From NCBI GenBank assembly GCA_002402465.1, contig DHFW01000009.1:14553-78552 (forward strand): DNA of 64,000 nucleotides, in the 5' to 3' direction. Both the position numbers and the translations under genes were made by a program. Positions 1 through 64,000 of the stretch are shown here, piece after piece (within the stretch, counting starts at the first letter, position 1; each line of letters begins with the position of its first letter). The notes beneath the pieces are model-generated. The model worked only from the letters and a program-made list of their open reading frames with translations, did not search any database and was not told the origin of the DNA. The DNA is from Bacteroidales bacterium UBA4814 (GTDB lineage: Bacteria > Bacteroidota > Bacteroidia > Bacteroidales > UBA7960).

Positions 1-100
1 CAAATTCTTCCTCCGCAAACTGTCTGCTTATGGAGGACGTTTCTGAGAAGTTGAGCTTACAGCCCAGGGTGTGGAAAGCAATCTTTTTTTTATTTCCCAT
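1..100 (-). CDS. N-terminal fragment of a radical-SAM methylthiotransferase (MiaB/MtaB-like), truncated by the window edge
   Basis: The reverse complement of 1-100 reads MGNKKKIAFHTLGCKLNFSETSSISRQFAEEEF. The AFxTLGCKxNxxE opening is typical of the N-terminal domain of MiaB/MtaB enzymes. Only 33 codons are visible. Confidence 0.5.
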   Translation of the reverse strand, partial: MGNKKKIAFHTLGCKLNFSETSSISRQFAEEEF

Positions 101-174
101 AAGGGTGCAAAGTTAATCAAAGCTTCCCTAAATCCGGCAAGCCCTCAAATCGCCTGATTGGTTTGCCCGTGAAA

Positions 175-1158
175 TTACTCCCCTTCAGGTAAAGCAAACC
201 TTTTTAGTTTTTCCGGCAGTTTGTCGAAGTAAGCGTTTGGCGCTGGGACCACTCCTGGTTGCCCGAGTTCTTCCAAAATTTTCAGGCCTTTTTCGTTGTC
301 GAGCAGAAAGGCGGCAAAGGCTTCGGCCAGTTCAATGTTTTGGGCTTTATGAGGTATGGTGAGGCCATAAATCATTGGCTGACCGATCTCGGTTATGGTG
401 GTTCCGGGGCTTGTTCCCAAGGTCTGAGTGCTTACCTGTGCATACCATTCTTCCAGTTCGGGGTCACCCAGGCTTAACTCGGCCGGAAGTCGCAGGTAAG
501 GAAGTTTATGCTGCTGCGCCACGCTCCGGTACAGGAAAATATAGTCGATCTGCCCGCTTTCCAACAGGGCAATCAGGTCGGTTTCCTTGGGGCGGATGTT
601 GCGCAGGTCCTTTTCAAGCAATTTTCCCGGAAGGGCATCATCCTCATAAAAAATACCAGCCAGTTTTGATGTAAATACGGCTCTGACGCCACAGGGGTCC
701 TGATCGGGGTCACTGCGGCCAATCTGCACCTCGGGGCGCAGCAAAATTTCAAACCAGTTATCCAGACTAATCTCGCCGGCATAGCGCGATTTTTCGGTAT
801 ACACGATGGCCATTTCGTTGGCGGCGAACTTCATGTTCCAGCTGGCGTTATCGGGAATGAGCATGTGTTCGATTACCATGTAATCGGCCGAAAGGTAAAG
901 GTCGCAGGGGGTGTCTAGTTCCATGATACGACGTGCGCCGGCCTTGCTGCCCCAGGCTTCGGTAAGTATGCGCACGTTGGGGTATTCGGCCTTGAAAGCC
1001 TCGCTGATGCGCTGCACCGGGTAGGTGAGGCTTCCGGCATGAATGATATGAAGGGTGCCTGAAAGCTCGCCGGCGCCATTGCCTTCAGGCTGCCCGTAAC
1101 GGCACGATGTAAGAAAAAGAAAAAATAGACCGGTAATGACAATAAGCAGTTTTTTCAT
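175..1158 (-). CDS. wtpA: WtpA/ModA-class tungstate/molybdate periplasmic binding lipoprotein, with no adjacent ABC permease or ATPase
   Basis: 327 aa ORF with a lipoprotein signal (LFLTSC). It carries HIIHAGSLTYP, DLYLSADY and DPDQDPCGVRAV motifs that match my recollection of archaeal/bacterial WtpA oxyanion-binding proteins. The next gene downstream on the minus strand is the unrelated mtaB-like gene. Confidence 0.7.
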   Translation of the reverse strand: MKKLLIVITGLFFLFLTSCRYGQPEGNGAGELSGTLHIIHAGSLTYPVQRISEAFKAEYPNVRILTEAWGSKAGARRIMELDTPCDLYLSADYMVIEHMLIPDNASWNMKFAANEMAIVYTEKSRYAGEISLDNWFEILLRPEVQIGRSDPDQDPCGVRAVFTSKLAGIFYEDDALPGKLLEKDLRNIRPKETDLIALLESGQIDYIFLYRSVAQQHKLPYLRLPAELSLGDPELEEWYAQVSTQTLGTSPGTTITEIGQPMIYGLTIPHKAQNIELAEAFAAFLLDNEKGLKILEELGQPGVVPAPNAYFDKLPEKLKRFALPEGE

Positions 1159-1264
1159 GTGATTTTTTTATTAAAGTTACTAATTCCCCGTTAACACACA
1201 ACGACCACCGGGAGTAAGGAGCTCGCCGGTGGCCTGTTGCAACGGTTAAAAAAAGGAGAAGTGA

Positions 1265-3556
1265 TCAGAAAACAAATCTGATTTCTGCGGTAATCATTCT
1301 TCCGGGAGCTATTACATTACGCGAGTCAACAAAGTCGGTGTCGAAAAGGTTATGCACCATAACGGCAGCCGAAAAGCCCCGGTAAATTTTACTTTGTATC
1401 TGCAAGTCAACACTCGAGTAGGATTCGATCAATTCAGTATTGGCATCGTTGAGCCACTGGGCGTCCTTGTAATTGTAGGTAGCGTAGAGGCTAAACCATT
1501 TGTTTTGCCAGTTCAGTCCTGCGTTAAAAAGGTTTCTGGGCTGGTAAACCAGTTCGTTGCCTTCCAAAGCCAGGTCTTCATTGGGGTCAAGTACTTTGTA
1601 CTCCAGTATTTCGGTATCGGTAAACGCCCAGGCAGCGTGTAAGGCCAGGCTGCGGCTGATCTGATAGTTGGCGGCAAGTTCGGTGCCGAAAATTTCAACT
1701 TTTCCGATGTTATCTTTTTTGCGGATAGGGCGCATGCGATTGTTCATTAGCAACGAGTCGCCGGTTGAAATGTATGCATGGTAGTCGCTTCCTGTGGCAT
1801 AATATATCGTGGGCGACACTGTGAGGCCCTTCACGGGGAACAAGTCGGACCCCAGCTCGATATTATCCACATATTCGGGCTCGAGGTAAGGGTTGGCGAT
1901 TTTCATACCGCCCGAAATGCGGCCGGTGCGGCACATGTCGTCGAGTACCGGCGCTCTGAAACCACGGCTGTAGCCGGCAAACACACGGTAAGCGCCTTCG
2001 TTGTAATACTGCACCGACAGCCTGGGGCTGATAGCGCCCCAGGAAGCATCTTCCAGGTCGCCATCAAAATTTTGCAGGAAAGCAGTTTCGCTGGTTGGAT
2101 CGAGCACTCTGAAGGCGCCATCATAAAAGCTGGCAAAATCGTAGCGCAAGCCGGCAAGGATACGCCAAGGCCCCTGGCCCGGGTTATATTCATCCTGGAT
2201 AAACAAGCCGAACTGGTTCATTTTGCCCAAGTTGAGCACCTGGTCGGAGGAGGTCAAATAAATGTCGGCCCCATCCACGGCCCCGTGCCTGATGTCGAGC
2301 CCGCCCAGCAGCGAGTGGACTGAAGCCAGGTTGAGGTTGAGGCTGCTGAAAAGCCCCAAATCGGTGCGGATCGACTCCACATCGTAGCGGGTTAGCTGCG
2401 CGCTTCTTACGCTTTCGCGGATGTTCTGGTAGTTTTCGCGCTGGCCGTAAGCGGTCAGGTTCAGGCTCATTGCTTCCGAAAACTTACCGGTGTAATTAAT
2501 GCTTCCGTTCAGTGCTTCGTAGTTGTTGAACGAACCTTCGGGTGCGGCCATTTCAAAGCCTTCGTATTGCGATCCGGTACCGCGTTTGCCGTTGTAAAAG
2601 GCCAGGCCGCCTTCAAGCAGGTGGTTGTCAGAAAACAGGTAACCCATTCGCCCCGAAGCACAGTATTCATCAAGAAAGGAAGCAATGGTAAATTCATCAA
2701 TTTCGTCCTGTGGAGCGGTAATATAGCCATCGCTCTGGCGGTAAAAACCGCTGGTGCGCCAGAACATTTTGCCGCTGCGGCCAGAAAAATTGAGATTGGT
2801 GCGGCTGGTGCCGAAGGTGCCTATCGACTGCCTTATGGCTCCTTGAAGGGGTTGGGTTGGAATGCCACTGATAAAGTTTATGACGCCACCCATGGCATTG
2901 CCTCCGTGAATGGACGAGCCCGGCCCTTTGAGCACCTCTATCTTTTCGATGTCCAGGGCATCAATGGCGTTCCAGTTTACCGAACCCCCATCGGTTTTGT
3001 TCAATGGAACCCCATCTTGCATCACCAAAATGCGGCCTTGTTCATTGCTCATGCCGCGCATGGAAACGTTGGCCGACGACAAGAAAGATGCTCCACGGCT
3101 TACATTAAGGCCTGGCAAGCTTTTGAGGTAATCATCGGCCGACAGGGCAGGGGTGGCCTCTACACGGGCTTTGTCAACAACATCCAGCCTCAGTGGCACC
3201 TCGTAAAGCTCGCGACTGGTGCGCGTACCGGTAACCACCACTTCGGGCATAAGTCCGCTGGACGGGGTTAAAATTATTTCAAGCGTGCCCGGCTGGGTGC
3301 CTACATTTACTTTTGTGGTTTTGGTTTCGTAGCCCACAAAGCGAACTTCCAGATGGTAATCGCCCGGCTGGCTCAATCGCAGTTCAAAACTTCCGTTGCT
3401 GGCACTCACCGTTCCCTGATTTGTTTCCCTTACCATAACGGTGGCTCCGGGAAGGGTTTGCCCGCTATTATCCTTTACAACGCCACGAAGGCTAACCTGC
3501 GCAAACAGCGACTGAGCGCTAAAAAGAAAAACAAAAAGTAAATAACTGAACCTCAT
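1265..3556 (-). CDS. TonB-dependent outer-membrane receptor with an N-terminal carboxypeptidase-regulatory-like domain
   Basis: 763 aa with a signal peptide. It has a CarboxypepD_reg-like segment (VSLRGVVKDNSGQTLPGATVMV...GYETK) and plug motifs (IEKIEVLKGPGSSIHGGNAMGGVINFIS). The beta-barrel C-terminus ends in an aromatic residue (EIRFVF). No SusD partner is present. Confidence 0.85.
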   Translation of the reverse strand: MRFSYLLFVFLFSAQSLFAQVSLRGVVKDNSGQTLPGATVMVRETNQGTVSASNGSFELRLSQPGDYHLEVRFVGYETKTTKVNVGTQPGTLEIILTPSSGLMPEVVVTGTRTSRELYEVPLRLDVVDKARVEATPALSADDYLKSLPGLNVSRGASFLSSANVSMRGMSNEQGRILVMQDGVPLNKTDGGSVNWNAIDALDIEKIEVLKGPGSSIHGGNAMGGVINFISGIPTQPLQGAIRQSIGTFGTSRTNLNFSGRSGKMFWRTSGFYRQSDGYITAPQDEIDEFTIASFLDEYCASGRMGYLFSDNHLLEGGLAFYNGKRGTGSQYEGFEMAAPEGSFNNYEALNGSINYTGKFSEAMSLNLTAYGQRENYQNIRESVRSAQLTRYDVESIRTDLGLFSSLNLNLASVHSLLGGLDIRHGAVDGADIYLTSSDQVLNLGKMNQFGLFIQDEYNPGQGPWRILAGLRYDFASFYDGAFRVLDPTSETAFLQNFDGDLEDASWGAISPRLSVQYYNEGAYRVFAGYSRGFRAPVLDDMCRTGRISGGMKIANPYLEPEYVDNIELGSDLFPVKGLTVSPTIYYATGSDYHAYISTGDSLLMNNRMRPIRKKDNIGKVEIFGTELAANYQISRSLALHAAWAFTDTEILEYKVLDPNEDLALEGNELVYQPRNLFNAGLNWQNKWFSLYATYNYKDAQWLNDANTELIESYSSVDLQIQSKIYRGFSAAVMVHNLFDTDFVDSRNVIAPGRMITAEIRFVF

Positions 3557-3626
3557 GATTTTAACAATTTTAGAAAATAGACTTTTTAATTATTGAAGCG
3601 AGTTGTAAATTTTACATATCGGGTTG

Positions 3627-3652
3627 CAAAGATAGCGTTATGAAAATAACGC
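3627..3652 (-). promoter_or_regulatory. Putative promoter (-7 box TATCTTTG on the minus strand, 3627-3634) abutted by the inverted repeat GCGTTAT-N4-ATAACGC (3635-3652); candidate ModE-type operator of the TBDR-wtpA operon
   Basis: Read directly. The plus strand is caaagata|gcgttatgaaaataacgc. The arms are a perfect 7-bp inverted repeat and resemble the CGnTAT...ATAnCG outer arms of the E. coli ModE operator. The site lies 71-96 nt upstream of the TBDR start codon. Confidence 0.45.
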
Positions 3653-3671
3653 ATAACGGTTTTCAAAAAAA

Positions 3672-4052
3672 TTATTTGGGTTTATGGATGGAGTTTAGTT
3701 CGTCGAGCAACTGTTGAAAAATGCTTTTTACCGAAGGCTCAAATTCGTGGTACACCTTATCGAAAAACTCTACGATTTTTTCACCCTGGGGGGTCAGGGT
3801 AGTTTGTCCGCCTTCGGCACCCCCACGTGTTTTTTCTATTATGGGGAAGCCAAGTTTTTCTTCAATGTTTTTCAGCTTGGTCCAGGTTTGGCGGTAGGTA
3901 AGGCCCATGCTTTCCACTGCAGCCTTTAGCGAGCCGGTTTCCTTAATGGCTTTCAGTAATTTCCACTTGCCTTCGCCCAGAATGCTCACATGGGAGTCGG
4001 TTTCGACCCATATTTTGTAGTTCAGCTTTAATTTTTCGTAATTTTTTGACAT
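3672..4052 (-). CDS. ModE N-terminal-domain-like winged-helix transcriptional regulator, short form without Mop/TOBE domains
   Basis: 126 aa. The stretch GEGKWKLLKAIKETGSLKAAVESMGLTYRQTWTKLKNIEEKLGFPIIEKTRGGAEGGQTTLTPQGEKI follows the ModE_N pattern (GSI..AA...G.SY..AW......GG..GGG..LT..G). The protein ends before any molybdate-binding Mop domain could occur. Confidence 0.7.
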   Translation of the reverse strand: MSKNYEKLKLNYKIWVETDSHVSILGEGKWKLLKAIKETGSLKAAVESMGLTYRQTWTKLKNIEEKLGFPIIEKTRGGAEGGQTTLTPQGEKIVEFFDKVYHEFEPSVKSIFQQLLDELNSIHKPK

Positions 4053-4099
4053 GGCAAAGGCACAAAAGTTTTTACAATGTTAAATAAAATTGGCCATAT

Positions 4100-4123
4100 C
4101 GTTTGAAAATAACTTTAATTTTG
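4100..4123 (+). promoter_or_regulatory. Putative promoter (-7 box TAATTTTG, 4116-4123) preceded by CGTTTGAAAATAAC (4100-4113), a near copy of the operator-like element at 3635-3652
   Basis: Read directly. CGTTTGAAAATAAC differs from CGTTATGAAAATAAC at 3636-3650 by one missing base. Both elements sit immediately upstream of a TAnnTTTG box. Confidence 0.4.
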
Positions 4124-4172
4124 CCACCGACTTGCAATGAATTTCATATCGATATTTTCAATTAAAACCATT

Positions 4173-5246
4173 ATGATTCAACTAAAAAAAACCGCTGTGG
4201 CCTGGTTAATCCTTTTGGTATTTTTTATGGGAAGCTGCAAAAGTATTTTGCCCGATGCCCTTACTGGTGCTTCACTGCCTTTTGACCCCAATGGCAACAG
4301 CCTCTACCATCAAACCAAAGAAACAGCCATGGAGCCCGGCACCCTCGAAGTTTTTGGCGAGGTGGCCGAACCGGGTAAGGTGAATCTGAAAAAATTCTAC
4401 AAGCGCGAAGTCGTAATGCGCGAAGCAAATTTGCTCGAAAACGGCGAGTATGAGTTTGTGGGTGCCTACCGCTACATTGGCTATTCGCTCTTCGACTTGT
4501 TGCATCCTTTCAATCACCAGAAAAAAAATGTGGAAGAATTCCGGCCGGCCATCGACTTGTATGTGGTCATTGAAAACGACAAAGGCGAGTCGGTAACCCT
4601 GAGCTGGGGCGAGATTTACTTTACCGCCAATCCACATCAAATATTGATCGCCACCGAATCAGCACCTATCAAACCCTACCATGTTGATGTAGATTACCCG
4701 GTTGAGAAGCAATGGAAGCTGGTTGTGGCCACTGATCTTTACGCCTCGAGGCAACTGATCAATCCGGTAAAAATCACCGTGAAGTCATTCGATAAGAAGA
4801 ATTATGTCATTAACCGCGACCTCGACCCGCTTTATTCGCCCGAAGTGGTAATCAGCCTTGCGGATACTTTGACCTTTTCTGTAAACGAATACACGGCCGA
4901 AATGAACGACCTGGAACACCGCACCATTTTTTACGGCATGGGCATGGGCCATCATCCCAATCCAATTTTCAGCGGAACCTCGCTTACCAAGGTCTTCTCA
5001 AAGCATATCGACCCCTTGAATCATCATTTGTTCAGGCACGGCCTGGTTTGCTTTGCCGGACTCGATGGTTACCGCACCGTGTTCAGTTATTCAGAGCTGT
5101 TTAACCGTCTCGATCAGAACCCTGCCATGCTAATCGTTACTGAAGAAGGTAGCGATGGCGGGCGCTACCGCATATTCCATCCGCTCGATTTCTACGCCGA
5201 CCGCTCGGTAAAATCTTTGGCAGAAATGTACATTTTTACTGAATAG
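4173..5246 (+). CDS. Lipoprotein with two tandem sulfite-oxidase-fold (molybdopterin-oxidoreductase-like) domains
   Basis: The ORF track starts at 4137. The internal Met at 4173 gives a clean lipoprotein signal (MIQLKKTAVAWLILLVFFMGSC). Two segments follow the Oxidored_molyb pattern. The first is YIGYSLFDLL...DLYVVIENDKGESVTLSWGEIY...WKLVVATDLYASRQLINPVKITV. The second is FSGTSLTKVF...LVCFAGLDGYRTVFSYSELF...PAMLIVTEEG...GGRYRIFHPLDFYADRSVKSLAEMYI. Confidence 0.45.
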   Translation: MIQLKKTAVAWLILLVFFMGSCKSILPDALTGASLPFDPNGNSLYHQTKETAMEPGTLEVFGEVAEPGKVNLKKFYKREVVMREANLLENGEYEFVGAYRYIGYSLFDLLHPFNHQKKNVEEFRPAIDLYVVIENDKGESVTLSWGEIYFTANPHQILIATESAPIKPYHVDVDYPVEKQWKLVVATDLYASRQLINPVKITVKSFDKKNYVINRDLDPLYSPEVVISLADTLTFSVNEYTAEMNDLEHRTIFYGMGMGHHPNPIFSGTSLTKVFSKHIDPLNHHLFRHGLVCFAGLDGYRTVFSYSELFNRLDQNPAMLIVTEEGSDGGRYRIFHPLDFYADRSVKSLAEMYIFTE

Positions 5247-5299
5247 TTTAGGAAGTAAACTAATTTTGTTGCTTTCTTTCCGGATAGTTGTAATATGCT

Positions 5300-6262
5300 A
5301 TGAAAGACAACAAGTTTGTTTTTGCCCTTTTCCTGGTCATGTTGCTTGCCTGGATTTTTCCGGGTCCGGGCGCGCCTGATAGTATTATTCCATTAAAAAC
5401 CATTGGCAGCATTGGTATTTCACTTATCTTCTTTTTTTACGGGCTGAAGCTGAGTCCTGAAAAGCTTCGGGCGGGTTTGAGCAACTTCAGGCTTCATTTA
5501 CTGGTACAACTGTCAACCTTTTTGTTGTTCCCACTGATTGTCTTGCCTTTTTTTCCGCTGATGAAAACCGAAAGTCAGCAAACGCTCTGGCTGGCCTTGT
5601 TTTTTCTTGCTGCTTTGCCATCAACGGTTTCCTCTTCGGTGGTGCTCACTTCACTGGCAAAAGGGAATGTGCCTTCAGCCATTTTCAATGCCAGTATTTC
5701 AGGCATTATTGGCATTATGGTTACTCCCCTTTGGATGGGCTTGTTTATACATGCAAAATCAGGCGACTTCGACTTCTCTCAAATCTATTTTAAACTTTTC
5801 CTTGAGATTATTTTGCCTGTAATCATTGGTTTGTTGCTCAGGCCGTGGTTGCACCAATTTACCATTCGATTTAGCCGGCAACTTACTCTTTTCGACAAGT
5901 TGGTCATTTTGCTGATCGTTTACCGGAGCTTTGCCGCTTCTTTTCATGCAGGATATTTTGAAGGAATAAGCTGGCCCGACTTGCTTATCCTTCTTGCACT
6001 GGTAATCGGTCTTTTTTTCCTGGTTTATGGAATCATTCTTTCATTAACCAGGGCTCTTGGATTTAATCGCGAAGACCGCATTACCGCCCTTTTTTGTGGT
6101 TCGCAAAAATCGCTGGTGCATGGCAGCGTTTTTTCCAATGTTTTGTTTGCCAATATGTCTGTAGCAGGCATCATGCTTCTGCCGTTAATGATTTTTCACG
6201 CGTTCCAGATTTTTGCGATCAGCGTGATTTCTTCGCGTTACGCAAAGAAGGAGAGAGCTTGA
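5300..6262 (+). CDS. Bile acid:sodium symporter (BASS/SBF-like, YfeH-type) family permease
   Basis: 320 aa polytopic membrane protein. Its N-terminus (FVFALFLVMLLAWIFPGPGA...GISLIFFFYGLKLSPEKLRAGL) and overall layout match SBF-like transporters. Confidence 0.7.
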   Translation: MKDNKFVFALFLVMLLAWIFPGPGAPDSIIPLKTIGSIGISLIFFFYGLKLSPEKLRAGLSNFRLHLLVQLSTFLLFPLIVLPFFPLMKTESQQTLWLALFFLAALPSTVSSSVVLTSLAKGNVPSAIFNASISGIIGIMVTPLWMGLFIHAKSGDFDFSQIYFKLFLEIILPVIIGLLLRPWLHQFTIRFSRQLTLFDKLVILLIVYRSFAASFHAGYFEGISWPDLLILLALVIGLFFLVYGIILSLTRALGFNREDRITALFCGSQKSLVHGSVFSNVLFANMSVAGIMLLPLMIFHAFQIFAISVISSRYAKKERA

Positions 6263-6771
6263 GGTTCAATCCTGTCCTTTAGGATAAAAAAATGCAGGTT
6301 ATTTTTTAAAAAACTTGCATGGTTCAAAACCAATGCATATTTTAGCAAACGTAATTTAAACTAAAACCATTGCAAGTGCAAATTGTGCCCATAACCGTAT
6401 CAAAAGGATGCCGGCACAGCAAAGTTTTGGCATTTACCCCCCTCCCCCCCCTCCTCTGCTAATAGCCTGATAATAAAGATTTCGCATTATTGCAGCCCAG
6501 TCATCCAAACCTTTTTGGTTGATGGGGTTAAGAAAAAAACTCATCTGATTTGGAAGCTGGTTAAGACCAATTTGGCATTGGTAACCCTATGCCGGCGTTG
6601 TGCGTTCCCCGGTGTAGGGCATTAAAAAGGTTTTTGAAACCCTGAAGGGACACCGTGCCAACCATAACACGGTCATGCAGGCTGATCTACCATATTAATG
6701 AAGCCGCAGGCACATTTGTAACCAATGCATTTTTTTGCAAAAAAATTTTTAACTTTTTAATTATTTAAGAG

Positions 6772-7029
6772 ATGAAAAAGCATTTACTTAGAATTACAGC
6801 CGTGCTTACTATTGCCCTTTTCACATTGGTTTTGTTTGGTAACGCTAAACTTGCGGCAAATTGCCCAGGAGGTACCATTTTGGTACATGTAACAGGTCAA
6901 GATATTGAAGAAGAACCAAATGGAGATAAAGTTTTCTGGCAAGCAGGTGGACATTTGGTTTATTGCCCATCAACTGGTATGGTAATAGAGGACCACTCAT
7001 ATTGGTACATATCAATGATCGTTCAATAA
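6772..7029 (+). CDS. Small secreted protein of unknown function (85 aa, about 55 aa mature, two Cys)
   Basis: Signal peptide MKKHLLRITAVLTIALFTLVLFGNAKLAA. The mature part contains NCPGG and YCPSTG. It is followed by a strong intrinsic terminator. I recognise no family. Confidence 0.55.
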   Translation: MKKHLLRITAVLTIALFTLVLFGNAKLAANCPGGTILVHVTGQDIEEEPNGDKVFWQAGGHLVYCPSTGMVIEDHSYWYISMIVQ

Positions 7030-7065
7030 ATAATGACCATTCTTACTGTTCTTTGAGACTCTTAT

Positions 7066-7113
7066 AAACGGCACAAAGCAGGCAATTTTTATCTCCTTTG
7101 TGCCGTTTTTTTT
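7066..7113 (+). terminator. Rho-independent terminator after the 85-aa gene
   Basis: A perfect 13-bp stem, aaacggcacaaag (7066-7078) pairing with ctttgtgccgttt (7096-7108), followed by a T-run. Confidence 0.8.
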
Positions 7114-7134
7114 AAACTGTGAAAAATCTTAAAT

Positions 7135-8187
7135 ATGAAAAAGATGCATTTTTTTAAACTTATCTTAATTGCATTCTTGCTAGGTTCAGCCATTTCCTGC
7201 TCATTTTTCCAAAACCGGAGTGAGAAACCCTTTGTGCTCGATCTTGACGATGTGGTCCAGACCGCCGGCAATCAACCTTTCTTTGCAAACTCTGACACCA
7301 TTATTCTTGATCCAGGAAGTCAGTTAATTCCTTCTTTCGATATTGTAAAGGAACACCATGGCAATTTTTATATATTAGACAAGAGGCAAAAGGCCATTTT
7401 CGTTTTTGATGAAGCCGGTCAATTGGCTTACCAAATTGCCAGGGAGGGCAGAGGCCCCGGAGAATACCTAAATATTTTCGATTTCTTTTTAATGGACGGC
7501 CAACTTCATATTGTTACACAACTTGGCAGGGTTTTGATTTACGACAAGGATTTGTTTATAGCCGAGTATGATCTTCCTTTCACACCAATGTATTGCGAAT
7601 ACCTTGGCGAAAATAAAGTGGCTTTTCAAAATGTTTATGAAGATTTCTCTTATAAATACAGGCTGGTTGTTTATTGTCTTGAAAGAAATGAGATAATTGA
7701 TTCGATGCCAACCGAGAAAGGTGTTGACGATGATTCTTATCCATTCTGGCGGCAAAGACACCTTTGGCCTAGCGGAAACGTTGTGCTTTATAATAATGAC
7801 TACTCGAAAGATGTCTTCATGATAACAAATAGTGGAATAGAACATCTTTTTTCAATGACCGGAGTTATTCTCCACACCGCCGATGAAATTATGGAATTCA
7901 ACAACAACCCAACCTTAAGGCAGGGGAAAAACGACAAAGTGGATTTCTTAAAAGGCTTGACCATGCATGGTAATGTGGTTTCCTTTGGTTTTCAGGTTAA
8001 CTACCTTCCATACACGGTTTTTCTTAATCTAAACGATAATACTTACAAAAGTTTTGAGGCAATAAGACCCCCATATTTCGCAGCCACGGCTCAAGGTGCG
8101 TATGGATTTTGGCCTCGCATGGCACCGCGCCCCGGGCAACCCATGGTCATTATTAATTATACCTTCGAACCACATTTACTTGACTGA
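7135..8187 (+). CDS. 6-bladed beta-propeller lipoprotein (BF3164/TolB-like propeller family)
   Basis: 350 aa with a lipobox (LLGSAISC). It has the GRGPGEY motif and the FYILDKRQKAIFVFDEAGQ blade pattern characteristic of the Bacteroidales 6-bladed propeller family. Confidence 0.6.
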   Translation: MKKMHFFKLILIAFLLGSAISCSFFQNRSEKPFVLDLDDVVQTAGNQPFFANSDTIILDPGSQLIPSFDIVKEHHGNFYILDKRQKAIFVFDEAGQLAYQIAREGRGPGEYLNIFDFFLMDGQLHIVTQLGRVLIYDKDLFIAEYDLPFTPMYCEYLGENKVAFQNVYEDFSYKYRLVVYCLERNEIIDSMPTEKGVDDDSYPFWRQRHLWPSGNVVLYNNDYSKDVFMITNSGIEHLFSMTGVILHTADEIMEFNNNPTLRQGKNDKVDFLKGLTMHGNVVSFGFQVNYLPYTVFLNLNDNTYKSFEAIRPPYFAATAQGAYGFWPRMAPRPGQPMVIINYTFEPHLLD

Positions 8188-8205
8188 AAAAATTAAATCA
8201 CCTGC

Positions 8206-9972
8206 ATGAAACTTTGGCCATTTATCATTACTCTTCTTGCACTTTTTCCATTTATTGGGGTCGGGGCATCAAACCAATGGAACAAGCATTCTTCGAGAGA
8301 AGTCAGACGCACTGTTTTGGATAGGAAAGAAACCTTTAGGCCTGGGATTATTAAAGAAGACCTGCTGGTTTTAGATTCCATATTCGTAAACAATGTGCTC
8401 TCTGAAGTGCTTACCTCGCGCATAAAAAAAGAAAGATTTGTGGTGGTTGATTCGGTTGCCGTTGGCCAAAGAATGCTTTTCAACACCCAAGGCGAACTTT
8501 TTCTTACGGAGCACTTCCGGAACGGTAAACTTGAGCGGGTTGACTGCCTTTACCCCCGTCAACAAAACCTGATACCCAACGGAAGTTTTGAGGAAGTTGG
8601 AGAAATAATGGAACATGTTAATTATACCGATTCTCGCCTTATGTCTTCCTGGGCAAGCGACTTTGAGCACGAAAGGACTGTTGAGTTGAACGAACTTAGG
8701 TTAGAGGGTAAAGATACTGTGAGGCTCGACAAAGTTACCGACACTTTTTATAACGAAGTGTCTGATTGCCATGCGACTGTGATTACTGAAAGTTTTTTTG
8801 TTTACAGGAATGGCATATTAGAAGATTCCATTTTCAGCAAGGTAATATTTAACCGTTGGTCAGGGGAACCTTGTATTATTCCCCAACATAATTGCAATTA
8901 TTATGAGCAAGGATTGGATCTTGCCAATTGGAAAAGTTTAGGTAAGGTCTCACCCAAAATCCTCAACGGGCCTGCCAAAAAACCACATCACCCTCTGGAA
9001 GGTTTTATAAGCGAACGCCGTAATTTCGATACCATTTGTGGCAACCATTTTGCCCAGGTAAGGGCTCTTGGATGGGAAAATACACCTTGCATAGTGCGAA
9101 CAGCCCATCCCGTGCTACTAAACCAGCTTAACACCACCCTGCAAAAAGGCAGGCAATATAAACTTAGTTTTTGGATTTGGAAGCCCCAGGTTTTTGCACA
9201 GGAATTTCAATTTGCAGTGGGTTTTTGGCAAAATGAGCCTGATGAAACTAAAGTTTTCCCCGAAAAAAACCTTTTGTTAGTCAGCGATTTTGAAAATGAT
9301 GTTATTGGGGAGTGGTACAAGGTAAATTTGGTGTTTAGAGCCACAGATTTTTTCCGCTTCTTAACTGTTGGATTTCATAGTTACGAACCTAGTCAGCGTC
9401 TTTTGCGTCCTTCTGCATCTTGTTACTTAGACAGTTTTGTGCTTGTGCCCGAGGACATAGCCGACCCGGATGTGGATAAATTATTTTATCAGGATATTAT
9501 TCTGGCAGCGCATCCTGAAGAATTCAATCTGTTAGCAGGTGATGGTGAGGAAATAACTGAATTACCAGTTTCTAAGGCTGGAATAGAGCCGCAATCTGGC
9601 CTTGAGGTTGAAAAGAAGGTTGCAGAAATGCCTGAATTTAGTTTCGGGCCAATTTTGTTCGCAACCAACTCTGCCGATCTTAACTTCGAGGCAATTCAAA
9701 TACTCGATAGGCTGGCCCAATTTCTTAAAGAAAACAGTTATTGGGAACTTCAAATCACCGGCCATACCGACAACGCCGGAACCCCGGAGCACAACCTGGA
9801 TTTATCCACGCAAAGGGCGGGCAATGTTGCGGATTACTTGATTGGGAAAGGCATTGAAGAAGCGCGGCTCAACATTAAAGGACTTGGCAGCACTATGCCT
9901 GTTTATACCAACGAAACCCCGGAAGGGATGCAAAAAAACAGAAGAGTAGAATTGAGATTGTATGCAGAATAA
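8206..9972 (+). CDS. OmpA-domain protein with a large N-terminal region that includes a probable galactose-binding-like/CBM-type jelly roll
   Basis: 588 aa with a signal peptide. The middle region opens with LIPNGSFEEVG and closes with CYLDSFVLVPE, the usual boundaries of CBM4/9-like jelly rolls. The C-terminus is a clear OmpA_C domain (ITGHTDNAGTPEHNLDLSTQRAGNVADYL...NRRVELRL). Confidence 0.7.
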   Translation: MKLWPFIITLLALFPFIGVGASNQWNKHSSREVRRTVLDRKETFRPGIIKEDLLVLDSIFVNNVLSEVLTSRIKKERFVVVDSVAVGQRMLFNTQGELFLTEHFRNGKLERVDCLYPRQQNLIPNGSFEEVGEIMEHVNYTDSRLMSSWASDFEHERTVELNELRLEGKDTVRLDKVTDTFYNEVSDCHATVITESFFVYRNGILEDSIFSKVIFNRWSGEPCIIPQHNCNYYEQGLDLANWKSLGKVSPKILNGPAKKPHHPLEGFISERRNFDTICGNHFAQVRALGWENTPCIVRTAHPVLLNQLNTTLQKGRQYKLSFWIWKPQVFAQEFQFAVGFWQNEPDETKVFPEKNLLLVSDFENDVIGEWYKVNLVFRATDFFRFLTVGFHSYEPSQRLLRPSASCYLDSFVLVPEDIADPDVDKLFYQDIILAAHPEEFNLLAGDGEEITELPVSKAGIEPQSGLEVEKKVAEMPEFSFGPILFATNSADLNFEAIQILDRLAQFLKENSYWELQITGHTDNAGTPEHNLDLSTQRAGNVADYLIGKGIEEARLNIKGLGSTMPVYTNETPEGMQKNRRVELRLYAE

Positions 9973-10007
9973 TCACTAGCCCCTGATCCCTAATTTTTTA
10001 ACCCTTC

Positions 10008-11777
10008 CTACATCGGCCAGAAATACATAATGGCGGGTATGCCAAGGGCCACGATAATGACTTCGAGTGGCAGCCCCATGCGCCAGTAGTCAGTAAATTT
10101 ATATCCGCCCGGGCCCATGACCAGTGTGTTTGACTGGTGTCCAATAGGTGTAAGAAATGCACAGGACCCACCCACGGCCACTGCCATCAGAAACGGGTCG
10201 ATGGATGCACCGATTCCATGGGCCACCCCAATGGCAATGGGCGCCATAAGCACCACCGTAGCGGCATTGTTTATCACGTCAGAGAGAAACATGGTGACCA
10301 CCAGGATAATGGTAAGAATGGCCCAGGCCGGAATGCTCTGCCCCAAATCAAGGATCTTACCAGCGATAAGTTCTGCTCCGCCTGTGGTTTCGAGTGCAGT
10401 TCCAACGGGTATCATAGCACCCAGCAAAACAATCACCGGCCAGTTCACGCTGGTATAAACTTCCTTCAAAGGCAAAACGCCGCTCAAAACCATTACCAGC
10501 GCTGCAATAGAAAAAGCTACCTGAACCGGTAAAAGCCCCGCCGCCACCAGAATTATAGATATTGCAAAAATACCCAGGGCCAGTGGGATCTTGGTTTTAT
10601 ATCCCAGTCGCAAGCCCCGCTGCGCCAGTGGCAGGCAACCAATGGATGTAATAGTTTCGTTAAGCATGTGTTCGCGTCCCTGTAACAGCAAAACGTCGCC
10701 CGTGCGGAAAATGACATGATCGAGGCGACGGCGAATGCGTTGCTCACGCCGGGCTACCGCCAGCAGATTAATGCCATAGCGGCTTCGCATGCGAAGTTCG
10801 GCAGTCGTACGGCCTATCAGGCTCGAATCAGCCATCACAATGGCTTCTGTTATGGCAATCTTGTCCGATCCCTCCGCGTCCTTGCGCAATTTCTGATCGC
10901 CCACCAGCTTCAGCTCGGTGTCTTTCAGAAAAGTTTCCATGTCGTCGGCATCCGACTCAATGATAATAATATCTTCTTCAAGAAGTACTTCCTCGTTTTC
11001 AGGTGCGTGCAGGCGTTTCTTCTGTCTTACAAGGCCCAGGATTTGCACATCGGCATCGGTCTTTTCAAGCAGTTCGGAAATGGTTTTGCCGGCCATTTTA
11101 GAGTCTTTCGGTATTTCAACCTCGGTAATGTAGTCGTCAATGTCAAACAGTTCCTTCTCTGATTTTTTTGCCGCTCTTTTCGGAAGAAAACGCCAGCCAA
11201 TGAGTGTGATAAAAGCTATTCCGGCAACGGTTAGCACCACTCCAACAGGCGAAAAATCGAACATGCCAAAGGGCTCGCCCAATTCGTCGGCCCTGAAAGT
11301 AGCTATGATAATATTGGGAGGTGTCCCGATCAGGGTTGTCATTCCACCCAGCAGCGAAGCGAAGGCAATAGGCATCAGAATATAAGAAGGCGGATTGCCG
11401 CTTTTGCGCGCCATATGAATGGCAATGGGCATCATTATGGCCAGGGCACCCACATTGTTCATAAAAGCCGAAGCAACAGCCACCAGCACCGACAATACCA
11501 CGATTTGCAACAATAAACTGTCGCCAATCTTCATTACCCATTTGCCCAGCAGATCGATGAGGCCGGAAAATTCCAGGGCTTTGCCAATAATAAGCACTGC
11601 CGCCACGGTGATCACTGCCGGATGGCCGAACCCTTTAAAAGCCTGATCAGGATCAACGATGCCGGCAATAATCAGCAAAAAAAGCGAGATGAGTGCCACA
11701 AAATCATGACGAATCTTTCCCCAGGCAAATAGCACCAGCGCCAGCGTCAGCGTTCCGAAAACCATCCATTGATCCAT
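10008..11777 (-). CDS. SLC13/DASS-family anion permease with central TrkA-C (RCK_C) domains
   Basis: 589 aa. Two membrane halves flank a soluble insert with two RCK_C-like segments (ITEVEIPKDSKMAGKTISEL... and ITEAIVMADSSLIGRTTAEL...). Confidence 0.75.
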   Translation of the reverse strand: MDQWMVFGTLTLALVLFAWGKIRHDFVALISLFLLIIAGIVDPDQAFKGFGHPAVITVAAVLIIGKALEFSGLIDLLGKWVMKIGDSLLLQIVVLSVLVAVASAFMNNVGALAIMMPIAIHMARKSGNPPSYILMPIAFASLLGGMTTLIGTPPNIIIATFRADELGEPFGMFDFSPVGVVLTVAGIAFITLIGWRFLPKRAAKKSEKELFDIDDYITEVEIPKDSKMAGKTISELLEKTDADVQILGLVRQKKRLHAPENEEVLLEEDIIIIESDADDMETFLKDTELKLVGDQKLRKDAEGSDKIAITEAIVMADSSLIGRTTAELRMRSRYGINLLAVARREQRIRRRLDHVIFRTGDVLLLQGREHMLNETITSIGCLPLAQRGLRLGYKTKIPLALGIFAISIILVAAGLLPVQVAFSIAALVMVLSGVLPLKEVYTSVNWPVIVLLGAMIPVGTALETTGGAELIAGKILDLGQSIPAWAILTIILVVTMFLSDVINNAATVVLMAPIAIGVAHGIGASIDPFLMAVAVGGSCAFLTPIGHQSNTLVMGPGGYKFTDYWRMGLPLEVIIVALGIPAIMYFWPM

Positions 11778-11893
11778 ATTTTCAATTGATTTTAAAGGTG
11801 TTTCTTGAAAGAATAAAAGTAGGAATTGTTTTTATTGTAGCTGCAAGAACTTACCCTTTTATTGTAACTCCTTTTTAACAAAAATTAATAAAA

Positions 11894-11929
11894 TGTAATT
11901 GTTACAAATTAAAAATAATTGTAACTTTG
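11894..11929 (+). promoter_or_regulatory. Putative fur/perR-dps promoter (-7 box TAACTTTG, 11922-11929) overlapping AT-rich inverted repeats (TGTAATTGTTACA; GTTACAA-N11-TTGTAAC)
   Basis: Read directly. GTTACAA (11901-11907) and TTGTAAC (11919-11925) form a perfect 7-bp inverted repeat. A further ATTGTAAC copy lies at 11861-11868. The hexamer style is Fur/PerR-box-like. Confidence 0.4.
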
Positions 11930-11943
11930 TATAAAATTAAACC

Positions 11944-12369
11944 ATGCACAACATCCAGGAAATAGCAGAAAAGCTGACGCAAAGTGGCCTTAAGGTTACC
12001 CCGCAGCGCATTGCAGTAATGCAGGCTTTGATGAAATTTCATCATCACCCCACTGCAGAAGAAATTTTCCGTGAAGTTTCGCAAAATATTCCAGGCCTTT
12101 CGCAAACCACGGTTTACAATACGCTTGATGTTTTTGTAAAAAAAGGCATTGCCCAGCGCATTGCTACCGATGCCGGCGTTATGCGCTACGATGTGATAGC
12201 CGAGGCACACCACCATCTTTATTGCCTTGGCACAGCAAGGGTGGAAGATTACTTCGATCCGGAGCTGGATAAACTGCTCAGAGATTATTTTGAGAAAAAG
12301 AAGATCAATGGCTTCAGGCCAATTGATATTAAACTTCACCTTACCGGTGAATTTGAAGAACAGAAATAA
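11944..12369 (+). CDS. Fur-family transcriptional regulator, probably PerR-like given the adjacent dps
   Basis: 141 aa. LKVTPQRIAVMQALMKFHHHPTAEEIFREV is the canonical Fur-family DNA-binding helix region. There are no CxxC pairs. Confidence 0.8.
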   Translation: MHNIQEIAEKLTQSGLKVTPQRIAVMQALMKFHHHPTAEEIFREVSQNIPGLSQTTVYNTLDVFVKKGIAQRIATDAGVMRYDVIAEAHHHLYCLGTARVEDYFDPELDKLLRDYFEKKKINGFRPIDIKLHLTGEFEEQK

Positions 12370-12395
12370 AATAAATAACCTTAAATTTTTGCAAA

Positions 12396-12875
12396 ATGAG
12401 TAAAATGAATAAAATCGGACTTGACAAAGAACAAAGTCTGGAATTGATTGAAAAACTGAACGACCTGCTGGCAAACTACCAGGTGTTTTATCAGAACACC
12501 CGCGGCTTTCACTGGAATATCAAAGGCGAAAAATTCTTTGAGCTTCACGTGAAGTTCGAAGAACTCTATACCGACCTACAAGTTAAGATCGACGAAATTG
12601 CCGAACGAATTCTTACCCTGAGCGGAACCCCGCTGCATACTTTTGAAGATTACCTGAAAGTGTCAAAGGTAAAGCCCGTTCATAATGCTACCGAAGCCCG
12701 CGTTTGTATGGAATCTATTGTTGACGCCTTCAGTATTTTGCTGGAAAAGCAGCGCGTAATCCTAGAACTTTCGGCCAAATACGATGATGAGGGTACCAAC
12801 GCCATGGCCAGCGATTATATTCGCGAGCAGGAAAAATTGGTTTGGATGTATACTGCCTGGCTGGGACAGAAATAA
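12396..12875 (+). CDS. dps: Dps (DNA starvation/stationary-phase protection, ferritin-like) protein
   Basis: 159 aa. LNDLLANYQVFYQNTRGFHWNIKGEKFFELHVKFEELY is the typical Dps ferroxidase-site region. Confidence 0.85.
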   Translation: MSKMNKIGLDKEQSLELIEKLNDLLANYQVFYQNTRGFHWNIKGEKFFELHVKFEELYTDLQVKIDEIAERILTLSGTPLHTFEDYLKVSKVKPVHNATEARVCMESIVDAFSILLEKQRVILELSAKYDDEGTNAMASDYIREQEKLVWMYTAWLGQK

Positions 12876-12905
12876 CCTTTGGTTTAAATTTTTAAGAATT
12901 CTCCG

Positions 12906-12937
12906 AACAGGGCTGCAGCTGCGGCCCTGTTTTTTTT
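12906..12937 (+). terminator. Rho-independent terminator after dps
   Basis: aacagggc (12906-12913) pairs with gccctgtt (12924-12931), followed by a T-run. Confidence 0.75.
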
Positions 12938-13267
12938 ATGTCAGAATTTTAAATTATTTGGCTTATGAAATTCAGGGAAATTTTATAGCTTTGCAATGGT
13001 TTTTGTAAATGCTTAATTTAAAACCAATTAGCTTAATGAAGTTGTTCCCCGGATTGTTTCTGATTTTCTTCCAGGCCCTGGCGGGCATCCCCGATTAAGG
13101 CCTTTGCCGCGGGGCCGCTAATTTGGTCATTGAGAAGGATCAGAAGAAAACGTGAACGGGTTTTTCGTTAAGTTTCTTTTTCCGCACTTAAAATGAACCG
13201 GCGCCCCAAAAAGGTTTCCGGTTTTGTTTTCTGAAATCAATCATTTAAATAAAATTTAACAATAGTT

Positions 13268-14212
13268 ATGAAAAAATTATCGGTTATTGCTTTTGGTGGC
13301 AACGCCCTGCTTCGTGGAGACCAGATTGGCACCATCGACGAGCAGGAACAGAATGTATATGAAACTTGCCAGCACCTGGTAGGTTTGATCAAAACCGGAT
13401 ACGATTTGGTAATCGGTCACGGTAACGGTCCGCAGGTGGGTAATGTGCTTTTGCAACACGAAGCCGGCCACCGCATTTATGGCCTGCCCAAACAGCCCAT
13501 CGACTTCTGTGTTGCCGAAACCCAGGGTTCAATAGGTTTTATGATTGAACAGCAGTTGCGCAACGTGCTTGCCGAGCATGGCATTAAGCGCAATATTGTT
13601 ACCCTGGTTACCCAGGTAATGGTCGACAAGAACGATCCGGCCTTTCAGAATCCCACCAAACCCGTGGGCCCGTTTTACACCGCGGAGGAAATGGATGCCC
13701 TGAAAAAAGAACATCCCGAGTGGGTGTTTCACGAAGATCCGCGCAAGCGTGGCTGGAGAAGGGTAGTGGCTTCGCCAAGGCCCATCAGCATTCCCAACTG
13801 GGAAGCAGTGGAGAAACTGGCACGCACCGGAACCATTGTGATTACCGTGGGTGGTGGTGGAATACCTGCCTATACTGATGAAAAAGGTAAAATGATTGGT
13901 ATAGATGCCGTAATCGACAAAGATCTGGCTTCTTCCTTGCTGGCCAATAAAATAAAAGCTGACGAGTTTTGCATCCTGACCGATGTGCCCAATGTGTTCA
14001 TCAATTTCCACAAGCCCGGCGAGCAAAAGCTGGAGCGGGTTTCCATTCCTGAAATCAAAAAGCACCTGGCCGACGGGCAGTTTACTGAGGGCAGCATGGC
14101 TCCCAAAGTAAGGGCTTGCATCGAATTCGTTGAGAATGGCGGCAAGGAAGCCATAATTACCGAAGCCACCCAACTCGAAACCCCCGGCGCAGGAACAGTG
14201 ATATATGGATGA
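13268..14212 (+). CDS. arcC: Carbamate kinase
   Basis: 314 aa. The N-terminus VIAFGGNALLRGDQ...GHGNGPQVGNVLL is diagnostic of carbamate kinases. Confidence 0.9.
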   Translation: MKKLSVIAFGGNALLRGDQIGTIDEQEQNVYETCQHLVGLIKTGYDLVIGHGNGPQVGNVLLQHEAGHRIYGLPKQPIDFCVAETQGSIGFMIEQQLRNVLAEHGIKRNIVTLVTQVMVDKNDPAFQNPTKPVGPFYTAEEMDALKKEHPEWVFHEDPRKRGWRRVVASPRPISIPNWEAVEKLARTGTIVITVGGGGIPAYTDEKGKMIGIDAVIDKDLASSLLANKIKADEFCILTDVPNVFINFHKPGEQKLERVSIPEIKKHLADGQFTEGSMAPKVRACIEFVENGGKEAIITEATQLETPGAGTVIYG

Positions 14213-14356
14213 TTTTTAAGGGATAAAAGGGTAAAGGTTAAAGCCTGCCTGCCGGCAGGCAGGGAAAGTAACTTGAAACCTGAAATCCCAAATCCCAAAC
14301 TCCAAACCTCGAACTCCGAACATATTTTTTCAATTAACCATTAATAATTATTTACC

Positions 14357-15358
14357 ATGGCTTACAATCTTAGAAACAGAAGTTTTTTAAAGCTGCTTGA
14401 TTTCACTCCGAAAGAAATTAAATTTTTGCTCGATTTATCCTTGGATCTCAAAAAGGCCAAGTATGGCGGTTATGAGCAGCAGCGCCTTAAGGGAAAGAAC
14501 ATTGCCCTGATCTTTGAAAAGGACAGCACCCGTACGCGCTGCGCTTTTGAGGTGGCTGCCTTCGACCAGGGTGCCCAGGTAACCTACCTCGGACCCAGCG
14601 GCAGCCAGATCGGCAAAAAGGAATCGATGAAGGACACTGCCCGCGTACTCGGACGAATGTATGATGGCATTGAATACCGCGGCTATGCTCAAAAAACCGT
14701 TGAAGAACTGGCTGAGTATTCAGGTGTTCCGGTTTGGAACGGTCTTACCAACGAGTTCCACCCCACCCAGATTTTGGCTGACTTCCTCACCATGATAGAG
14801 CACAGCGACAAACCCCTGAACCAAATCAAATTCTGCTACCTGGGCGATGCCCGCAACAATATGGGCAACTCACTGCTGGTTGGCGCCGCAAAAATGGGCA
14901 TGGACTTCCGCGCTGCAGCGCCCAAGTCGGTTCAGCCCAGCGAAGAGCTGGTGGCCCAGTGCCGCGAAATTGCCAAGGAAACCGGCGCAAAGATCACCAT
15001 TACCGACAATGTGGCCGAAGCAGTAAAAGACTGCGATTTCCTCTATACCGACGTATGGGTGTCGATGGGCGAGCCCGCTGAGGTTTGGGTAGAGCGCATC
15101 AACCTTTTGAAGCCTTACCAGGTGAATATGGATGTGATCAAAAAAACCGGCAACCCCAAGGTGAAATTCCTGCACTGCCTGCCTGCATTCCACAACCGCG
15201 AAACCACCATTGGAGAGGATATCTTCCAGAAGTTTGGTTTGGATGGCATGGAAGTGGTTGAAGAAGTTTTCGAATCAGAACACTCCATTGTATTCGATCA
15301 GGCCGAAAATCGCCTGCATACCATTAAAGCCGTTATGGTTGCTACTTTGGGTAGTTAA
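14357..15358 (+). CDS. argF: Ornithine carbamoyltransferase, classical ArgI/ArcB type
   Basis: 333 aa. It has [21 protein letters not shown] and HCLPAFH motifs. It is nearly colinear with E. coli ArgI as I recall it (FLKLLDFTP...[13 protein letters not shown]...[20 protein letters not shown]). Confidence 0.9.
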
Positions 15359-15375
15359 TCAGGTTTTAAAAATTA

Positions 15376-15416
15376 AAAAAGAGCCGTTGCAAATGCTGCA
15401 ATGGCTCTTTTTTTTA
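15376..15416. terminator. Hairpin terminator between convergent argF and blaR1-like genes
   Basis: aaaaagagccgttgca...tgcaatggctcttttttt forms a long, nearly perfect stem flanked by an A-run and a T-run, so it is potentially bidirectional. Confidence 0.75.
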
Positions 15417-15426
15417 AGAAATTCAT

Positions 15427-17190
15427 CTATTCGCTTTTAGTAAAATCCGGGAAGGCTTTTTCAATAGAATCCAGCACTTCGCGCACAATCTCATCAATCT
15501 TTATTTCTTTCAATGATTCTTGGATGGTAGGGCCAATTTTTTCCAGGTGGAGGTTTAGTTCCTGCATGGTCTTATTCAACTCAATGTTAAATTCTTCCCA
15601 GTCAATTTCTTTTAAGATTTCCCGGGTATTCTGTAAACCCATTCCTTCTTCCTGCATTTGTTTTTGAACTTCCTCCATGGCTTTGCGTAGTTCTTCTTGG
15701 GCTTTTTGCATTTCAAGCCTGAATTCATCCGAGTTGAAATAGTTACTGGTCTCGCGCCTGGCTTCTTCCATGGCACGGCGTACCTCTTCCTGGCTGCGAA
15801 TCATCTCTTTACGGACTTCGCTTATGTGTTGGCGGAACTCTTCCGAATTGAATTTTTCGCTTATTTCCAGGTTCACTTCCTGCATAGCTAAGCGCACTTC
15901 TTCCATGGCTTCACGGAGTTTTGCACGGTCTTCTTCCGAAAGTTCCTCCCAGGCAATGGTCCTTCCGTCATGTGTAAGGACTTTACGCGGCTGCCGTTGC
16001 GATTGCGACTGCTCCCGGACAGGCGTTTGCTCCTGGCTTATTGCAGGCGGTGTGTCGGGTGCTTTTTCCGAAGGGGCCAAACCTCCAATGTTTTGGTAAT
16101 AGTGCACCACTGAAGCATCGAGGTGGTAATCTGGTCCGGGGTGTCCGTAATTGATGGTCATGGCCGGGTTGATCCAGGCCATCGAGGCAGCGGCCGTCAG
16201 GATAACCAACAGGGCGGCAAGCTTTTGTCCGGGATTGAATGATCTTGTTTTCATGGTCATAATGTTTTTGATTCTTGTTAATAAAAGGGATTTTGATTGG
16301 GTTGCAGCAACCACTGGTTGCAAAGTGGTGCTGCGATTTCCTTCAAGGGTCAATAATGCATTGGCGTAAATCAGTGGTTTTGCTGTATTGCTGACTACCC
16401 ACTCGTCCACGCACTTTTCGCGTTCTTCGCGAATCCGGCGGCTGATCCACCAGGTGGCGGGATGGAAAAAGAATATTATCTCCAAAACATTCTGGAGCAT
16501 ATTTAAGTAATGGTCGTTTCGGCGCAAATGATATAACTCGTGCATCAGAATGGCCTCCACCTGTTCTGTGCTTAGAGAACCAAGCATTGCAAGCGGTAGC
16601 AAAATCACTGGCTTGAACAGTCCAACAACAGCCGGCACGGTGATTTTGGAACTTTGCAAGATCCTGACTTTTCTTGTTAAGCCAATGCGATTTTTTAAAT
16701 CCATGGCTTTTCTTTGCCAGTTTTCTGGCAGAGGATGCGTATTTCGATGTTTTAGAGCGTAAAGTTTGGAATAACTTGTTAAACTGTGCAGTGAAAGGAA
16801 CAACAAGCCGGCAAGATAAAACCAGGAAAGGTAGGGGGTAAAGGATTCGAGTCCAGACAAAAAGGCCGGATAATTCTTCTGGATCAGGAAAAAGTTGCTG
16901 CCTCCCTGGGCCGAAGCTAAATAGAGGCCGTCGTCAAATTCGAGAGAAACGATACGGGCCGCTTCTTTATATATAGCATACTGCCTGAAAAAAGTATAGA
17001 CACTTACTGCAGGGATAGAAATCAGGGCAAGTAAGGACAAACTGTAACGTATGCTGGCCGAAACCTTTCGGGCAAAATACAGTGCAGAACGCCAAATCAG
17101 GGCAATGATTAAAATCTGCCAAATGGCATGGAGCAGGGTCCAGCCAAGGGCGCTCACCAGGGGATGCGACAGATTTTCAACTAAACTCAT
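15427..17190 (-). CDS. BlaR1/MecR1-family M56 peptidase signal transducer with a repetitive coiled-coil C-terminal domain
   Basis: 587 aa with N-terminal TM helices and the HELYHLRRNDH zinc-metalloprotease motif. The C-terminal ~190 aa is E/K/R-rich and repeats the unit FNS(E/D)EFR...(R/K)AMEE(A/V). Confidence 0.8.
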   Translation of the reverse strand: MSLVENLSHPLVSALGWTLLHAIWQILIIALIWRSALYFARKVSASIRYSLSLLALISIPAVSVYTFFRQYAIYKEAARIVSLEFDDGLYLASAQGGSNFFLIQKNYPAFLSGLESFTPYLSWFYLAGLLFLSLHSLTSYSKLYALKHRNTHPLPENWQRKAMDLKNRIGLTRKVRILQSSKITVPAVVGLFKPVILLPLAMLGSLSTEQVEAILMHELYHLRRNDHYLNMLQNVLEIIFFFHPATWWISRRIREEREKCVDEWVVSNTAKPLIYANALLTLEGNRSTTLQPVVAATQSKSLLLTRIKNIMTMKTRSFNPGQKLAALLVILTAAASMAWINPAMTINYGHPGPDYHLDASVVHYYQNIGGLAPSEKAPDTPPAISQEQTPVREQSQSQRQPRKVLTHDGRTIAWEELSEEDRAKLREAMEEVRLAMQEVNLEISEKFNSEEFRQHISEVRKEMIRSQEEVRRAMEEARRETSNYFNSDEFRLEMQKAQEELRKAMEEVQKQMQEEGMGLQNTREILKEIDWEEFNIELNKTMQELNLHLEKIGPTIQESLKEIKIDEIVREVLDSIEKAFPDFTKSE

Positions 17191-17576
17191 GACTCACCGT
17201 TTTCGAATTGTTTTAAATATTCCTGTATCTCACGCAACTCTTCTGGCGTAAGGTTTTCTCCATCAAGGGCGCCGATTACCAAGCGGCTGGTGGAACCTTT
17301 AAAAAGGCCATCAATCATTTTATATAAAAACTGCTTCTGTGTTTTTTCGCGGGACACCAAGGAGGTGTACACATGGGTGCGGGTGCTGGTGTTGCGCCCG
17401 AGCAGACCTTTTTCGGTCATTATTTGCATGGTTTTAAGGGTAGTGGTGTAGCCAATGTCACGGGTTTTCTCGAGCACCTCATGTACTTCGCGTACCGTAG
17501 CCTCGCCTTTTTCCCATAATACCTGCAGAATCGCCAGTTCGCTTTCGGTAGGGTGATATTTTTTTTCTGAATTCAT
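17187..17576 (-). CDS. BlaI/MecI/CopY-family transcriptional repressor
   Basis: ELAILQVLWEKGEATVREVHEVL...IGYTTTLKTMQIMTEKGLL is the family winged helix. The stop overlaps the blaR1 start (ATGA). I place the start at the ATG at 17576, because the track's upstream TTG extension covers the palindromic operator. Confidence 0.85.
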   Translation of the reverse strand: MNSEKKYHPTESELAILQVLWEKGEATVREVHEVLEKTRDIGYTTTLKTMQIMTEKGLLGRNTSTRTHVYTSLVSREKTQKQFLYKMIDGLFKGSTSRLVIGALDGENLTPEELREIQEYLKQFENGES

Positions 17577-17586
17577 AATACGATTA

Positions 17587-17621
17587 TTTTCGTAGCCAAA
17601 TTTAGTACGAAAATTTTCGTA
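17587..17621 (-). promoter_or_regulatory. Candidate BlaI operator: perfect 16-bp palindrome TACGAAAATTTTCGTA (17606-17621) plus an extra half-site TTTTCGTA (17587-17594)
   Basis: Read directly; the 16-mer equals its own reverse complement. It lies 11-45 nt upstream of the blaI ATG. The TAC...GTA outer arms recall BlaI/MecI/CopY boxes (TACAnnTGTA). Confidence 0.55.
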
Positions 17622-17854
17622 ATGCAAGAAAAATCAGGAGGAAATTTATTTTTATGATTTAATAACAAATGGAATAAGTTGTATGTCAGAAATATAAAAA
17701 TTGTCAATAAATGATAATTTGCAATAAAAGTTCCTTTTTATGCCAGGCAAAAAATTTAACAAATGTTTTAAAATTTCTTTTCCAATCGTGTTTTATGCAT
17801 AAAAATGTCCTAATTTAGCCGCTTGTTTAATTAAAACCAAACAACATTAAAACT

Positions 17855-19263
17855 ATGAGTAAGATCTTTGTAATGTTGATGGCCGCATTGCTTTTATCAA
17901 GCGTGGCTTTTGCCGGTGGTATTATGACCAATACCAACCAGAGTGCATCCTACACTCGCATGCTTGCCCGCGACGCTTCCCTGGGTATTGACGCTGTCTA
18001 TTTTAACCCAGCCGGCCTAACCAACTTCAACAATGGCTTCTACCTTTCGCTTTCTAACCAGACAGTGATACAAAATCGTGAAATTACCAACGAAAACCCC
18101 TTATTAAACTCTTCTTTTTATGAGGGTAAAGTTTTGGCTCCTTTGTTCCCCAGCATTTATGCCGTTTATAAGTACGACCGCCTGGCCTTCTCCTTTGGGT
18201 TTAATCCTGTTGGTGGCGGCGGTGAAGCCGAATATAAAAGAGGTTTGCCGTCATTTGAAACCCCTATTGCTTCTTTAGTTCCTTTACTGAATGGGTTTAT
18301 TCCTGTTGAAAATCCCGAAGACCACCCGTTTCCGGTAACTGGTTATCAGAATGATATTTTTTTCAAAGGTAGCTCCACTTTTCTTGCCGGACAATTGGGC
18401 GTTTCATATGCTGTTACTGATATTATCTCGGTATTCGGGGCGGACGTTATGTAATAGCGAACAATTCTTACAGCGGCTACCTGAAAGATATTCAGGTGAA
18501 TACACCCAATGGTTGGATGACACCAGGCAATTATTTGCGGGCTCTTGCTTCTTCTGCTCCCTCTGAATCTCAGCAGGGTTTGTTAGCTGGTGCTGATTTT
18601 ATGGATGCAGAAACCGCTGATGCCGATGTGGATGTCAAACAAAAAGGGAGTGGTTTTTCCCCTGTCCTGGGGCTGAGTATTAAGCCCAACGATCGTTTCA
18701 ACCTGGGTATCAAATATGAATTCAATACCAAACTTGAACTTGAAAACGAAACGAAAGTGGATGGTACAGGGAGGTTCCCCGATGGTGAAAAAATCCGCAG
18801 CGATTTGCCCGCTTTGCTTTCCGTGGGCGTTGCATTTAAGGCTACCGACCGTCTGAACCTGGCAGGTGGTGTTCATTATTTCTTCGACAAGGCTGCCGAT
18901 TATGGCAGGATTGAGCCTAACGAAGAGCTTATAGACAATAACTTTTTGGAATTTGCTTTTGGCATTGAATATAATGTCACTCCCGAACTCCTTTTAAGCG
19001 TGGGTTACCTGCGCACTCAAACAGGCGTAAATGAGAAGTATCAGAACGATCTTAACTACAGCCTGAATACCAATACTGTTGGCCTTGGTGGTAGCTATGC
19101 TATTTCCCAAAACCTCGACCTGAACCTTGGTTTCTTATACACTATGTATGAAGACGATGGAATTTTTATTGATTATCCGGGAATCGGATCAGTTAAGGAA
19201 TCTTATGCAAGAAACAATATGGTAATTGCCATAGGTCTTGATATTAAATTCCCCGTTCGATAA
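17855..19263 (+). pseudogene. FadL/OmpP1/TodX-family outer-membrane transport protein interrupted by a frameshift (ORFs 17855-18454 and 18496-19263)
   Basis: The N-terminal ORF has a signal peptide and a YFNPAGLT hatch motif. At cggggcgg (18436-18442), frame 2 reads VFGADVM-stop. The adjacent frame continues GGRYVIANNSYSGYLKDIQVNTPNGW into the second ORF, and the combined product ends in a barrel terminus. A 1-nt shift restores a single ~470 aa protein. Confidence 0.65.
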
Positions 19264-19286
19264 ATCAACCTTTTTCTTATCCTTAT

Positions 19287-19316
19287 AAGGCACCTTCAGC
19301 GGGTGTCTTTTTTTTA
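19287..19316 (+). terminator. Rho-independent terminator after the FadL-like gene
   Basis: aaggcacc / gggtgtctt stem containing one G-U pair, followed by a T-run. Confidence 0.6.
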
Positions 19317-19387
19317 TTCTTTCAGACGTTGATTGGTGCCTGAAAATTTCCGAAATTTGAGTAAATCGATCTCTTAAGTGCAAGATC

Positions 19388-19798
19388 ATGATCAAGCAAA
19401 CCGAAATACAACTTCCTTTATATCCCCGGGGCTTTCACCTTATTACCCGCCATATTGTCAATGCCCTGGGCGAGTTGCCGCAAACCGGCCTGCTCAATGT
19501 TTTCATACATCATACATCAGCCGGTTTGTGTATTAACGAAAATGCCGACCCCTCAGTAATGTACGACCTTGAAACCAGTTTTAACCGCATTGTACCCGAA
19601 GGTTTGCCCGAATACATTCATACCCTCGAAGGCAACGACGATATGCCCGCCCATATCAAATCGGCCCTCACTGGGGTGTCGCTTACCATTCCAATTAGCA
19701 ACGGCAGGCTTAAACTTGGCACCTGGCAGGGCATTTGCCTGTGTGAGTTCCGCAACCATGGCGGGGCACGCCGGCTTACCCTAACCGTGTTCAGTTAG
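19388..19798 (+). CDS. yjbQ: YjbQ/UPF0047-family protein (secondary thiamine-phosphate synthase-like)
   Basis: 136 aa. FHLITRHIV...VFIHHTSAGLCINENADPSV...DDMPAHIKSAL...GTWQGI is the family signature. Confidence 0.8.
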   Translation: MIKQTEIQLPLYPRGFHLITRHIVNALGELPQTGLLNVFIHHTSAGLCINENADPSVMYDLETSFNRIVPEGLPEYIHTLEGNDDMPAHIKSALTGVSLTIPISNGRLKLGTWQGICLCEFRNHGGARRLTLTVFS

Positions 19799-19883
19799 TT
19801 TCTGTTTTCCCTAGCGGGGAAAAACAAACAATTGTTTGCCCAGCTTGTTTTATATGCAGATATTTACTTTTTAAAATACCAAA

Positions 19884-22013
19884 ATGCCTGAACATCTTTT
19901 TAAAAACATAGAGCTTAAGGTAGAGGGTATGAGCTGCACCAACTGTGCCCTCGGTATTAAGAAGTCGCTCGAAAAGGAAGGTTTTTCCAATGTCAATGCC
20001 GACTTTACTACTGACCGGGTGACCTTTGAACTTACCGACGACAGCCGGTTGCCCCTTGCCGTAAAGCGCATCGAGTCGCTGGGCTATTCGGTGGTTTTGC
20101 CAAAAGAGGGGGAGAAGGAGCAGAAAAAGTCAGGCCTTTCAACCATTGAGAAGAAATTCTGGTTCACCGTGATATTCACTGTGCCCCTTATTATGGCCAT
20201 GTTTATTCCGGTACCCTTTTTGCATAACGACCTTTTTCAGCTGGCCCTTACCATTCCTGTTTTTTCGGTGGGTTTCTGGCATTTTGGCCGCAGTGCCTTT
20301 AACAGCCTTCGCTCCGGGGTTACCAATATGGATGTGCTGATTTTCCTGGGCAGCACTGCCGCTTTTGTTTACAGCCTCATTGGCACTATTAGCGGGCTGG
20401 GGCACGATTACATGTTCTACGAAACTTCGGCTTCAATTATCAGCATCGTGCTATTGGGCAATATGCTCGAGCATCGTTCAGTAAAAAAAACCACCAGCGC
20501 AGTGGACGATCTGGTTCGACTGCAGAAAAACGCTGCTAAACGCATTCTGAGGTCAAGCAATGGGATTGGTGAGCAAATTGAAGAAGTGGATGCTTCGCTC
20601 ATTGAAACCGGTGAGCGGGTACTGGTCAACTCGGGTGACAAGATACCTGTTGATGGAGAAATTTACTGGGGCCACGGCAGCATTGACGAAGGAATGATTT
20701 CGGGCGAAAGCCTGCCCGTTGATAAAACTGCCGGCGATAAAGTGGTTGGTGGAACCATATTGGTTTCGGGCAACATAAAAGTGAAAACTACCGCCACGGG
20801 AAAGGATACCGTGCTTTCGCAAATCATTGAAATGGTGCGTAGCGCCCAGCAGGATAAACCAAAACTACAGAACCTTGCGGATAAGATCAGCGCCCTTTTT
20901 GTTCCTACCGTGGTGGTGCTGGCCCTGCTTACCATGGGGGGGTGGCTGCTGTTCAGCGACCTTCCTTTCCGCGATGCCCTTATGCGAGGGGTGGCCGTGC
21001 TGGTCATAGCCTGCCCTTGTGCACTGGGCCTGGCCATTCCTACGGCCGTGGTGGTGGGTTTGGGCCGTATGGCAAAAAGCGGCATCCTGATTAAAGGGGG
21101 CTCTTCCATCGACAAGTTTGCGGGTATCGACACCATAGTATTTGATAAAACAGGCACGCTTACCACTGGAAAATTTGAAGTGAAACGCCTGCAAACTTTT
21201 GGCATTTCCGAAAAAGAAGCGGCCTCCATTTTGTATAGTCTCGAAAAGCATTCCTCTCATCCCATTGCTATTGCGCTTGCTGATCATTTCCGCGGAAGCG
21301 GCGAGATAGCATTTGAAAGCGTAACCGAAGAGAAGGGGCTTGGGATAAAGGCTTCAGGAGCGGATGGACGCACTTTCCAGGCGGGCTCGTATTCAATTGC
21401 TGCAGCGCTTACTGCTGACGATTCCCATAATGTGTATCTGGTGGTGGACGGCAAACTTGCGGGCTGGCTCGACATTGAGGATGAGATAAAGCCCGAGGCC
21501 GCCGAAGCCATCAGTTTTCTGAAAAGCAAAGGGGTAAAAACCGTTTTACTAAGTGGCGACCGCCGCCAACGTTGCGAAGAAGTGGTCGAAATCCTTGGCA
21601 TTGAAGAAGTTTATGCTGAGCAGTTACCCGATCAGAAACTTGAAGTAATCAGTTCGCTTTCGCAGTCAGGACGTGTGGGCATGGTAGGCGATGGCATAAA
21701 CGATGCGCCGGCTCTGGCGCGTGCTGATGTGGGCATTAGCATGAGCGATGCCACGCAGGTGGCCGTTAAATCGGCCGAAGTGGTGCTGCTAAAGGGTAAT
21801 CTTGGTTTGCTTTCAAAAGCTTTTGCCTCCACGCAAACTACACTGAAAACCATTAAGGAGAATCTTTTTTGGGCCTTTTTCTACAACGTGGCGGCCATAC
21901 CATTGGCCATGGCCGGATTTCTTACCCCCATCGTGGCTGCAGCAGCCATGGCTGTTTCAGATATTATTGTAGTCGGAAATTCGCTTCGGCTCAAAAGAAG
22001 AAAACTTAAATAA
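19884..22013 (+). CDS. copA: Heavy-metal (Cu+-type) translocating P1B-type ATPase
   Basis: 709 aa. It has an N-terminal HMA domain (GMSCTNCALGIKKSL), a CPC transmembrane motif (IACPCALGLAIP), the DKTGTLT phosphorylation site and the GDGINDAPAL hinge. Confidence 0.85.
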   Translation: MPEHLFKNIELKVEGMSCTNCALGIKKSLEKEGFSNVNADFTTDRVTFELTDDSRLPLAVKRIESLGYSVVLPKEGEKEQKKSGLSTIEKKFWFTVIFTVPLIMAMFIPVPFLHNDLFQLALTIPVFSVGFWHFGRSAFNSLRSGVTNMDVLIFLGSTAAFVYSLIGTISGLGHDYMFYETSASIISIVLLGNMLEHRSVKKTTSAVDDLVRLQKNAAKRILRSSNGIGEQIEEVDASLIETGERVLVNSGDKIPVDGEIYWGHGSIDEGMISGESLPVDKTAGDKVVGGTILVSGNIKVKTTATGKDTVLSQIIEMVRSAQQDKPKLQNLADKISALFVPTVVVLALLTMGGWLLFSDLPFRDALMRGVAVLVIACPCALGLAIPTAVVVGLGRMAKSGILIKGGSSIDKFAGIDTIVFDKTGTLTTGKFEVKRLQTFGISEKEAASILYSLEKHSSHPIAIALADHFRGSGEIAFESVTEEKGLGIKASGADGRTFQAGSYSIAAALTADDSHNVYLVVDGKLAGWLDIEDEIKPEAAEAISFLKSKGVKTVLLSGDRRQRCEEVVEILGIEEVYAEQLPDQKLEVISSLSQSGRVGMVGDGINDAPALARADVGISMSDATQVAVKSAEVVLLKGNLGLLSKAFASTQTTLKTIKENLFWAFFYNVAAIPLAMAGFLTPIVAAAAMAVSDIIVVGNSLRLKRRKLK

Positions 22014-22044
22014 AAAAGCCCTAAGGAATCTCCCCGGGCTTTCT
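22014..22044. terminator. Hairpin between convergent copA and rho
   Basis: aaagccc (22015-22021) pairs with gggcttt (22036-22042). The loop is fairly large, so confidence is moderate. Confidence 0.45.
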
Positions 22045-22064
22045 AAATATGTTATACGGTTAAA

Positions 22065-23999
<1,935 letters not shown>

Positions 24000-24300
24000 A
24001 GATTATTGTGATAAAATGATTGTTCTTTTTTGCTTTTCTTTACAAACAAATCCTTGAAAACCGGGAAAGTGATTTAGCCTGAATGCGGATCATGCACACT
24101 TAAAGCACATCAGCCGGGGCTGCAACCTGATATAAACAAAGGCTTATGGTATTATTTAAAAGAAAAATTCAGAAACGAACGAAGGAATTGAAGTGCAAAT
24201 ATAAATATAATTTGAATTACAAAAAAATATTACGTCTTTTAATACAGGGGAGCCTGCTATTAGTTAAAGAGGTATGTTTTTATTGTATGTAACATTTTTA

Positions 24301-24308
24301 TACTTTTG
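24301..24308 (+). promoter_or_regulatory. Bacteroidota-type -7 promoter box TACTTTTG upstream of the DUF4293 gene
   Basis: Matches TAnnTTTG, 32 nt upstream of the ATG at 24340. Confidence 0.4.
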
Positions 24309-24339
24309 CATAAATCTGAACCCATAAAACCCCAAAACT

Positions 24340-24810
24340 ATGCTTCAGCGCATTCAGTCTGTTTTTCTTACCCTGGTGTTAGTATTTGCTGTGCTTTTTG
24401 TGTTTTTGCCGCTTGGAAAGTTCGACCTTGAAGGGCTGAAAATTGCCCTGAAGGTTACAGGCCTTGAAAGTTCAGCCAATATCCCTGCAGCGTTCGGTCA
24501 GAGTTGGTATGGTTATGTGCTTTTAATTCTGGTGTTTGGTATTATGGTGCTAACCGTTTTTTCCATTTTTCAGTTTAAGCGCCGGTTGTACCAGATTCAG
24601 CTCGGGAAGTTTAATATTTTATTGCACGTTGGACTTGTGGTTGCGGCATTCTTTTTTACAGATCAGTGGCAAGACAACCTGCCCAATCTGCCCTTTAGCT
24701 ATGGGGCCGGAATAGTCCTCCCGTTGGTGGCCATGATACTGATTTTAATGGCTAACCGGGCCATAAAAAAGGATGATGAGCTGGTGCGCTCAGCCGACCG
24801 CATTCGCTGA
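24340..24810 (+). CDS. DUF4293-family membrane protein
   Basis: 156 aa with four predicted TM helices. The MLQRIQSVFLTLV opening is typical of DUF4293, a family commonly found next to rho in Bacteroidota. Confidence 0.65.
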   Translation: MLQRIQSVFLTLVLVFAVLFVFLPLGKFDLEGLKIALKVTGLESSANIPAAFGQSWYGYVLLILVFGIMVLTVFSIFQFKRRLYQIQLGKFNILLHVGLVVAAFFFTDQWQDNLPNLPFSYGAGIVLPLVAMILILMANRAIKKDDELVRSADRIR

Positions 24811-25884
24811 TCAGTCTTCTATTTTTTTGATAATATAATCAGAGTTGAAGAGCCCCAGGGCTCCCATATACTTCAGCTTGAACTTGATAAAATCTCCAAC
24901 CTTGTATTTTTTAGGATTAGTACCAAGATCAATCACCAGAATATCGGAGCTGGCGCCTGCCATTTTCAGGTTTTTGTCCTGGGGTATCAGGAAGTCGGGC
25001 GTAATGTCAAGCAAACCAATGTCGAGCAGCGCCCTGACAGAGGTCTTTCCGTAATCTTCGCTTTTAATTTCATAGGTTTCTCCGGAAGGGTTTTCATGCA
25101 GGATACCTTCGGGCACCAGGGGCTTTTCCTGCAATTCGATGATTTCGGCACGGGTGGTGATTACATCGTCTTTCATGCCCTTTATGGTTTTTCCGGTAAA
25201 CAAGTTGGCTCCGAAAAACAAGGTTTCGCCAATCCTGAGGTGATTAACCCCTGCCGGAATTTGTTTTTTGAACAGCAGGGGAATGGTGACCGATGAGCCG
25301 CCTGATATCCATTTTATTTTTTTATTAAACCTCAGTTCGATAATTTGCTTGTAGAGGCTCAACTGAACCAGCTTGTCGTGCGATGGCATTACGCCGTAAA
25401 GGCAGTTGAGGTTGGTACCCAAGCCGATGATCTCAAGGTTGGGAAGGCGAAATACTTTTTCGTAAAACTCTACCAGATTTTCGCCCAGCACGCCTTCGCG
25501 CAAGTCGCCCATCTCCACCATAATAATGGCTTTGTGCTGTCTGCCCTGCTTAACGGCTTCTTTCGATATCAGCTCGAGGGTATGGTAGTCGGTATTAAAG
25601 CTCACATCGGCATATTTTACCAGGCTGCGAATGCTTCGCCGGGGCGGGGGCTTAATATAAACCGTTTGAACATCGGGGGCAAGTTGCTTAATGTGTTTCA
25701 GGTTGCTTATGCGCGAGTCGTGCAACTCCTTTACGCCTAAATCGATAAGCTCTTTCAGGAATATCTTGTTGCCGCAAAACAGTTTCGAAACAACCCCCCA
25801 TTCAATATTATTTTTTTCCAGCAGGTTTTGCAGGAAGTCAAAATTGTGCCGGAGTTTGCTTCGGCTTACAGTTATTTCTGCCAT
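24811..25884 (-). CDS. Alanine/ornithine racemase-family PLP-dependent enzyme
   Basis: 357 aa. The N-terminal TIM-barrel region has a VVSKLFCG-type PLP-lysine context, and the overall layout resembles YhfX/Orr-like racemases. Confidence 0.55.
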   Translation of the reverse strand: MAEITVSRSKLRHNFDFLQNLLEKNNIEWGVVSKLFCGNKIFLKELIDLGVKELHDSRISNLKHIKQLAPDVQTVYIKPPPRRSIRSLVKYADVSFNTDYHTLELISKEAVKQGRQHKAIIMVEMGDLREGVLGENLVEFYEKVFRLPNLEIIGLGTNLNCLYGVMPSHDKLVQLSLYKQIIELRFNKKIKWISGGSSVTIPLLFKKQIPAGVNHLRIGETLFFGANLFTGKTIKGMKDDVITTRAEIIELQEKPLVPEGILHENPSGETYEIKSEDYGKTSVRALLDIGLLDITPDFLIPQDKNLKMAGASSDILVIDLGTNPKKYKVGDFIKFKLKYMGALGLFNSDYIIKKIED

Positions 25885-25896
25885 GACTTTTTTTAA

Positions 25897-26334
25897 TTAG
25901 CGCATCAGGCGCATTTCCAGGTATTTGCTGGTAAATCCTAGTTTTTCGTAAAGGAAACGGGCAGGATTTTCGGGCTCAACGTGCAGTTTTATGCTGCCTT
26001 CCGCCTGGTCGAAGGTTTTTTGCATAAGGGTTTTTCCGAGGCCTTTGCCGCGGTAGTCTTTGTGCACTGCAATATAAACCAGGATATTCTCAGGAATGTA
26101 TCCGGCCATACCGGTTTTGTTCACCACAACGGCCCCGGCTACTTTATCGTTTTCTTTGGCCACCACAATAAAACCGCCAAACTTGGTTTCTTCGTCCATG
26201 GCAAAATCGATGCAGCGCATTATGGCCTCGTGCTCATCGCCAAACTGATCCAGGTGTTCAAAAAGGAAATCAGCTACTTCTTTTTTCTGAGCATCAGAAA
26301 TATTATCATTTGGGGTGTAAGTCAGGTAATTCAT
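25897..26334 (-). CDS. GNAT-family N-acetyltransferase
   Basis: 145 aa. It has an acetyl-CoA-binding motif (HKDYRGKGLGKTLMQ) and a GNAT C-terminal beta-strand pattern (FLYEKLGF). Confidence 0.8.
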   Translation of the reverse strand: MNYLTYTPNDNISDAQKKEVADFLFEHLDQFGDEHEAIMRCIDFAMDEETKFGGFIVVAKENDKVAGAVVVNKTGMAGYIPENILVYIAVHKDYRGKGLGKTLMQKTFDQAEGSIKLHVEPENPARFLYEKLGFTSKYLEMRLMR

Positions 26335-26341
26335 AATATGG

Positions 26342-26515
26342 TTATTTTTTTAGCAAGTTAATAATTAAAAGGGGAAAGCTGTAATGCCCGCTGCCAGTAA
26401 TGCTGCCTTCCGAAAAAACGCATTCAATGCCTTTATTTAGAAGGAGATAAATCACTCCAGTTACGATTACTGCAAGCATGTAAACGAAAAAAATGAGCAG
26501 ATCAATAAAATGCAT
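26342..26515 (-). CDS. Possible 57-aa small membrane protein, below the ORF-track length cutoff
   Basis: Hand translation of the minus strand gives MHFIDLLIFFVYMLAVIVTGVIYLLLNKGIECVFSEGSITGSGHYSFPLLIINLLKK. It has one clear TM helix, and its stop is 8 nt upstream of the GNAT start. There is no homology evidence. Confidence 0.25.
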   Translation of the reverse strand: MHFIDLLIFFVYMLAVIVTGVIYLLLNKGIECVFSEGSITGSGHYSFPLLIINLLKK

Positions 26516-26686
26516 TAGATTTTTTTACAGACATTTAGATTTGCAAAGGTAAATAATATATAACAAAAAACAAATTATATGTTTTAACAAGTTGAAATAC
26601 AATTGAATATATGAACTTAAAATTTAAATAATAAACAAAAAAAAGTAAAGATTTATTTGGTTTACTTTTGTAAAAAAGAAGTCGTT

Positions 26687-27631
26687 TTGATCTTTCCCTG
26701 GGGGAATACAAGAAGGTTCAACTCATGGGCCGACCAATGCAAGCAGCTTTATGGAAGCCGCGTGCAGCGCGTTTCGGTCAATGCCGGTTTTACTTGCCCC
26801 AATCGCGATGGTACGGTAGGAACCGGAGGATGCACTTTTTGCAACAACGAAGGTTTCAGCCCATCATACTGCCACCCGGAGAAACCCATTCTGCAGCAAC
26901 TTGACCAGGGCATTAGCTTTCTGAAGAAGCGCTACAAGAACCCCGAAATTTTTGTGGCCTATTTCCAGGCCTATACCAACACCCATGGTTCGCTTCAGCA
27001 CCTTAAATCCATTTATGAGCAGGCCTTGTCGCATCCAGAAATTCGCGGACTGGCCATTGGTACGCGCCCGGATTGCGTGGATGAAGAGAAACTGGATTAT
27101 TTTGCCAGCCTCGACAGGGATTTTTTTATTACGGTGGAGTACGGCCTGGAATCGTGCTACAATCAAACACTCCTCAGGGTAAACCGCGGCCATACCTTCG
27201 AGCAGAGTGTAAAGGCCATTGAATTGACCGCCTCGCGGAGGTTGCATACCGGGGTGCATATTATTTTTGGCCTGCCGGGCGAAGACCGCATTCAAATGCT
27301 CGATCAGGCCGCAATGCTTTCGAATTTACCCATCAACACCATTAAATTTCATCAGTTGCAAATCGTAAAAGGGACGCCTATGGCTCTCGAATATGCAAAG
27401 AATCCGGAGCATTTTCATCTTTTTACCCTTGAGGAATACGTGGATTTTATCGTTTCTTTTGTGGAAAGGCTCAGGCCTGGCATCAGTATTGAGCGATTTT
27501 CGGGAGAAGTGCCTCCTGCTTTCAATGCCGGAAAAAACTGGGGAGGTATTCGCAGCGACCAGGTGATTAATCTCATTGAAAAAAAGATGCTGGAGCGTAA
27601 CACCTGGCAGGGGCGTCTGTGGGGCATGTGA
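26687..27631 (+). CDS. TIGR01212-family (YhcC-like) radical SAM protein
   Basis: NAGFTCPNRDGTVGTGGCTFCNNEGF is the family's CxxxxxxxxxxCxxC cluster region. There is no in-frame ATG near the N-terminus. The track start is TTG at 26657. I prefer TTG at 26687, because a TACTTTTG -7 box sits at 26663-26670. The start is uncertain. Confidence 0.8.
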   Translation: MIFPWGNTRRFNSWADQCKQLYGSRVQRVSVNAGFTCPNRDGTVGTGGCTFCNNEGFSPSYCHPEKPILQQLDQGISFLKKRYKNPEIFVAYFQAYTNTHGSLQHLKSIYEQALSHPEIRGLAIGTRPDCVDEEKLDYFASLDRDFFITVEYGLESCYNQTLLRVNRGHTFEQSVKAIELTASRRLHTGVHIIFGLPGEDRIQMLDQAAMLSNLPINTIKFHQLQIVKGTPMALEYAKNPEHFHLFTLEEYVDFIVSFVERLRPGISIERFSGEVPPAFNAGKNWGGIRSDQVINLIEKKMLERNTWQGRLWGM

Positions 27632-27880
27632 ACAGTTGCTGTTGTTTTTTTGTTGCATAATTGTTGGTAGTTCAAACTCCAACATATCTCGGTTTTTGAA
27701 ACCGGACAGCGAGGCTGGCTAAAAGTTTTTTATTCATCTAATTAGTTAATTTATTTTCCTATATTTATCCCCGAAATGCTGTTTTGCCTTTCTGAATTGT
27801 TGTTTGAGCTTATTTTTGTGATCATTTGAAGGTCATAAATTATCAAGTGAAATATTCCCACCGGGAAAAACTAATAAGAT

Positions 27881-28453
27881 ATGATGAAGATTTGTGTTTT
27901 CTGCTCATCGAGCGATTATATTGACCAGCAGTATTTTGACGAGGCTCGTGCTCTGGGCAACCTGATTGCCAACAATAATTTCGATTTGATATACGGGGGC
28001 ACAACTGTTGGGTTGATGGGTGAACTTGCACGTTCTGTAAAAGAAGGCAATGGGCAAATTACCGGCGTTATTCCGGAGTTGATCCATAAAAGGGGTATTG
28101 CCTTTGAAGGTGCCGACAACCTGATTGTTACACGCGATCTGCGTGAGCGAAAGGCTGCCATGGAAACGCTCTCTGATGCTTTTGTTGCCCTGCCCGGAGG
28201 ATTTGGCACCCTCGAAGAGTTGGTTGAAATAATTACCCTGAAGCAGTTGCAGGTGCACCAAAAGCCTATTGTGCTTATCAATACCAACGGATTCTTCAAC
28301 TCCCTGAACGCTTTTTTCGATCACGTGTACCACGAGCGCTTTGCTTCGGAACGCTTCCGCGGAATCTATTATTTTGCCAAAGATTCATTGGATGCCCTCA
28401 ATTACCTTAAAAATTACCGCCCTGGAAGTGCTGGCGATAAATGGTCGGTTTAG
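27881..28453 (+). CDS. LOG-family (TIGR00730) nucleotide 5'-monophosphate nucleosidase
   Basis: 190 aa with the motifs IYGGTTVGLMG and PGGFGTLEEL. Confidence 0.85.
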   Translation: MMKICVFCSSSDYIDQQYFDEARALGNLIANNNFDLIYGGTTVGLMGELARSVKEGNGQITGVIPELIHKRGIAFEGADNLIVTRDLRERKAAMETLSDAFVALPGGFGTLEELVEIITLKQLQVHQKPIVLINTNGFFNSLNAFFDHVYHERFASERFRGIYYFAKDSLDALNYLKNYRPGSAGDKWSV

Positions 28454-28573
28454 ATGGAAATCATCCCTCATTCGCGGCTAACATACTAAAAAAATATCTA
28501 TATTTGTATAAGAATCCGTCTTTGCTGGTATGTGTTTTTTTGCAACCTCGCAAAGGCATTAAGCAGCGGCGCA

Positions 28574-29518
28574 ATGAGATACTCCAGAAACAAAATTCTT
28601 GTCCCAGTCGATTTTGGAGAAAAGTCAGACCAGATCATTGAGCAGTCCTATTCAGTAGCCCGGGTTTTCGATGCCGAAATTCTGCTGCTCTACGTGATTG
28701 AAGACCAGGCAGTGATAAGCAAATTCATTTCGCCCGATGAGTATCTCCACTGGCTTAAGGGCCATGCCCAAAAGCAATTCGATCATATTGAGGATTTTGT
28801 AAATAGAATGAATACTAAAGCCACCACCCGGATCTCATACATCATCAAAAAAGGAAAGGTTTACGATCAGATTATTGAAACAGCTCTCGATCAGGATGTG
28901 ATACTGATTGTGATGGGTTGCGATGCAGGCGAATCGAAGCCTATCCGCCGCTTTGTGGGCACCAACACCTTCAACGTTGTTCGCGAAGCTCATTGCCCGG
29001 TCATAACCCTGAAAGGCAACGAAATTTTTTCTGCCTTTCGCAACATCCTGCTGCCCCTCGATTTTACTGGCCAAACCAAAAAGCAGGTACAAAAAGCCAT
29101 TGAGTTTGGGAAGTTTTTTGGCGCTACCATTCATCTGCTTTCCGTGGTCTCGGCCGAAAACAAGATCAAAAAACTGATGAAAAGCGTACAAATGAACCAG
29201 GTGCGCAATGCCATGGCCAGCCGCGGAATAAATTGTACCACCGAAATTATTCAAGACAAAACTTCCAGCATCCCTGAAAGCATTTGCAAAATGGCTTCCG
29301 TTAAAGAAGCAGACATGATTATTATCATGACCCAGCAAAAGAAAAATTTTGCCCGTTTTTTTGTCGGATCAATAGCTCAGGAGGTTATTTTCAGAGCCGG
29401 TGTGCCTGTGCTGAGCATTTCGCCCAAGGCTGAGTTCAGACCGCAAGTGGTTACCTCATTTATCGATCCGCTGGGACTTATGAACCCCAGGCAGGAACGC
29501 GATCAGGACCTTGTTTAG
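28574..29518 (+). CDS. Tandem-domain universal stress protein (UspA family)
   Basis: Two Usp halves, each starting (I/L)LVPVDF / ILLPLDF and ending in a G-x-x-G...(V/I)P(V/I)L-type segment. The start is set at MRYSRNKILVPVDF (28574) rather than the track's 28532. Confidence 0.8.
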   Translation: MRYSRNKILVPVDFGEKSDQIIEQSYSVARVFDAEILLLYVIEDQAVISKFISPDEYLHWLKGHAQKQFDHIEDFVNRMNTKATTRISYIIKKGKVYDQIIETALDQDVILIVMGCDAGESKPIRRFVGTNTFNVVREAHCPVITLKGNEIFSAFRNILLPLDFTGQTKKQVQKAIEFGKFFGATIHLLSVVSAENKIKKLMKSVQMNQVRNAMASRGINCTTEIIQDKTSSIPESICKMASVKEADMIIIMTQQKKNFARFFVGSIAQEVIFRAGVPVLSISPKAEFRPQVVTSFIDPLGLMNPRQERDQDLV

Positions 29519-29601
29519 CCGGAACTTTTTTATTTTGCATAAGAAAAAAAATCTCTTTTTTTCTTACTTTTACTCGCCTTTAAAAACTAATACTCCATTG
29601 G

Positions 29602-30498
29602 ATGGCTAAGCTATTGCGCGAAAACATACTGGTTCCCACCGACTTTACCGAAGTGGCAAATTTTTCAATGGATCACGCCACCGAAATTGCCAAGATTTTC
29701 AACCATAAAATTGTGTTGCTTCATGTGGTTGGGAAAAAGATACTGGGCACCCCTAAGGAAAAAGAAATAGAAGAAAAACTTAAAAACGGGGTGGCCCAAA
29801 TAAAAAGCCGGGCCAAACTAAAGGTTTCTTACCTGATAGAGGAGGGGAGTATTTTTACTACCATAAGCAAGGTGGCCGACCGCATCCGGGCCGAATTTAT
29901 TGTAATGGGCATCCATGGCAAAAAAGGAGTGCAGCACATTATGGGCAGTTATGCTTACAGAGTGATTTGCAGCGTGAATGTGCCCGTAATGGTAGTGAAG
30001 CATATGCACCATCACGTGGGTTATAAAAACATTGTGCTGCCCATCGACTTTTCGCAGGAAAGCACGCAAAAGATCATAAAAGCCGTTAAGTTTTCCAATT
30101 ATTTCGGGGCCAATATCAGGGTTTTTGGCTTTTTGGGAACCCGCAACAAAGCCACCATATTTAAAAACGAAGCACTGCTGAAAAAAGTTAAGGATACCTT
30201 TGACGACCTGGGCCTTAAAGTTACCACCGATCTTTGTGTTGATCCCAATATTGACTGGCCCGAGGCACTTATGACTTTCGCCAATAAAATCGATGCCGAC
30301 CTGATTATGATCGTGGCTGAGAAAGGCAGCAGCATCCCGGATATTTTTTCGCAGAACTCTACCGAACGTATCATCGACAAGGCCGATGTACCCATACTCA
30401 CCGTGGTGCCTACCCCCGATGATGGCGACAGCAGCCTTGAGAAGAGCCTGGTAGTGCGCTCTTTTATCGACCCCATGGGCCTCACAGGAAAGGTTTAG
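29602..30498 (+). CDS. Tandem-domain universal stress protein (UspA family), paralogue of the preceding gene
   Basis: 298 aa with ILVPTDF and IVLPIDF openings and MGIHGKKG / ADVPILTV motifs. It shares the C-terminal SFIDP(L/M)GL tail with the upstream paralogue. Confidence 0.8.
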   Translation: MAKLLRENILVPTDFTEVANFSMDHATEIAKIFNHKIVLLHVVGKKILGTPKEKEIEEKLKNGVAQIKSRAKLKVSYLIEEGSIFTTISKVADRIRAEFIVMGIHGKKGVQHIMGSYAYRVICSVNVPVMVVKHMHHHVGYKNIVLPIDFSQESTQKIIKAVKFSNYFGANIRVFGFLGTRNKATIFKNEALLKKVKDTFDDLGLKVTTDLCVDPNIDWPEALMTFANKIDADLIMIVAEKGSSIPDIFSQNSTERIIDKADVPILTVVPTPDDGDSSLEKSLVVRSFIDPMGLTGKV

Positions 30499-30512
30499 GC
30501 TGGCAAAGGCCT

Positions 30513-31763
30513 TTACCTGGCACCATAAATCAGTTTAAAGCCAATCTGCTTCAGGTTTTCCCAGAAGTTGGGGAAGGATTTAACTACCACTTCAGGGTCT
30601 TGTATGGCTACCTGCCCCAGTTTCAGTGAAAGAGGTGCGCAGGCCATGGCCATGCGATGATCGTTGTAAGTTTTAAAGGTTACTCGTCCGGGCAGCTGCG
30701 GCCAGGCCATTTTTCGGAGTTGCCACAGGCCTTCTTCGCGTGCAGCAAGCGAATAGCCCAGCTTACCCAGCTCGTTTTGCAGAGCCTTAATACGGTCTGT
30801 TTCTTTGTGGGGGAGAGTTTCAAGACCCCTGAAAATGCCTTGTATGCCGCTGCCTGCAAAGGCCATGGCCATGGCTTGCGCCAAATCGGGGTTTCCCAGA
30901 AAACTGAACGAGACAAATTCGGGATGCCCCTTTGTTTTTTCCACAAAGGCCCCTTCGTGAGTAAACTTTGTGGTAATGCCAAGATGACCGAACCACTCCC
31001 ACAGTATCTTGTCGCCTTGCAGGCTTTTGGCCGAAAGGCCCGGAAAAAACAAACTGCCCTTTTCGGAGAGCAACAAAAGTTCGTAAAAGTAGGATGCACC
31101 TGACCAGTCGCGTTCAACAGTGATTTTGCGTGGCTGGTAGCTGCCGGGCAATACGCTGATTACATTGCGTTCCCAGCGCGATTCAATGCCAAACTGGCTC
31201 ATGAGCCCCAGGGTCATCTTAATGTATTCGGAAGAAACAGGAATGCCGCCAAGGGTGATTTCCAGGCCATCGTCGAGGGTGGGTGCAATGAGCAGCAAGC
31301 TGCTGATAAACTGGCTGCTGATGCCGGCTTCCACATTTATGTTTCCACCTTTGAGTTTTTTGCCTTTAATTTTCAGAGGTGGGAAGCCAGGTTTTTCAGA
31401 ATAAGAAATATCGGCACCCAGATGCTGAAGGGCATTTACCAGCGGGGCAATGGGTCTTTGCTTCATTCGTTCAGAGCCGGTAAGATAAAAACTGCCTGGC
31501 CGGGTGGCCAGGTAAGCGGTGAGAAAACGCATGGCTGTGCCGGTATGTCCTGCATTGATGTCGTGGGTTAACCCCTCCGATTCCAGAGCCAGCAACAGGG
31601 CTTTAGTGTCTTCGGCCTCCGAAAGTTCATGGATGGGGAAATCGTACTGGCTTAATGCTCTGATGATAAGCAACCTGTTTGAGATGCTTTTGGAGGAAGG
31701 GAGCTCAATGCGGCCTTTTACGGTTCCATCGGCCGGCGCATTAACCAGCAAAAGGTTTTCCAT
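30513..31763 (-). CDS. aroA: 3-phosphoshikimate 1-carboxyvinyltransferase (EPSP synthase)
   Basis: 416 aa with LPSSKSISNRLLI and DHRMAMA motifs. Confidence 0.9.
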   Translation of the reverse strand: MENLLLVNAPADGTVKGRIELPSSKSISNRLLIIRALSQYDFPIHELSEAEDTKALLLALESEGLTHDINAGHTGTAMRFLTAYLATRPGSFYLTGSERMKQRPIAPLVNALQHLGADISYSEKPGFPPLKIKGKKLKGGNINVEAGISSQFISSLLLIAPTLDDGLEITLGGIPVSSEYIKMTLGLMSQFGIESRWERNVISVLPGSYQPRKITVERDWSGASYFYELLLLSEKGSLFFPGLSAKSLQGDKILWEWFGHLGITTKFTHEGAFVEKTKGHPEFVSFSFLGNPDLAQAMAMAFAGSGIQGIFRGLETLPHKETDRIKALQNELGKLGYSLAAREEGLWQLRKMAWPQLPGRVTFKTYNDHRMAMACAPLSLKLGQVAIQDPEVVVKSFPNFWENLKQIGFKLIYGAR

Positions 31764-31772
31764 GGTTTTTAA

Positions 31773-32855
31773 TTAATTGTTTTTTAGAATCTCCTTTAGT
31801 TCTTGCAGAACCCTTTGTATGTGGTCGGCTTTGCATTCCACACCGGTAATAACCTGCCCGGGCCGGCGCAGCAAGCTGAAGCCGGGTATTCCGGCCATGC
31901 TTTTTTTGTCGTATTGCATATATTCTGACAAAGCTTCGATGCAGCTGTTATTCAGGTCGTAAAGAACGGCAAAGTCGATAAGGCCGGAGAGGATTTCCTC
32001 GGTTTCTTCGTTGCTCAGGAAGTTCATTTTTTCAGACAACATGGTTTCGGCCATCATACCCAGGATTACGGCTTCGCCATGCAGCAGGGGCTTTTCGTCG
32101 TTTAGCAGCGAGTAACTCTCCAGGGCGTGCCCAATGGTGTGCCCGAAATTGAGTGCCTTTCGGATGTTTTTTTCCAACGGGTCGCGCATTACTATATCCG
32201 ATTTAATTTCAACCGAAATTCTGATCTGTTCGGTGGTCACTTCTTCGGGGCCGGCCTGTGCCAGCTCTTCGAAGTATGAATACTCAGCAATCAGCCCGTG
32301 CTTAAGCATTTCAGCAAAGCCATTGTTAAGCTCCCTTTCGGGAAGGGTACGTAAAAATGCCGGGTCGATAAAGACGGCCATGGGCTGGCTGAAGGTTCCA
32401 ACCATATTTTTTAACCCTTTCAGGTCGATACCTGTTTTTCCACCAATGCTGGCATCGGCCATGGCCATGAGGCTGGTGGGCATATGAATAAAGCGAATAC
32501 CTCTTTTGAAAACGGAAGCAGCAAAACCGCCCAGGTCGCAAACCACCCCACCCCCCAGGTTGATCAGCACCGTATTGCGGTCGGCAAGTTTGTCGGTTAA
32601 AATCTCCCATACCGAAAAACAGGTGTCCAGGGTTTTGTGCTTTTCACCCGCGGGAACTTCGATGATTTTTAAGGGGAAGCCATTGGGAAGCTTTTTGCGA
32701 AGCACCGGCAGGCAGTGTTTGTGCGTGTTCTGGTCGGTTAAAACGAAGAGGGTTTCTCCTGATTTTACATGGAAATCGAGGAAACGGGCAAAATGTGCAT
32801 TCTCGTCGTCTTCGAAAAATACCGGATGGTTTAACAAGCGGTCTTTCTGACTCAT
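31773..32855 (-). CDS. aroB: 3-dehydroquinate synthase
   Basis: 360 aa with GGGVVCDLGGFAA, LNFGHTIGHALE and LHGEAV motifs. Confidence 0.9.
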   Translation of the reverse strand: MSQKDRLLNHPVFFEDDENAHFARFLDFHVKSGETLFVLTDQNTHKHCLPVLRKKLPNGFPLKIIEVPAGEKHKTLDTCFSVWEILTDKLADRNTVLINLGGGVVCDLGGFAASVFKRGIRFIHMPTSLMAMADASIGGKTGIDLKGLKNMVGTFSQPMAVFIDPAFLRTLPERELNNGFAEMLKHGLIAEYSYFEELAQAGPEEVTTEQIRISVEIKSDIVMRDPLEKNIRKALNFGHTIGHALESYSLLNDEKPLLHGEAVILGMMAETMLSEKMNFLSNEETEEILSGLIDFAVLYDLNNSCIEALSEYMQYDKKSMAGIPGFSLLRRPGQVITGVECKADHIQRVLQELKEILKNN

Positions 32856-32992
32856 GGCAGCCTTATTTTTCTGACAAATTTATTTAATCTGCAAAATTTC
32901 TTACAATTTACGCAAATCTTTTCATACACTTTTAAAGCGGCTCAATTTCCAAGCATGGAAATCCTTAAATTTGCTGCAAAAATTACGGTTCT

Positions 32993-34171
32993 ATGCTCTC
33001 ATTTGACAATACGCAGGTGGCTTTTCATGACAAAAGCAACAAAGAACTAAAAAAGGCCTGGTGGCTTTTTCGTATGATTGGCAACCCCATCCTGGTGAAA
33101 ATAGGTGCTGGTCTTACCCGTTTTGCGCTTTCTGCCAGGCTGCCCGTTTCCTGGGCGCTGAAGCCCACCGTTTTCAGTCATTTCTGCGGGGGCGAAACGA
33201 TCGACTCATGCGATCCTACCATTGCCCGCCTGGGCCGGTCAAACATCAAAACCATTCTCGACTATTCGGCCGAAGGCAAGGAGAGCGATGCCGATTTCGA
33301 TTACACCCGCGACCAGATTCTGGCCACCATGGAAAAGGCCAGAAACAATCCCGATATTCCCTACGCGGTTTTCAAACCTACGGGGGTAGCGCGTTTTGGT
33401 TTGCTTGAAAAGGTGCAGGCAAGAGAACCCCTCAGCATAGAAGAACAGCAGGAGTTTGAAAGGGTAAAGGGTCGCTACCTGACCATTTGTCAGCGAGCAA
33501 AAGAATTGGAAATTCCCGTTATGGTGGATGCCGAAGAAACCTGGATTCAGTCTATTGTTGATGAAATGGTTGAAGAAATGATGATACGCTTCAACCACGA
33601 TAAGCCTTTGGTTTACACGACGCTGCAAATGTACCGGCACGATCGCCTTGGATATCTCAAGAGTCTTGTGGAGCGTATGCGCGAAAAAGGGGTTTATACC
33701 GGTGTGAAACTGGTGAGGGGCGCTTACATGGAGAAAGAGAGGGAGCGGGCTGCAGAAAAGGGATATCCCTCACCAATTTATCCTGACAAACCTGCTACAG
33801 ATAAAGGCTATGACGATGCAGTGGCCTTTTGCATTGAAAACCTTAAAGATGTGGCGGTTTGCGTGGGAACCCACAACGAACTGAGCTGCAAAAGAGGGGC
33901 TGAAAAAATGATTAGCCTTGGTGTGGCCAAAGGCCACCCGCATGTGTCTTTTTCGCAGTTGCTGGGCATGAGCGACCACATCAGTTACAATATGGCGGCC
34001 GAGGGTTTCAACGTAAGCAAATACGTGCCCTACGGTCCGGTAAAAACCGTTGTTCCTTATCTTATCAGACGTGCTGAAGAAAATACCTCTGTGGCAGGGC
34101 AGACTTCTCGCGAACTGTTTTTGCTGAATACCGAATTGAAAAGGCGCAAACAAAAAAGAATTGATGGTTAA
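32993..34171 (+). CDS. Proline dehydrogenase (monofunctional PutA-like)
   Basis: 392 aa. KLVRGAYMEKER, the HNE segment and the C-terminal YLIRRAEENTS are typical of PRODH TIM barrels. Confidence 0.8.
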   Translation: MLSFDNTQVAFHDKSNKELKKAWWLFRMIGNPILVKIGAGLTRFALSARLPVSWALKPTVFSHFCGGETIDSCDPTIARLGRSNIKTILDYSAEGKESDADFDYTRDQILATMEKARNNPDIPYAVFKPTGVARFGLLEKVQAREPLSIEEQQEFERVKGRYLTICQRAKELEIPVMVDAEETWIQSIVDEMVEEMMIRFNHDKPLVYTTLQMYRHDRLGYLKSLVERMREKGVYTGVKLVRGAYMEKERERAAEKGYPSPIYPDKPATDKGYDDAVAFCIENLKDVAVCVGTHNELSCKRGAEKMISLGVAKGHPHVSFSQLLGMSDHISYNMAAEGFNVSKYVPYGPVKTVVPYLIRRAEENTSVAGQTSRELFLLNTELKRRKQKRIDG

Positions 34172-34276
34172 TGAATGATGATTTATGAATCGCGGCCTTG
34201 ATTCATTTATTTCAGCGTTTTTCAAAATCATTAACCGAAAAGTTTAAACCGTGAGCTCAGTAAAGCAGACCCCAAA

Positions 34277-35083
34277 TCAATAATCCCTGGATCGTTGACG
34301 AACAGCTTCGAATGTCACAATAGCCACGGAAGTTGACACATTCAGTGAATCGATTATTCCTTTCATTGGAATTTTGATCACCTGCTCTGCTTTTTCAAAC
34401 CAAACAGGGCTCAGACCTTGGTCTTCGGCTCCAAATGCAATGGCTGATGCCTTTCGGAAATCAGCATCAAAATAAAAATGCGGAGTCTGTGGTGCCGCAG
34501 CAAAAACCCGGATGCTGTTCTTTTTGCACCAGTTCAGTGCTTCCTGGCTGGTGCAAATTATAACTTTTTGGCTGAATACGCAGCCCAGGCTTGCCCTTAT
34601 GGCGTTGGGGTTGTAAAGATCGGTTCTGGCATTGCAAAGCAATACCGCATCGACAGCGGCTGCATCGGTGGTACGCAATATGGCCCCCAGGTTGCCCGGC
34701 TTTTCCACGCCCTCAAGCATGATTACTAATGAATTTGTATTTGGATTGAAATCGTCCAGGTTTAGCTGCCGGCTTTTCCCAAGCAAAAGAATCCCCTCAG
34801 TATTTTCGCGGTAAGCCATTTTATTGTAAACGGCAGCAGATACCTCTGCCAGTTTTTGGGCAGGAAAAGTTTCCACCGGAATGGGATAAACCGTGTCGGG
34901 CTTGTAGATTTCCCGGCACCAGATCAGTTTTTCTGCTTCAAAGTCATGGCGCAATGCAATCGACACTTCGCGCCGCCCCTCAGCAACAAACATACCGCTC
35001 GATTTTCTTTCCGAGGCTTTTTGCTGAAGCTTTACAATGCTTTTTATCAGCGGATTTTGAAGGCTGGTAATCAAAGTAGTCAT
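34277..35083 (-). CDS. TrmH/SpoU-family RNA 2'-O-methyltransferase
   Basis: 268 aa. It has the SPOUT knot motifs NLGAILRTTDAAAVD, FGAEDQGL and SLNVSTSVAIV. Confidence 0.85.
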   Translation of the reverse strand: MTTLITSLQNPLIKSIVKLQQKASERKSSGMFVAEGRREVSIALRHDFEAEKLIWCREIYKPDTVYPIPVETFPAQKLAEVSAAVYNKMAYRENTEGILLLGKSRQLNLDDFNPNTNSLVIMLEGVEKPGNLGAILRTTDAAAVDAVLLCNARTDLYNPNAIRASLGCVFSQKVIICTSQEALNWCKKNSIRVFAAAPQTPHFYFDADFRKASAIAFGAEDQGLSPVWFEKAEQVIKIPMKGIIDSLNVSTSVAIVTFEAVRQRSRDY

Positions 35084-35099
35084 ATTTTTTTTGCTCAGG

Positions 35100-37532
35100 C
35101 TAAGAAAAGGATTTTTTTTGGAATATTTTGCCGCTGAGAGAAAAGGCCAAGCCGGCTAAAAGATAGGTGAGGGCGGCTATTATGATTACGGTTCGAAAAC
35201 CACTTTCAACCGCAATCAGAGTGGCCAGTGAAGTGCTGATAACAGACAGGCAGCCGTTAACTCCCCACGCCCAGGGAATTTGCTCCGGGTTGTGCTTGTC
35301 GAGAAAACGAATCCCCAGCGGGAAAAGCATTCCCATAACAAAGGCAGGAATGCCGATGGCCAGCAGACTTATGGTAATCTTAAATACAATGCCCAGCGCA
35401 ATACTAGCTTGGAGCAGGGGTGTAAGCACAAAGGCAAACAGCAGCAGCAGGCCTGTCACCAGCAAGGCAATGTTTCTGATTCTGCTGGCATTTACATTCA
35501 TTTTCTGCGAAAGCCTGCTGCCCACTCCGCTGAAAAGCATCATGGTGCTGATAACCGCAGCCATGGCAAACACCGGTTGCCCGAAATACAACACAAAACG
35601 TTGGATAAGAATAATTTCTGCAAACATGTAGCCCAAACCCAAGGCTCCGAAATAAACCAGGGTGGCCGATTTTTTATACCGGCTTTTTTTCAGGGCAAAC
35701 AAAGGCAGGACGATCAGGATTATTGCCAGCAAAGTACTTTGCGCCAGGGTTATGATCAGAGTCAGGTAGCCAAGTTCAAGAAAGGGCATTTGCTCTTCTC
35801 CAAAAATTTCTGCCAGATGCCGAAAGCTTCCAATCCTCAGAAATTGCGAAAAATAGGGTTGGTCGTCGGTAGAGGGGGCAATGGCAAAGCCATAATCTTC
35901 GAGGGCGAGCGGGTCACGGGCCATTATCCTGTCGAGCCGCTCGAAATATTGGGTGTCGCCGGTCATATTAAACTGCTGTCGCTCTTTTGGTTCAAGCTCA
36001 GGGAGCAGTAAGGGGTCGAAAAACATTTCGTTGCAGTAATGCCTGATTGCAATAAGGTCATCCTTGATTAGCGGTTCTTTTTTTAGGATAAAAGTTACCG
36101 TTCCCCATGAGCGAATGGCGGCAAAGTGCTGCGTGGGGTCTTCAATGCCGCTCCTGATGGCGGCTTCAACCAGTGTGGCCGGGATTTTCAGGCTGGTGCG
36201 CGGGGGATAGTCGAGCCAGGTAGATACGGCAATCATGCCACCCGGATTAAGCCTTTGCAGCATTAGATGAAATGCCTCCAGGGTGTAGCTGTATTCTTCG
36301 CGCAAAGCATTCAGGCCCGAGGTGCCTCCAAAGCCTTCGAGCAAAGGCAGAACAATCAGGTCATAATGGTCGGTGCTTTGTCTGGCCAGGAAGTTTCTTG
36401 CCTGTAGCATGTGCACTTTTACCCCTGGTGCCTGAAACAGGCCTCCCGAGGCATGCAGCAGGTCGTTTTTCAACAGGCCTGCCACCGCACGGTTCTCAAT
36501 CACGGCGTCGATCTTTTCGGCTCCATTGGCCAAAGCATGCGAAACAGCCACCCCGGTGCCTGCATTTATGCATAGCACGATTTCCGGGTCTGAAATTACA
36601 TAAGGGAGTTGCTGTGTGGTGTAGTTCAGGATGTGTTCATTTGGATTGGCTGAAGGTGGAAGAATGTGCCCATAAAAGTCACCATTTACAAAAACGGCAT
36701 TGCCCCCTGGAATTTCTTTGGTGTAGGAAAAACTTACCGCCGGGGCAAACCGCTGGGCAGGTGAGTGTACCACTTGAACCAGTCCGTAAACCGAAGGGGT
36801 GGTATGTGTGATTTTTGCTTCGGGCAGGTGAAGCGTTTTTTCCAGTGCCTTGTATTCGGATAAGTGAAGCTGCCCATTGGCTGAAAACAGAATGAGGGCA
36901 AGCAGCAAGCCCACTGCACCCAGCGGAGCATTCCATCTCATGCCGTGGCGGTCGCTCAGAAGCAGGCCCGAAACGATGGAAAGCAAGCCAATGAGCAGCG
37001 GCACCCTGAATGGTAAAAAGACTGCCATAAGCCAAAGCGCAAGCAATCCGCCTGCTCCCGAACCTAAAAGGTTTGAAAAATACAGGGCGCCAATCTGACT
37101 GCTTTGCCTGATAAAAATAATGCCAATGGCCAGGGCGCCGAAGAAAAACGGCAGGAAGAAAACCAGGTAGTTCATTAGCAGGGCCAGCCAACCCCCTCCG
37201 CCTGAAAAAAGCAGGAAAACGTCAAATCGCAGAAAACCGGCCCGGCTCAAAGGAAAAACCACCATCATGAGCATCCCGCTCAACATCATTAGCAAAGGAA
37301 CCAAAAAGTTGGAGTGTGCCAGTATTTTTTTTCTGGCAAGGGCAAGAAGTGTTCCGCTGGCGCCAAATCCAAGCATGGCAATAGAAATGATCATATAGGC
37401 AAAATGATGCCACTGCACCACCGAAATGAGCTGCATCAGCGAAAGCTGAAAGGCAATGATGGCCGCTGAATGCAATCCAAGGCTGATCAGCAGGCGGTTG
37501 CTGACAATTTCGGGAATTCTTTCAACAGCCAT
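35100..37532 (-). CDS. Polytopic membrane protein fused to a spermidine-synthase-like (SAM-MTase fold) domain
   Basis: About 810 aa. Many TM helices flank a central soluble domain (VLCINAGTGVAVSHALANGAEKIDAVIEN...DLIVLP). The start is moved to the ATG at 37532, 1 nt after the pcm stop; the track start at 37559 overlaps pcm. Confidence 0.65.
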   Translation of the reverse strand: MAVERIPEIVSNRLLISLGLHSAAIIAFQLSLMQLISVVQWHHFAYMIISIAMLGFGASGTLLALARKKILAHSNFLVPLLMMLSGMLMMVVFPLSRAGFLRFDVFLLFSGGGGWLALLMNYLVFFLPFFFGALAIGIIFIRQSSQIGALYFSNLLGSGAGGLLALWLMAVFLPFRVPLLIGLLSIVSGLLLSDRHGMRWNAPLGAVGLLLALILFSANGQLHLSEYKALEKTLHLPEAKITHTTPSVYGLVQVVHSPAQRFAPAVSFSYTKEIPGGNAVFVNGDFYGHILPPSANPNEHILNYTTQQLPYVISDPEIVLCINAGTGVAVSHALANGAEKIDAVIENRAVAGLLKNDLLHASGGLFQAPGVKVHMLQARNFLARQSTDHYDLIVLPLLEGFGGTSGLNALREEYSYTLEAFHLMLQRLNPGGMIAVSTWLDYPPRTSLKIPATLVEAAIRSGIEDPTQHFAAIRSWGTVTFILKKEPLIKDDLIAIRHYCNEMFFDPLLLPELEPKERQQFNMTGDTQYFERLDRIMARDPLALEDYGFAIAPSTDDQPYFSQFLRIGSFRHLAEIFGEEQMPFLELGYLTLIITLAQSTLLAIILIVLPLFALKKSRYKKSATLVYFGALGLGYMFAEIILIQRFVLYFGQPVFAMAAVISTMMLFSGVGSRLSQKMNVNASRIRNIALLVTGLLLLFAFVLTPLLQASIALGIVFKITISLLAIGIPAFVMGMLFPLGIRFLDKHNPEQIPWAWGVNGCLSVISTSLATLIAVESGFRTVIIIAALTYLLAGLAFSLSGKIFQKKSFS

Positions 37533-37533
37533 T

Positions 37534-38241
37534 TTACTCGCTCCTTCTGAAAGGTACAAAACGCACCGGCATAAGGCTGCGGGTAGTATAGCGGCGGCTG
37601 CGCTTTTCTACCAGCATAAGCTGCTGAGTGAGGTAAGGCGAACCCACGGGAATGATCATTTTTCCGCCCTCTTTAAGCTGTTCAATCAGTGGTGGTGGTA
37701 TGGTACCGGCTGCAGCGGTTACCACAATGGCATCAAAAGGCCCGGCTTCTTCCCAGCCGTGGTAGCCGTCGGCGATTTTAACGCTGACGTTGTCATACAA
37801 CTCATTGAGCAGGCGGCTGGCAGAGCGGCCAAGCTCCGGAACAATTTCGATGGTGTAAACTTTATCCACAATTTCGGCCAGAATGGCAGCCTGGTAGCCC
37901 GAACCAGTACCAATCTCCAGCACTTTGTAATGGGGTTTGGGATCGATAATCTGTGTCATATACGCAACGATGTAGGGCTGCGAAATAGTTTGTCCGTAAC
38001 CTATGGGTAACGGCCTGTCAGCGTAGGCAAAGCGTTGCTGGTCTGCAGGCACGAAACGGTGACGGGGCACCCGCTCCATGGCCTCCAGGGTGGGGGCATG
38101 ATCAATGCCCCGGGCGCGGATCTGCTCATCGACCATCTGCTTGCGGCTGCCTGCATATGGATCGCCACCGGGTTGAAAAGAAAGCCAAGTAAACAGCGCC
38201 CCAAGACCAAAAGTGATTCGCGTTTTTCTGCTCATAACCAT
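37534..38241 (-). CDS. pcm: Protein-L-isoaspartate O-methyltransferase with an N-terminal signal/anchor sequence
   Basis: It has RHRFVP, GYGQTISQPYIVAYM and VLEIGTGSGYQAAILA motifs. The N-terminus SRKTRITFGLGALFTWLSF is hydrophobic. The start codon is uncertain (38241, 38235 or GTG 38265). Confidence 0.85.
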   Translation of the reverse strand: MVMSRKTRITFGLGALFTWLSFQPGGDPYAGSRKQMVDEQIRARGIDHAPTLEAMERVPRHRFVPADQQRFAYADRPLPIGYGQTISQPYIVAYMTQIIDPKPHYKVLEIGTGSGYQAAILAEIVDKVYTIEIVPELGRSASRLLNELYDNVSVKIADGYHGWEEAGPFDAIVVTAAAGTIPPPLIEQLKEGGKMIIPVGSPYLTQQLMLVEKRSRRYTTRSLMPVRFVPFRRSE

Positions 38242-38618
38242 CTCCCTTAATGATGCATAAAACACAAATATAAGGAATCAGGGGGGCTTTTGCAATTTGC
38301 TGAAAGCAATTCCAAAAATTATGCTTAATGCAATTGAAAAAAAACTTCAACTATGGTTTTAAACCTGATTGAAGATTTTTGGGTTTATTGAATATGAAAC
38401 GAGCATGATTCATTAAGCATAAACACGGATGAAAATCATCCTGCGAGTTTACCTTCGGTGAGCCCTTCGGTGTTCAATCCGACCTTAATAAACAAATTAT
38501 TTACGGATGGAATAAAAGTATTTGTTTTCTTGGAAAATATTGGCAAAATAACTACCTTTTGCCTTGTGAAGATGGGCTTTTCTTAGCCCGATTTGCCAAC
38601 AAAAAAGGAGTCTGTGTT

Positions 38619-41042
38619 ATGCGATCAATTTTAAAATCATTTTTTTTAATAATTTTTGCTGCTTGCCAATTCATGTTTCCGGTCGTTTACAGCAGTTCGT
38701 TGGGTTCCTTGGGCGGTGACCATCCAGTTCAGGTAAAGCCCTATCAGCAATTGCTTGAATTTAACCGCATCTACCCTCAGCAAAAAGTGTATTTGCATAC
38801 GGATAAAAGTGATTATCTGGCTGGTGAGGTGATTTGGCTCAAGGCCTACTTGGTTTCTGCCAAAACGCATATCCCTGACACTTCCAGCACCAATCTCTTT
38901 GTTGAGCTTATTAATACCCGCAACCAGGTTGTCGATTTTAAGATTTTGCGTTTGCATAATGGGTTTGCCAATGGTGATATTCTCCTAAGCGACTCATTAC
39001 CAGATGGTAATTACCAGATTAAGGCTTATACTAACTGGATGAATAACTTTCATCCAGATTTCATTTTTCGAAAGGATATTTATGTGCACAACAAGGAGGA
39101 GGTTAACTATGCAACCAAGTCTGAGTTGCGCAGAAATATTCGCTTTAATTCGTCCTTGGCTGCTAAACAGGAGCAAATGCAATTTGCGTTTTTCCCTGAA
39201 GGTGGCAATATGATAGCAGGTTTGGAGAACAGGCTTGCTTTTAAAGCGGCCAACAGCCTTGGTGCTGGGCAGAAGGCCACGGGCGTAGTCTTGGATAGTA
39301 AGGGAAACGAAGTGGTCGCTTTTGAAACAATTCACGACGGGATGGGATACTTTTATTTTACACCCGAAAGTTCAGAGAAGTATAGTGCACAGGTTGTTTT
39401 CAGCAACGGAAACAAAATTTCAGCAGAGCTGCCAGATGCTTTTTTGCAGGGGTATCAGCTCAGGGTAGAGCCTAATGCTGATGGTTTTCATGTCAGGGTG
39501 CATGCAAATTTTGATCCCGAAAGTGTAGGTATAATACCGGAGATTGCCTTGTTGGCCCATACAAGGGGCAAAGTTCTGTTTTATGAGAAGGCAATGCTTT
39601 CAGATAGAAATTTTTATGCGGATTTTCCCATCGACATTTTTCCGGAGGGAATAACCCACCTGACTCTTTTTGGCCCGGGGGATTTACCTCTAGCAGAGCG
39701 ACTGGTTTTTGTTAATAAGGCCCTTTTGGCAGATGATGGTCCGGCACTAGCGTTTGATCGAACCTTGACAGACAGTTTGCTGGTTGTTGACCTAAAGTTT
39801 GATACTTTCAGTGAGCTGTCACCTTCGCAGGCCAGCTATTCGCTTGCGGTAACAGAAAACCGCGGCCATGACGATTTTTCCGAGTCCAACATAGCTGCGT
39901 ATTTTTTGCTTTCGAGCGACTTAGGAAAGACTATTAATAATCCTTGGTATTATTTTTCAGGAGTTGATGATCAAAGGGCAAAAGCAATAGACCTACTTAT
40001 GTTGACTCATGGTTGGCGACGTTTTGCATGGAATGATTTGCTGGCTGGGCGGTTTCCCGAGATAGAGTTTCATGAAGTTCGTGGTCTTTCTATTGCTGGT
40101 CAAGTCACGCCGGTTTCTTCCTCAAGGCCTTCAGGTGAATTGAATATTGAAATGTCAGTGGGTTATGCTGAGGATCGTCAAATTTTAAACACCAAGACAG
40201 ATTATGACGGATATTTTGCTTTTTCTGGTCTGTTTTATGAAAATGATTTTTCTGGATTGCTTTCAGTGCAGCGCGATTTGCGGGGACGCATTTACAGGGT
40301 AAATTTATTTAATGGCACAAGCAGAAGTTCTTCCTTCGAACATAATATAAATACCAGGTTTCATCAAAACATCAGGCAAGGCCCTGATTGGCGTAAAAGA
40401 AGTCGCCCAGGGTTTTTTAGTAGGTTTTTTGATAAAGATACACCCCGACAGGAAACAAAGACTCCCAGTTTGTATGGAACCCCGGACCAGGTTATTTATA
40501 TCGAGGATCTGACAGTGAATTATGCCAATGTTATCGAAATCCTCAGAGATCGGGTAACCGGTTTGGCAATTATTGGTGGAGAAATAACACTCAGAGGGCC
40601 GTCTAGCATAATGTTGAGCAGTGAACCCATGTTTATTGTTGATGATGTACAGGTAGATCGTTTTGCCTTTTTAAACATACCAGTGCCAGAAATAGAACGG
40701 ATCGAAGTCCTTAGGGGGCCTAGTACCGCAATTCTTGGCAGCCGGGGTGGAAACGGGGCATTGCTCATTTATACCCGACGGGCATCTCATATGCAACAAT
40801 ATTCCTACGAGTACCAGTTCAGGGGCTATCAGGTTCCGAATGAATTTTACATTTCAAGGATTGAAGTAAAAAAATTTGACGAAAGCCAGGTGCCACGAAC
40901 CATTTTGTGGGCTCCCAACATTACGCCCGATGAGAATGGCAGGGTTAGGGTGCGCATTCCTTATTTCAATGGTGGACAAGACCTGCGTTTCCGGCTCGAA
41001 GGAATCGATCAGAACGGGCAGATAACCTTCCTTCAGTTTTAG
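38619..41042 (+). CDS. Large secreted protein with an MG2/alpha-2-macroglobulin-like N-terminal region and a C-terminal TonB-receptor Plug domain, but no barrel
   Basis: The signal peptide is at MRSILKSFFLIIFAACQF (the track start at 38559 is probably too early). KVYLHTDKSDYLAGEVIWLKAYL is MG2-like. The C-terminus PMFIVDDVQVD...IERIEVLRGPSTAILGSRGGNGALLIYTRR is a Plug motif, and only ~80 residues follow it. Confidence 0.6.
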   Translation: MRSILKSFFLIIFAACQFMFPVVYSSSLGSLGGDHPVQVKPYQQLLEFNRIYPQQKVYLHTDKSDYLAGEVIWLKAYLVSAKTHIPDTSSTNLFVELINTRNQVVDFKILRLHNGFANGDILLSDSLPDGNYQIKAYTNWMNNFHPDFIFRKDIYVHNKEEVNYATKSELRRNIRFNSSLAAKQEQMQFAFFPEGGNMIAGLENRLAFKAANSLGAGQKATGVVLDSKGNEVVAFETIHDGMGYFYFTPESSEKYSAQVVFSNGNKISAELPDAFLQGYQLRVEPNADGFHVRVHANFDPESVGIIPEIALLAHTRGKVLFYEKAMLSDRNFYADFPIDIFPEGITHLTLFGPGDLPLAERLVFVNKALLADDGPALAFDRTLTDSLLVVDLKFDTFSELSPSQASYSLAVTENRGHDDFSESNIAAYFLLSSDLGKTINNPWYYFSGVDDQRAKAIDLLMLTHGWRRFAWNDLLAGRFPEIEFHEVRGLSIAGQVTPVSSSRPSGELNIEMSVGYAEDRQILNTKTDYDGYFAFSGLFYENDFSGLLSVQRDLRGRIYRVNLFNGTSRSSSFEHNINTRFHQNIRQGPDWRKRSRPGFFSRFFDKDTPRQETKTPSLYGTPDQVIYIEDLTVNYANVIEILRDRVTGLAIIGGEITLRGPSSIMLSSEPMFIVDDVQVDRFAFLNIPVPEIERIEVLRGPSTAILGSRGGNGALLIYTRRASHMQQYSYEYQFRGYQVPNEFYISRIEVKKFDESQVPRTILWAPNITPDENGRVRVRIPYFNGGQDLRFRLEGIDQNGQITFLQF

Positions 41043-41049
41043 GAAGATA

Positions 41050-42132
41050 TCAGGTTAGATGCATTAAAAAAGCCAGGGTGTCGATTCCATCGGCATAATC
41101 CCATAAGTCTGGTTGCTGGCTTTGGCCAAAGGGTACCGCTAAGGTGCCCTTTTCTTTTTTGCGTTGCACAATACACTGAATATTACCGGCCTCTTTTTCA
41201 AGGTATTTCTTCAGCCATTCCTTCGAGGGGTATTCTTCGTAGTGCACCACCGAAACGGGCGAAGAAAGCGAGGCGTCCGGTTTCAGCAAGCAAAAGCCGG
41301 TATCTTTGTGCCAGGTGCGGTTTACTATATATATGGCCTTAAAGTACTCGTAATTGTTATAATACTTATGGTTGTAAGCCACTTTACCAAAAGGTTCCCA
41401 GGCATTTTGCAGTGCGGAAAAGTCATAACCTTTGGGTACCAGTAGTTTGGAAACATTGCGGCAGCCCAGCCCGAAAAACGAAAAAACATCGCTGCCCAGG
41501 CACTGCAACTCCTCAGGGGTTTCATCGCCCTCTAAAATGGCCACCGAGTTCCTGTTTTTTCTGATAATGTGCGGATACCGGCCAAAATAATATTCGAAAT
41601 AGCGGGCGCTGTTGTTGCTGCCGGTTGCAATAACTGCATTAAAACCATTGATGGGGCTTTCGGAAAAGGTCATGCTTTCGCGGAAAGCGGGCTCTATCTC
41701 CGTGAGAAGTTTGCCCAGGGCTACAGGCAGCCTGTTATCCTGTGAGGATAGTTTTCCAAGAAACTGGTGACCTGCGGTCAATACGCACAAAAAGTCATGA
41801 AAGCCCACAAGGGGGATGTTGCCTGCCATGATCACGGCCACCTTTCGGCTGCCTGACTCTTTTGCTGCAATCAGGTCGGGATAATTCTCAACCCATTTTT
41901 TCAGCTTGTTTTCATCGAGCATTTCTCCTAAGGCTTCGAGGGCGCTTTCCACGTTTTCTGCAGTAAACCAGGGGTTATACCCGGGTGCCTCTTTTGCTTC
42001 GCGAAAAAGCTTTTGGGAAGCCGTTCCTGACAACTGGCTTTCGTTACCGCTGCCAAGGGCGGCAGCAATGGTTTTTAACTCCTTTCCCAGTAGGGAAAAG
42101 GCATTAATGCGCTTGTCGATGGTCAGTGGCAT
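41050..42132 (-). CDS. LuxC-family acyl-CoA reductase-like protein
   Basis: 360 aa. The layout (NPWFTAENV..., MAGNIPLVGFHD, ATGSNNSARYFEYYF) matches the acyl-CoA reductase family widespread in Bacteroidota. Confidence 0.6.
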   Translation of the reverse strand: MPLTIDKRINAFSLLGKELKTIAAALGSGNESQLSGTASQKLFREAKEAPGYNPWFTAENVESALEALGEMLDENKLKKWVENYPDLIAAKESGSRKVAVIMAGNIPLVGFHDFLCVLTAGHQFLGKLSSQDNRLPVALGKLLTEIEPAFRESMTFSESPINGFNAVIATGSNNSARYFEYYFGRYPHIIRKNRNSVAILEGDETPEELQCLGSDVFSFFGLGCRNVSKLLVPKGYDFSALQNAWEPFGKVAYNHKYYNNYEYFKAIYIVNRTWHKDTGFCLLKPDASLSSPVSVVHYEEYPSKEWLKKYLEKEAGNIQCIVQRKKEKGTLAVPFGQSQQPDLWDYADGIDTLAFLMHLT

Positions 42133-42163
42133 GTTTGTGGCTTTGAAAAGTATTGTAGCTTCT

Positions 42164-42171
42164 TATCTTTG
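42164..42171 (+). promoter_or_regulatory. -7 promoter box TATCTTTG upstream of the 42223 gene
   Basis: Matches TAnnTTTG and lies in the divergent intergenic region. Confidence 0.35.
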
Positions 42172-42222
42172 CAACATAAAAACGAAGATAAGCGTTTATT
42201 CCTGAAAATTAAAACCCGTTTT

Positions 42223-43137
42223 ATGCTGCGTAAATATCTGTTGTGGTTTTTTGCAGGCTTGCTTTTTGCGATCCCTGTTTTGGCTCAGAATCAACAAGAA
42301 GTCACCGTAAGTGAGTTTGCCGCACTCGAGGATTCACTGCATCGAATGGCCATGTCGATTATCGAACCCAGGTATGATCAGGAACGCCTGGAAAGAAATG
42401 CTGCATTTGAAGCCGCCCTGCGTGGGGCATTGTTGCTCGATAGTGCTTTAACCAATCGTTTCGACTCAGTTCGGACGGTATCTTTTTTACACAGCCCCGA
42501 TGGGCGGTTTCGGATAGTGAGCTGGTATGTGCCACTTTTGAGCGGGCATTTCAGGTATTTTGGCTTTGTGCAGGTTGCTCCCTCCCTTAAGCAACCCGCA
42601 CAACTGATTCCGCTTACGGATATGACCGCAAATATTACGCAGGTTTCGGCCAGAGAGCTGGGCCCCGACGAATGGTATGGGGCCTATTACTACGAGCTTA
42701 TTCACCTGAGGCATCGCAGGCACGATTACTATACCCTGCTAGGCTGGAAGGGCGATAATCCGGCAACGCGCAAAAGGGTTATTGAGCCTTTCGTTCTTAC
42801 CGAAAGCGGCCCCGTGTTTGGGGCCCGGGTTTTCGACAGCGGCGGACGCCAGCCCTATCGTGTCATTTTTGAGTACTCCGCCAGGGTAAGCATGAGCCTG
42901 AGATATCATTCCGATTTTGTGGTGAAGCGACGGCGAACTGTTCCTATGATCATTTTCGACCGTCTTTCGCCCACCCACGAAAGCCTGCGTGGAAACTTCA
43001 GCCAATACGTGCCCGAAGTCAATGTTTTCGACGGGTTCAGGTTTGACGATGGCCGATGGGTGTATGTTCCCGATGTAGATGCAAGGGTTGCCATTGACCC
43101 CTCGCTTAAGCCCCTGAACCCTCCCCGGAACCCTTAA
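42223..43137 (+). CDS. Secreted hypothetical protein
   Basis: Signal peptide MLRKYLLWFFAGLLFAIPVLAQ at the internal ATG 42223 (track start 42169). I recognise no domain. Confidence 0.55.
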   Translation: MLRKYLLWFFAGLLFAIPVLAQNQQEVTVSEFAALEDSLHRMAMSIIEPRYDQERLERNAAFEAALRGALLLDSALTNRFDSVRTVSFLHSPDGRFRIVSWYVPLLSGHFRYFGFVQVAPSLKQPAQLIPLTDMTANITQVSARELGPDEWYGAYYYELIHLRHRRHDYYTLLGWKGDNPATRKRVIEPFVLTESGPVFGARVFDSGGRQPYRVIFEYSARVSMSLRYHSDFVVKRRRTVPMIIFDRLSPTHESLRGNFSQYVPEVNVFDGFRFDDGRWVYVPDVDARVAIDPSLKPLNPPRNP

Positions 43138-43357
43138 AGAAAAGCCATAAATAAGGCGGTTTTTCTTTTTTGTATGGTTTAAATTTGCCAACTTTGCAGA
43201 GGAGAGCACCAACCGGGTCCCTTGGTTTTGGGCGCTGTTTTCTGTTGGTTTCTTTTTTGATTGGTTTCCTTTTTTTTAAAGAAAAAGGCGTGTAAGGAAT
43301 TAAAATAAATTTTCCAATAAAACCTTTTTAGTAAAACACTCTTAAACCCCACTTGTA

Positions 43358-44431
43358 ATGAAAAAGCATAATTTTAGCGCAGGGCCCTCGGTTTTGGCCC
43401 GCGAGGTCATCGAAAACACCGCTAAGGCAGTTCTCGATTTGAATGGCAGCGGCCTGTCTGTCATGGAAATTTCGCACCGCGGCAAAGACTTTCAGGCCAT
43501 AATGGATGAGGCAGTAGCCCTTTTCAAGGAAGTGCTGAATATCCCCGAAGGATATCATGTGCTTTTCCTGGGTGGTGGCGCCAGCCTGCAGTTTGCCATG
43601 GTGCCCTACAACCTGCTTGGTAAAAAGGCAGCTTACCTCGAAACCGGTGTGTGGGCCAAGAAAGCCATCAAAGAAGCCAAACAGTTTGGCGAAGTAGAAG
43701 TAATTGGCTCTTCGGCTGATAAGAACTTCAGCTACATTCCCAAAGGCTGGAAAATCCCCGCCGATGCCGACTATTTCCACATCACTACCAACAACACCAT
43801 TTACGGTACTGAAATTTTCGAAGACTTCGACAGCCCCGTGCCGCTGGTGGCCGATATGTCGTCCGACATTTTCAGCCGTCCTCTCGACGTTTCAAAATAT
43901 GCCCTCATTTATGGCGGTGCCCAAAAAAACCTCGGCCCAGCAGGCGTTACCTTTGTTATTGTTCGCGAAGACATCCTGGGTAAGGTAGATCGAACCATCC
44001 CCACCATGCTTAACTACAAAACGCACATCGACAATGGCAGCATGTTCAACACACCTCCTTGTTTGCCCATTTACACTTGCATGGAAACCCTGCGCTGGCT
44101 CAAGAAGCTTGGCGGCCTGGAGGCCATGCAGAAAAGAAATCAGGAAAAGGCCCAGTTGCTTTATGATGAGATTGACCGCAACTCAATGTTTGTAGGCACC
44201 GCCGAAAAGGAAAGCCGTTCGCTCATGAACATTTGCTTCGTTTTTAAGCCCGAGTACGAAGAGCTGCAGGCCGAATTCCTGGCCTTCACCGGCAAAAAAG
44301 GCATGAGCGGCCTCAAAGGTCACCGTTCGGTTGGCGGTTTCAGAGCATCCACATACAACGCCCTGGAACCCGAAAGTGTTGTGGCCCTGGTGGAAGCCAT
44401 GCAAGAGTTCGAAAAGCTTCACGCCAAGTAA
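43358..44431 (+). CDS. serC: Phosphoserine aminotransferase
   Basis: 357 aa. [13 protein letters not shown]...[10 protein letters not shown]...[13 protein letters not shown] is the canonical SerC pattern. Confidence 0.9.
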
Positions 44432-44589
44432 TTAACCCGGCAAAATTTAATTGTCTTGCTTAAAATCTTTGTGGATTTTGTGCCTTCTCCGGAAAATTTG
44501 TGAAATATTTTCTTCACAGTAATCCTGTGGAGGCGCAAAACTCACAAGGTTTAAATAACCAGATTAATCACAACTCAAAATAATTCATT

Positions 44590-45513
44590 ATGAAAAAAGT
44601 ACTGGTTGCAACCGAAAAGCCCTTTGCTCCCGTGGCTGTAAACGGGATAAAAACCGTGCTCGACGAGGCCGGGTATGAAATGATCCTGCTCGAAAAATAC
44701 ACTTCCGTGGATGATTTAAAGGCAGCCGTTGCCAAGGCCGATGCTATGATCATTCGCAGCGACAAGGCCACCCGCGAGGTGATGGAAGCCGCTTCTTCGC
44801 TGAAAATTATTGTCAGGGCCGGCGCCGGCTACGACAACATCGACTTGCAAGCCTGCAACGAAAAAGGCATAGTAGCCATGAATACCCCCGGGCAAAACTC
44901 CAATGCCGTGGCAGAACTGGCCTTTGCCTTGATGCTGTATTCGATCAGGAATGCTTTCAGTGGCGCATCTGGCACCGAGCTCCGCGGAAAATCCATTGGT
45001 ATTCATGCCTATGGAAACGTGGGAAAATACGTGGCAGAAATAGCCAAAGGCTTCGGCATGAAAATTTTTGCCTTCGATCCCTTTGTGAAAAAAGAAGACA
45101 TTGAGAAGGATGGCATAACGGCACTGGACAGTGTGGAAGAATTGTACAAAACTTGCCAGTATATTTCGCTGCACATCCCGGCCAACGACCAGACTAAAAA
45201 ATCAATCAATTACGACCTGCTGAAGCAAATGCCAAAAAAAGCTATGCTGGTTAACACCGCCCGCAAGGAAGTAATTGACGAGGAAGGCCTGCTGAAGCTC
45301 ATGGAAGAACGCGAAGATATACGCTATGTTTCCGACATCGCTCCCGACACCAGGGCCGATTTCGAAGCCAAATTTCCCGGAAGGGTAGTTTTTACAGCCA
45401 AGAAAATGGGCGCCCAGACATCCGAGGCAAACATCAACGCTGGCATTGCCGCTGCTAAGCAGATCGTGGCTTTCTTCGAAAAAGGCGATGTAACCTTTAA
45501 AGTAAACAAATAG
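44590..45513 (+). CDS. serA: D-3-phosphoglycerate dehydrogenase (short form, no ACT domain) / D-2-hydroxyacid dehydrogenase
   Basis: 307 aa. It has a Rossmann GxGxxG motif (IHAYGNVG) and RAGAGYDNID. Its position directly downstream of serC supports the call. Confidence 0.7.
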   Translation: MKKVLVATEKPFAPVAVNGIKTVLDEAGYEMILLEKYTSVDDLKAAVAKADAMIIRSDKATREVMEAASSLKIIVRAGAGYDNIDLQACNEKGIVAMNTPGQNSNAVAELAFALMLYSIRNAFSGASGTELRGKSIGIHAYGNVGKYVAEIAKGFGMKIFAFDPFVKKEDIEKDGITALDSVEELYKTCQYISLHIPANDQTKKSINYDLLKQMPKKAMLVNTARKEVIDEEGLLKLMEEREDIRYVSDIAPDTRADFEAKFPGRVVFTAKKMGAQTSEANINAGIAAAKQIVAFFEKGDVTFKVNK

Positions 45514-45535
45514 AAAACCTTAATAATTTAATTAG

Positions 45536-46780
45536 ATGGCGATTTTAAAACCATTCAAAGGCTGGCGCCCCCCAAAAGAGATTGTGAAAGATTTGGCTTC
45601 AAGGCCTTATGATGTGCTCAACTCTGAGGAAGCCCGCGCCGAGGCCGGTGAAAACCCCTACAGTTTTTTGCGTGTAGTAAAACCCGAAATTGAACTGCCC
45701 GAAGGTACAAACCTGTATTCGCAGCAGGTTTACGACAAGGCCGTTGAGAACTTCCGGAAGTTTCAGAATAAAGGTTACCTGAAACAAGACCCCAAACCCA
45801 ATTTTTATGTGTATGCACAAACCTGGGATGAGAAAATTCAATACGGCATTGTTGGCTGTGCAGGCGTTGAGGATTACCTGAACAACGTGATCAAAAAACA
45901 TGAACTGACTCGTCCCGACAAGGAAGAAGACCGCATGAAGCATGTGCGCGTAATCAATGCCAACGCTGAGCCCGTATTCTTTACTTATCGGGCTGTGCCC
46001 GAAATCGATGCCATAGTGGCAGGCATTACCAAAAACCCACCGGAATACGATTTTGTGGCCGACGATGGCTTTGGCCATAAATTCTGGGTGATCGAAGACA
46101 ATGATACCGTTAAGACCCTGGAGGAACTTTTTGCTGAGGTGCCTGCCTTCTATGTGGCCGACGGCCACCACCGCACCGCCGCAGCCGCACTGGTGGGGGC
46201 TGAAAAAAAGAAAAACAACCCCAACCACACCGGAAACGAAGAGTACAACTTTTTTATGGCTGTATTATTCCCTGACAACCAGTTAACTATTAATGATTAC
46301 AATCGCGTGGTGAAAGATCTTAACGGCCTGTCCAAGGAAGATTTTCTTGCAAAGTTGAGCAAGGATTTTGTGGTGGAAGAAAAAGGACTTCTTGAGCTAA
46401 AACCTGAAAAGTTGCATACTTTTACCATGTATCTCGATGGTATGTGGTACTCCATGGAAGCCAAACCCGGAACTTACGATGATAATGATCCGATTGGTGT
46501 TCTCGATGTGACTATTTTGTCAAATCTGGTGCTTGATGAGATTTTGGGCATAAAAAACCTGCGTACCGACAAGCGCATCGACTTCGTGGGTGGTATTCGC
46601 GGGCTGGGTGAGCTAAAACGCAGAGTGGACAGCGGCGAAATGGCCGTGGCTTTCGCTTTGTATCCGGTTAGCATGAAACAACTGCTCCACATTGCCGATA
46701 CCGGCAACATTATGCCCCCGAAAACTACCTGGTTTGAGCCCAAGTTGCGCAGCGGATTGGTGGTGCATACGTTGGATTAA
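45536..46780 (+). CDS. DUF1015-family protein
   Basis: 414 aa. The MAILKPFKGWRP opening and the ADGHHR motif are characteristic of DUF1015. Confidence 0.75.
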   Translation: MAILKPFKGWRPPKEIVKDLASRPYDVLNSEEARAEAGENPYSFLRVVKPEIELPEGTNLYSQQVYDKAVENFRKFQNKGYLKQDPKPNFYVYAQTWDEKIQYGIVGCAGVEDYLNNVIKKHELTRPDKEEDRMKHVRVINANAEPVFFTYRAVPEIDAIVAGITKNPPEYDFVADDGFGHKFWVIEDNDTVKTLEELFAEVPAFYVADGHHRTAAAALVGAEKKKNNPNHTGNEEYNFFMAVLFPDNQLTINDYNRVVKDLNGLSKEDFLAKLSKDFVVEEKGLLELKPEKLHTFTMYLDGMWYSMEAKPGTYDDNDPIGVLDVTILSNLVLDEILGIKNLRTDKRIDFVGGIRGLGELKRRVDSGEMAVAFALYPVSMKQLLHIADTGNIMPPKTTWFEPKLRSGLVVHTLD

Positions 46781-46800
46781 ATTATTGCTTGATTTTTTTT

Positions 46801-46839
46801 GAAGAGGCTGGTACTTGCTGCTGGCCTCTTCCTTTTTTT
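46801..46839 (+). terminator. Rho-independent terminator after the DUF1015 gene
   Basis: gaagaggc (46801-46808) pairs with gcctcttc (46824-46831), followed by cttttttt. Confidence 0.7.
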
Positions 46840-46929
46840 ACAAGTTCTTGATCAGACAAACTAATGGGAAAGCCAGTTTATTTTCAAAAAAACTTTCCTG
46901 GCAAGGTTTTAAATTCAGAAAAATATTTT

Positions 46930-46937
46930 TATCTTTG
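46930..46937 (+). promoter_or_regulatory. -7 promoter box TATCTTTG upstream of rpmE2
   Basis: Matches TAnnTTTG. It is followed by GCAGTCC, the same extension seen at the rpsA promoter. It lies about 150 nt upstream of the L31 ATG. Confidence 0.45.
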
Positions 46938-47087
46938 CAGTCCTGAAAAAACAAGCAAACAAGCTAGTCAGGATTTAACAAAAAAAAAGCATTTAACCGG
47001 GCTGTTTAATAAACACTTTTGAAGCACCTCAGTAATTGGGATTCAACACTTCAACACGCTGACCGGCTTCAAAAAATAAAAAGTATT

Positions 47088-47348
47088 ATGAAAAAAGATA
47101 TCCATCCCAAAGACTATCGTTTTGTCGTTTTCAAGGACATGTCGAACGACTACGCCTTTCTTACCCGCTCAACGGCTGCCACCAAGGAAACCATTGAATG
47201 GGAAGATGGTAAGGAATACCCCCTGGTAAAACTGGAAATTTCGCATACCTCTCACCCGTTCTACACCGGTAAGCAGCAGCTTGTAGATACCGCAGGACGT
47301 GTAGATAAGTTCCGCACTAAGTACCAGAAACACCTCAAGCAGAAATAA
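47088..47348 (+). CDS. rpmE2: 50S ribosomal protein L31, type B (no Cys/zinc motif)
   Basis: [15 protein letters not shown]...[20 protein letters not shown] has the L31 signature and no CxxC. The start is the ATG at 47088, not the track's upstream TTG at 47019. Confidence 0.9.
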
Positions 47349-47378
47349 TTAGAAAATCTCTTCAGGATACTTTTTTAC

Positions 47379-47405
47379 AAGCCCTTTGTTAAGGGCTTTT
47401 TTTTT
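47379..47405 (+). terminator. Rho-independent terminator after rpmE2
   Basis: aagccctt / aagggctt forms a perfect 8-bp stem with a 4-nt loop, followed by a long T-run. Confidence 0.8.
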
Positions 47406-47470
47406 AATAATTTTTTCTATCTTTATTCGTTTTTGAGCCACAACCTATTGACAAACTAACCATAAGTACT

Positions 47471-48658
47471 ATGAATTATATTCTTTTCGGCGACCAAACC
47501 CGCACCCACTTGCTTCCTTTTACCTTTATCCGCCCTTTGGCCGATATCAGGGTAGGCATCCTAACCATTCGTGAGAAATGGGAACACTACCTCGGCAAAG
47601 AAACATCCTCACTCACCCAGGACTACCTCAGCGTGAAATTTCCACTGGTAAAGGAAGAGGATAATGTACTAATCAATGCCAGTGTTTTTCCCAACAAAAA
47701 ACTTGTGGCCGAGATTGGCCGTTTACAATTCAATCAAACCCTGGTTAGCGGCGATACCCTCCTGGCTCACCGGCTGCGCGACAAAGATGTCGACAATCTC
47801 GATACCGACCTGCTGGAAGCCTTGGAGCCCATGGAGAGTTCTGCAGAGATAATTAAGATTAGTAATCTGTGGGACATTGTAACCCTAAACGATCAGGCTA
47901 TTCTGGATGATTTTGCATTGCTTACCAAAGGCCGTAAAAGCCAGCCACTGGGGGAGCATGTGCGCGTTATTGCCCCCGAAAATGTGTTTGTGGAAGAGGG
48001 TGCCGTGCTTGAAATGGCTTATGTAAATGCTTCTGAAGGGCCTGTATATATCGGGAAAAATGCCCACATCATGGATGGTGCTCTGCTGAGGGGGCCACTG
48101 GCCGTGGGTGAGCACTCCAAGATAAGAATGGGCGCAAAAATTTATCCGGGATCCTCCATTGGCCCGCACTGCAAAGTGGGCGGCGAAATGAGCCATTCGG
48201 TAATTTTTGGCTATACAAATAAGGCCCACGATGGTTTCCTGGGCCACAGTGTTATTGGCGAATGGTGCAACCTGGGCGCGGATACCAACGCCTCAAACCT
48301 GAAAAACAATTACGATGAGGTGCGCCTGTGGGATTACGCTGAAAACAGCTTTGTAAACACCGGCCTGCAGTTTTGCGGCACTTTCATGGGCGACTATTCC
48401 AAATGCGGCATCAACACCATGTTCAACACGGGCACGGTGGTAGGCATCAACGCTCAGATTTTCGGCGCCGGCTTTATGCGCAACTTTATTCCGTCGTTTT
48501 CCTGGGGCAGCGTAGCTGGCTTCAGCAATGTAGATATAAACAAAGCCGTGCAGGTTGCAAAGCGGGTGCATGCTCGCCGTGGTCTCAACTTCGGCGAAGC
48601 CGAAGAGCATATCCTTCGAAACGTCTACAATCAGTCGTTCAATTACCGGCGGCTGTAA
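47471..48658 (+). CDS. GlmU-like putative sugar-phosphate nucleotidyltransferase with a left-handed beta-helix C-terminal domain
   Basis: 395 aa. The N-terminus LLPFTFIRPLADIRVGILTIREKWE is followed by hexapeptide-repeat-rich sequence (IGKNAHIMDGALLRGPLAVGEHSKIRMGAKIYPGSSIGPHCKVGGE). Confidence 0.65.
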   Translation: MNYILFGDQTRTHLLPFTFIRPLADIRVGILTIREKWEHYLGKETSSLTQDYLSVKFPLVKEEDNVLINASVFPNKKLVAEIGRLQFNQTLVSGDTLLAHRLRDKDVDNLDTDLLEALEPMESSAEIIKISNLWDIVTLNDQAILDDFALLTKGRKSQPLGEHVRVIAPENVFVEEGAVLEMAYVNASEGPVYIGKNAHIMDGALLRGPLAVGEHSKIRMGAKIYPGSSIGPHCKVGGEMSHSVIFGYTNKAHDGFLGHSVIGEWCNLGADTNASNLKNNYDEVRLWDYAENSFVNTGLQFCGTFMGDYSKCGINTMFNTGTVVGINAQIFGAGFMRNFIPSFSWGSVAGFSNVDINKAVQVAKRVHARRGLNFGEAEEHILRNVYNQSFNYRRL

Positions 48659-48681
48659 AACGGCCCGCAATGAATTATCCG

Positions 48682-48714
48682 GGTGCTTTGCCGAACATGC
48701 AAAGCACCTTTTTT
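48682..48714 (+). terminator. Rho-independent terminator after the GlmU-like gene
   Basis: ggtgctttgc (48682-48691) pairs perfectly with gcaaagcacc (48699-48708), followed by tttttt. Confidence 0.85.
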
Positions 48715-48942
48715 GTTATAAACCTGACAAATGGCTGCTTTTTGCAAGCTGATCCTTTATGGCACGGCTGTTGCTAATTTCTAATGTCTGATTTTTTAAG
48801 TACTTTTTTTAAATGCCGGATGGTATGTAAAGCTTTGGTTTTACAATGGTTATAAAAATTTTAAAAAAAAGGACAAGGGGTATGTAATAATTGCCTGCCT
48901 TTTTTTCATTTATTAATGACATTTTGACGTTAAAATTCTGAT

Positions 48943-51399
48943 ATGGATAATTTTTTTGAAAGAAACAGCCTTCAATTTTCTGATATTGTGGATGCCGACA
49001 GCGAATTTATTCCCTTGCTTAGTTCTGAAGAGGAAGAACAAATGTCTGCAGAGCAGATTCCGGATGTGCTTCCCATACTTCCTTTAAAAAATACAGTGCT
49101 TTTCCCAGGGGTGGTTATTCCGATCACCGTGGGTCGCGATAAATCGATTCGCCTGGTTAAAGAAGTTTTTAAAAAGAACCGTGTAATCGGTGTGGTTTCG
49201 CAAAAGAATGCCGACATAGAAGACCCGGAGTTCGAAGACCTAAACCGCATTGGAACTTTTGCACATATCATAAAAACCCTGCAAATGCCCGATGGAAACA
49301 CTACGGTTATTATTCAGGGCAAGAAAAGGCTCGAAATTAAAGAGTTGGTAACCAATGAGCCCTACTTCAAAGCCAGGGTAGTTGCCTTCGACAGTAAGGT
49401 TAAGATAAAAAGTGATCAGCGTTTCAAGGCTTTGATTGCCACCATTAAAGATCTTTCCATTCAGATTGTGAAACTCTCGCCCAACGTGCCCAGCGAAGCT
49501 GCTTTTGCCATTAAGAACATCGAAAGTCCGGCTTTTCTGGTCAATTTCATCTCTTCCAACCTGAATATCGACAATGAGCAGAAGCAGAAACTGCTCGAAA
49601 CCCTCGACCTAAACGAGCGTGCCAACATTGTGCTGGAGCATCTAACCCGCGAACTTCAGGTGGTGGAGCTGAAAAACCAGATTCAGTCGAAGGTTAGGGT
49701 GGATATCGACAAGCAGCAGCGCGACTATATCCTCAATCAGCAGCTTAAAACCATACAGGAGGAACTGGGTGGCAATCCTTACGATCAGCAAATTGTAGAT
49801 CTGAAAGAACGTGCTAAGGGCAAAAAGTGGAGCAAGCAGGTACAGGATGTTTTCGAGAAAGAGATCGTTAAGTTACAGCGAATAAACCCGGCTGCTATGG
49901 AGTTCTCCATCCACCTCAACTACCTCGAAACCCTGGTGGAACTTCCCTGGAACGAGTTTTCGAAGGACAAGTTCGATCTCAAGAAGGCACAGCGGGTGCT
50001 CGATCGCGATCATTATGGACTGGAAAAGATCAAGGAGCGCATTATCGAATACCTCGCCGTGCTGAAGCTTAAAGGCAATATGAAGTCGCCAATTTTATGC
50101 TTTGTTGGCCCTCCCGGGGTGGGCAAAACCTCATTGGGTAAATCCATAGCCGAGGCTGTGGGTCGGCAGTACATCCGCATGTCGCTTGGCGGCCTGCGCG
50201 ATGAGGCCGAAATCCGTGGCCACCGCAAAACCTATGTTGGGGCCATGCCCGGACGCATTATGCAGAACCTCAAAAAAGCAAAAACCAGCAACCCGGTGTT
50301 TGTGCTCGATGAAATCGACAAGGTGGGTTACCAGACTTTCTCGGGCGACCCTTCCTCCGCCATGCTTGAGGTGCTCGACCCCGAGCAGAACGTGGCGTTC
50401 TACGACAACTACCTGGAGGTGGATTACGATCTTTCGAATGTGATGTTTATTGCCACAGCCAATAACCTCTCGAACATTCAGCCGGCCCTGCGCGACCGCA
50501 TGGAAATCATACATCTGAGCGGCTATATTGTGGAGGAAAAAATTGAAATTGCACGCCGGCATTTGGTTCCCAAGCAGCTGTCAGAACATGGACTTGAAAA
50601 TGACCAGTTGAAGTTCAGCAAAAAAGTACTCGAAAAAATTATTCAGGATTATACCCGCGAGTCGGGTGTGCGCGCCCTGGAAAAATGCATTGCCAAGGTA
50701 ATTCGGGCCAAAGCCCGCGAAATTGTTATGGGAGAGGCCTTCGATCCCATCCTGAGGGTTGAGGATGTGGAGAAAATTCTGGGTGCCCCCGTTTTTACCC
50801 GCGATCAGACCCAACTCAAAAACCTGGCTGGGGTAATGACCGGCCTGGCCTGGACCTGGGCCGGCGGCGAAGTGCTCTATATTGAGGTGAGCATCAGCAA
50901 GGGCAAAGGACAGCTTACGCTGACAGGTAACCTGGGCGATGTTATGAAGGAATCGGCCACCCTGGCCTACGAATATCTTAAGTCGCAGGCGCCAAACCTG
51001 GGCATCGACTCGCGAATTTTCGAAAAATACAATGTGCATATGCACGTGCCAGAAGGCGCCACCCCAAAAGATGGCCCCTCGGCCGGCATAACCATGTTTG
51101 CGGCCCTTACTTCGGCCTTTACCCAGCGAAAGGTGAAGCCCGGTGTGGCCATGACAGGCGAAATTACCCTTCGTGGTAAGGTGCTGCCAGTGGGGGGTAT
51201 CAAGGAGAAAATTCTGGCAGCAAAACGCGCGGGAATACAAACTATTATCCTTTCGGAAGACAACCGCAAGGACGTGATCGAAATCAACCCGATATACCTG
51301 AAAGGCCTCGACTTTGTATATATTAGGGAAATGATTGAAGTCGTTGACATGGCTATGGAAAAAGAAACCGTGGACAAACCCATTCAGTTTGAGGTGTAA
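48943..51399 (+). CDS. lon: ATP-dependent Lon protease (LonA)
   Basis: 818 aa. It has the LON N-domain ([23 protein letters not shown]), Walker A (GPPGVGKTS) and the protease active site ([12 protein letters not shown]). Confidence 0.95.
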
Positions 51400-51447
51400 A
51401 AGTGCCTTAAAATCTGATTTTTAGTTTGTTGTTTGCAGAAAAAATTC

Positions 51448-51455
51448 TACCTTTG
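51448..51455 (+). promoter_or_regulatory. -7 promoter box TACCTTTG upstream of rpsA
   Basis: Matches TAnnTTTG. It shares the 11-mer CTTTGCAGTCC with the rpmE2 promoter. Confidence 0.45.
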
Positions 51456-51560
51456 CAGTCCCTTTTCAGGGTCTGTAATTCACTTATTGTTTAACCCGGT
51501 TTGTCCGGACCAAGCATGCGAAACTCCGGAAAACCACAGTATTTAATCACCCTTTTTTAA

Positions 51561-53861
51561 ATGTCAGAAGAAAATAAAAATCTGAACCCTTCGGAAGAGC
51601 AGCCAGTAGAGAAGCCTGTTGAGCAGGCCGAAAACCAGCCCGAAGCCGTTGAAAAACCCGCTGAAGAAGCCGCCGAAACACCTGCTGAAGAAGTAGCTGA
51701 AACACCTGCTGAAGAAGCAGTTGAAACTCCTGCTGAAGAGGTAACCGAAATGCCTGCTGAAGAAGCAGTCGAAACCCCGGCAGAAGAGATTGTTGAAACG
51801 CACAAAGCTGAAACCCAGCCAGAAACTCCAAAAAAGAAAAGCAGTGAAAGTGCATTTACTGCACAGGTAGCAGGCGAGTTTGACTGGGATTCAATTGGCA
51901 AGAAACAGGAAGCATATTCTGCTGCCGAGCGTCAGCGCATGGAAAGCCTGTACGATGAAACCCTCAAGTCGATTGGTGAAGGCGAAGTAATCGATGGAAC
52001 CGTTGTTTCTATGAACAACCGCGAAGTGGTAGTCAACATTGGCTTCAAATCCGACGGGGTCATTCCTGCCGCCGAAGTACGCTACAACGCCAACCTTAAA
52101 ATTGGCGATCCCATTGAAGTGTATGTAGAAAGCCAGGAAGATACCAGCGGCCAGCTGGTGCTTTCGCACAAGAAGGCCCGCACCCTGCGTTCGTGGGAAC
52201 GTATCAATGCGGCAATGGACAACGACGAGATCATCAACGGTTTCGTGAAATGCCGCACCAAAGGCGGTCTTATTGTCGATGTTTTTGGCATTGAGGCCTT
52301 CCTGCCCGGCTCGCAAATCGATGTGAAGCCCATTCGTGACTACGATATCTATGTGGGTAAGACCATGGAGTTCAAGGTGGTGAAAATCAACCACGAATAC
52401 AAAAACGTGGTGGTTTCGCACAAAGCACTTATCGAAGCCGAGCTGGAAATACAGAAAGCCGAAATTATTGCCAAGCTTGAAAAAGGACAGATCCTTGAAG
52501 GAACGGTTAAGAATATTACCTCTTATGGTGTGTTTGTCGACCTGGGTGGTGTGGATGGTCTTATCCACATTACTGACCTCTCCTGGGGCCGTATCAATCA
52601 CCCCGAAGAAATCGTTAAACTCGATGAGAAAATCAACGTGGTTATTCTCGATTTCGACGAAAACAAGAAGCGCATTGCACTTGGTCTTAAGCAGCTTACC
52701 TCGCACCCATGGGATTCGCTTGACCAAACCATGAAGGTTGGCGACAAGGTTAAAGGCAAGGTAGTGGTTATTGCCGACTACGGTGCATTTATCGAAATTG
52801 CCCCCGGGGTAGAAGGCTTGATTCACGTTTCCGAAATGTCGTGGTCGCAGCACTTGCGCACCGCCCAGGATTTCCTGAAAGTGGGCGACGAGGTGGAAGC
52901 CGTTATCCTGACCCTGGACCGCGAAGAGCGCAAAATGTCGCTTGGTATCAAGCAACTGATCCCCGATCCATGGGAAAACATTGTGGAGAAATATCCCGTA
53001 AACTCCAAGCACACCGCTACCGTTCGCAACTTTACCAATTTCGGTATTTTTGTTGAACTGGAAGAAGGCGTGGATGGCCTGATTCATATCAGCGACCTTT
53101 CGTGGAGCAAAAAAATCAAGCACCCTGCTGAGTTTACCAAGATTGGTGAAAGCATTGAGGTAGTAGTGCTCGATGTGGATAAGGAAAACCGCCGCCTGAG
53201 CCTCGGCCACAAGCAGCTGGAAGAAAATCCATGGGATGTGTTCGAAAGCGTGTTTACCATTGATTCCGTTCACCAGGGCACCATCGTGGGGACCTCCGAC
53301 AAGGGCGTGATTGTTTCACTTCCTTACGGCGTTGAAGGTTTTGCACCTACCCGCCACATTGTGAAGGAAGACGGCAACCCCGCCAAAATAGACGAAACCC
53401 TCGACTTCAAAGTCATTGAGTTCAACAAGGAAAGCAAGAAAATCGTTGTTTCCCATACCAAGGTTTTCCAGGATGTGAAATCGGCCGAAAAAGCCGTTGA
53501 AAAAGCCGATCGCAAAGCCAAGGAGAAAACAACCAAGAGCGCAGTTAAGAAAATCAAGGATAATATTGAAAAGACTACCCTTGGTGACCTGAGCGTGCTT
53601 GCCGACCTGAAGTCAGAAATTGAGAAGACCGAAAAAACGGCCCTCAAGGAAAAACTGGCTGCCATGGACGAAAAGGAAAAGGCAAAGGAAGAAACCAAAG
53701 AGGAAAAGCCCAAGGCCAAAGCTACCCGCAAAAAGAAAGAGGAGACTCCTGAGGAGAAAGCCCCCGCTGCGGAGGAAAAACCTGTGGCCGACCAAGCTCC
53801 CGAAGCTCTTGCTGCGGAAGAAAAGCCCGCTGCCGATGAAACTGAAGATACCAAGAAATAA
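51561..53861 (+). CDS. rpsA: 30S ribosomal protein S1 with an acidic repeat-containing N-terminal extension and a K/E/A/P-rich C-terminal extension
   Basis: 766 aa. Six S1/OB motifs are recognisable (for example GTVVSMNNREVVVNIGFKSDGVIP, GFVKCRTKGGLIVDVFGIEAFLPGSQ, GTVKNITSYGVFVDLGGVDGLIHITDLSW). They are flanked by ~95 aa of PAEE repeats and ~130 aa of low-complexity tail. Confidence 0.9.
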   Translation: MSEENKNLNPSEEQPVEKPVEQAENQPEAVEKPAEEAAETPAEEVAETPAEEAVETPAEEVTEMPAEEAVETPAEEIVETHKAETQPETPKKKSSESAFTAQVAGEFDWDSIGKKQEAYSAAERQRMESLYDETLKSIGEGEVIDGTVVSMNNREVVVNIGFKSDGVIPAAEVRYNANLKIGDPIEVYVESQEDTSGQLVLSHKKARTLRSWERINAAMDNDEIINGFVKCRTKGGLIVDVFGIEAFLPGSQIDVKPIRDYDIYVGKTMEFKVVKINHEYKNVVVSHKALIEAELEIQKAEIIAKLEKGQILEGTVKNITSYGVFVDLGGVDGLIHITDLSWGRINHPEEIVKLDEKINVVILDFDENKKRIALGLKQLTSHPWDSLDQTMKVGDKVKGKVVVIADYGAFIEIAPGVEGLIHVSEMSWSQHLRTAQDFLKVGDEVEAVILTLDREERKMSLGIKQLIPDPWENIVEKYPVNSKHTATVRNFTNFGIFVELEEGVDGLIHISDLSWSKKIKHPAEFTKIGESIEVVVLDVDKENRRLSLGHKQLEENPWDVFESVFTIDSVHQGTIVGTSDKGVIVSLPYGVEGFAPTRHIVKEDGNPAKIDETLDFKVIEFNKESKKIVVSHTKVFQDVKSAEKAVEKADRKAKEKTTKSAVKKIKDNIEKTTLGDLSVLADLKSEIEKTEKTALKEKLAAMDEKEKAKEETKEEKPKAKATRKKKEETPEEKAPAAEEKPVADQAPEALAAEEKPAADETEDTKK
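51651..51794 (+). repeat. Six tandem 24-bp in-frame repeats (consensus GAAACACCTGCTGAAGAAGCAGTT, encoding ETPAEEAV) inside rpsA
   Basis: Read directly. Units start at 51651, 51675, 51699, 51723, 51747 and 51771. The peptide reads EKPAEEAA ETPAEEVA ETPAEEAV ETPAEEVT EMPAEEAV ETPAEEIV. Confidence 0.9.
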
Positions 53862-53884
53862 CCACCCTGATTTCATTCAAATAA

Positions 53885-53922
53885 AAAATGCCGCCCCGGA
53901 GCAATCCAGAGCGGCGTTTTTA
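53885..53922. terminator. Hairpin terminator between convergent rpsA and the TPR gene
   Basis: aaaatgccgc...gcggcgtttt forms a stem flanked by an A-run and a T-run. Confidence 0.65.
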
Positions 53923-53971
53923 TTTATATAAATTAAAACGCTTAAGTATCTGAAGTCAAGAACTCTCGTTG

Positions 53972-54886
53972 CTATTTGCAAATCTCCTTTGCTTTTTTTT
54001 CTGCTTCAGCATGCCCGAGTTTGGCAGCTTTTCTCAGGTCTTGGCAGGCTCCGGTCAGATCGTTGACTTGCATGCGAGATAGCCCTCTCTGGAAATAAAC
54101 AAGGTCAGTGCGACGGCTGAAAGTGTTGATCAGCATGGTGTAGTCGGCAATGGCTTCGGCATATCTCTGCGCCTGGAAGTAGGCCTTGGCCCGCAGCTGG
54201 TAATTGTCGGCGTAGTCGAGGCCGCTATCGATAGCAATGCTAAGGTCTTCGGCAGCCTGTTCAAACAACCCCTGGCTCATGCAAAGATGGCTTCTTTCGA
54301 GCCGCATTTCGGCATGCTCAGGGTCCAGGACAATGGCCTGGCTAAGGTCTTCGTAAGCCTTCTCAAAATTTTTGTTTTTGCTCCATTGCCTGGCCCTTAA
54401 AAAATAGGCGTTGGAATGGTTGGGGGCCATGCCAATAGCTCGGTTCAAGTCGGTCATTACTTCTCCGTTTCTTCCAGCTTTCTCACCCAGCTCGGCCCTG
54501 AGTATATAGGCCTGCACCAGAGCAGAGTCAATTTCGAGGGCTCGGTTCAAGTCTTGCAGGGCCTCAGTGTACTCGCCTTTTTTCACCCCGGTTAACGCTC
54601 GAAAGTAATAGGCTTCGCCATGTTTTGGACTCAGGGCGATTACCTCAGAAAAGTCATTGGCTGCCTGGTTAATTCTGCCTAGCTCCAGGTTGGCCTGCCC
54701 GCGTTTAAACCAGGCCTCGTCCTTTGCAGAGTTTAGTTCAATGGCTTTGGTAAAGGCCTCAATGGCTGCCTGGTATTGCTGTCCCGAAAAGAGTTGAAGG
54801 CCCTTGATCAAAAAATCATGAGAGGTTTGGGAAAAAACAGGAAAAGTAATAATGAAAGAAATAAGTAGTAACAAAAAACGCGACAT
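53972..54886 (-). CDS. Secreted tetratricopeptide-repeat (TPR) protein
   Basis: 304 aa with a signal peptide (MSRFLLLLISFIITFPVFSQ). It contains about seven TPR-like units (AIEAFTKAIELNS..., EAYYFRA..., AYILRAELG...). Confidence 0.8.
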   Translation of the reverse strand: MSRFLLLLISFIITFPVFSQTSHDFLIKGLQLFSGQQYQAAIEAFTKAIELNSAKDEAWFKRGQANLELGRINQAANDFSEVIALSPKHGEAYYFRALTGVKKGEYTEALQDLNRALEIDSALVQAYILRAELGEKAGRNGEVMTDLNRAIGMAPNHSNAYFLRARQWSKNKNFEKAYEDLSQAIVLDPEHAEMRLERSHLCMSQGLFEQAAEDLSIAIDSGLDYADNYQLRAKAYFQAQRYAEAIADYTMLINTFSRRTDLVYFQRGLSRMQVNDLTGACQDLRKAAKLGHAEAEKKAKEICK

Positions 54887-55021
54887 GAAACGTATTGAGA
54901 AAGTGTGAATGAATACTTTGAGGATCAGATATTTGCAAATACAAAATTACTGTTTTCCCAAGTGGAAAAAAAGGAAAAGGTGCGAATTATTTTATAGCTT
55001 TGAAGAGGGTAAAGCGAGCAA

Positions 55022-57967
55022 TTAGCCTGGGCGCAACGACAATAGTAACACATCCACCGGGTGAAGGGCTTTTCGGCCAGTGCCATCAAGTATTTGGTGG
55101 CGGCAACTTGTGCCGGAGGCTGAAATTATGGCTTGTGGGGGCGCCTGGCGGATGGTGGGAAAGAGCTTTAGCTCGGCAATTTGCATACTCAGCTCGAAAT
55201 GTTTCTTCTCATACCCAAACGATCCTGCCATGCCGCAACAGCCACAATCAATGCTGGTAATGTGGTTATTGGGCGGAATCTGCAAAATTTTTAATGAATA
55301 ATCTGTTTTCGAAAGGGCTTTCTGGTGGCAGTGTCCATGGAAATAAATTTCATGCCTTTCGGCAGAAAAAAGGCTACCATCGATGTGGCCTGTCTCGTGC
55401 TCACGACAGATAAATTCTTCGATGGTGTAAGTGTTTTTCGACAGCTCTGCAGCCTGCGATGCCAGTTCCTCAGGGCAAAGGTCGGGATATTCGTCGCGAA
55501 AACTCAGTATGGCTGAGGGTTCAATGCCAATCAGCGGCTCATTTTCGCTGACAAGCTCATGCAATAAGGTTATATTTTTCTCGGCCAGCTTGGCTGCTTT
55601 CTTCAGCAAGCCTTTCGAAATGGCTGCCCTTCCGCTTTCAGCGTGTGGCGGAATTTCTACCCTGTAGCCAAGTCCGTGCAGCAGCAAAATGGCATTGATG
55701 CCCGTTTGAGTGTCGTTGTAGTTGGTAAACTCATCGCAAAACAGCCAAACTTTTTTCTGCCCATCGAGTTTTTCATTGAGTTTTTCGAGGTGACGGGCCG
55801 CCCATTTTTTCAGGGTGGTTTTTTGTAAAAGAGGCATGCTTCGCTTTAGCGAGAAGCCCATGATGTTTTTTATGATAGCGCCGGTAATGCTGTTTCTTAC
55901 CAGTGCGTTGTAAATTGAGGGTGCCAAGCTTGCCAGGCGGTTCATTTCCGCGAAAGCGGCAATAATTTGTGCCCTGAATGGGGTGCCATGGGTAAGATAA
56001 TATTGTTGCAGTACCTCTGATTTGTAGCGCCCCATGTCGACATTGGAAGGACACTCGGCCTTGCACCCCTTGCAGGCAAGGCAAAAGTCGAGCACCTGCA
56101 GTAGCTCCGGGTGATCGAAAGGATTTTTTTTGCCAGAGTTGGTAACGATCTCACGCAGCACATTGGCCCTTCCTCGGGTAGTGTCGGTTTCGTTGAGGGT
56201 GGCATGGTAGGAGGGGCACATTACGCCGCCCATTGTAGCTGGTTTCCTGCAGTCGCCCGAGCCGTTACATTGTTCCACCGCCCTGAGAAACCCGCGGGTG
56301 TTGTTGTAATTAAAGAAGGTCTTAAGTTTGCGCTCGGGCTGCCCAGGCCGGTAGCGCAAATGGGTCCTCATGGAGGGGGTGTCGGTAATCTTTCCTGGGT
56401 TGAAAAGGCCCTGTGGATCCCAGACCTTTTTTACCTCTTGCAGCATAGCATAAACCTTTTCGCCCAACATGAGCGGGATAAATTCGCCCCGCAGCCTGCC
56501 GTCGCCGTGCTCACCGCTAAGCGATCCACGAAAGCGTTTTACCAGCAAGGCCGTTTCCAGGGCGACCTTGTAGAAACGCTCCACATCAGGGGGGTTTTTT
56601 AGGTTCAGCACAGGCCGCAGGTGCAGTTCGCCCGTGCCAATATGGGCATAGTAAACGCATTGAAGATTAAGCTTTCGCAAGATTTCGTTGTGCTCTTCGA
56701 TAAACTGCGGAAGGGATTCCACGTGCATGGCGGCGTCTTCAATCACAGCCACGGGTTTTGCATCGCCCGGAATGTTGGAAAGCACACCGAGCCCGGCTTT
56801 GCGCAGCGCCCAAACCCGGTTTATGTCTTTTCCGAAAATGGCAGGGAAATGATAACCCAGCCCGGCCTCACGCATCTCGGCTTCCATGGAAGCCGCTCGC
56901 TGCAGTATTTCTGTATGAGTATGTGAGGCAAACTCCACTACCAGGATGGCACCCGGATCGCCCTGAACGAAGAAGCGGTTCTGGCGCTGTGCAAGATTGG
57001 CCTTGGTACATTCGAGCACCATATTGTCGATCAGTTCTACTGCCACCGGGCCATGTCTGAGGGCGATGAGGTTGGCGCGAAGCGCTTCTTCCACGCTGTG
57101 GAGGTGCACGCATACCAGCGCTTGTTCGGGCGGGGGCAGGGGCACCAGATCGAGGGTAATCTCCGTAAAAAGAGCCAGCGACCCTTCGGAGCCTGCCAGC
57201 AGTTTGCAAAAGTTGAAAGGCTCGGGGCTGTCGCCGAATACTGACGACTGCAAAAGCAAATCGAGTGCGTAGCCGGTATTGCGCCGTTTCAGGCGCGGGT
57301 CGGGATATTGATCCCGGATTTCCTGTTGGTTTTCGGGTCTGGAAAGCAGCTCGTAGATTTGGCTGTAAATCTGGTTCTCCAAGCGGTTACCGATACATTT
57401 CCTGCGGAAAGTTTCATGGTCGAGTTCTTCAAAAACAGCTTCACTTCCATCTGCCAGCAAGGCTTTTATGGCCTTGGTGTGATCGCGGGTGCTGCCATAT
57501 ACCAGGGAGTGCGAGCCACAAGAGTTGTTGGCCACCATCCCGGCCATCATGCAGCGGTTGGAGGTGGAGGTTTCGGGACCAAAAAACAACCCGTGGGGTG
57601 CAAGATATCGGTTCAGCTCATCGAGAATCACACCAGGCTCAACCCTGACCCAGCGCTCCTCAAGGTTCAGCTCGAGGATGCGGGTCATATACCGTGAAAA
57701 GTCGACTACCATACCATGTCCTACCACCTGCCCGGCAAGCGATGTGCCTGCTGTACGCGGCACAATTGGCAGGGTGTGTTCGTTGCAAAAGGCAATGATT
57801 TTTTTCAGGTCGCCTGCATTTTTTGGACGGCAAACCGCCGCAGGCAGCTCGCGGTAAACAGAGGCATCGGTGGCATAGAGCATGCGCCAGGTCTGATCAA
57901 AAAACAAATCGCCCTCAAGCTGCCGGGCCAGCAGATCGAACGGGAAATGACCTGAGGTAGTTGTCAT
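55022..57967 (-). CDS. FAD-binding plus (Fe-S)-binding oxidoreductase, YdiJ-like (candidate D-2-hydroxyglutarate dehydrogenase)
   Basis: It combines a GlcD-like FAD domain (PRTAGTSLAGQVVG) with two Cys clusters (CNGSGDCRK, CLACKGCKAECP) and a CCG-type C-terminus (CGCCGMAGSFG). The start is set at the ATG at 57967 (MTTTSGHFPF...). The track's extension to 58252 overlaps the upstream gene and encodes low-quality sequence. Confidence 0.75.
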   Translation of the reverse strand: MTTTSGHFPFDLLARQLEGDLFFDQTWRMLYATDASVYRELPAAVCRPKNAGDLKKIIAFCNEHTLPIVPRTAGTSLAGQVVGHGMVVDFSRYMTRILELNLEERWVRVEPGVILDELNRYLAPHGLFFGPETSTSNRCMMAGMVANNSCGSHSLVYGSTRDHTKAIKALLADGSEAVFEELDHETFRRKCIGNRLENQIYSQIYELLSRPENQQEIRDQYPDPRLKRRNTGYALDLLLQSSVFGDSPEPFNFCKLLAGSEGSLALFTEITLDLVPLPPPEQALVCVHLHSVEEALRANLIALRHGPVAVELIDNMVLECTKANLAQRQNRFFVQGDPGAILVVEFASHTHTEILQRAASMEAEMREAGLGYHFPAIFGKDINRVWALRKAGLGVLSNIPGDAKPVAVIEDAAMHVESLPQFIEEHNEILRKLNLQCVYYAHIGTGELHLRPVLNLKNPPDVERFYKVALETALLVKRFRGSLSGEHGDGRLRGEFIPLMLGEKVYAMLQEVKKVWDPQGLFNPGKITDTPSMRTHLRYRPGQPERKLKTFFNYNNTRGFLRAVEQCNGSGDCRKPATMGGVMCPSYHATLNETDTTRGRANVLREIVTNSGKKNPFDHPELLQVLDFCLACKGCKAECPSNVDMGRYKSEVLQQYYLTHGTPFRAQIIAAFAEMNRLASLAPSIYNALVRNSITGAIIKNIMGFSLKRSMPLLQKTTLKKWAARHLEKLNEKLDGQKKVWLFCDEFTNYNDTQTGINAILLLHGLGYRVEIPPHAESGRAAISKGLLKKAAKLAEKNITLLHELVSENEPLIGIEPSAILSFRDEYPDLCPEELASQAAELSKNTYTIEEFICREHETGHIDGSLFSAERHEIYFHGHCHQKALSKTDYSLKILQIPPNNHITSIDCGCCGMAGSFGYEKKHFELSMQIAELKLFPTIRQAPPQAIISASGTSCRHQILDGTGRKALHPVDVLLLSLRPG

Positions 57968-58022
57968 GGAAAATGGATTTTCTGTCTCATTGCCTGTTCT
58001 GGAGGCATTATTACATACCGGG

Positions 58023-58832
58023 TTATTTTTTGTAATAGTTGGTGCTTTCGAAAATTTTATCGGCATTGGCGGCAATAAAACCGCTGTAAAGCTTGCCGTT
58101 CTCGTCGGGATATCTGAGTGTGAATTCGTAGAAGCAGCAGGGCACCTCAAAAACACCATCGACAAACTCGAAGGGGATAATTTCGGCCTTGGTGGAGCTT
58201 TGCTCGAGCAATTCCTGGGGAACGCCGTAAATTTCGCTACCACCCACCACATTCATCAGGTAGCCGTTGTCTTTTATAAATTGGTTGACCTCCTGCAGGG
58301 TGCTGAACTTTTTCAACGCATTTACCTTGATGGCAAAATGGTTGGCCCGAAACCCGTAAACCATCGTCCATGCTGCATATTCACTTTCCTGCCGAAGGGC
58401 ATCGTAGGTTTCGAACGGAATTTTTCCCCAGATGCTTCCCTGGTAAACCAGCATGGGGTCGTTATACACGGCCTGGTCGATGGCGTCGAGCCGCTCGCGA
58501 ATGGTTTTTTGTACAAAATCACTGCATTGCTCCAGCAACAACTCGCTGATAAAAACTTTGGGTGCTTCCGTATCTGTTTTGTGTTCGTAATGCCTGCCAA
58601 ATACCTTTTTGGCTTTAAACTCGTAATTGCCTTTTTGCTCATAACCGTTATCGGTAAAAACGCGGGCAATCACATCCATATTAATGCGTGGGTCGTTGAA
58701 GGTACGCAGGGCAATATGGTCGTGCACTACTTTTTCGCCCAGGCCGGTAAACAACTCGTAAATATGCATGGCCGATGGGTTTTGGGTGGAGTAGGGAATC
58801 CAGAAACGATCGAATATTTCGTGGGTGTTCAT
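58023..58832 (-). CDS. DUF1338-family protein (HglS/YdcJ-like 2-oxoadipate dioxygenase/decarboxylase)
   Basis: 269 aa. The N-terminus FDRFWIPYSTQNPSAMHIYELF...HDHIALRTF matches my recollection of the DUF1338 metal-binding His region. Confidence 0.6.
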   Translation of the reverse strand: MNTHEIFDRFWIPYSTQNPSAMHIYELFTGLGEKVVHDHIALRTFNDPRINMDVIARVFTDNGYEQKGNYEFKAKKVFGRHYEHKTDTEAPKVFISELLLEQCSDFVQKTIRERLDAIDQAVYNDPMLVYQGSIWGKIPFETYDALRQESEYAAWTMVYGFRANHFAIKVNALKKFSTLQEVNQFIKDNGYLMNVVGGSEIYGVPQELLEQSSTKAEIIPFEFVDGVFEVPCCFYEFTLRYPDENGKLYSGFIAANADKIFESTNYYKK

Positions 58833-58918
58833 GATTTCGTGGGTTTAAGTTTATTCAAAAGTCGTAAAAAAAGCATTATGCGCCAAAGTCTTTCCGCGAA
58901 AGCAGCCATAAAAAATTA

Positions 58919-59389
58919 TTATTCCCTGTTGTCCCCATCTTTCATGGCCAACAAGTGGAGTAGATTTCTCAGCATCGACAGGGTTAGCAAAGGGAAAGCT
59001 ACTGTAAAAAGTATTTTTATCCAGGTCTTGTCGAAAATTCCGCTCAGAATCAGCATCCAGATCAGGGCCAGGAAGAAAAGATCTGCGACAATAATCAGTG
59101 CGTTGCCCGGGTCTTTTTGCATCCATTGCGGGAAGGGCAGGATGTTGGTTTGCTGTGAGGCAAACCGGATCAGCCTGTAGGTGCAAAACACCCAAATACC
59201 GGGCATGACAAATCCGAGCAGCAGTCCTACTGCGTTGAAAGGAAGATATCCCAGTGAATAAACCATTCCCATGAATAATTGGCCCCAGAAATTCAGCTGA
59301 TAATTGTTCGCCGTTCCTGCAGAAGCTTTAGTAAAAACAGACAATATTTTTGAGGGTTTTTTGGGCTTGTATGTCATGCCGGATTTCAA
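58919..59389 (-). CDS. Hypothetical integral membrane protein
   Basis: 156 aa with three to four hydrophobic helices. I recognise no family. It is co-directional with the hglS-like gene. Confidence 0.5.
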   Translation of the reverse strand: MKSGMTYKPKKPSKILSVFTKASAGTANNYQLNFWGQLFMGMVYSLGYLPFNAVGLLLGFVMPGIWVFCTYRLIRFASQQTNILPFPQWMQKDPGNALIIVADLFFLALIWMLILSGIFDKTWIKILFTVAFPLLTLSMLRNLLHLLAMKDGDNRE

Positions 59390-59496
59390 TAATATGTATC
59401 AAAGTGTATTTTCAATCCAAAAATAAAGTTATTTTGCAATTTGGCTTGTAAGGTTTTGAAGTTCTTTCAATTTATCTACTTAACCCGCATGCAAAA

Positions 59497-60885
59497 ATGA
59501 GAAAAACGGAAAACCCTGGTAAACTGATGTTTTTTGCTTTTATTTTGGGCCTTTCTATGTTGATAACCAACGGAGTCTTTGCCCAGAGCGAAGAGAGCCA
59601 ATCTGAGCCACCAGTAAAAACAGGCTGGAGGCTTGGCGGAATTTTGCCCACCATTACCTTCGACAGTGACCTCGGGTTTCAGTACGGGGCTCTAGTCAAT
59701 CTTTTCAACTACGGTGATGGCTCGCGATTTCCGCGCTACGATCATTCGCTGTATTTCGAGTTGTCGCGCTTTACCAAAGGAAGCGGATACAACCGCTTCT
59801 TTTACGACTCCGATCAGTTGGTAATGGGCATCAGAACCACCTTCGACCTGAGTTATATTACCGACCCGCTTTACAGCTTTCATGGGTTTAACGGCTATGA
59901 GTCGGCCTACTGGCCCGAATTGGTCGACCGTGACTTCGAAAACGGCGAGTTTGATTACCTGAGCCGGGCCTTTTATGCCCACGACCGGAAAATGTTTCGT
60001 ACAAAAATCGACCTGCAGGGAAAGCTAATTGGCGAGAACCTGAACTGGGTTTCCGGTTTTGAAGTTTATAATTTTTCCGTTGGGTCGGTTGACATTGACA
60101 AACTGAACAAAGGCAAGGAAGGGGATGACCTTTTGCCTGAGGTAGACGGTTTATACGATCGCTATGTGGCATGGGAACTCATTGAAGAGGGCGAAGCTGA
60201 AGGCGGCTGGGTGAACTACCTGAAGGCCGGCGTTTCGTTTGATACCCGCGACAACGAACCCAACCCCATGAGTGGTGTATGGTCGGAAGCCGTAATTATG
60301 ATGGCACCCGGCTTTATGGTTACCGGCGACTACGGGCACGCCAAACTTTCCCTTACTCACCGCCAGTATTTTACCCTGATTGAAGACGACCTTTCGTTTG
60401 CGTATCGTCTGGGGCTGCAAAAAACCATTGCCGGGAAAGCACCTTTTTATGTGCAGCCTATTCTGGTTACCTCTTTTCTGAGAGGAAACACCAACGAGGG
60501 CCTGGGCGGCTCGAAAAGCCTGCGCGGAATCCTTAGAAACCGCATTGTGGGCGACGGCATTGCCATGGGCAACCTGGAATTGCGCTGGAAATTCGTACGT
60601 TTTAATATTGGTGCAACCAACGTGTACCTGGGCCTGAATGGCTTTGTGGATGGTGGCCTGGTATTTTCTGCTATTGAAATTGACATGAATAGCGTGACCC
60701 TGGAAGAAGGAGAAACCCTCAGGATGTTCTTCGACGAAGAAAAGGATGCCCTGCATATGAGTGCCGGCGCAGGCTTGCGTATTGCCATAAACCAAAACTT
60801 TATTGTGGCTGTCGATTTTGGAAAAGCCTTCGACAAGCGCGATGGCAATACCGGACTTTATATCGGCCTGAATTACCTTTTTTAG
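59497..60885 (+). CDS. Omp85/BamA-TamA-family outer-membrane beta-barrel protein (no obvious POTRA repeats)
   Basis: 462 aa with a signal peptide. It has FDTRDNEPNPMSGVW and GGSKSLRG motifs, and the C-terminus ends LYIGLNYLF, as expected for surface-antigen (D15) barrels. Confidence 0.6.
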   Translation: MRKTENPGKLMFFAFILGLSMLITNGVFAQSEESQSEPPVKTGWRLGGILPTITFDSDLGFQYGALVNLFNYGDGSRFPRYDHSLYFELSRFTKGSGYNRFFYDSDQLVMGIRTTFDLSYITDPLYSFHGFNGYESAYWPELVDRDFENGEFDYLSRAFYAHDRKMFRTKIDLQGKLIGENLNWVSGFEVYNFSVGSVDIDKLNKGKEGDDLLPEVDGLYDRYVAWELIEEGEAEGGWVNYLKAGVSFDTRDNEPNPMSGVWSEAVIMMAPGFMVTGDYGHAKLSLTHRQYFTLIEDDLSFAYRLGLQKTIAGKAPFYVQPILVTSFLRGNTNEGLGGSKSLRGILRNRIVGDGIAMGNLELRWKFVRFNIGATNVYLGLNGFVDGGLVFSAIEIDMNSVTLEEGETLRMFFDEEKDALHMSAGAGLRIAINQNFIVAVDFGKAFDKRDGNTGLYIGLNYLF

Positions 60886-61040
60886 GATTCAGTAGCAAAC
60901 TGCCTGTTTTGTGATTTTAAAAACCCACTGTTATCAATTACTTTGGTAACTTTGGGCCTTTGGGGACGGCCCGAAAAAATGAGCGGCCTGCTGCAACTTC
61001 GTGTTGCTCCTGCTTTGGTAGAAATCAACTTAAATGGCTT

Positions 61041-61697
61041 ATGATTAAAACAAAAAATATTCATAAATCATACGGCAATCTGGAAGTGCTGAAAGGTATC
61101 AGTATCGAGATTGCTCCCAGCGAAATAGTGTCTATTGTAGGTGCTTCGGGTGCTGGTAAAACCACTTTGCTTCATATTATCGGTACTCTCGACCGTTACG
61201 ACCAGGGCGAAGTTATTATCAACAATCAGAATATTAAAGGTTTTAACGACCAGAAGCTGTCTGATTTTCGCAACCGCAACATTGGCTTCGTGTTTCAGTT
61301 TCATCATCTGCTGCCCGAGTTCACTGCCCTGGAGAATGTTTGTATCCCTGCCTTTATTGCCGGGAAGGGGCGGGGCGAAGCCGAAAAGCGGGCAAAGGAA
61401 TTGCTCGACATGCTGGGGCTGGCCGGGCGCCTGGAGCATAAACCCTCAGAACTTTCGGGTGGAGAGCAGCAGCGGGTTGCTGTAGCCCGCGCACTGGTTA
61501 ATAACCCGGCTGTGGTGCTGGCCGATGAACCCAGCGGAAACCTCGATTCCAAATCATCGGAAGAGCTACACCGCCTTTTCTTCTCCCTGCGCGAAAACCT
61601 GGGTCAAACTTTCGTGATTGTTACCCACAATACCGAGTTGGCCAATATGGCCGACCGCAAACTTACCATTAAGGATGGAATGATAGGCAATAATTAA
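61041..61697 (+). CDS. lolD: LolD-like ABC transporter ATP-binding protein (lipoprotein-release/MacB-type)
   Basis: It has Walker A (GASGAGKTT), the signature [15 protein letters not shown] and Walker B ([11 protein letters not shown]). The start is the ATG at 61041 ([12 protein letters not shown]), not the track's 60960. Confidence 0.8.
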
Positions 61698-61753
61698 TAA
61701 TTATAAAAATTTAATTATCAATTGTTTAGCTCGTGAGGTTTGATTGTTTTGTG

Positions 61754-63867
<2,114 letters not shown>

Positions 63868-63890
63868 ACTTTATATATGTATGGCAACCA

Positions 63891-64000
63891 TCACGGCCCG
63901 CCAATAATCACTTTAAGGTCTTTAGAATTAATGCAAAGCACAGGAATTCCTTCTTTGTTGTAGATAATCCGTTCTTCGGGCGAGCCGAAAGGATTCCAGG
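63891..64000 (-). CDS. C-terminal fragment of an unidentified protein, truncated by the window edge
   Basis: The minus-strand frame reads WNPFGSPEERIIYNKEGIPVLCINSKDLKVIIGGP-stop and is followed by a good terminator. It is too short to name. Confidence 0.35.
   Translation of the reverse strand, partial: WNPFGSPEERIIYNKEGIPVLCINSKDLKVIIGGP

Follow-up and report, generated by a model that had tools for sequence, protein, structure and literature searches.

The five genes at one end of the window (i.e., the whole 64,000-nucleotide stretch of DNA analysed here) are read as a TonB-dependent module for tungstate/molybdate acquisition under ModE control in an uncultured Bacteroidales bacterium, a reading to which a probability of roughly 0.6 is assigned. 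The first-pass annotation had proposed a Mo/W locus that includes a TonB-dependent receptor (TBDR), and this is borne out by ModE-type boxes flanking the promoters of the TBDR gene and of the lipoprotein gene here called P4. All five of its ORFs were found where it had placed them (Table 1), each with hundreds to thousands of homologues. It had also called the architecture uncharacterised, and indeed no description was located in the literature searched; the module is conserved and apparently undescribed.

Table 1. Features of the locus, in window coordinates.
Feature	Coordinates	Strand	Basis or remark
MtaB/MiaB-like radical-SAM gene, 5′ end	1..100	-	translation MGNKKKIAFHTLGCKLNFSE; UPF0004 + Radical_SAM on parent contig
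WtpA-class tungstate/molybdate-binding lipoprotein (SBP), 327 aa	175..1158	-	TIGR03730; PDB 2ONK/2ONS; lipobox LTSC
TBDR-WtpA spacer	1159..1264	-	hairpin CCACCGG..CCGGTGG and near-consensus -7-like TAACTTTA; no ModE box
TonB-dependent receptor (TBDR), 763 aa	1265..3556	-	CarboxypepD_reg N-terminal domain, Plug, 22-strand-type beta-barrel
ModE-type box 2 (predicted), CGAGTTGTAAATTTTACATATCG	3599..3621	.	just downstream of TBDR -7 element
-7 promoter element of TBDR, TATCTTTG	3627..3634	-	Bacteroidota-type; between boxes 1 and 2; read from sequence
ModE-type box 1 (predicted), CGTTATGAAAATAACGCATAACG	3636..3658	.	motif scans; fits M. acetivorans ModE motif
Mop-less regulator with probable ModE N-domain, 126 aa	3672..4052	-	TIGR00637 71 bits; PF00126; PDB 2IJL, 1O7L
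-7-like element of P4, TAATTTTG	4116..4123	+	read from sequence
ModE-type box 3 (predicted), CGACTTGCAATGAATTTCATATCG	4128..4151	.	divergent regulator/P4 region
P4, Sec/lipobox lipoprotein, two degenerate SUOX-fold (PruR-like) domains	4173..5246	+	AF2 model, Foldseek, distant homologues, synteny
Conserved -7-like element, P4-SBF gap, TAATTTTG	5261..5268	+	found in all 7 P4>SBF loci
SBF-like (BASS superfamily) permease	5300..6262	+	PF13593

The MtaB/MiaB-like gene is the boundary of the locus and lies outside the locus proper, in agreement with the annotation of an mtaB-like gene as the next one on the minus strand. No wtpB, wtpC, aldehyde:ferredoxin oxidoreductase (AOR), Moco-biosynthesis or TOBE gene was found in the 64-kb window plus about 10 kb beyond it, reached via locus L001 (about 74 kb altogether). 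The sole ABC ATPase of the window (60960-61697) is LolD-like. The reported absence of ABC genes holds locally, but the label "orphan" does not carry beyond the locus, since wtpBC accompany the same SBP, TBDR and P4 families in three related loci (L088, L122 and L163). An Rfam scan of positions 1-8000 returned no Moco riboswitch, and the GC content of the TBDR-SBP stretch stays inside the window's range, giving no GC anomaly as a sign of transfer. A sigma-70 promoter and terminator scan, based on a model unsuited to Bacteroidota, gave signals not above chance, and the only terminator it predicted (3635-3652) was rejected because it is ModE box 1.

The binding protein is, judged by its sequence, a WtpA-class binder with both octahedral-type acidic ligands kept. 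It passes the NCBIfam WtpA equivalog TIGR03730 (272.9 bits against a cutoff of 242.75), scores 312 bits with a second WtpA model, NF003196, which is under the cutoff of 355, and has the SBP_bac_11/WtpA domain type; its top PDB match is the A. fulgidus ModA/WtpA (2ONK/2ONS, E 6e-65). Two acidic residues define octahedral WtpA-type binding (PMC11350598), and the corresponding D154 (DPCG) and E192 (PKET) are invariant across 29 homologues, with counterparts at the aligned positions of the A. fulgidus protein. The annotation of a WtpA-like oxyanion-binding lipoprotein is thus upheld, as a predicted tungstate/molybdate binder encoded without the WtpB permease and the WtpC ATPase in the window or L001. 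Its place inside the control locus stands in so far as the gene adjoins the TBDR gene; however, no ModE box precedes the window's WtpA gene. TAnnTTTG is the -7 consensus of Bacteroidota, and in relatives the same spacer holds a hairpin with a T-run followed by TAnnTTTG, with wtpA in many of them having its own promoter after the TBDR terminator. The window's WtpA gene probably uses its own promoter as well.

The SBPs fall into two clades of similar lipoproteins. The proposal that TBDR-linked SBPs form a clade of their own was rejected, as they are scattered inside the non-ABC clade II, in which 22 of 40 loci have neither a TBDR nor ABC genes nearby, many of the SBPs being isolated. Elsewhere, the SBP clade is linked to the arrangement AOR-wtpABC-moeA-moaA-moaC. 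Cluster c5, a gene of about 719 aa that precedes many SBPs, was considered as a second TBDR type, but Pfam identifies it as an AOR. No acidic LES surface-export signal was evident on the SBP or on P4.

The regulator is compatible with the annotation of a ModE-N-like protein without Mop domains: neither Pfam nor NCBIfam finds in its 126 aa the C-terminal di-Mop (TOBE) domain by which ModE senses molybdate, the match to ModE_repress (TIGR00637) remains below the cutoff of 98.5 bits, and Pfam HTH_1 (PF00126) passes. Among PDB entries it comes closest to 2IJL, a ModE-N protein of 135 aa that stands alone, and to E. coli ModE, and a stand-alone TOBE gene occurs only in some relatives (L004, L033). 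Three palindromes of the form GTTATG-N9/10-CATAAC bracket the TBDR and P4 promoters of the window and flank their -7 elements. The ModE box of M. acetivorans, RTTATGT-N8-RCATAAY, has been validated by EMSA (PMC12327845); the window boxes are predicted ModE operators on the strength of a near-identical motif. The motif is also enriched well beyond the window: in the first locus set, a regular expression matched 36 times versus 6.2 in shuffles and a PWM scan gave 41 versus about 8, while the independent P4-anchored metagenome loci gave 75 versus 0-5. The excess over shuffles is 6- to 25-fold, and the enrichment is strong in about 170 related loci. In the P4-anchored set, boxes lie upstream of P4 (23), the regulator (21), the TBDR (15), k3-TBDR-P4 operons (13), ALDH (5), the SBP (2) and AOR (1). 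Loci of the window type have boxes, essentially without exception, directly beside their TBDR and P4 promoters.

The receptor carries Pfam plug (PF07715, 1.3e-23) and barrel (PF00593, 1e-40) domains, and the plug is preceded by PEVVVTGTR, whose EVVVTGT we take to be TonB-box-like. The TBDR gene had been credited with its own promoter, and the -7 element between boxes 1 and 2 supports this. All substrate-specific NCBIfam models score under their cutoffs, the closest of them being generic heme/siderophore receptors, and homologues carry the JGI name "iron complex outer membrane receptor". The orthologue group, which reaches down to 46% identity, recurrently adjoins P4, the regulator and ModE boxes. 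A second P4-linked TBDR group has a T9SS protein and surface lipoproteins (k3, k77) beside it. Porins would let ions as small as tungstate and molybdate through, so the need for a TBDR is not obvious.

P4 belongs to a family that comprises about 300 clusters and has no annotation. It gave no sequence or profile match in Pfam, NCBIfam or the PDB even at E ≤ 10, and a phmmer search of the PDB with its distant homologue P0439 found no match either. The AF2 model (pLDDT 86.6) yielded SorA and chicken sulfite oxidase (SUOX) as the only significant Foldseek matches of the full protein. The predicted C-terminal domain aligns to SorA with a TMq of 0.64, and its best structural match is PruR (TM 0.56-0.64, both directions). 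Distant homologues match PF00174 (Oxidored_molyb) in both halves, and an internal repeat between the halves of P4 was not detected (hhalign probability 0.05); the tandem SUOX-like nature is thus drawn from the modelled fold and from transitive homology only. The two molybdopterin-oxidoreductase-like domains of the annotation stand at this level, but not as a direct Pfam match. The signal is a Sec-type lipobox with no twin arginine, and, as regards the Mo-ligand cysteine of the enzymes, C293 of P4 is not conserved among distant homologues. Translation more likely starts at 4173 than at an alternative upstream ATG (4137), which falls within box 3. Elsewhere, one protein (P0379) is a fusion of P4 and WtpA, and P4 lies within wtpA-P4-wtpBC-moeA-moaA-moaC operons. 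In L072, L079-L081 and L154-L168, P4 is accompanied by WtpABC while a TBDR is missing from the vicinity, showing that P4 is independent of the TBDR.

The arrangement of TBDR, regulator and P4, with or without WtpA, is kept across dozens of species-level MAGs and metagenome contigs, so that the neighbourhood, whose conservation had been put forward as a check on the annotation, is indeed conserved. The layout of the window was seen in a first set of loci (L004, L006, L008, L015, L018, L033, L067) and in a further set (L089, L091, L093, L096, L101, L106, L122, L125, L129, L147). Bacteroidales KA13 (JAHYJD01) is among the closest MAGs, and the SBP of L006 shows 93% identity. Among 31 non-redundant P4 loci with flanks, 19 adjoin a TBDR and seven ABC genes. 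Synteny persists to 38-46% identity, with TBDR-P4-wtpABC arrangements in one operon among the cases. The complete sets of TBDR, P4, WtpA and WtpBC (L088, L122, L163) point to a route from the outer membrane through the periplasm to an ABC importer, and WtpB and WtpC beside the same families mean that the canonical ABC step belongs to the system in these relatives.

A working model can be put together from these observations. The ModE-type palindromes beside the regulator gene would occlude the TBDR and P4 promoters, and the regulator would let go of them upon W/Mo scarcity. The TBDR would then move a W/Mo species, either the free oxyanion or a complexed form, over the outer membrane on TonB energy. 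In the periplasm, P4 may partner WtpA through metal capture, hand-over or release from a carrier, and WtpA would pass tungstate/molybdate to an inner-membrane importer. The most probable importer is a WtpBC ABC permease whose genes lie elsewhere in the genome, the three complete sets having theirs at the locus. Tungstate is the likelier physiological substrate, as both the class of WtpA and the linkage to AOR indicate. Counting against the model are the receptor's similarity to heme/siderophore families, the porin-sized substrates, the WtpA gene without a box, the many clade-II SBPs that lack a TBDR, the wtpBC missing from about 74 kb, the P4 loci without a TBDR, and a regulator that scores under the ModE_repress cutoff and has no sensing domain. 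The earlier proposal of scavenging through the TBDR draws support from the control of the module by boxes and from synteny, which suggests that W or Mo is actively pulled in through the outer membrane, beyond diffusion; the BASS route attached to it is weak and positional only.

That the association is a coincidence, with the TBDR being a receptor for iron, heme or another nutrient and P4 an unrelated lipoprotein, is highly improbable. The NCBIfam similarities and the JGI name of the homologues would fit such a receptor; however, ModE-type boxes sit at both the TBDR and the P4 promoters, the box recurs before wtpA, AOR and ALDH genes elsewhere, and the synteny is retained at the low identities given above. 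A different question is whether the cargo is, in place of the free oxyanion, an organic W/Mo complex, e.g., a pterin-bound form such as released molybdopterin/tungstopterin cofactor, a catechol/metallophore complex or a thiometalate, for which P4 would serve as receptor or release factor passing the metal to WtpA. Typical TBDR substrates are too large for porins, and the second TBDR group with surface lipoproteins and T9SS resembles Bacteroidota systems for complex ligands. The WtpA-fused P4 and the closeness of the P4 C-terminal domain to PruR point in the same direction, as PruR proteins are Sec-exported, cofactor-less SUOX-fold binders whose pterin binding in the periplasm involves no Moco (PMC11194511). 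However, fold similarity alone fixes no ligand, metallophore biosynthesis genes were seen near no locus, P4 is also found with WtpABC and no TBDR, and its occurrence in moeA-moaA-moaC operons (L157-L167) implies organisms that make their own pterin and need the metal only. An organic cargo is accordingly regarded as unlikely.

The inner-membrane step raises the other alternative, namely that the SBF-like permease has taken over the role of WtpBC here, fed by or alongside WtpA. The protein matches PF13593 (SBF_like) over its full length (1.4e-91, 307.5 bits, residues 1-313 of 313), so the BASS/SBF-like family assignment of the annotation stands, whereas the inner-membrane step does not go beyond positional support. 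That support comes from L122, whose layout is identical, with P4 diverging from SBP, TBDR and regulator, and which has WtpB-WtpC at the SBF position; the SBF gene holds this position in the window, L006-L008 and L090-L092. It adjoins the SBP gene without a TBDR in L007 and L090, and without TBDR, P4 and regulator in L029 and L034; none of the SBF-bearing loci has ABC genes, and wtpBC are likewise missing around the window. However, in all seven P4>SBF gaps a -7-like element TAnnTTTG is conserved, giving the SBF gene a promoter of its own, and a ModE box is lacking, and L029 and L034 have no ModE box at all. The order SBF..SBP..SDR..aminotransferase is shared with unrelated housekeeping genes and persists in L029 and L034 without the module, suggesting that the SBF adjacency may be neutral synteny. 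In addition, SBF is confined to one shallow lineage and its sister, and many TBDR-P4 modules do without an inner-membrane transporter next to them: none recurs downstream of P4 in TBDR>P4 operons, which have MacB-type exporters, methylmalonyl-CoA mutase and other genes there. The literature searched holds neither an SBP-dependent BASS transporter nor an oxyanion substrate of an SBF-like protein. DctP/TctC-type SBPs with DctQM/TctAB subunits (TRAP and TTT type) are absent, the SBP being SBP_bac_11/WtpA and the membrane protein SBF_like. A takeover by the permease is thus fairly unlikely, and it is doubtful whether the permease belongs to the system.

Among known systems, WtpABC (P. furiosus WtpA; A. 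fulgidus ModA/WtpA-ModB2C2, 2ONK) resembles the module in the SBP, which has about 45% sequence similarity to A. fulgidus ModA/WtpA and both acidic ligands kept; SBPs of relatives are encoded with WtpB (BPD_transp_1) and WtpC (ABC_tran + TOBE). In contrast, the window's wtpA stands without wtpBC, encodes a lipoprotein and adjoins a TBDR, and the bacterial clade adds TBDR and P4, both absent from the archaeal system as described. TonB-dependent metal uptake combined with a binding protein and an ABC importer is known from ZnuD/ZnuABC for zinc, LutH and the lut ABC genes for lanthanides, and BtuB/BtuFCD for B12. These share the logic of a metal-responsive repressor, an energised receptor, a periplasmic binder and an ABC importer, and a full set of this type is seen in L088, L122 and L163; the differences are the predicted oxyanion-metal substrate (W/Mo), the ModE-type regulator and the extra SUOX-fold lipoprotein as a core member. 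No link between a TBDR and tungstate or molybdate was found in the literature searched. With the ModE regulons of E. coli and M. acetivorans, the locus shares a probable winged-helix ModE-N domain and a near-identical palindrome overlapping uptake-gene promoters, but its regulator has no Mop/TOBE domain, and TBDR, P4 and ALDH are new regulon content.

PruR (PDB 7KP2, 7KOS; PMC11194511) resembles P4 as a Sec-exported, cofactor-less degenerate SUOX fold, both acting in the periplasm with a membrane partner. However, PruR is a single-domain protein with a PW motif, encoded in an operon with a DcpA-type DGC/PDE and acting in c-di-GMP signalling (PMC11194511), whereas P4 consists of two domains, is anchored by a lipid, shows about 15% identity and is tied to W/Mo transport genes; none of about 100 loci has a DcpA-like neighbour of P4. 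The SUOX/Oxidored_molyb enzymes differ in that the Moco-loaded protein is exported via Tat, while P4 uses Sec and is itself PF00174-negative. Finally, a T6SS-secreted ModA and the outer-membrane protein IcmP take part in molybdate acquisition in P. aeruginosa (as cited in PMC11734730). As far as that citation describes it, this system likewise has a dedicated outer-membrane step with a ModA-type binder, but involves a secreted SBP and IcmP, without a TonB receptor or P4, in another phylum.

Prior accounts of Mo/W uptake describe three ABC systems (ModABC, TupABC and WtpABC) and are silent on the outer membrane; the main Mo/W survey does not mention TonB (PMC6147048). It is possible, though it remains a tentative idea, that the locus represents an unrecognised W/Mo route, in which TBDR and P4, a new tandem PruR-like family, take ultra-trace oxyanion or pterin-, thio- or chelate-bound W/Mo beyond the reach of porins and WtpABC. 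P4 would then be the first factor known to traffic or release W/Mo (or a metal-pterin) in the periplasm ahead of WtpA, and the SBF-like permease may also replace WtpBC in the window's lineage. For the acquisition module itself, the analysis yields an operator model for Bacteroidota ModE regulons and gives the unannotated P4 family a functional context. If true, the module would add an energised outer-membrane step and a new protein family to the W/Mo homeostasis of anaerobic Bacteroidales, which rely on tungsten enzymes, e.g., AOR, and whose habitats according to record names (sediments, digesters and wetlands) are ones where W/Mo speciation can limit supply. The cofactor-less SUOX/PruR fold would thereby gain a second biological role.

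The five genes of the locus and the MtaB-like minus-strand gene that follows are present as the first-pass annotation had described them (see table). Its WtpA-class binding lipoprotein (SBP) passes the WtpA equivalog TIGR03730 (272.9 bits vs. a cutoff of 242.75), bearing out its description as a WtpA-like binder, and among solved structures the binding protein of the A. fulgidus ModB2C2A complex, ModA/WtpA, comes closest to it (E 6e-65). Octahedral WtpA-type binding is told apart from tetrahedral ModA-type binding by two acidic residues (PMC11350598), which are D154 and E192 in the window SBP and are invariant in 29 homologues. As claimed, the 126-aa regulator resembles a ModE N-domain and has no Mop; its TIGR00637 score is 71 bits, and 2IJL is a 135-aa stand-alone form. 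No wtpBC, aldehyde:ferredoxin oxidoreductase (AOR), Moco or TOBE genes occur in the 64-kb window or the ~10 kb added by the overlapping locus L001, no Moco riboswitch was found at the locus, and the sole ABC ATPase of the window is LolD-like.

Coordinates of features in the window and in loci of relatives (L numbers)
Sequence	Feature	Coordinates	Strand	Remarks
Window	SBP (WtpA-class lipoprotein)	175-1158	minus	TIGR03730
Window	TonB-dependent receptor (TBDR)	1265-3556	minus	CarboxypepD_reg, Plug and barrel domains
Window	Boxes 1 and 2	3636-3658; 3599-3621		upstream of TBDR, flanking TATCTTTG element at 3627-3634
Window	Regulator (ModE N-domain)	3672-4052	minus	TIGR00637 below cutoff; closest structures 2IJL, E. 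coli ModE
Window	Half-site CATATCG	4094-4100		~45 bp from regulator start codon
Window	Box 3	4128-4151		upstream of P4, behind TAATTTTG element (4116-4123); distance to regulator start 76 bp
Window	P4 (lipoprotein)	4173-5246	plus	no sequence-level annotation
Window	Permease, full-length SBF_like	5300-6262	plus	family match
Window	Ornithine carbamoyltransferase and kinase genes	13268-15358
Window	Omp85-family gene, LolD-like ATPase gene, ligA	59497-61697		ligA on opposite strand; unrelated to locus
L004	Two PQQ_2 beta-propeller proteins, NHL-repeat protein, ferredoxin-like proteins	1-5678		3' of SBP; also L042, L056, L058 (one sub-clade)
L004	Stand-alone TOBE/Mop protein, 80 aa	11191-11442		directly after P4; also L033 (75-aa ORF)
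L035, L088	ALDH/regulator intergenic regions with box	7631-7653 (L035); 2714-2737 (L088)		also L157, L162-L164
L086	TBDR orthologue (46% identity) divergent from xanthine-dehydrogenase-family molybdoenzyme cluster	3746-6667; 10447-12861
L088	k3-k3-TBDR-P4 (second P4-linked TBDR group)	6355-7963		also L095, L102, L109-L111, L128, L131-L137, L143-L146, L151, L163

The SBP alignment led to 80 loci from species-representative genomes, all MAGs, mostly Bacteroidales with many sediment bins, and with a few Lentisphaerota. ORF clustering and Pfam naming gave five recurrent layouts: P4 divergent from regulator-TBDR-SBP, as in the window (A); ThiF, AOR, WtpA-WtpB-WtpC and MoeA-MoaA-MoaC (B); P4 within WtpA/WtpBC operons, Lentisphaerota included (C); isolated SBPs amid housekeeping genes (D); and the SBF-like permease gene divergent from SBP without other cluster genes (E). 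The family is connected to tungsten by its recurrent linkage with AOR, a tungsten enzyme, and with the biosynthesis of Moco. A neighbour-joining tree separates ABC-linked clade I from clade II, to which the window SBP, every TBDR-linked locus, the loci with SBF and all isolated SBPs belong. Of the clade-II WtpA genes, many stand truly alone (L012-L014, L016, L017, L019-L027, L031) and lie between ornithine carbamoyltransferase/amino-acid-kinase genes, also found in the window, and mtaB, with no TBDR, ABC genes or ModE box.

Beside P4 in type-A loci lies a palindrome, CGATATGCA-N5/6-TGCATATCG, which a regular expression matched 36 times in 1.24 Mb vs. 6.2 in shuffles and a weight matrix 41 times vs. 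about 8. The matrix was trained on the SBP-anchored set only, and on the independent P4-anchored metagenome loci it gave 75 matches vs. 0-5. The core GTTATG-N9/10-CATAAC is essentially the same as the ModE box RTTATGT-N8-RCATAAY of M. acetivorans, which EMSA has validated (PMC12327845). Boxes lie upstream of P4, regulator, TBDR, the first gene of k3-k3-TBDR-P4 operons, aldehyde dehydrogenase (ALDH), wtpA and AOR, and the entire window contains exactly three, all within this locus. The Bacteroidota -7 consensus is TAnnTTTG, and the geometry of boxes and -7 elements suggests that the TBDR and P4 promoters are repressed through occlusion. The tabulated P4 start is the most likely one because an upstream ATG at 4137 is overlapped by box 3, and it agrees with the Logan gene call. 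A hairpin with a T-run comes after the TBDR in many relatives, where the SBP carries a TAnnTTTG of its own without a box; the 106-bp TBDR-SBP gap of the window holds a hairpin and a near-consensus TAACTTTA.

Besides full box 3, the lone half-site could contribute to autoregulation of the regulator. The stand-alone TOBE/Mop protein of two window-type loci, absent from the window, could serve the Mop-less regulator as a metal sensor acting in trans or as a molbindin. NAD-dependent ALDH genes repeatedly adjoin the ModE-like regulator with a box in the common promoter region, and also adjoin P4 or SBP in L010, L041, L043, L046 and L067. The arrangement may represent a tungsten-sparing switch, in which a W-independent ALDH backs up AOR.

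Orthologues of the TBDR extend as one group to 46% identity, below which the homologues drop to 40% or less; on the TBDR itself no model for a specific substrate attains its cutoff. In L087 the TBDR (48% identity) is divergent from P4 with a box in between; in L086 the orthologue also adjoins a second TBDR of 804 aa, with neither P4 nor a ModE box detected at that locus. The 36-40% identity group in P4-anchored loci consists of k3-k3-TBDR-P4 operons with boxes 5' of the first k3 gene. L088 (TBDR 38% identity; 4.6-Mb contig) reads regulator, two ALDH, k3, k3, TBDR, P4, WtpA, WtpB, WtpC, with several boxes; L163 reads SBP, k3, k77, TBDR, P4, WtpB, WtpC, MoeA, MoaA, MoaC; and L122 has the window layout continuing P4-WtpB-WtpC. 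These boxes and this synteny place both TBDR groups within a W/Mo regulon, and complete outer-to-inner-membrane systems occur in relatives. The earlier view of an architecture without ABC permease and ATPase thus does not extend to L088, L122 and L163. The k3 genes encode paralogous lipoproteins with InlB-type B-repeats, one beginning C-K-E-D-P like a surface-export signal, and cluster k77 carries a T9SS sorting tail; none of these genes occurs in the window.

For P4 no sequence-level annotation of any kind was found, and its 784 word-index matches include no named protein; clustering at 50% gives 314 representatives of the family. The full-length model (pLDDT 86.6, pTM 0.82) has sulfite dehydrogenase and sulfite oxidase as its sole PDB matches (E 8e-6 to 8e-4; global TM ~0.3). 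The C-terminal domain modelled alone (pLDDT 78.9) scores TM 0.56-0.64 either way against PruR pterin-binding proteins and TMq 0.64 against SorA. Two SUOX-like domains are supported because distant homologues pass Pfam Oxidored_molyb in both halves; the proposed pair of molybdopterin-oxidoreductase-like domains therefore stands on fold and homologues, although P4 itself is unannotated and hhalign found no internal repeat in it. Its Sec-type lipobox without twin arginine rules out a Tat-exported Moco enzyme. P0379 (623 aa) is a true P4-WtpA fusion with a single lipobox and no second signal peptide. Flanks are adequate for 31 non-redundant P4 loci: a TBDR is adjacent in 19, ABC genes occur in 7, and about 6 have neither. 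These family, fold, export, fusion and partner data place P4 at the core of the W/Mo system, as one of its periplasmic components. In seven distant homologues of about 590-620 aa (P0438, P0439, P0442, P0456, P0485, P0494, P0497) the tandem Oxidored_molyb-like module is N-terminal to a tetrapyrrole (corrin/porphyrin) methylase domain, which suggests a portable ligand-binding unit.

Taken as a whole, the mechanism that we favor, at a probability of roughly 60%, is as follows. When W/Mo is sufficient, the ModE-N regulator on the three boxes would switch TBDR and P4 off; when it is limiting, the TBDR would bring in a W/Mo species, which P4 and WtpA would handle in the periplasm and WtpBC encoded elsewhere would import across the inner membrane. 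The analysis establishes the gene identities, how the operators are enriched and placed, the synteny, the fusion and the fold; which substrate the TBDR takes, what P4 does, the sense of the regulation and the partner in the inner membrane are inferred. The SBF-like permease had been put forward for this last step, and its gene takes the position held by WtpBC in L122, the only positive evidence for that role. However, all seven P4-SBF gaps share a -7-like promoter element (AAAC-TAAATTTG-TTGC) and have no box, the gene is narrowly distributed, and no literature precedent was found for such a permease as the inner-membrane step of an SBP; the role is unlikely. L029 and L034 keep the order SBF..SBP..SDR..aminotransferase without the P4-regulator-TBDR module or boxes.

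PruR, a cysteine-less, Sec-exported protein of degenerate SUOX fold, has small pterins as ligands and a membrane partner on which it docks (PMC11194511), and P4 resembles it in export and fold. That the metal enters in a complexed or pterin-bound form, for which P4 would be the receptor, is quite improbable. Coincidental adjacency of the genes is very improbable: in the synteny comparison, the combination of TBDR, wtpA and modE-like gene recurs in relatives, e.g., in type A and L122.

The favored mechanism has its nearest precedents in the uptake of other metals by TonB-dependent receptors and in the P. aeruginosa T6SS ModA-IcmP route. Neither a link between a TBDR and WtpA/ModA nor P4 is described in the literature searched, in keeping with the claim that the architecture was uncharacterised. 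The TonB-linked W/Mo locus thus brings with it a new accessory protein family, P4.

Follow-up and report, generated by a model that had tools for sequence, protein, structure and literature searches.

Three consecutive genes of the window (the whole 64,000-nucleotide stretch of Bacteroidales DNA analyzed here) constitute a conserved but rare cell-envelope module, in which the genes for an exported mini-protein (gene 1) and a β-propeller lipoprotein (gene 2) form, together with a leader of ~430 nt, a 1.9-kb accessory cassette lying between the promoter-like box and the start codon of a gene for an OmpA-domain protein (gene 3). The patterns of sequence similarity indicate that homologous recombination has carried this cassette, in whole or in part, from one species to another, and that the mini-protein gene exists as several old, deeply diverged alleles, apparently swapped independently of a near-invariant propeller. 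The original prediction, which had placed three ORFs at 6772–9972, holds as a whole, all three being present there (table 1).

Table 1. Features of the module and its surroundings, in window coordinates
Feature	Position	Strand	Description
Cassette stretch	6267-8204		Leader, mini-protein, and propeller; ~160 bp instead in G069 and L049-L051
Promoter-like box P1	6307-6346	+	CTTG, 20 nt, TATTTTAG; common to the intergenic region of cassette-less relatives
Cassette leader	6347-6771	+	Conserved, non-coding, ~430 nt
Leader C-rich tract	6437-6456	+	Length varies by lineage
Leader hairpin	6585-6619	+	Two compensatory and four one-sided changes
Second copy of AACCAATGCAT box in leader	6720-6754	+
ORF 1 (gene 1)	6772-7029	+	Mini-protein gene, 85-aa Sec-type precursor
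Signal peptide	6772-6858	+	aa 1-29 of the mini-protein precursor
Mature domain	6859-7026	+	56 aa of the mini-protein
High-similarity tract to G068, a different species	7060-9400		93-99% to ~8850, then 74-93% mosaic
Intrinsic-terminator-like hairpin	7066-7113	+	13-bp stem, T8 tail, between mini-protein and propeller genes
ORF 2 (gene 2)	7135-8187	+	350 aa, DUF5128 (NHL-like) six-bladed β-propeller lipoprotein
ORF 3 (gene 3)	8206-9972	+	Secreted 588-aa protein, C-terminal OmpA peptidoglycan-binding domain
Gene 3 N-terminal region	8305-9495	+	aa 34-430; orphan, beta-rich; possible CBM4/9-like jelly roll
Gene 3 OmpA_C domain	9655-9942	+	aa 484-579; peptidoglycan-binding; preceded by a linker

The AT-richness initially put forward is real, the module having a G+C of 41.0%, which ranks at the 4th percentile of 3.2-kb windows in a genome of 47.7%. 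It is nevertheless milder than hand counts had implied, and the argF line once sampled at 65% G+C is a local extreme: throughout the first 20 kb of the 64,000 nucleotides, 500-nt windows stay at or below 55%. The GC3 of the three genes (0.29, 0.41, and 0.41, for a genome mean of 0.57, sd 0.07) lies at the low end, in percentiles 0.4–4% among long ORFs. In the closest relatives of the window (G069 and L049–L051), the cassette is lacking, and the SBF gene is followed by ~160 bp and then by gene 3; G054 has gene 3 alone. The picture of a uniform three-gene unit thus gives way to one in which gene 3 also occurs by itself and the mobile unit consists of the leader, the peptide gene, and the propeller gene. 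The idea of an accessory module that is at least partly foreign fared better, since peptide and propeller form a presence/absence cassette whose similarity pattern conflicts with the host phylogeny. As had been anticipated, the three genes also co-occur in other genomes: they are found together in all six lineages whose contig permits the check (the window, G068/L056-57, L052/53, L054, L097, and L095), and in L004/5 genes 1 and 2 are visible before the contig ends. Identity in distant modules amounts to 49–54% for the mini-protein, 48–50% for the propeller, and 37–39% for gene 3, and the module of lineage L095, at 35–41% identity, holds homologues recognized by hhalign (96% probability, E 1.3e-9) and BLASTP (E 1e-66).

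The mini-protein is made as an 85-aa product whose N-terminal signal, K-rich and hydrophobic, is of the Sec type and ends in A-x-A, and whose mature part begins with N-C-P-G-G and contains two Cys (NCPGG and YCPSTG). Across its seven alleles, 12 residues are invariant (C2, G4, G5, V9, V25, G31, Y35, C36, S38, G40, D45, and W49). Most alleles have two disulfide-capable Cys pairs, whereas the window allele has one, the pair carried by the others at precursor positions 52 and 85 being absent; the same pair is lost in P0001, a variant from another assembly that is 99% identical to the window allele, and the window-type allele is intact in two assemblies. An AF2 model of the mature domain of the P0003 allele, built from only five sequences, predicts a folded domain of six beta strands (pLDDT 93), for which Foldseek returned no PDB match with E < 0.2. 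Pfam searches, PF14055 (NVEALA) included, gave no match for three alleles at E up to 10 or for L095, whose homologue was searched at E up to 1; no NCBIfam family was matched, and the NVEALA motif is absent from the sequence. Because of this lack of Pfam, NCBIfam, or NVEALA matches, the mini-protein is a new family, which bears out the suggestion of a new partner family devoid of the NVEALA motif. The suggestion of a short linear bacteriocin-like precursor does not survive: the prediction gives a folded mini-protein of six beta strands, and the product has neither a double-glycine leader nor an adjacent exporter. A class II or double-glycine-leader bacteriocin precursor was considered and rejected on the basis of the Sec-type signal and of the absence of a transporter between SBF and CitMHS.

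By their SBF genes, the hosts of the cassette divide into three groups with ~70% identity to one another, yet the propeller DNA is 87–94% identical across all three, and the propeller was therefore exchanged recently. Between the window and G068, the propeller has a dS of 0.23 and a dN/dS of 0.07, for flanks with a dS of 1.9–2.5, and from ~9700 onward the window is again closer to its own clade than to G068. Gene 3 is itself a mosaic of G068-like, L052-like, and L049/G069-like segments. The mature mini-protein region displays 62–75% identity in every pair, even between G068 and L004, the SBF genes of which are 96% identical. Since about 40% of positions vary between mini-protein alleles and hardly any in the propeller, the latter cannot be an allele-specific partner. 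The dS of the mature part ranges from 0.8 to 1.9, near saturation, with an omega of 0.06–0.17 for scaffold codons and 0.35–0.58 for variable codons. Since synonymous divergence is near saturation and the scaffold is under purifying selection, the alleles are probably old and swapped, a reading drawn from saturated dS estimates over 55 codons; dN/dS never exceeds 1, so that positive selection is not demonstrated. What had been described as fast-evolving DNA is thus better read as old alleles being shuffled.

It could be argued that there is no functional coupling, and that the small ORF, whether it specifies a periplasmic protein acting on its own or is spurious or decaying, hitch-hikes beside a mobile propeller and diverges under relaxed constraint. 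It is indeed very narrowly distributed, with seven alleles known from a few uncultured digester Bacteroidales and none among 400 further genomes of the order, its whole-gene dN/dS is 0.4–0.65, and the window allele has lost two Cys. Yet the small ORF is conserved, its reading frame, signal peptide, and 12 invariant residues being maintained over deep divergence, its scaffold is constrained by the low omega given above, and its fold was confidently predicted from as few as five sequences, which together make this explanation very unlikely. Moreover, the mini-protein strictly co-occurs with the propeller, both being lost together, and DUF5128 genes are more generally enriched for upstream small exported Cys proteins: a small Sec-type Cys-containing ORF precedes 10–11 of the 31 DUF5128 genes of the bacterial family, against 16 of 474 control ORFs. 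This roughly 10-fold enrichment agrees with the initial claim that propeller lipoproteins of this type cluster with small secreted peptides.

Regarding expression, the P1 box lies ~60 nt upstream of the gene 3 ATG in cassette-less relatives, among which L049 and G069 carry AAAAAACTTGCAAG...TTATTTTAGCCAAC, aligned to window positions 6307–6350, and it is kept in all cassette-bearing lineages. No canonical Bacteroidetes −7 box is found ahead of gene 1 or gene 2 and, because a perfect TAnnTTTG is absent from the + strand between 6263 and 7135, we only infer that P1 is a promoter; the transcription model that starts from it is likewise putative. The leader contains no ORF of at least 50 aa and no frame consistent between lineages, but its region 6468–6771 retains 80–89% identity between hosts that share no more than 70–71% in the flanking SBF gene, and is always accompanied by the peptide gene in the 77 family genomes searched. 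An Rfam search over 6200–10100 gave no match at E up to 1, and the fold z-scores of the whole leader region are not significant. As for the leader hairpin, G-U pairs favor the + strand, and the covariation measures observed over four sequences were reached by 19–48 of 500 shuffles, which points weakly to a structured leader. Farther downstream, the perfect 13-bp-stem terminator that had been announced 22 nt ahead of the next gene is real: a T run comes after the stem (7066–7078/7096–7108) and reaches 7113, 22 nt upstream of the propeller ATG at 7135, and the hairpin has a folding energy of −19.5 kcal/mol (z = −6.07; 0 of 200 shuffles fold as well). By its sequence, it combines the stable stem, the U tract, and the gene-end location of a Rho-independent terminator. 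It is kept in G068 and L004 and weakened in L052 (one mismatch, T tract gone), and the distant L054 has a hairpin and a T5 of different sequence at the peptide–propeller junction. A putative terminator between peptide and propeller hence appears to recur, even with unrelated sequence in a distant lineage.

The propeller matches Pfam PF17170 (DUF5128) with 78.7 bits for a cut-off of 22.9 (aa 61–308), an assignment with which a six-frame search agrees, and it carries a GRGPGEY motif as well as a lipobox, MKKMHFFKLILIAFLLGSAIS-C (LGSAIS-C), read directly from the sequence. The six-bladed propeller lipoprotein of the original prediction is thereby recovered, but its BF3164 type is unconfirmed in NCBIfam, where a scan at E up to 0.1 gave only a sub-threshold ScyF NHL match (14.3 vs. 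350 bits) and where the BF3164 model is possibly absent. Its nearest structure is 4raa, a “putative exported protein” (E 1.5e-8), followed by weak TRIM2/3 NHL matches. Two nonsense codons interrupt one metagenomic copy, which may mean either a dispensable propeller or a poor-quality assembly.

The gene 3 protein starts with a signal peptide and matches Pfam PF00691 (OmpA) with 80.4 bits for a cut-off of 27.2, with PDB profile matches down to 1.8e-27 and Foldseek TM-scores (target-normalized) of 0.85–0.91 to the C-domains of OprF and Pal; in this clade, the product is tethered to peptidoglycan by this OmpA_C domain. The protein had been described as a fusion of a jelly roll with an OmpA domain: the latter is present, as are the strings PNGSFE and YLDSFVLVP, but the jelly roll comes down to a sub-threshold match to PF02018 CBM_4_9 (17.3 bits, below 25.9; likewise sub-threshold in 5 of 7 homologues) and to a low-confidence AF2 model of the N-terminal region (pLDDT <50 over most of it, <50–66 in the CBM-like region). 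Foldseek with this model found no non-OmpA fold match except a phage-lambda tail fiber, discarded as not credible (rank 43, TM 0.11–0.14). Among 5.8 billion proteins, the N-terminal region is found in 7 clusters only, and it corresponds to the 416-aa third protein of the L095 module (35% identity, E 1e-66, BLASTP), which lacks OmpA_C.

These observations bear on the possibility that the propeller is an enzyme or foldase, such as an NHL-type peptide-processing enzyme or an oxidative-folding chaperone, with the mini-protein as its substrate and gene 3 as a mere neighbor whose promoter is borrowed. The NHL-like matches of the propeller (TRIM2/3, ScyF) would fit, as would the conservation pattern if a conserved enzyme recognized a conserved scaffold in a substrate whose core varies. 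The only other DUF5128 gene of the genome, on contig C29, is moreover preceded by an 87-aa exported 4-Cys protein and a hairpin, and the third gene of that cassette encodes a 206-aa membrane-anchored CxxC protein with no Pfam match. However, gene 3 is no chance neighbor, because its N-terminal domain travels with the pair even at 35–41% identity and without the OmpA domain. Furthermore, no catalytic motif was identified, the window allele remains intact despite the loss of one Cys pair, gene 3 has no CxxC motif, and there is no thioredoxin-like gene at the window locus, so that we consider this scenario quite unlikely.

An alternative is that the mini-protein is a secreted bacteriocin-like weapon, the propeller serving for its maturation, export, or self-protection, and that allele diversity reflects an arms race between strains. 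A small exported disulfide protein with its own terminator, which suggests high expression, together with old, swapped alleles in an accessory and horizontally exchanged module, is compatible with such a role, and the distant L095 module directly adjoins a histidine-kinase/LytTR regulator pair, a type of regulator that often controls peptide bacteriocins. At the locus of the window, however, there is no regulator gene, nor does the module contain a double-glycine leader, a C39 peptidase, an ABC exporter, or another outer-membrane route. An immunity partner should in addition co-vary with its toxin, but mini-protein alleles with 57% identity are accompanied by propellers that share 96% of their amino acids, and the mini-protein resembles no known bacteriocin family; we therefore regard a weapon as unlikely. 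The likeness to comC/agrD pherotype loci and class II bacteriocin-immunity cassettes, in which old alleles of a small exported product are shuffled among close genomes within conserved flanks with a terminator of its own behind the precursor gene, is an analogy of evolutionary pattern only: unlike these loci, the module has no allele-covarying sensor kinase or immunity gene and no double-glycine or AgrB-type processing, and a folded beta domain of 56 residues is predicted for its product.

We tentatively favor, with somewhat less than an even chance of its being right, a coupled module in which mini-protein, propeller, and gene 3 protein would form an envelope assembly of polymorphic specificity. 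Transcription would start at the box near 6307–6346 and run through the structured leader; most transcripts would end at the hairpin after gene 1, giving the mini-protein in excess, and the propeller and wall-anchored protein would come from read-through. The conserved face of the mini-protein (CPGGT, AGG..YCPSTG, ED..W) would, by assumption, dock on the conserved propeller, either in the periplasm or at the outer membrane, and this pair would work with the gene 3 protein, which would fix the assembly to the cell wall. Specificity would reside in the variable beta-hairpin (mature residues about 10–21) and the C-terminal strand, and polymorphism would be kept by balancing selection through contact with non-self, be it phage, competitor, or kin. 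The pattern points to a function in interacting with other cells or with viruses. In its strongest form, which we deem rather unlikely, the mini-protein locus would be a trans-species balanced polymorphism, the propeller and wall scaffold presenting a hairpin for the recognition of self/non-self, phages, or antagonists.

Pairs of a DUF5128 propeller lipoprotein and a small exported Cys protein are common in Bacteroidota, gut species included, and the window locus is an unusually clean case of them, with defined insertion boundaries, cassette-less relatives as natural controls, a confidently predicted small-protein fold, and a third partner conserved across deep divergence. Old mini-protein alleles beside a recently exchanged, near-invariant propeller further provide a clear population-genetic signal, and these features combined narrow the function toward interaction with something variable outside the cell. 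If the balanced-polymorphism reading were true, this compact module would offer a tractable entry to the widespread, unstudied DUF5128/small-Cys-protein cassettes of Bacteroidota. Full-text literature searches for “NVEALA” and “DUF5128” found no papers, the pairs being catalogued in family databases but uncharacterized. The locus shares with the NVEALA (PF14055)/DUF5128/TolB_like pairs its accessory, swappable nature and its gene order, in which the gene for a small exported Cys protein immediately precedes that for a DUF5128 lipoprotein, frequently with an intervening hairpin. Unlike those pairs, it has a mini-protein without a PF14055 match, NVEALA motif, or long leader, made of a plain signal peptide directly followed by a predicted folded beta domain, a third gene that is beta-rich/OmpA_C rather than thioredoxin-like CxxC, and no linked signal peptidase, disulfide enzyme, or efflux pump.

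Among characterized systems, Tol-Pal (PDB 2hqs) also associates, from genes lying side by side, a periplasmic six-bladed propeller with an OmpA_C-type peptidoglycan-binding protein, the TolB β-propeller binding the OmpA_C-like lipoprotein Pal, on which the window OmpA_C superposes. Here, however, the propeller rather than the OmpA_C protein is the lipoprotein, TolQRA genes are absent, a third, polymorphic mini-protein is added, and the putative partner conserved across lineages is the N-terminal region of gene 3 and not OmpA_C. The type IX secretion system (T9SS) protein PorE (PDB 6top), a lipoprotein with TPR, β-propeller, CRD, and OmpA_C domains, differs in that its NCBIfam model scores 57 bits here for a cut-off of 600, and in that propeller and anchor are separate proteins in the window, with no TPR or CRD domains and no T9SS context; it nonetheless offers another Bacteroidota combination of a propeller with an OmpA_C wall anchor, and the window OmpA_C resembles its C-terminal domain.

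The three open reading frames of 6772-9972 were found exactly where the original prediction had placed them, between the SBF and CitMHS genes (first table). The product of the first, a mini-protein, bears a Sec-type signal without a lipobox; its mature part is 56 residues long and contains two Cys. The hairpin downstream of its gene has a folding energy of -19.5 kcal/mol (z = -6.07; 0 of 200 shuffles as stable). Among solved structures, the propeller comes closest to 4raa, which is uncharacterised and annotated as "putative exported protein"; its NHL-repeat matches are weak, and no NCBIfam model is significant. The predicted AT-richness was borne out, at a milder level: the module has 41.0% G+C versus 47.7% for the 2.85-Mb genome (55 contigs), placing it at the 4th percentile among 3.2-kb windows, and GC3 of the three genes is 0.29, 0.41, and 0.41 versus a long-ORF mean of 0.57 (sd 0.07; percentiles 0.4-4%). 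Since the same genes are just as AT-rich in other hosts, the low G+C belongs to the module and not solely to this genome.

Features of the module and its surroundings (window positions), with identity to the homologous locus of genome G068
Feature	Position	Description
Cassette	6267-8204	leader, mini-protein and propeller genes
35-nt direct repeat	6328-6362 / 6720-6754	80% identical, 392 nt apart; holds AACCAATGCAT(A/T)TTTT(A/T)GCAAA
C-rich tract in leader	6437-6456	C6 T C8 T CC T C
Leader hairpin	6585-6619	
Mini-protein ORF	6772-7029	85 aa; MKKHLLRITAVLTIALFTLVLFGNAKLAA then NCPGGT...YCPSTG...MIVQ
Hairpin after mini-protein gene	7066-7078 / 7096-7108	perfect 13-bp stem, T8 next, ends 22 nt 5' of following ATG
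Propeller ORF	7135-8187	Pfam DUF5128 at 78.7 bits; lipobox AIS-C; GRGPGEY motif
Gene 3	8206-9972	signal peptide, ~450-residue orphan N-terminal region, OmpA_C domain (80.4 bits)
Gene 3 divergent blocks	8686-8865 / 8986-9165	aa about 161-220 / about 261-320
Identity to G068, background		about 70%
Identity to G068, tract	7130-8850	93-99%
Identity to G068, mosaic	8850 to about 10200	77-93%
Identity to G068, downstream	beyond about 10200	back to about 70%

Further lineages (second table) came from the contigs that hold homologues of gene 3 or of the propeller, and the trio co-occurs in all six testable ones (window included, L004/L005 left out). In the distant locus L095, hhalign identifies the 115-aa protein as homologous to the mini-protein (96% probability, E 1.3e-9), and the 416-aa secreted protein matches gene 3 residues 34-430 (35% identity, E 1e-66). 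Because this homologue lacks OmpA_C, the constant third partner, as judged from sequence comparison, is the N-terminal region of gene 3 and not the wall anchor. A set of neighbours without functional coupling appears very unlikely to us, as the deep conservation of this N-terminal domain alongside the mini-protein and the propeller argues against a chance neighbourhood; gene 3 is also encountered without the other two genes in G069, L049-L051, and G054. The L095 trio sits within a larger island (L095:1-11062; JGI 3300076002, 291-kb contig) that also carries a histidine kinase, a LytTR response regulator, more DUF5128 genes and fragments, and a DUF4221 protein, and its mini-protein leader is ~50 residues longer (…NAAGDISLESISVMAQAQ…), like the leaders of other DUF5128-associated peptides of the family (e.g. 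at locus L089). The propeller of L010 (L010:364-1416, from one anaerobic-digester metagenome contig) has two in-frame TAG codons (72 and 83) inside a substitution cluster, reflecting either a pseudogene or poor assembly.

Presence of the three genes in further lineages
Genome or locus	Mini-protein	Propeller	Gene 3
G068 / L010 / L056-57	yes	yes	yes
L004 / L005	yes	yes	contig ends before gene 3
L052 / L053	yes	yes	yes
L054	yes	yes	yes (39% identity)
L097	yes	yes	yes
L095	115-aa homologue	yes (41% identity)	416-aa homologue without OmpA_C

By flanking genes, the closest relatives of the window are L049 (SBF 89% nt identity) and G069 (86%), both of which have only ~160 bp in place of the cassette. 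These ~160 bp keep the box AAAAAACTTGCAAG...TTATTTTAGCCAAC, matching window 6307-6350, which implies that the cassette lies between the promoter-like box of gene 3 and its ATG; the promoter assignment is tentative, and no TAnnTTTG, the canonical Bacteroidetes -7 box, occurs on the + strand before genes 1 and 2. Right 3' of the SBF stop, the cassette-less loci carry 4-6 copies of a 7-nt tandem unit, AAGTTTA/AAGTTCA (L026:8250-8300, L049:5845-5885), at the position where the cassette starts in the window. Copy 1 of the 35-nt direct repeat overlaps the box common to cassette-less relatives and copy 2 lies 18-52 nt 5' of the mini-protein ATG; the repeat could represent duplication of a promoter or operator.

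The SBF gene defines three host groups, {window, L049, G069}, {G068, L004}, and {L052}, which are ~70% identical to one another, and across all three the propeller retains 87-94% identity. Between the window and G068, propeller dS is 0.23, SBF dS 1.9, and CitMHS dS 2.5, with few codons behind these estimates, and a sliding comparison of the two delimits the identity tract of the first table. Gene 3 of the window is itself composite, with a G068-like 5' end, an L052-like middle, and an L049/G069-like stretch from about 9700 into CitMHS. To judge by these alignments, the tract and the mosaic are the footprint of interspecies homologous recombination, which gives the earlier suggestion of foreign DNA better grounds than G+C. 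The mini-protein gene shows the reverse pattern, with 62-75% identity over its mature part whichever two hosts are compared, G068 and L004 (SBF 96% identical) among them. Its dS of 0.8-1.9 (again from few codons) nears saturation, and omega is 0.06-0.17 at scaffold codons, under strong purifying selection, versus 0.35-0.58 at variable codons, which argues for old, shuffled alleles rather than newly or rapidly mutated ones. In distant modules, identities of 49-54% (mini-protein), 48-50% (propeller), and 37-39% (gene 3) are compatible with a fixed scaffold and saturated variable positions. The mini-protein could alternatively be a secreted antimicrobial served by accessory factors, which we consider unlikely; a toxin-immunity pair is disfavoured, since the propeller does not co-vary with the mini-protein allele. 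The variable positions concentrate on a beta hairpin formed by mature residues 7-21 and on the C-terminal strand. A diversity-generating retroelement behind this variability was considered and rejected, with no peptide-region template repeat and no reverse transcriptase nearby.

The mini-protein belongs to a very small family: among 5.8 billion proteins, a word-indexed search yielded three clusters only, Pfam (E up to 10) and NCBIfam nothing, pattern scans of genomes and metagenomes no alleles beyond those known, and a six-frame HMM search across 401 genomes of the order none. Profile searching against 1.84 billion representatives returned, beyond its own family, multi-stretch matches to repetitive giant proteins (Big_9/cadherin, HYR_4C, fn3 repeats), which we judged spurious. 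Overall, there are seven alleles, every one from uncultured Bacteroidales; their sources include MAGs labelled "Bacteroidales bacterium" and "uncultured Rikenella sp." as well as an anaerobic-digester metagenome. From just five sequences, AF2 modelled the mature domain of one allele (P0003) as six beta strands at pLDDT 93, and Foldseek with this model found no credible PDB relative (best E 0.22). According to this model, the mini-protein is a folded domain and not the linear, bacteriocin-like precursor peptide first proposed, and neither a double-glycine leader nor a nearby exporter was found. All other alleles have four Cys, when the window allele lacks Cys 52 and Cys 85, as does its 99% identical variant from another assembly; this joint loss suggests 52-85 and 31-65 disulfide pairing.

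All three products are exported, and as the most likely mechanism we propose that they act jointly in the envelope. The terminator-like hairpin would leave the mini-protein in excess, and read-through would supply both the lipoprotein (the propeller) and the wall-anchored gene 3 product. The invariant face of the mini-protein may touch the invariant propeller, and its variable hairpin may be a specificity determinant, the polymorphism of which would be held by balancing selection. That propeller and mini-protein are instead an enzyme and its substrate strikes us as quite unlikely.

With regard to gene 3, the predicted jelly roll is no more than possible: the PNGSFE and YLDSFVLVP strings are present and CBM_4_9 matches in 5 of 7 homologues, at a score below threshold (17.3 vs 25.9 bits). 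AF2 on the 588-aa protein gave a mean pLDDT of 48, the OmpA_C part alone being usable and the model poor elsewhere, and a PDB profile search matched nothing except OmpA_C. Between cassette-bearing and cassette-less genomes, the two divergent blocks of gene 3 are 57-65% identical, when the blocks next to them reach 90-96%; this may be adaptation to the presence of mini-protein and propeller, or merely linked recombination tracts.

The sole other DUF5128 gene of the genome, a lipoprotein gene, lies in a second cassette (L060; contig C29:387-2464). Upstream of it are the gene for an exported 87-aa protein with four Cys and a T-run hairpin, and downstream that for a 206-aa membrane-anchored CxxC protein (CFPC motif); neither small protein matches Pfam. 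In a crude test over 77 family genomes, a small upstream ORF (signal-like N-terminus, at least two Cys) was present for 10-11 of the 31 DUF5128 genes sampled versus 16 of 474 control ORFs. None of the DUF5128-associated upstream peptides of these genomes matches NVEALA, and we found no paper on NVEALA or DUF5128. In about half of the DUF5128 cases, a strong hairpin with a T run stands after the small gene; that of L054 is unrelated in sequence to the window's.

The leader, ~430 nt from the box to gene 1, is seen only together with the mini-protein gene and is 80-89% identical between hosts with SBF at about 70%. It has no Rfam match, and single-sequence fold z-scores are -0.4 and -1.5. The leader hairpin stays paired despite changes, two of them compensatory and four one-sided, and has G-U pairs that fit the + strand, which is suggestive, tentatively, of a structured 5' leader. 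A coding reading was rejected for want of a consistent ORF: the ORFs annotated elsewhere, of 96 aa (L052:2227-2517) and 77 aa (L057:4210-4443), are probably not genes, as their boundaries disagree and the window sequence interrupts the frame. A poly-proline mini-ORF at the C-rich tract was likewise discarded, its frame not being kept in other lineages. The tract itself varies in length and interruption by lineage, with ~10 uninterrupted C in L004, ~8 in L052, and breaks in the G068 run, and could be a slippage-prone or Rho-loading site.
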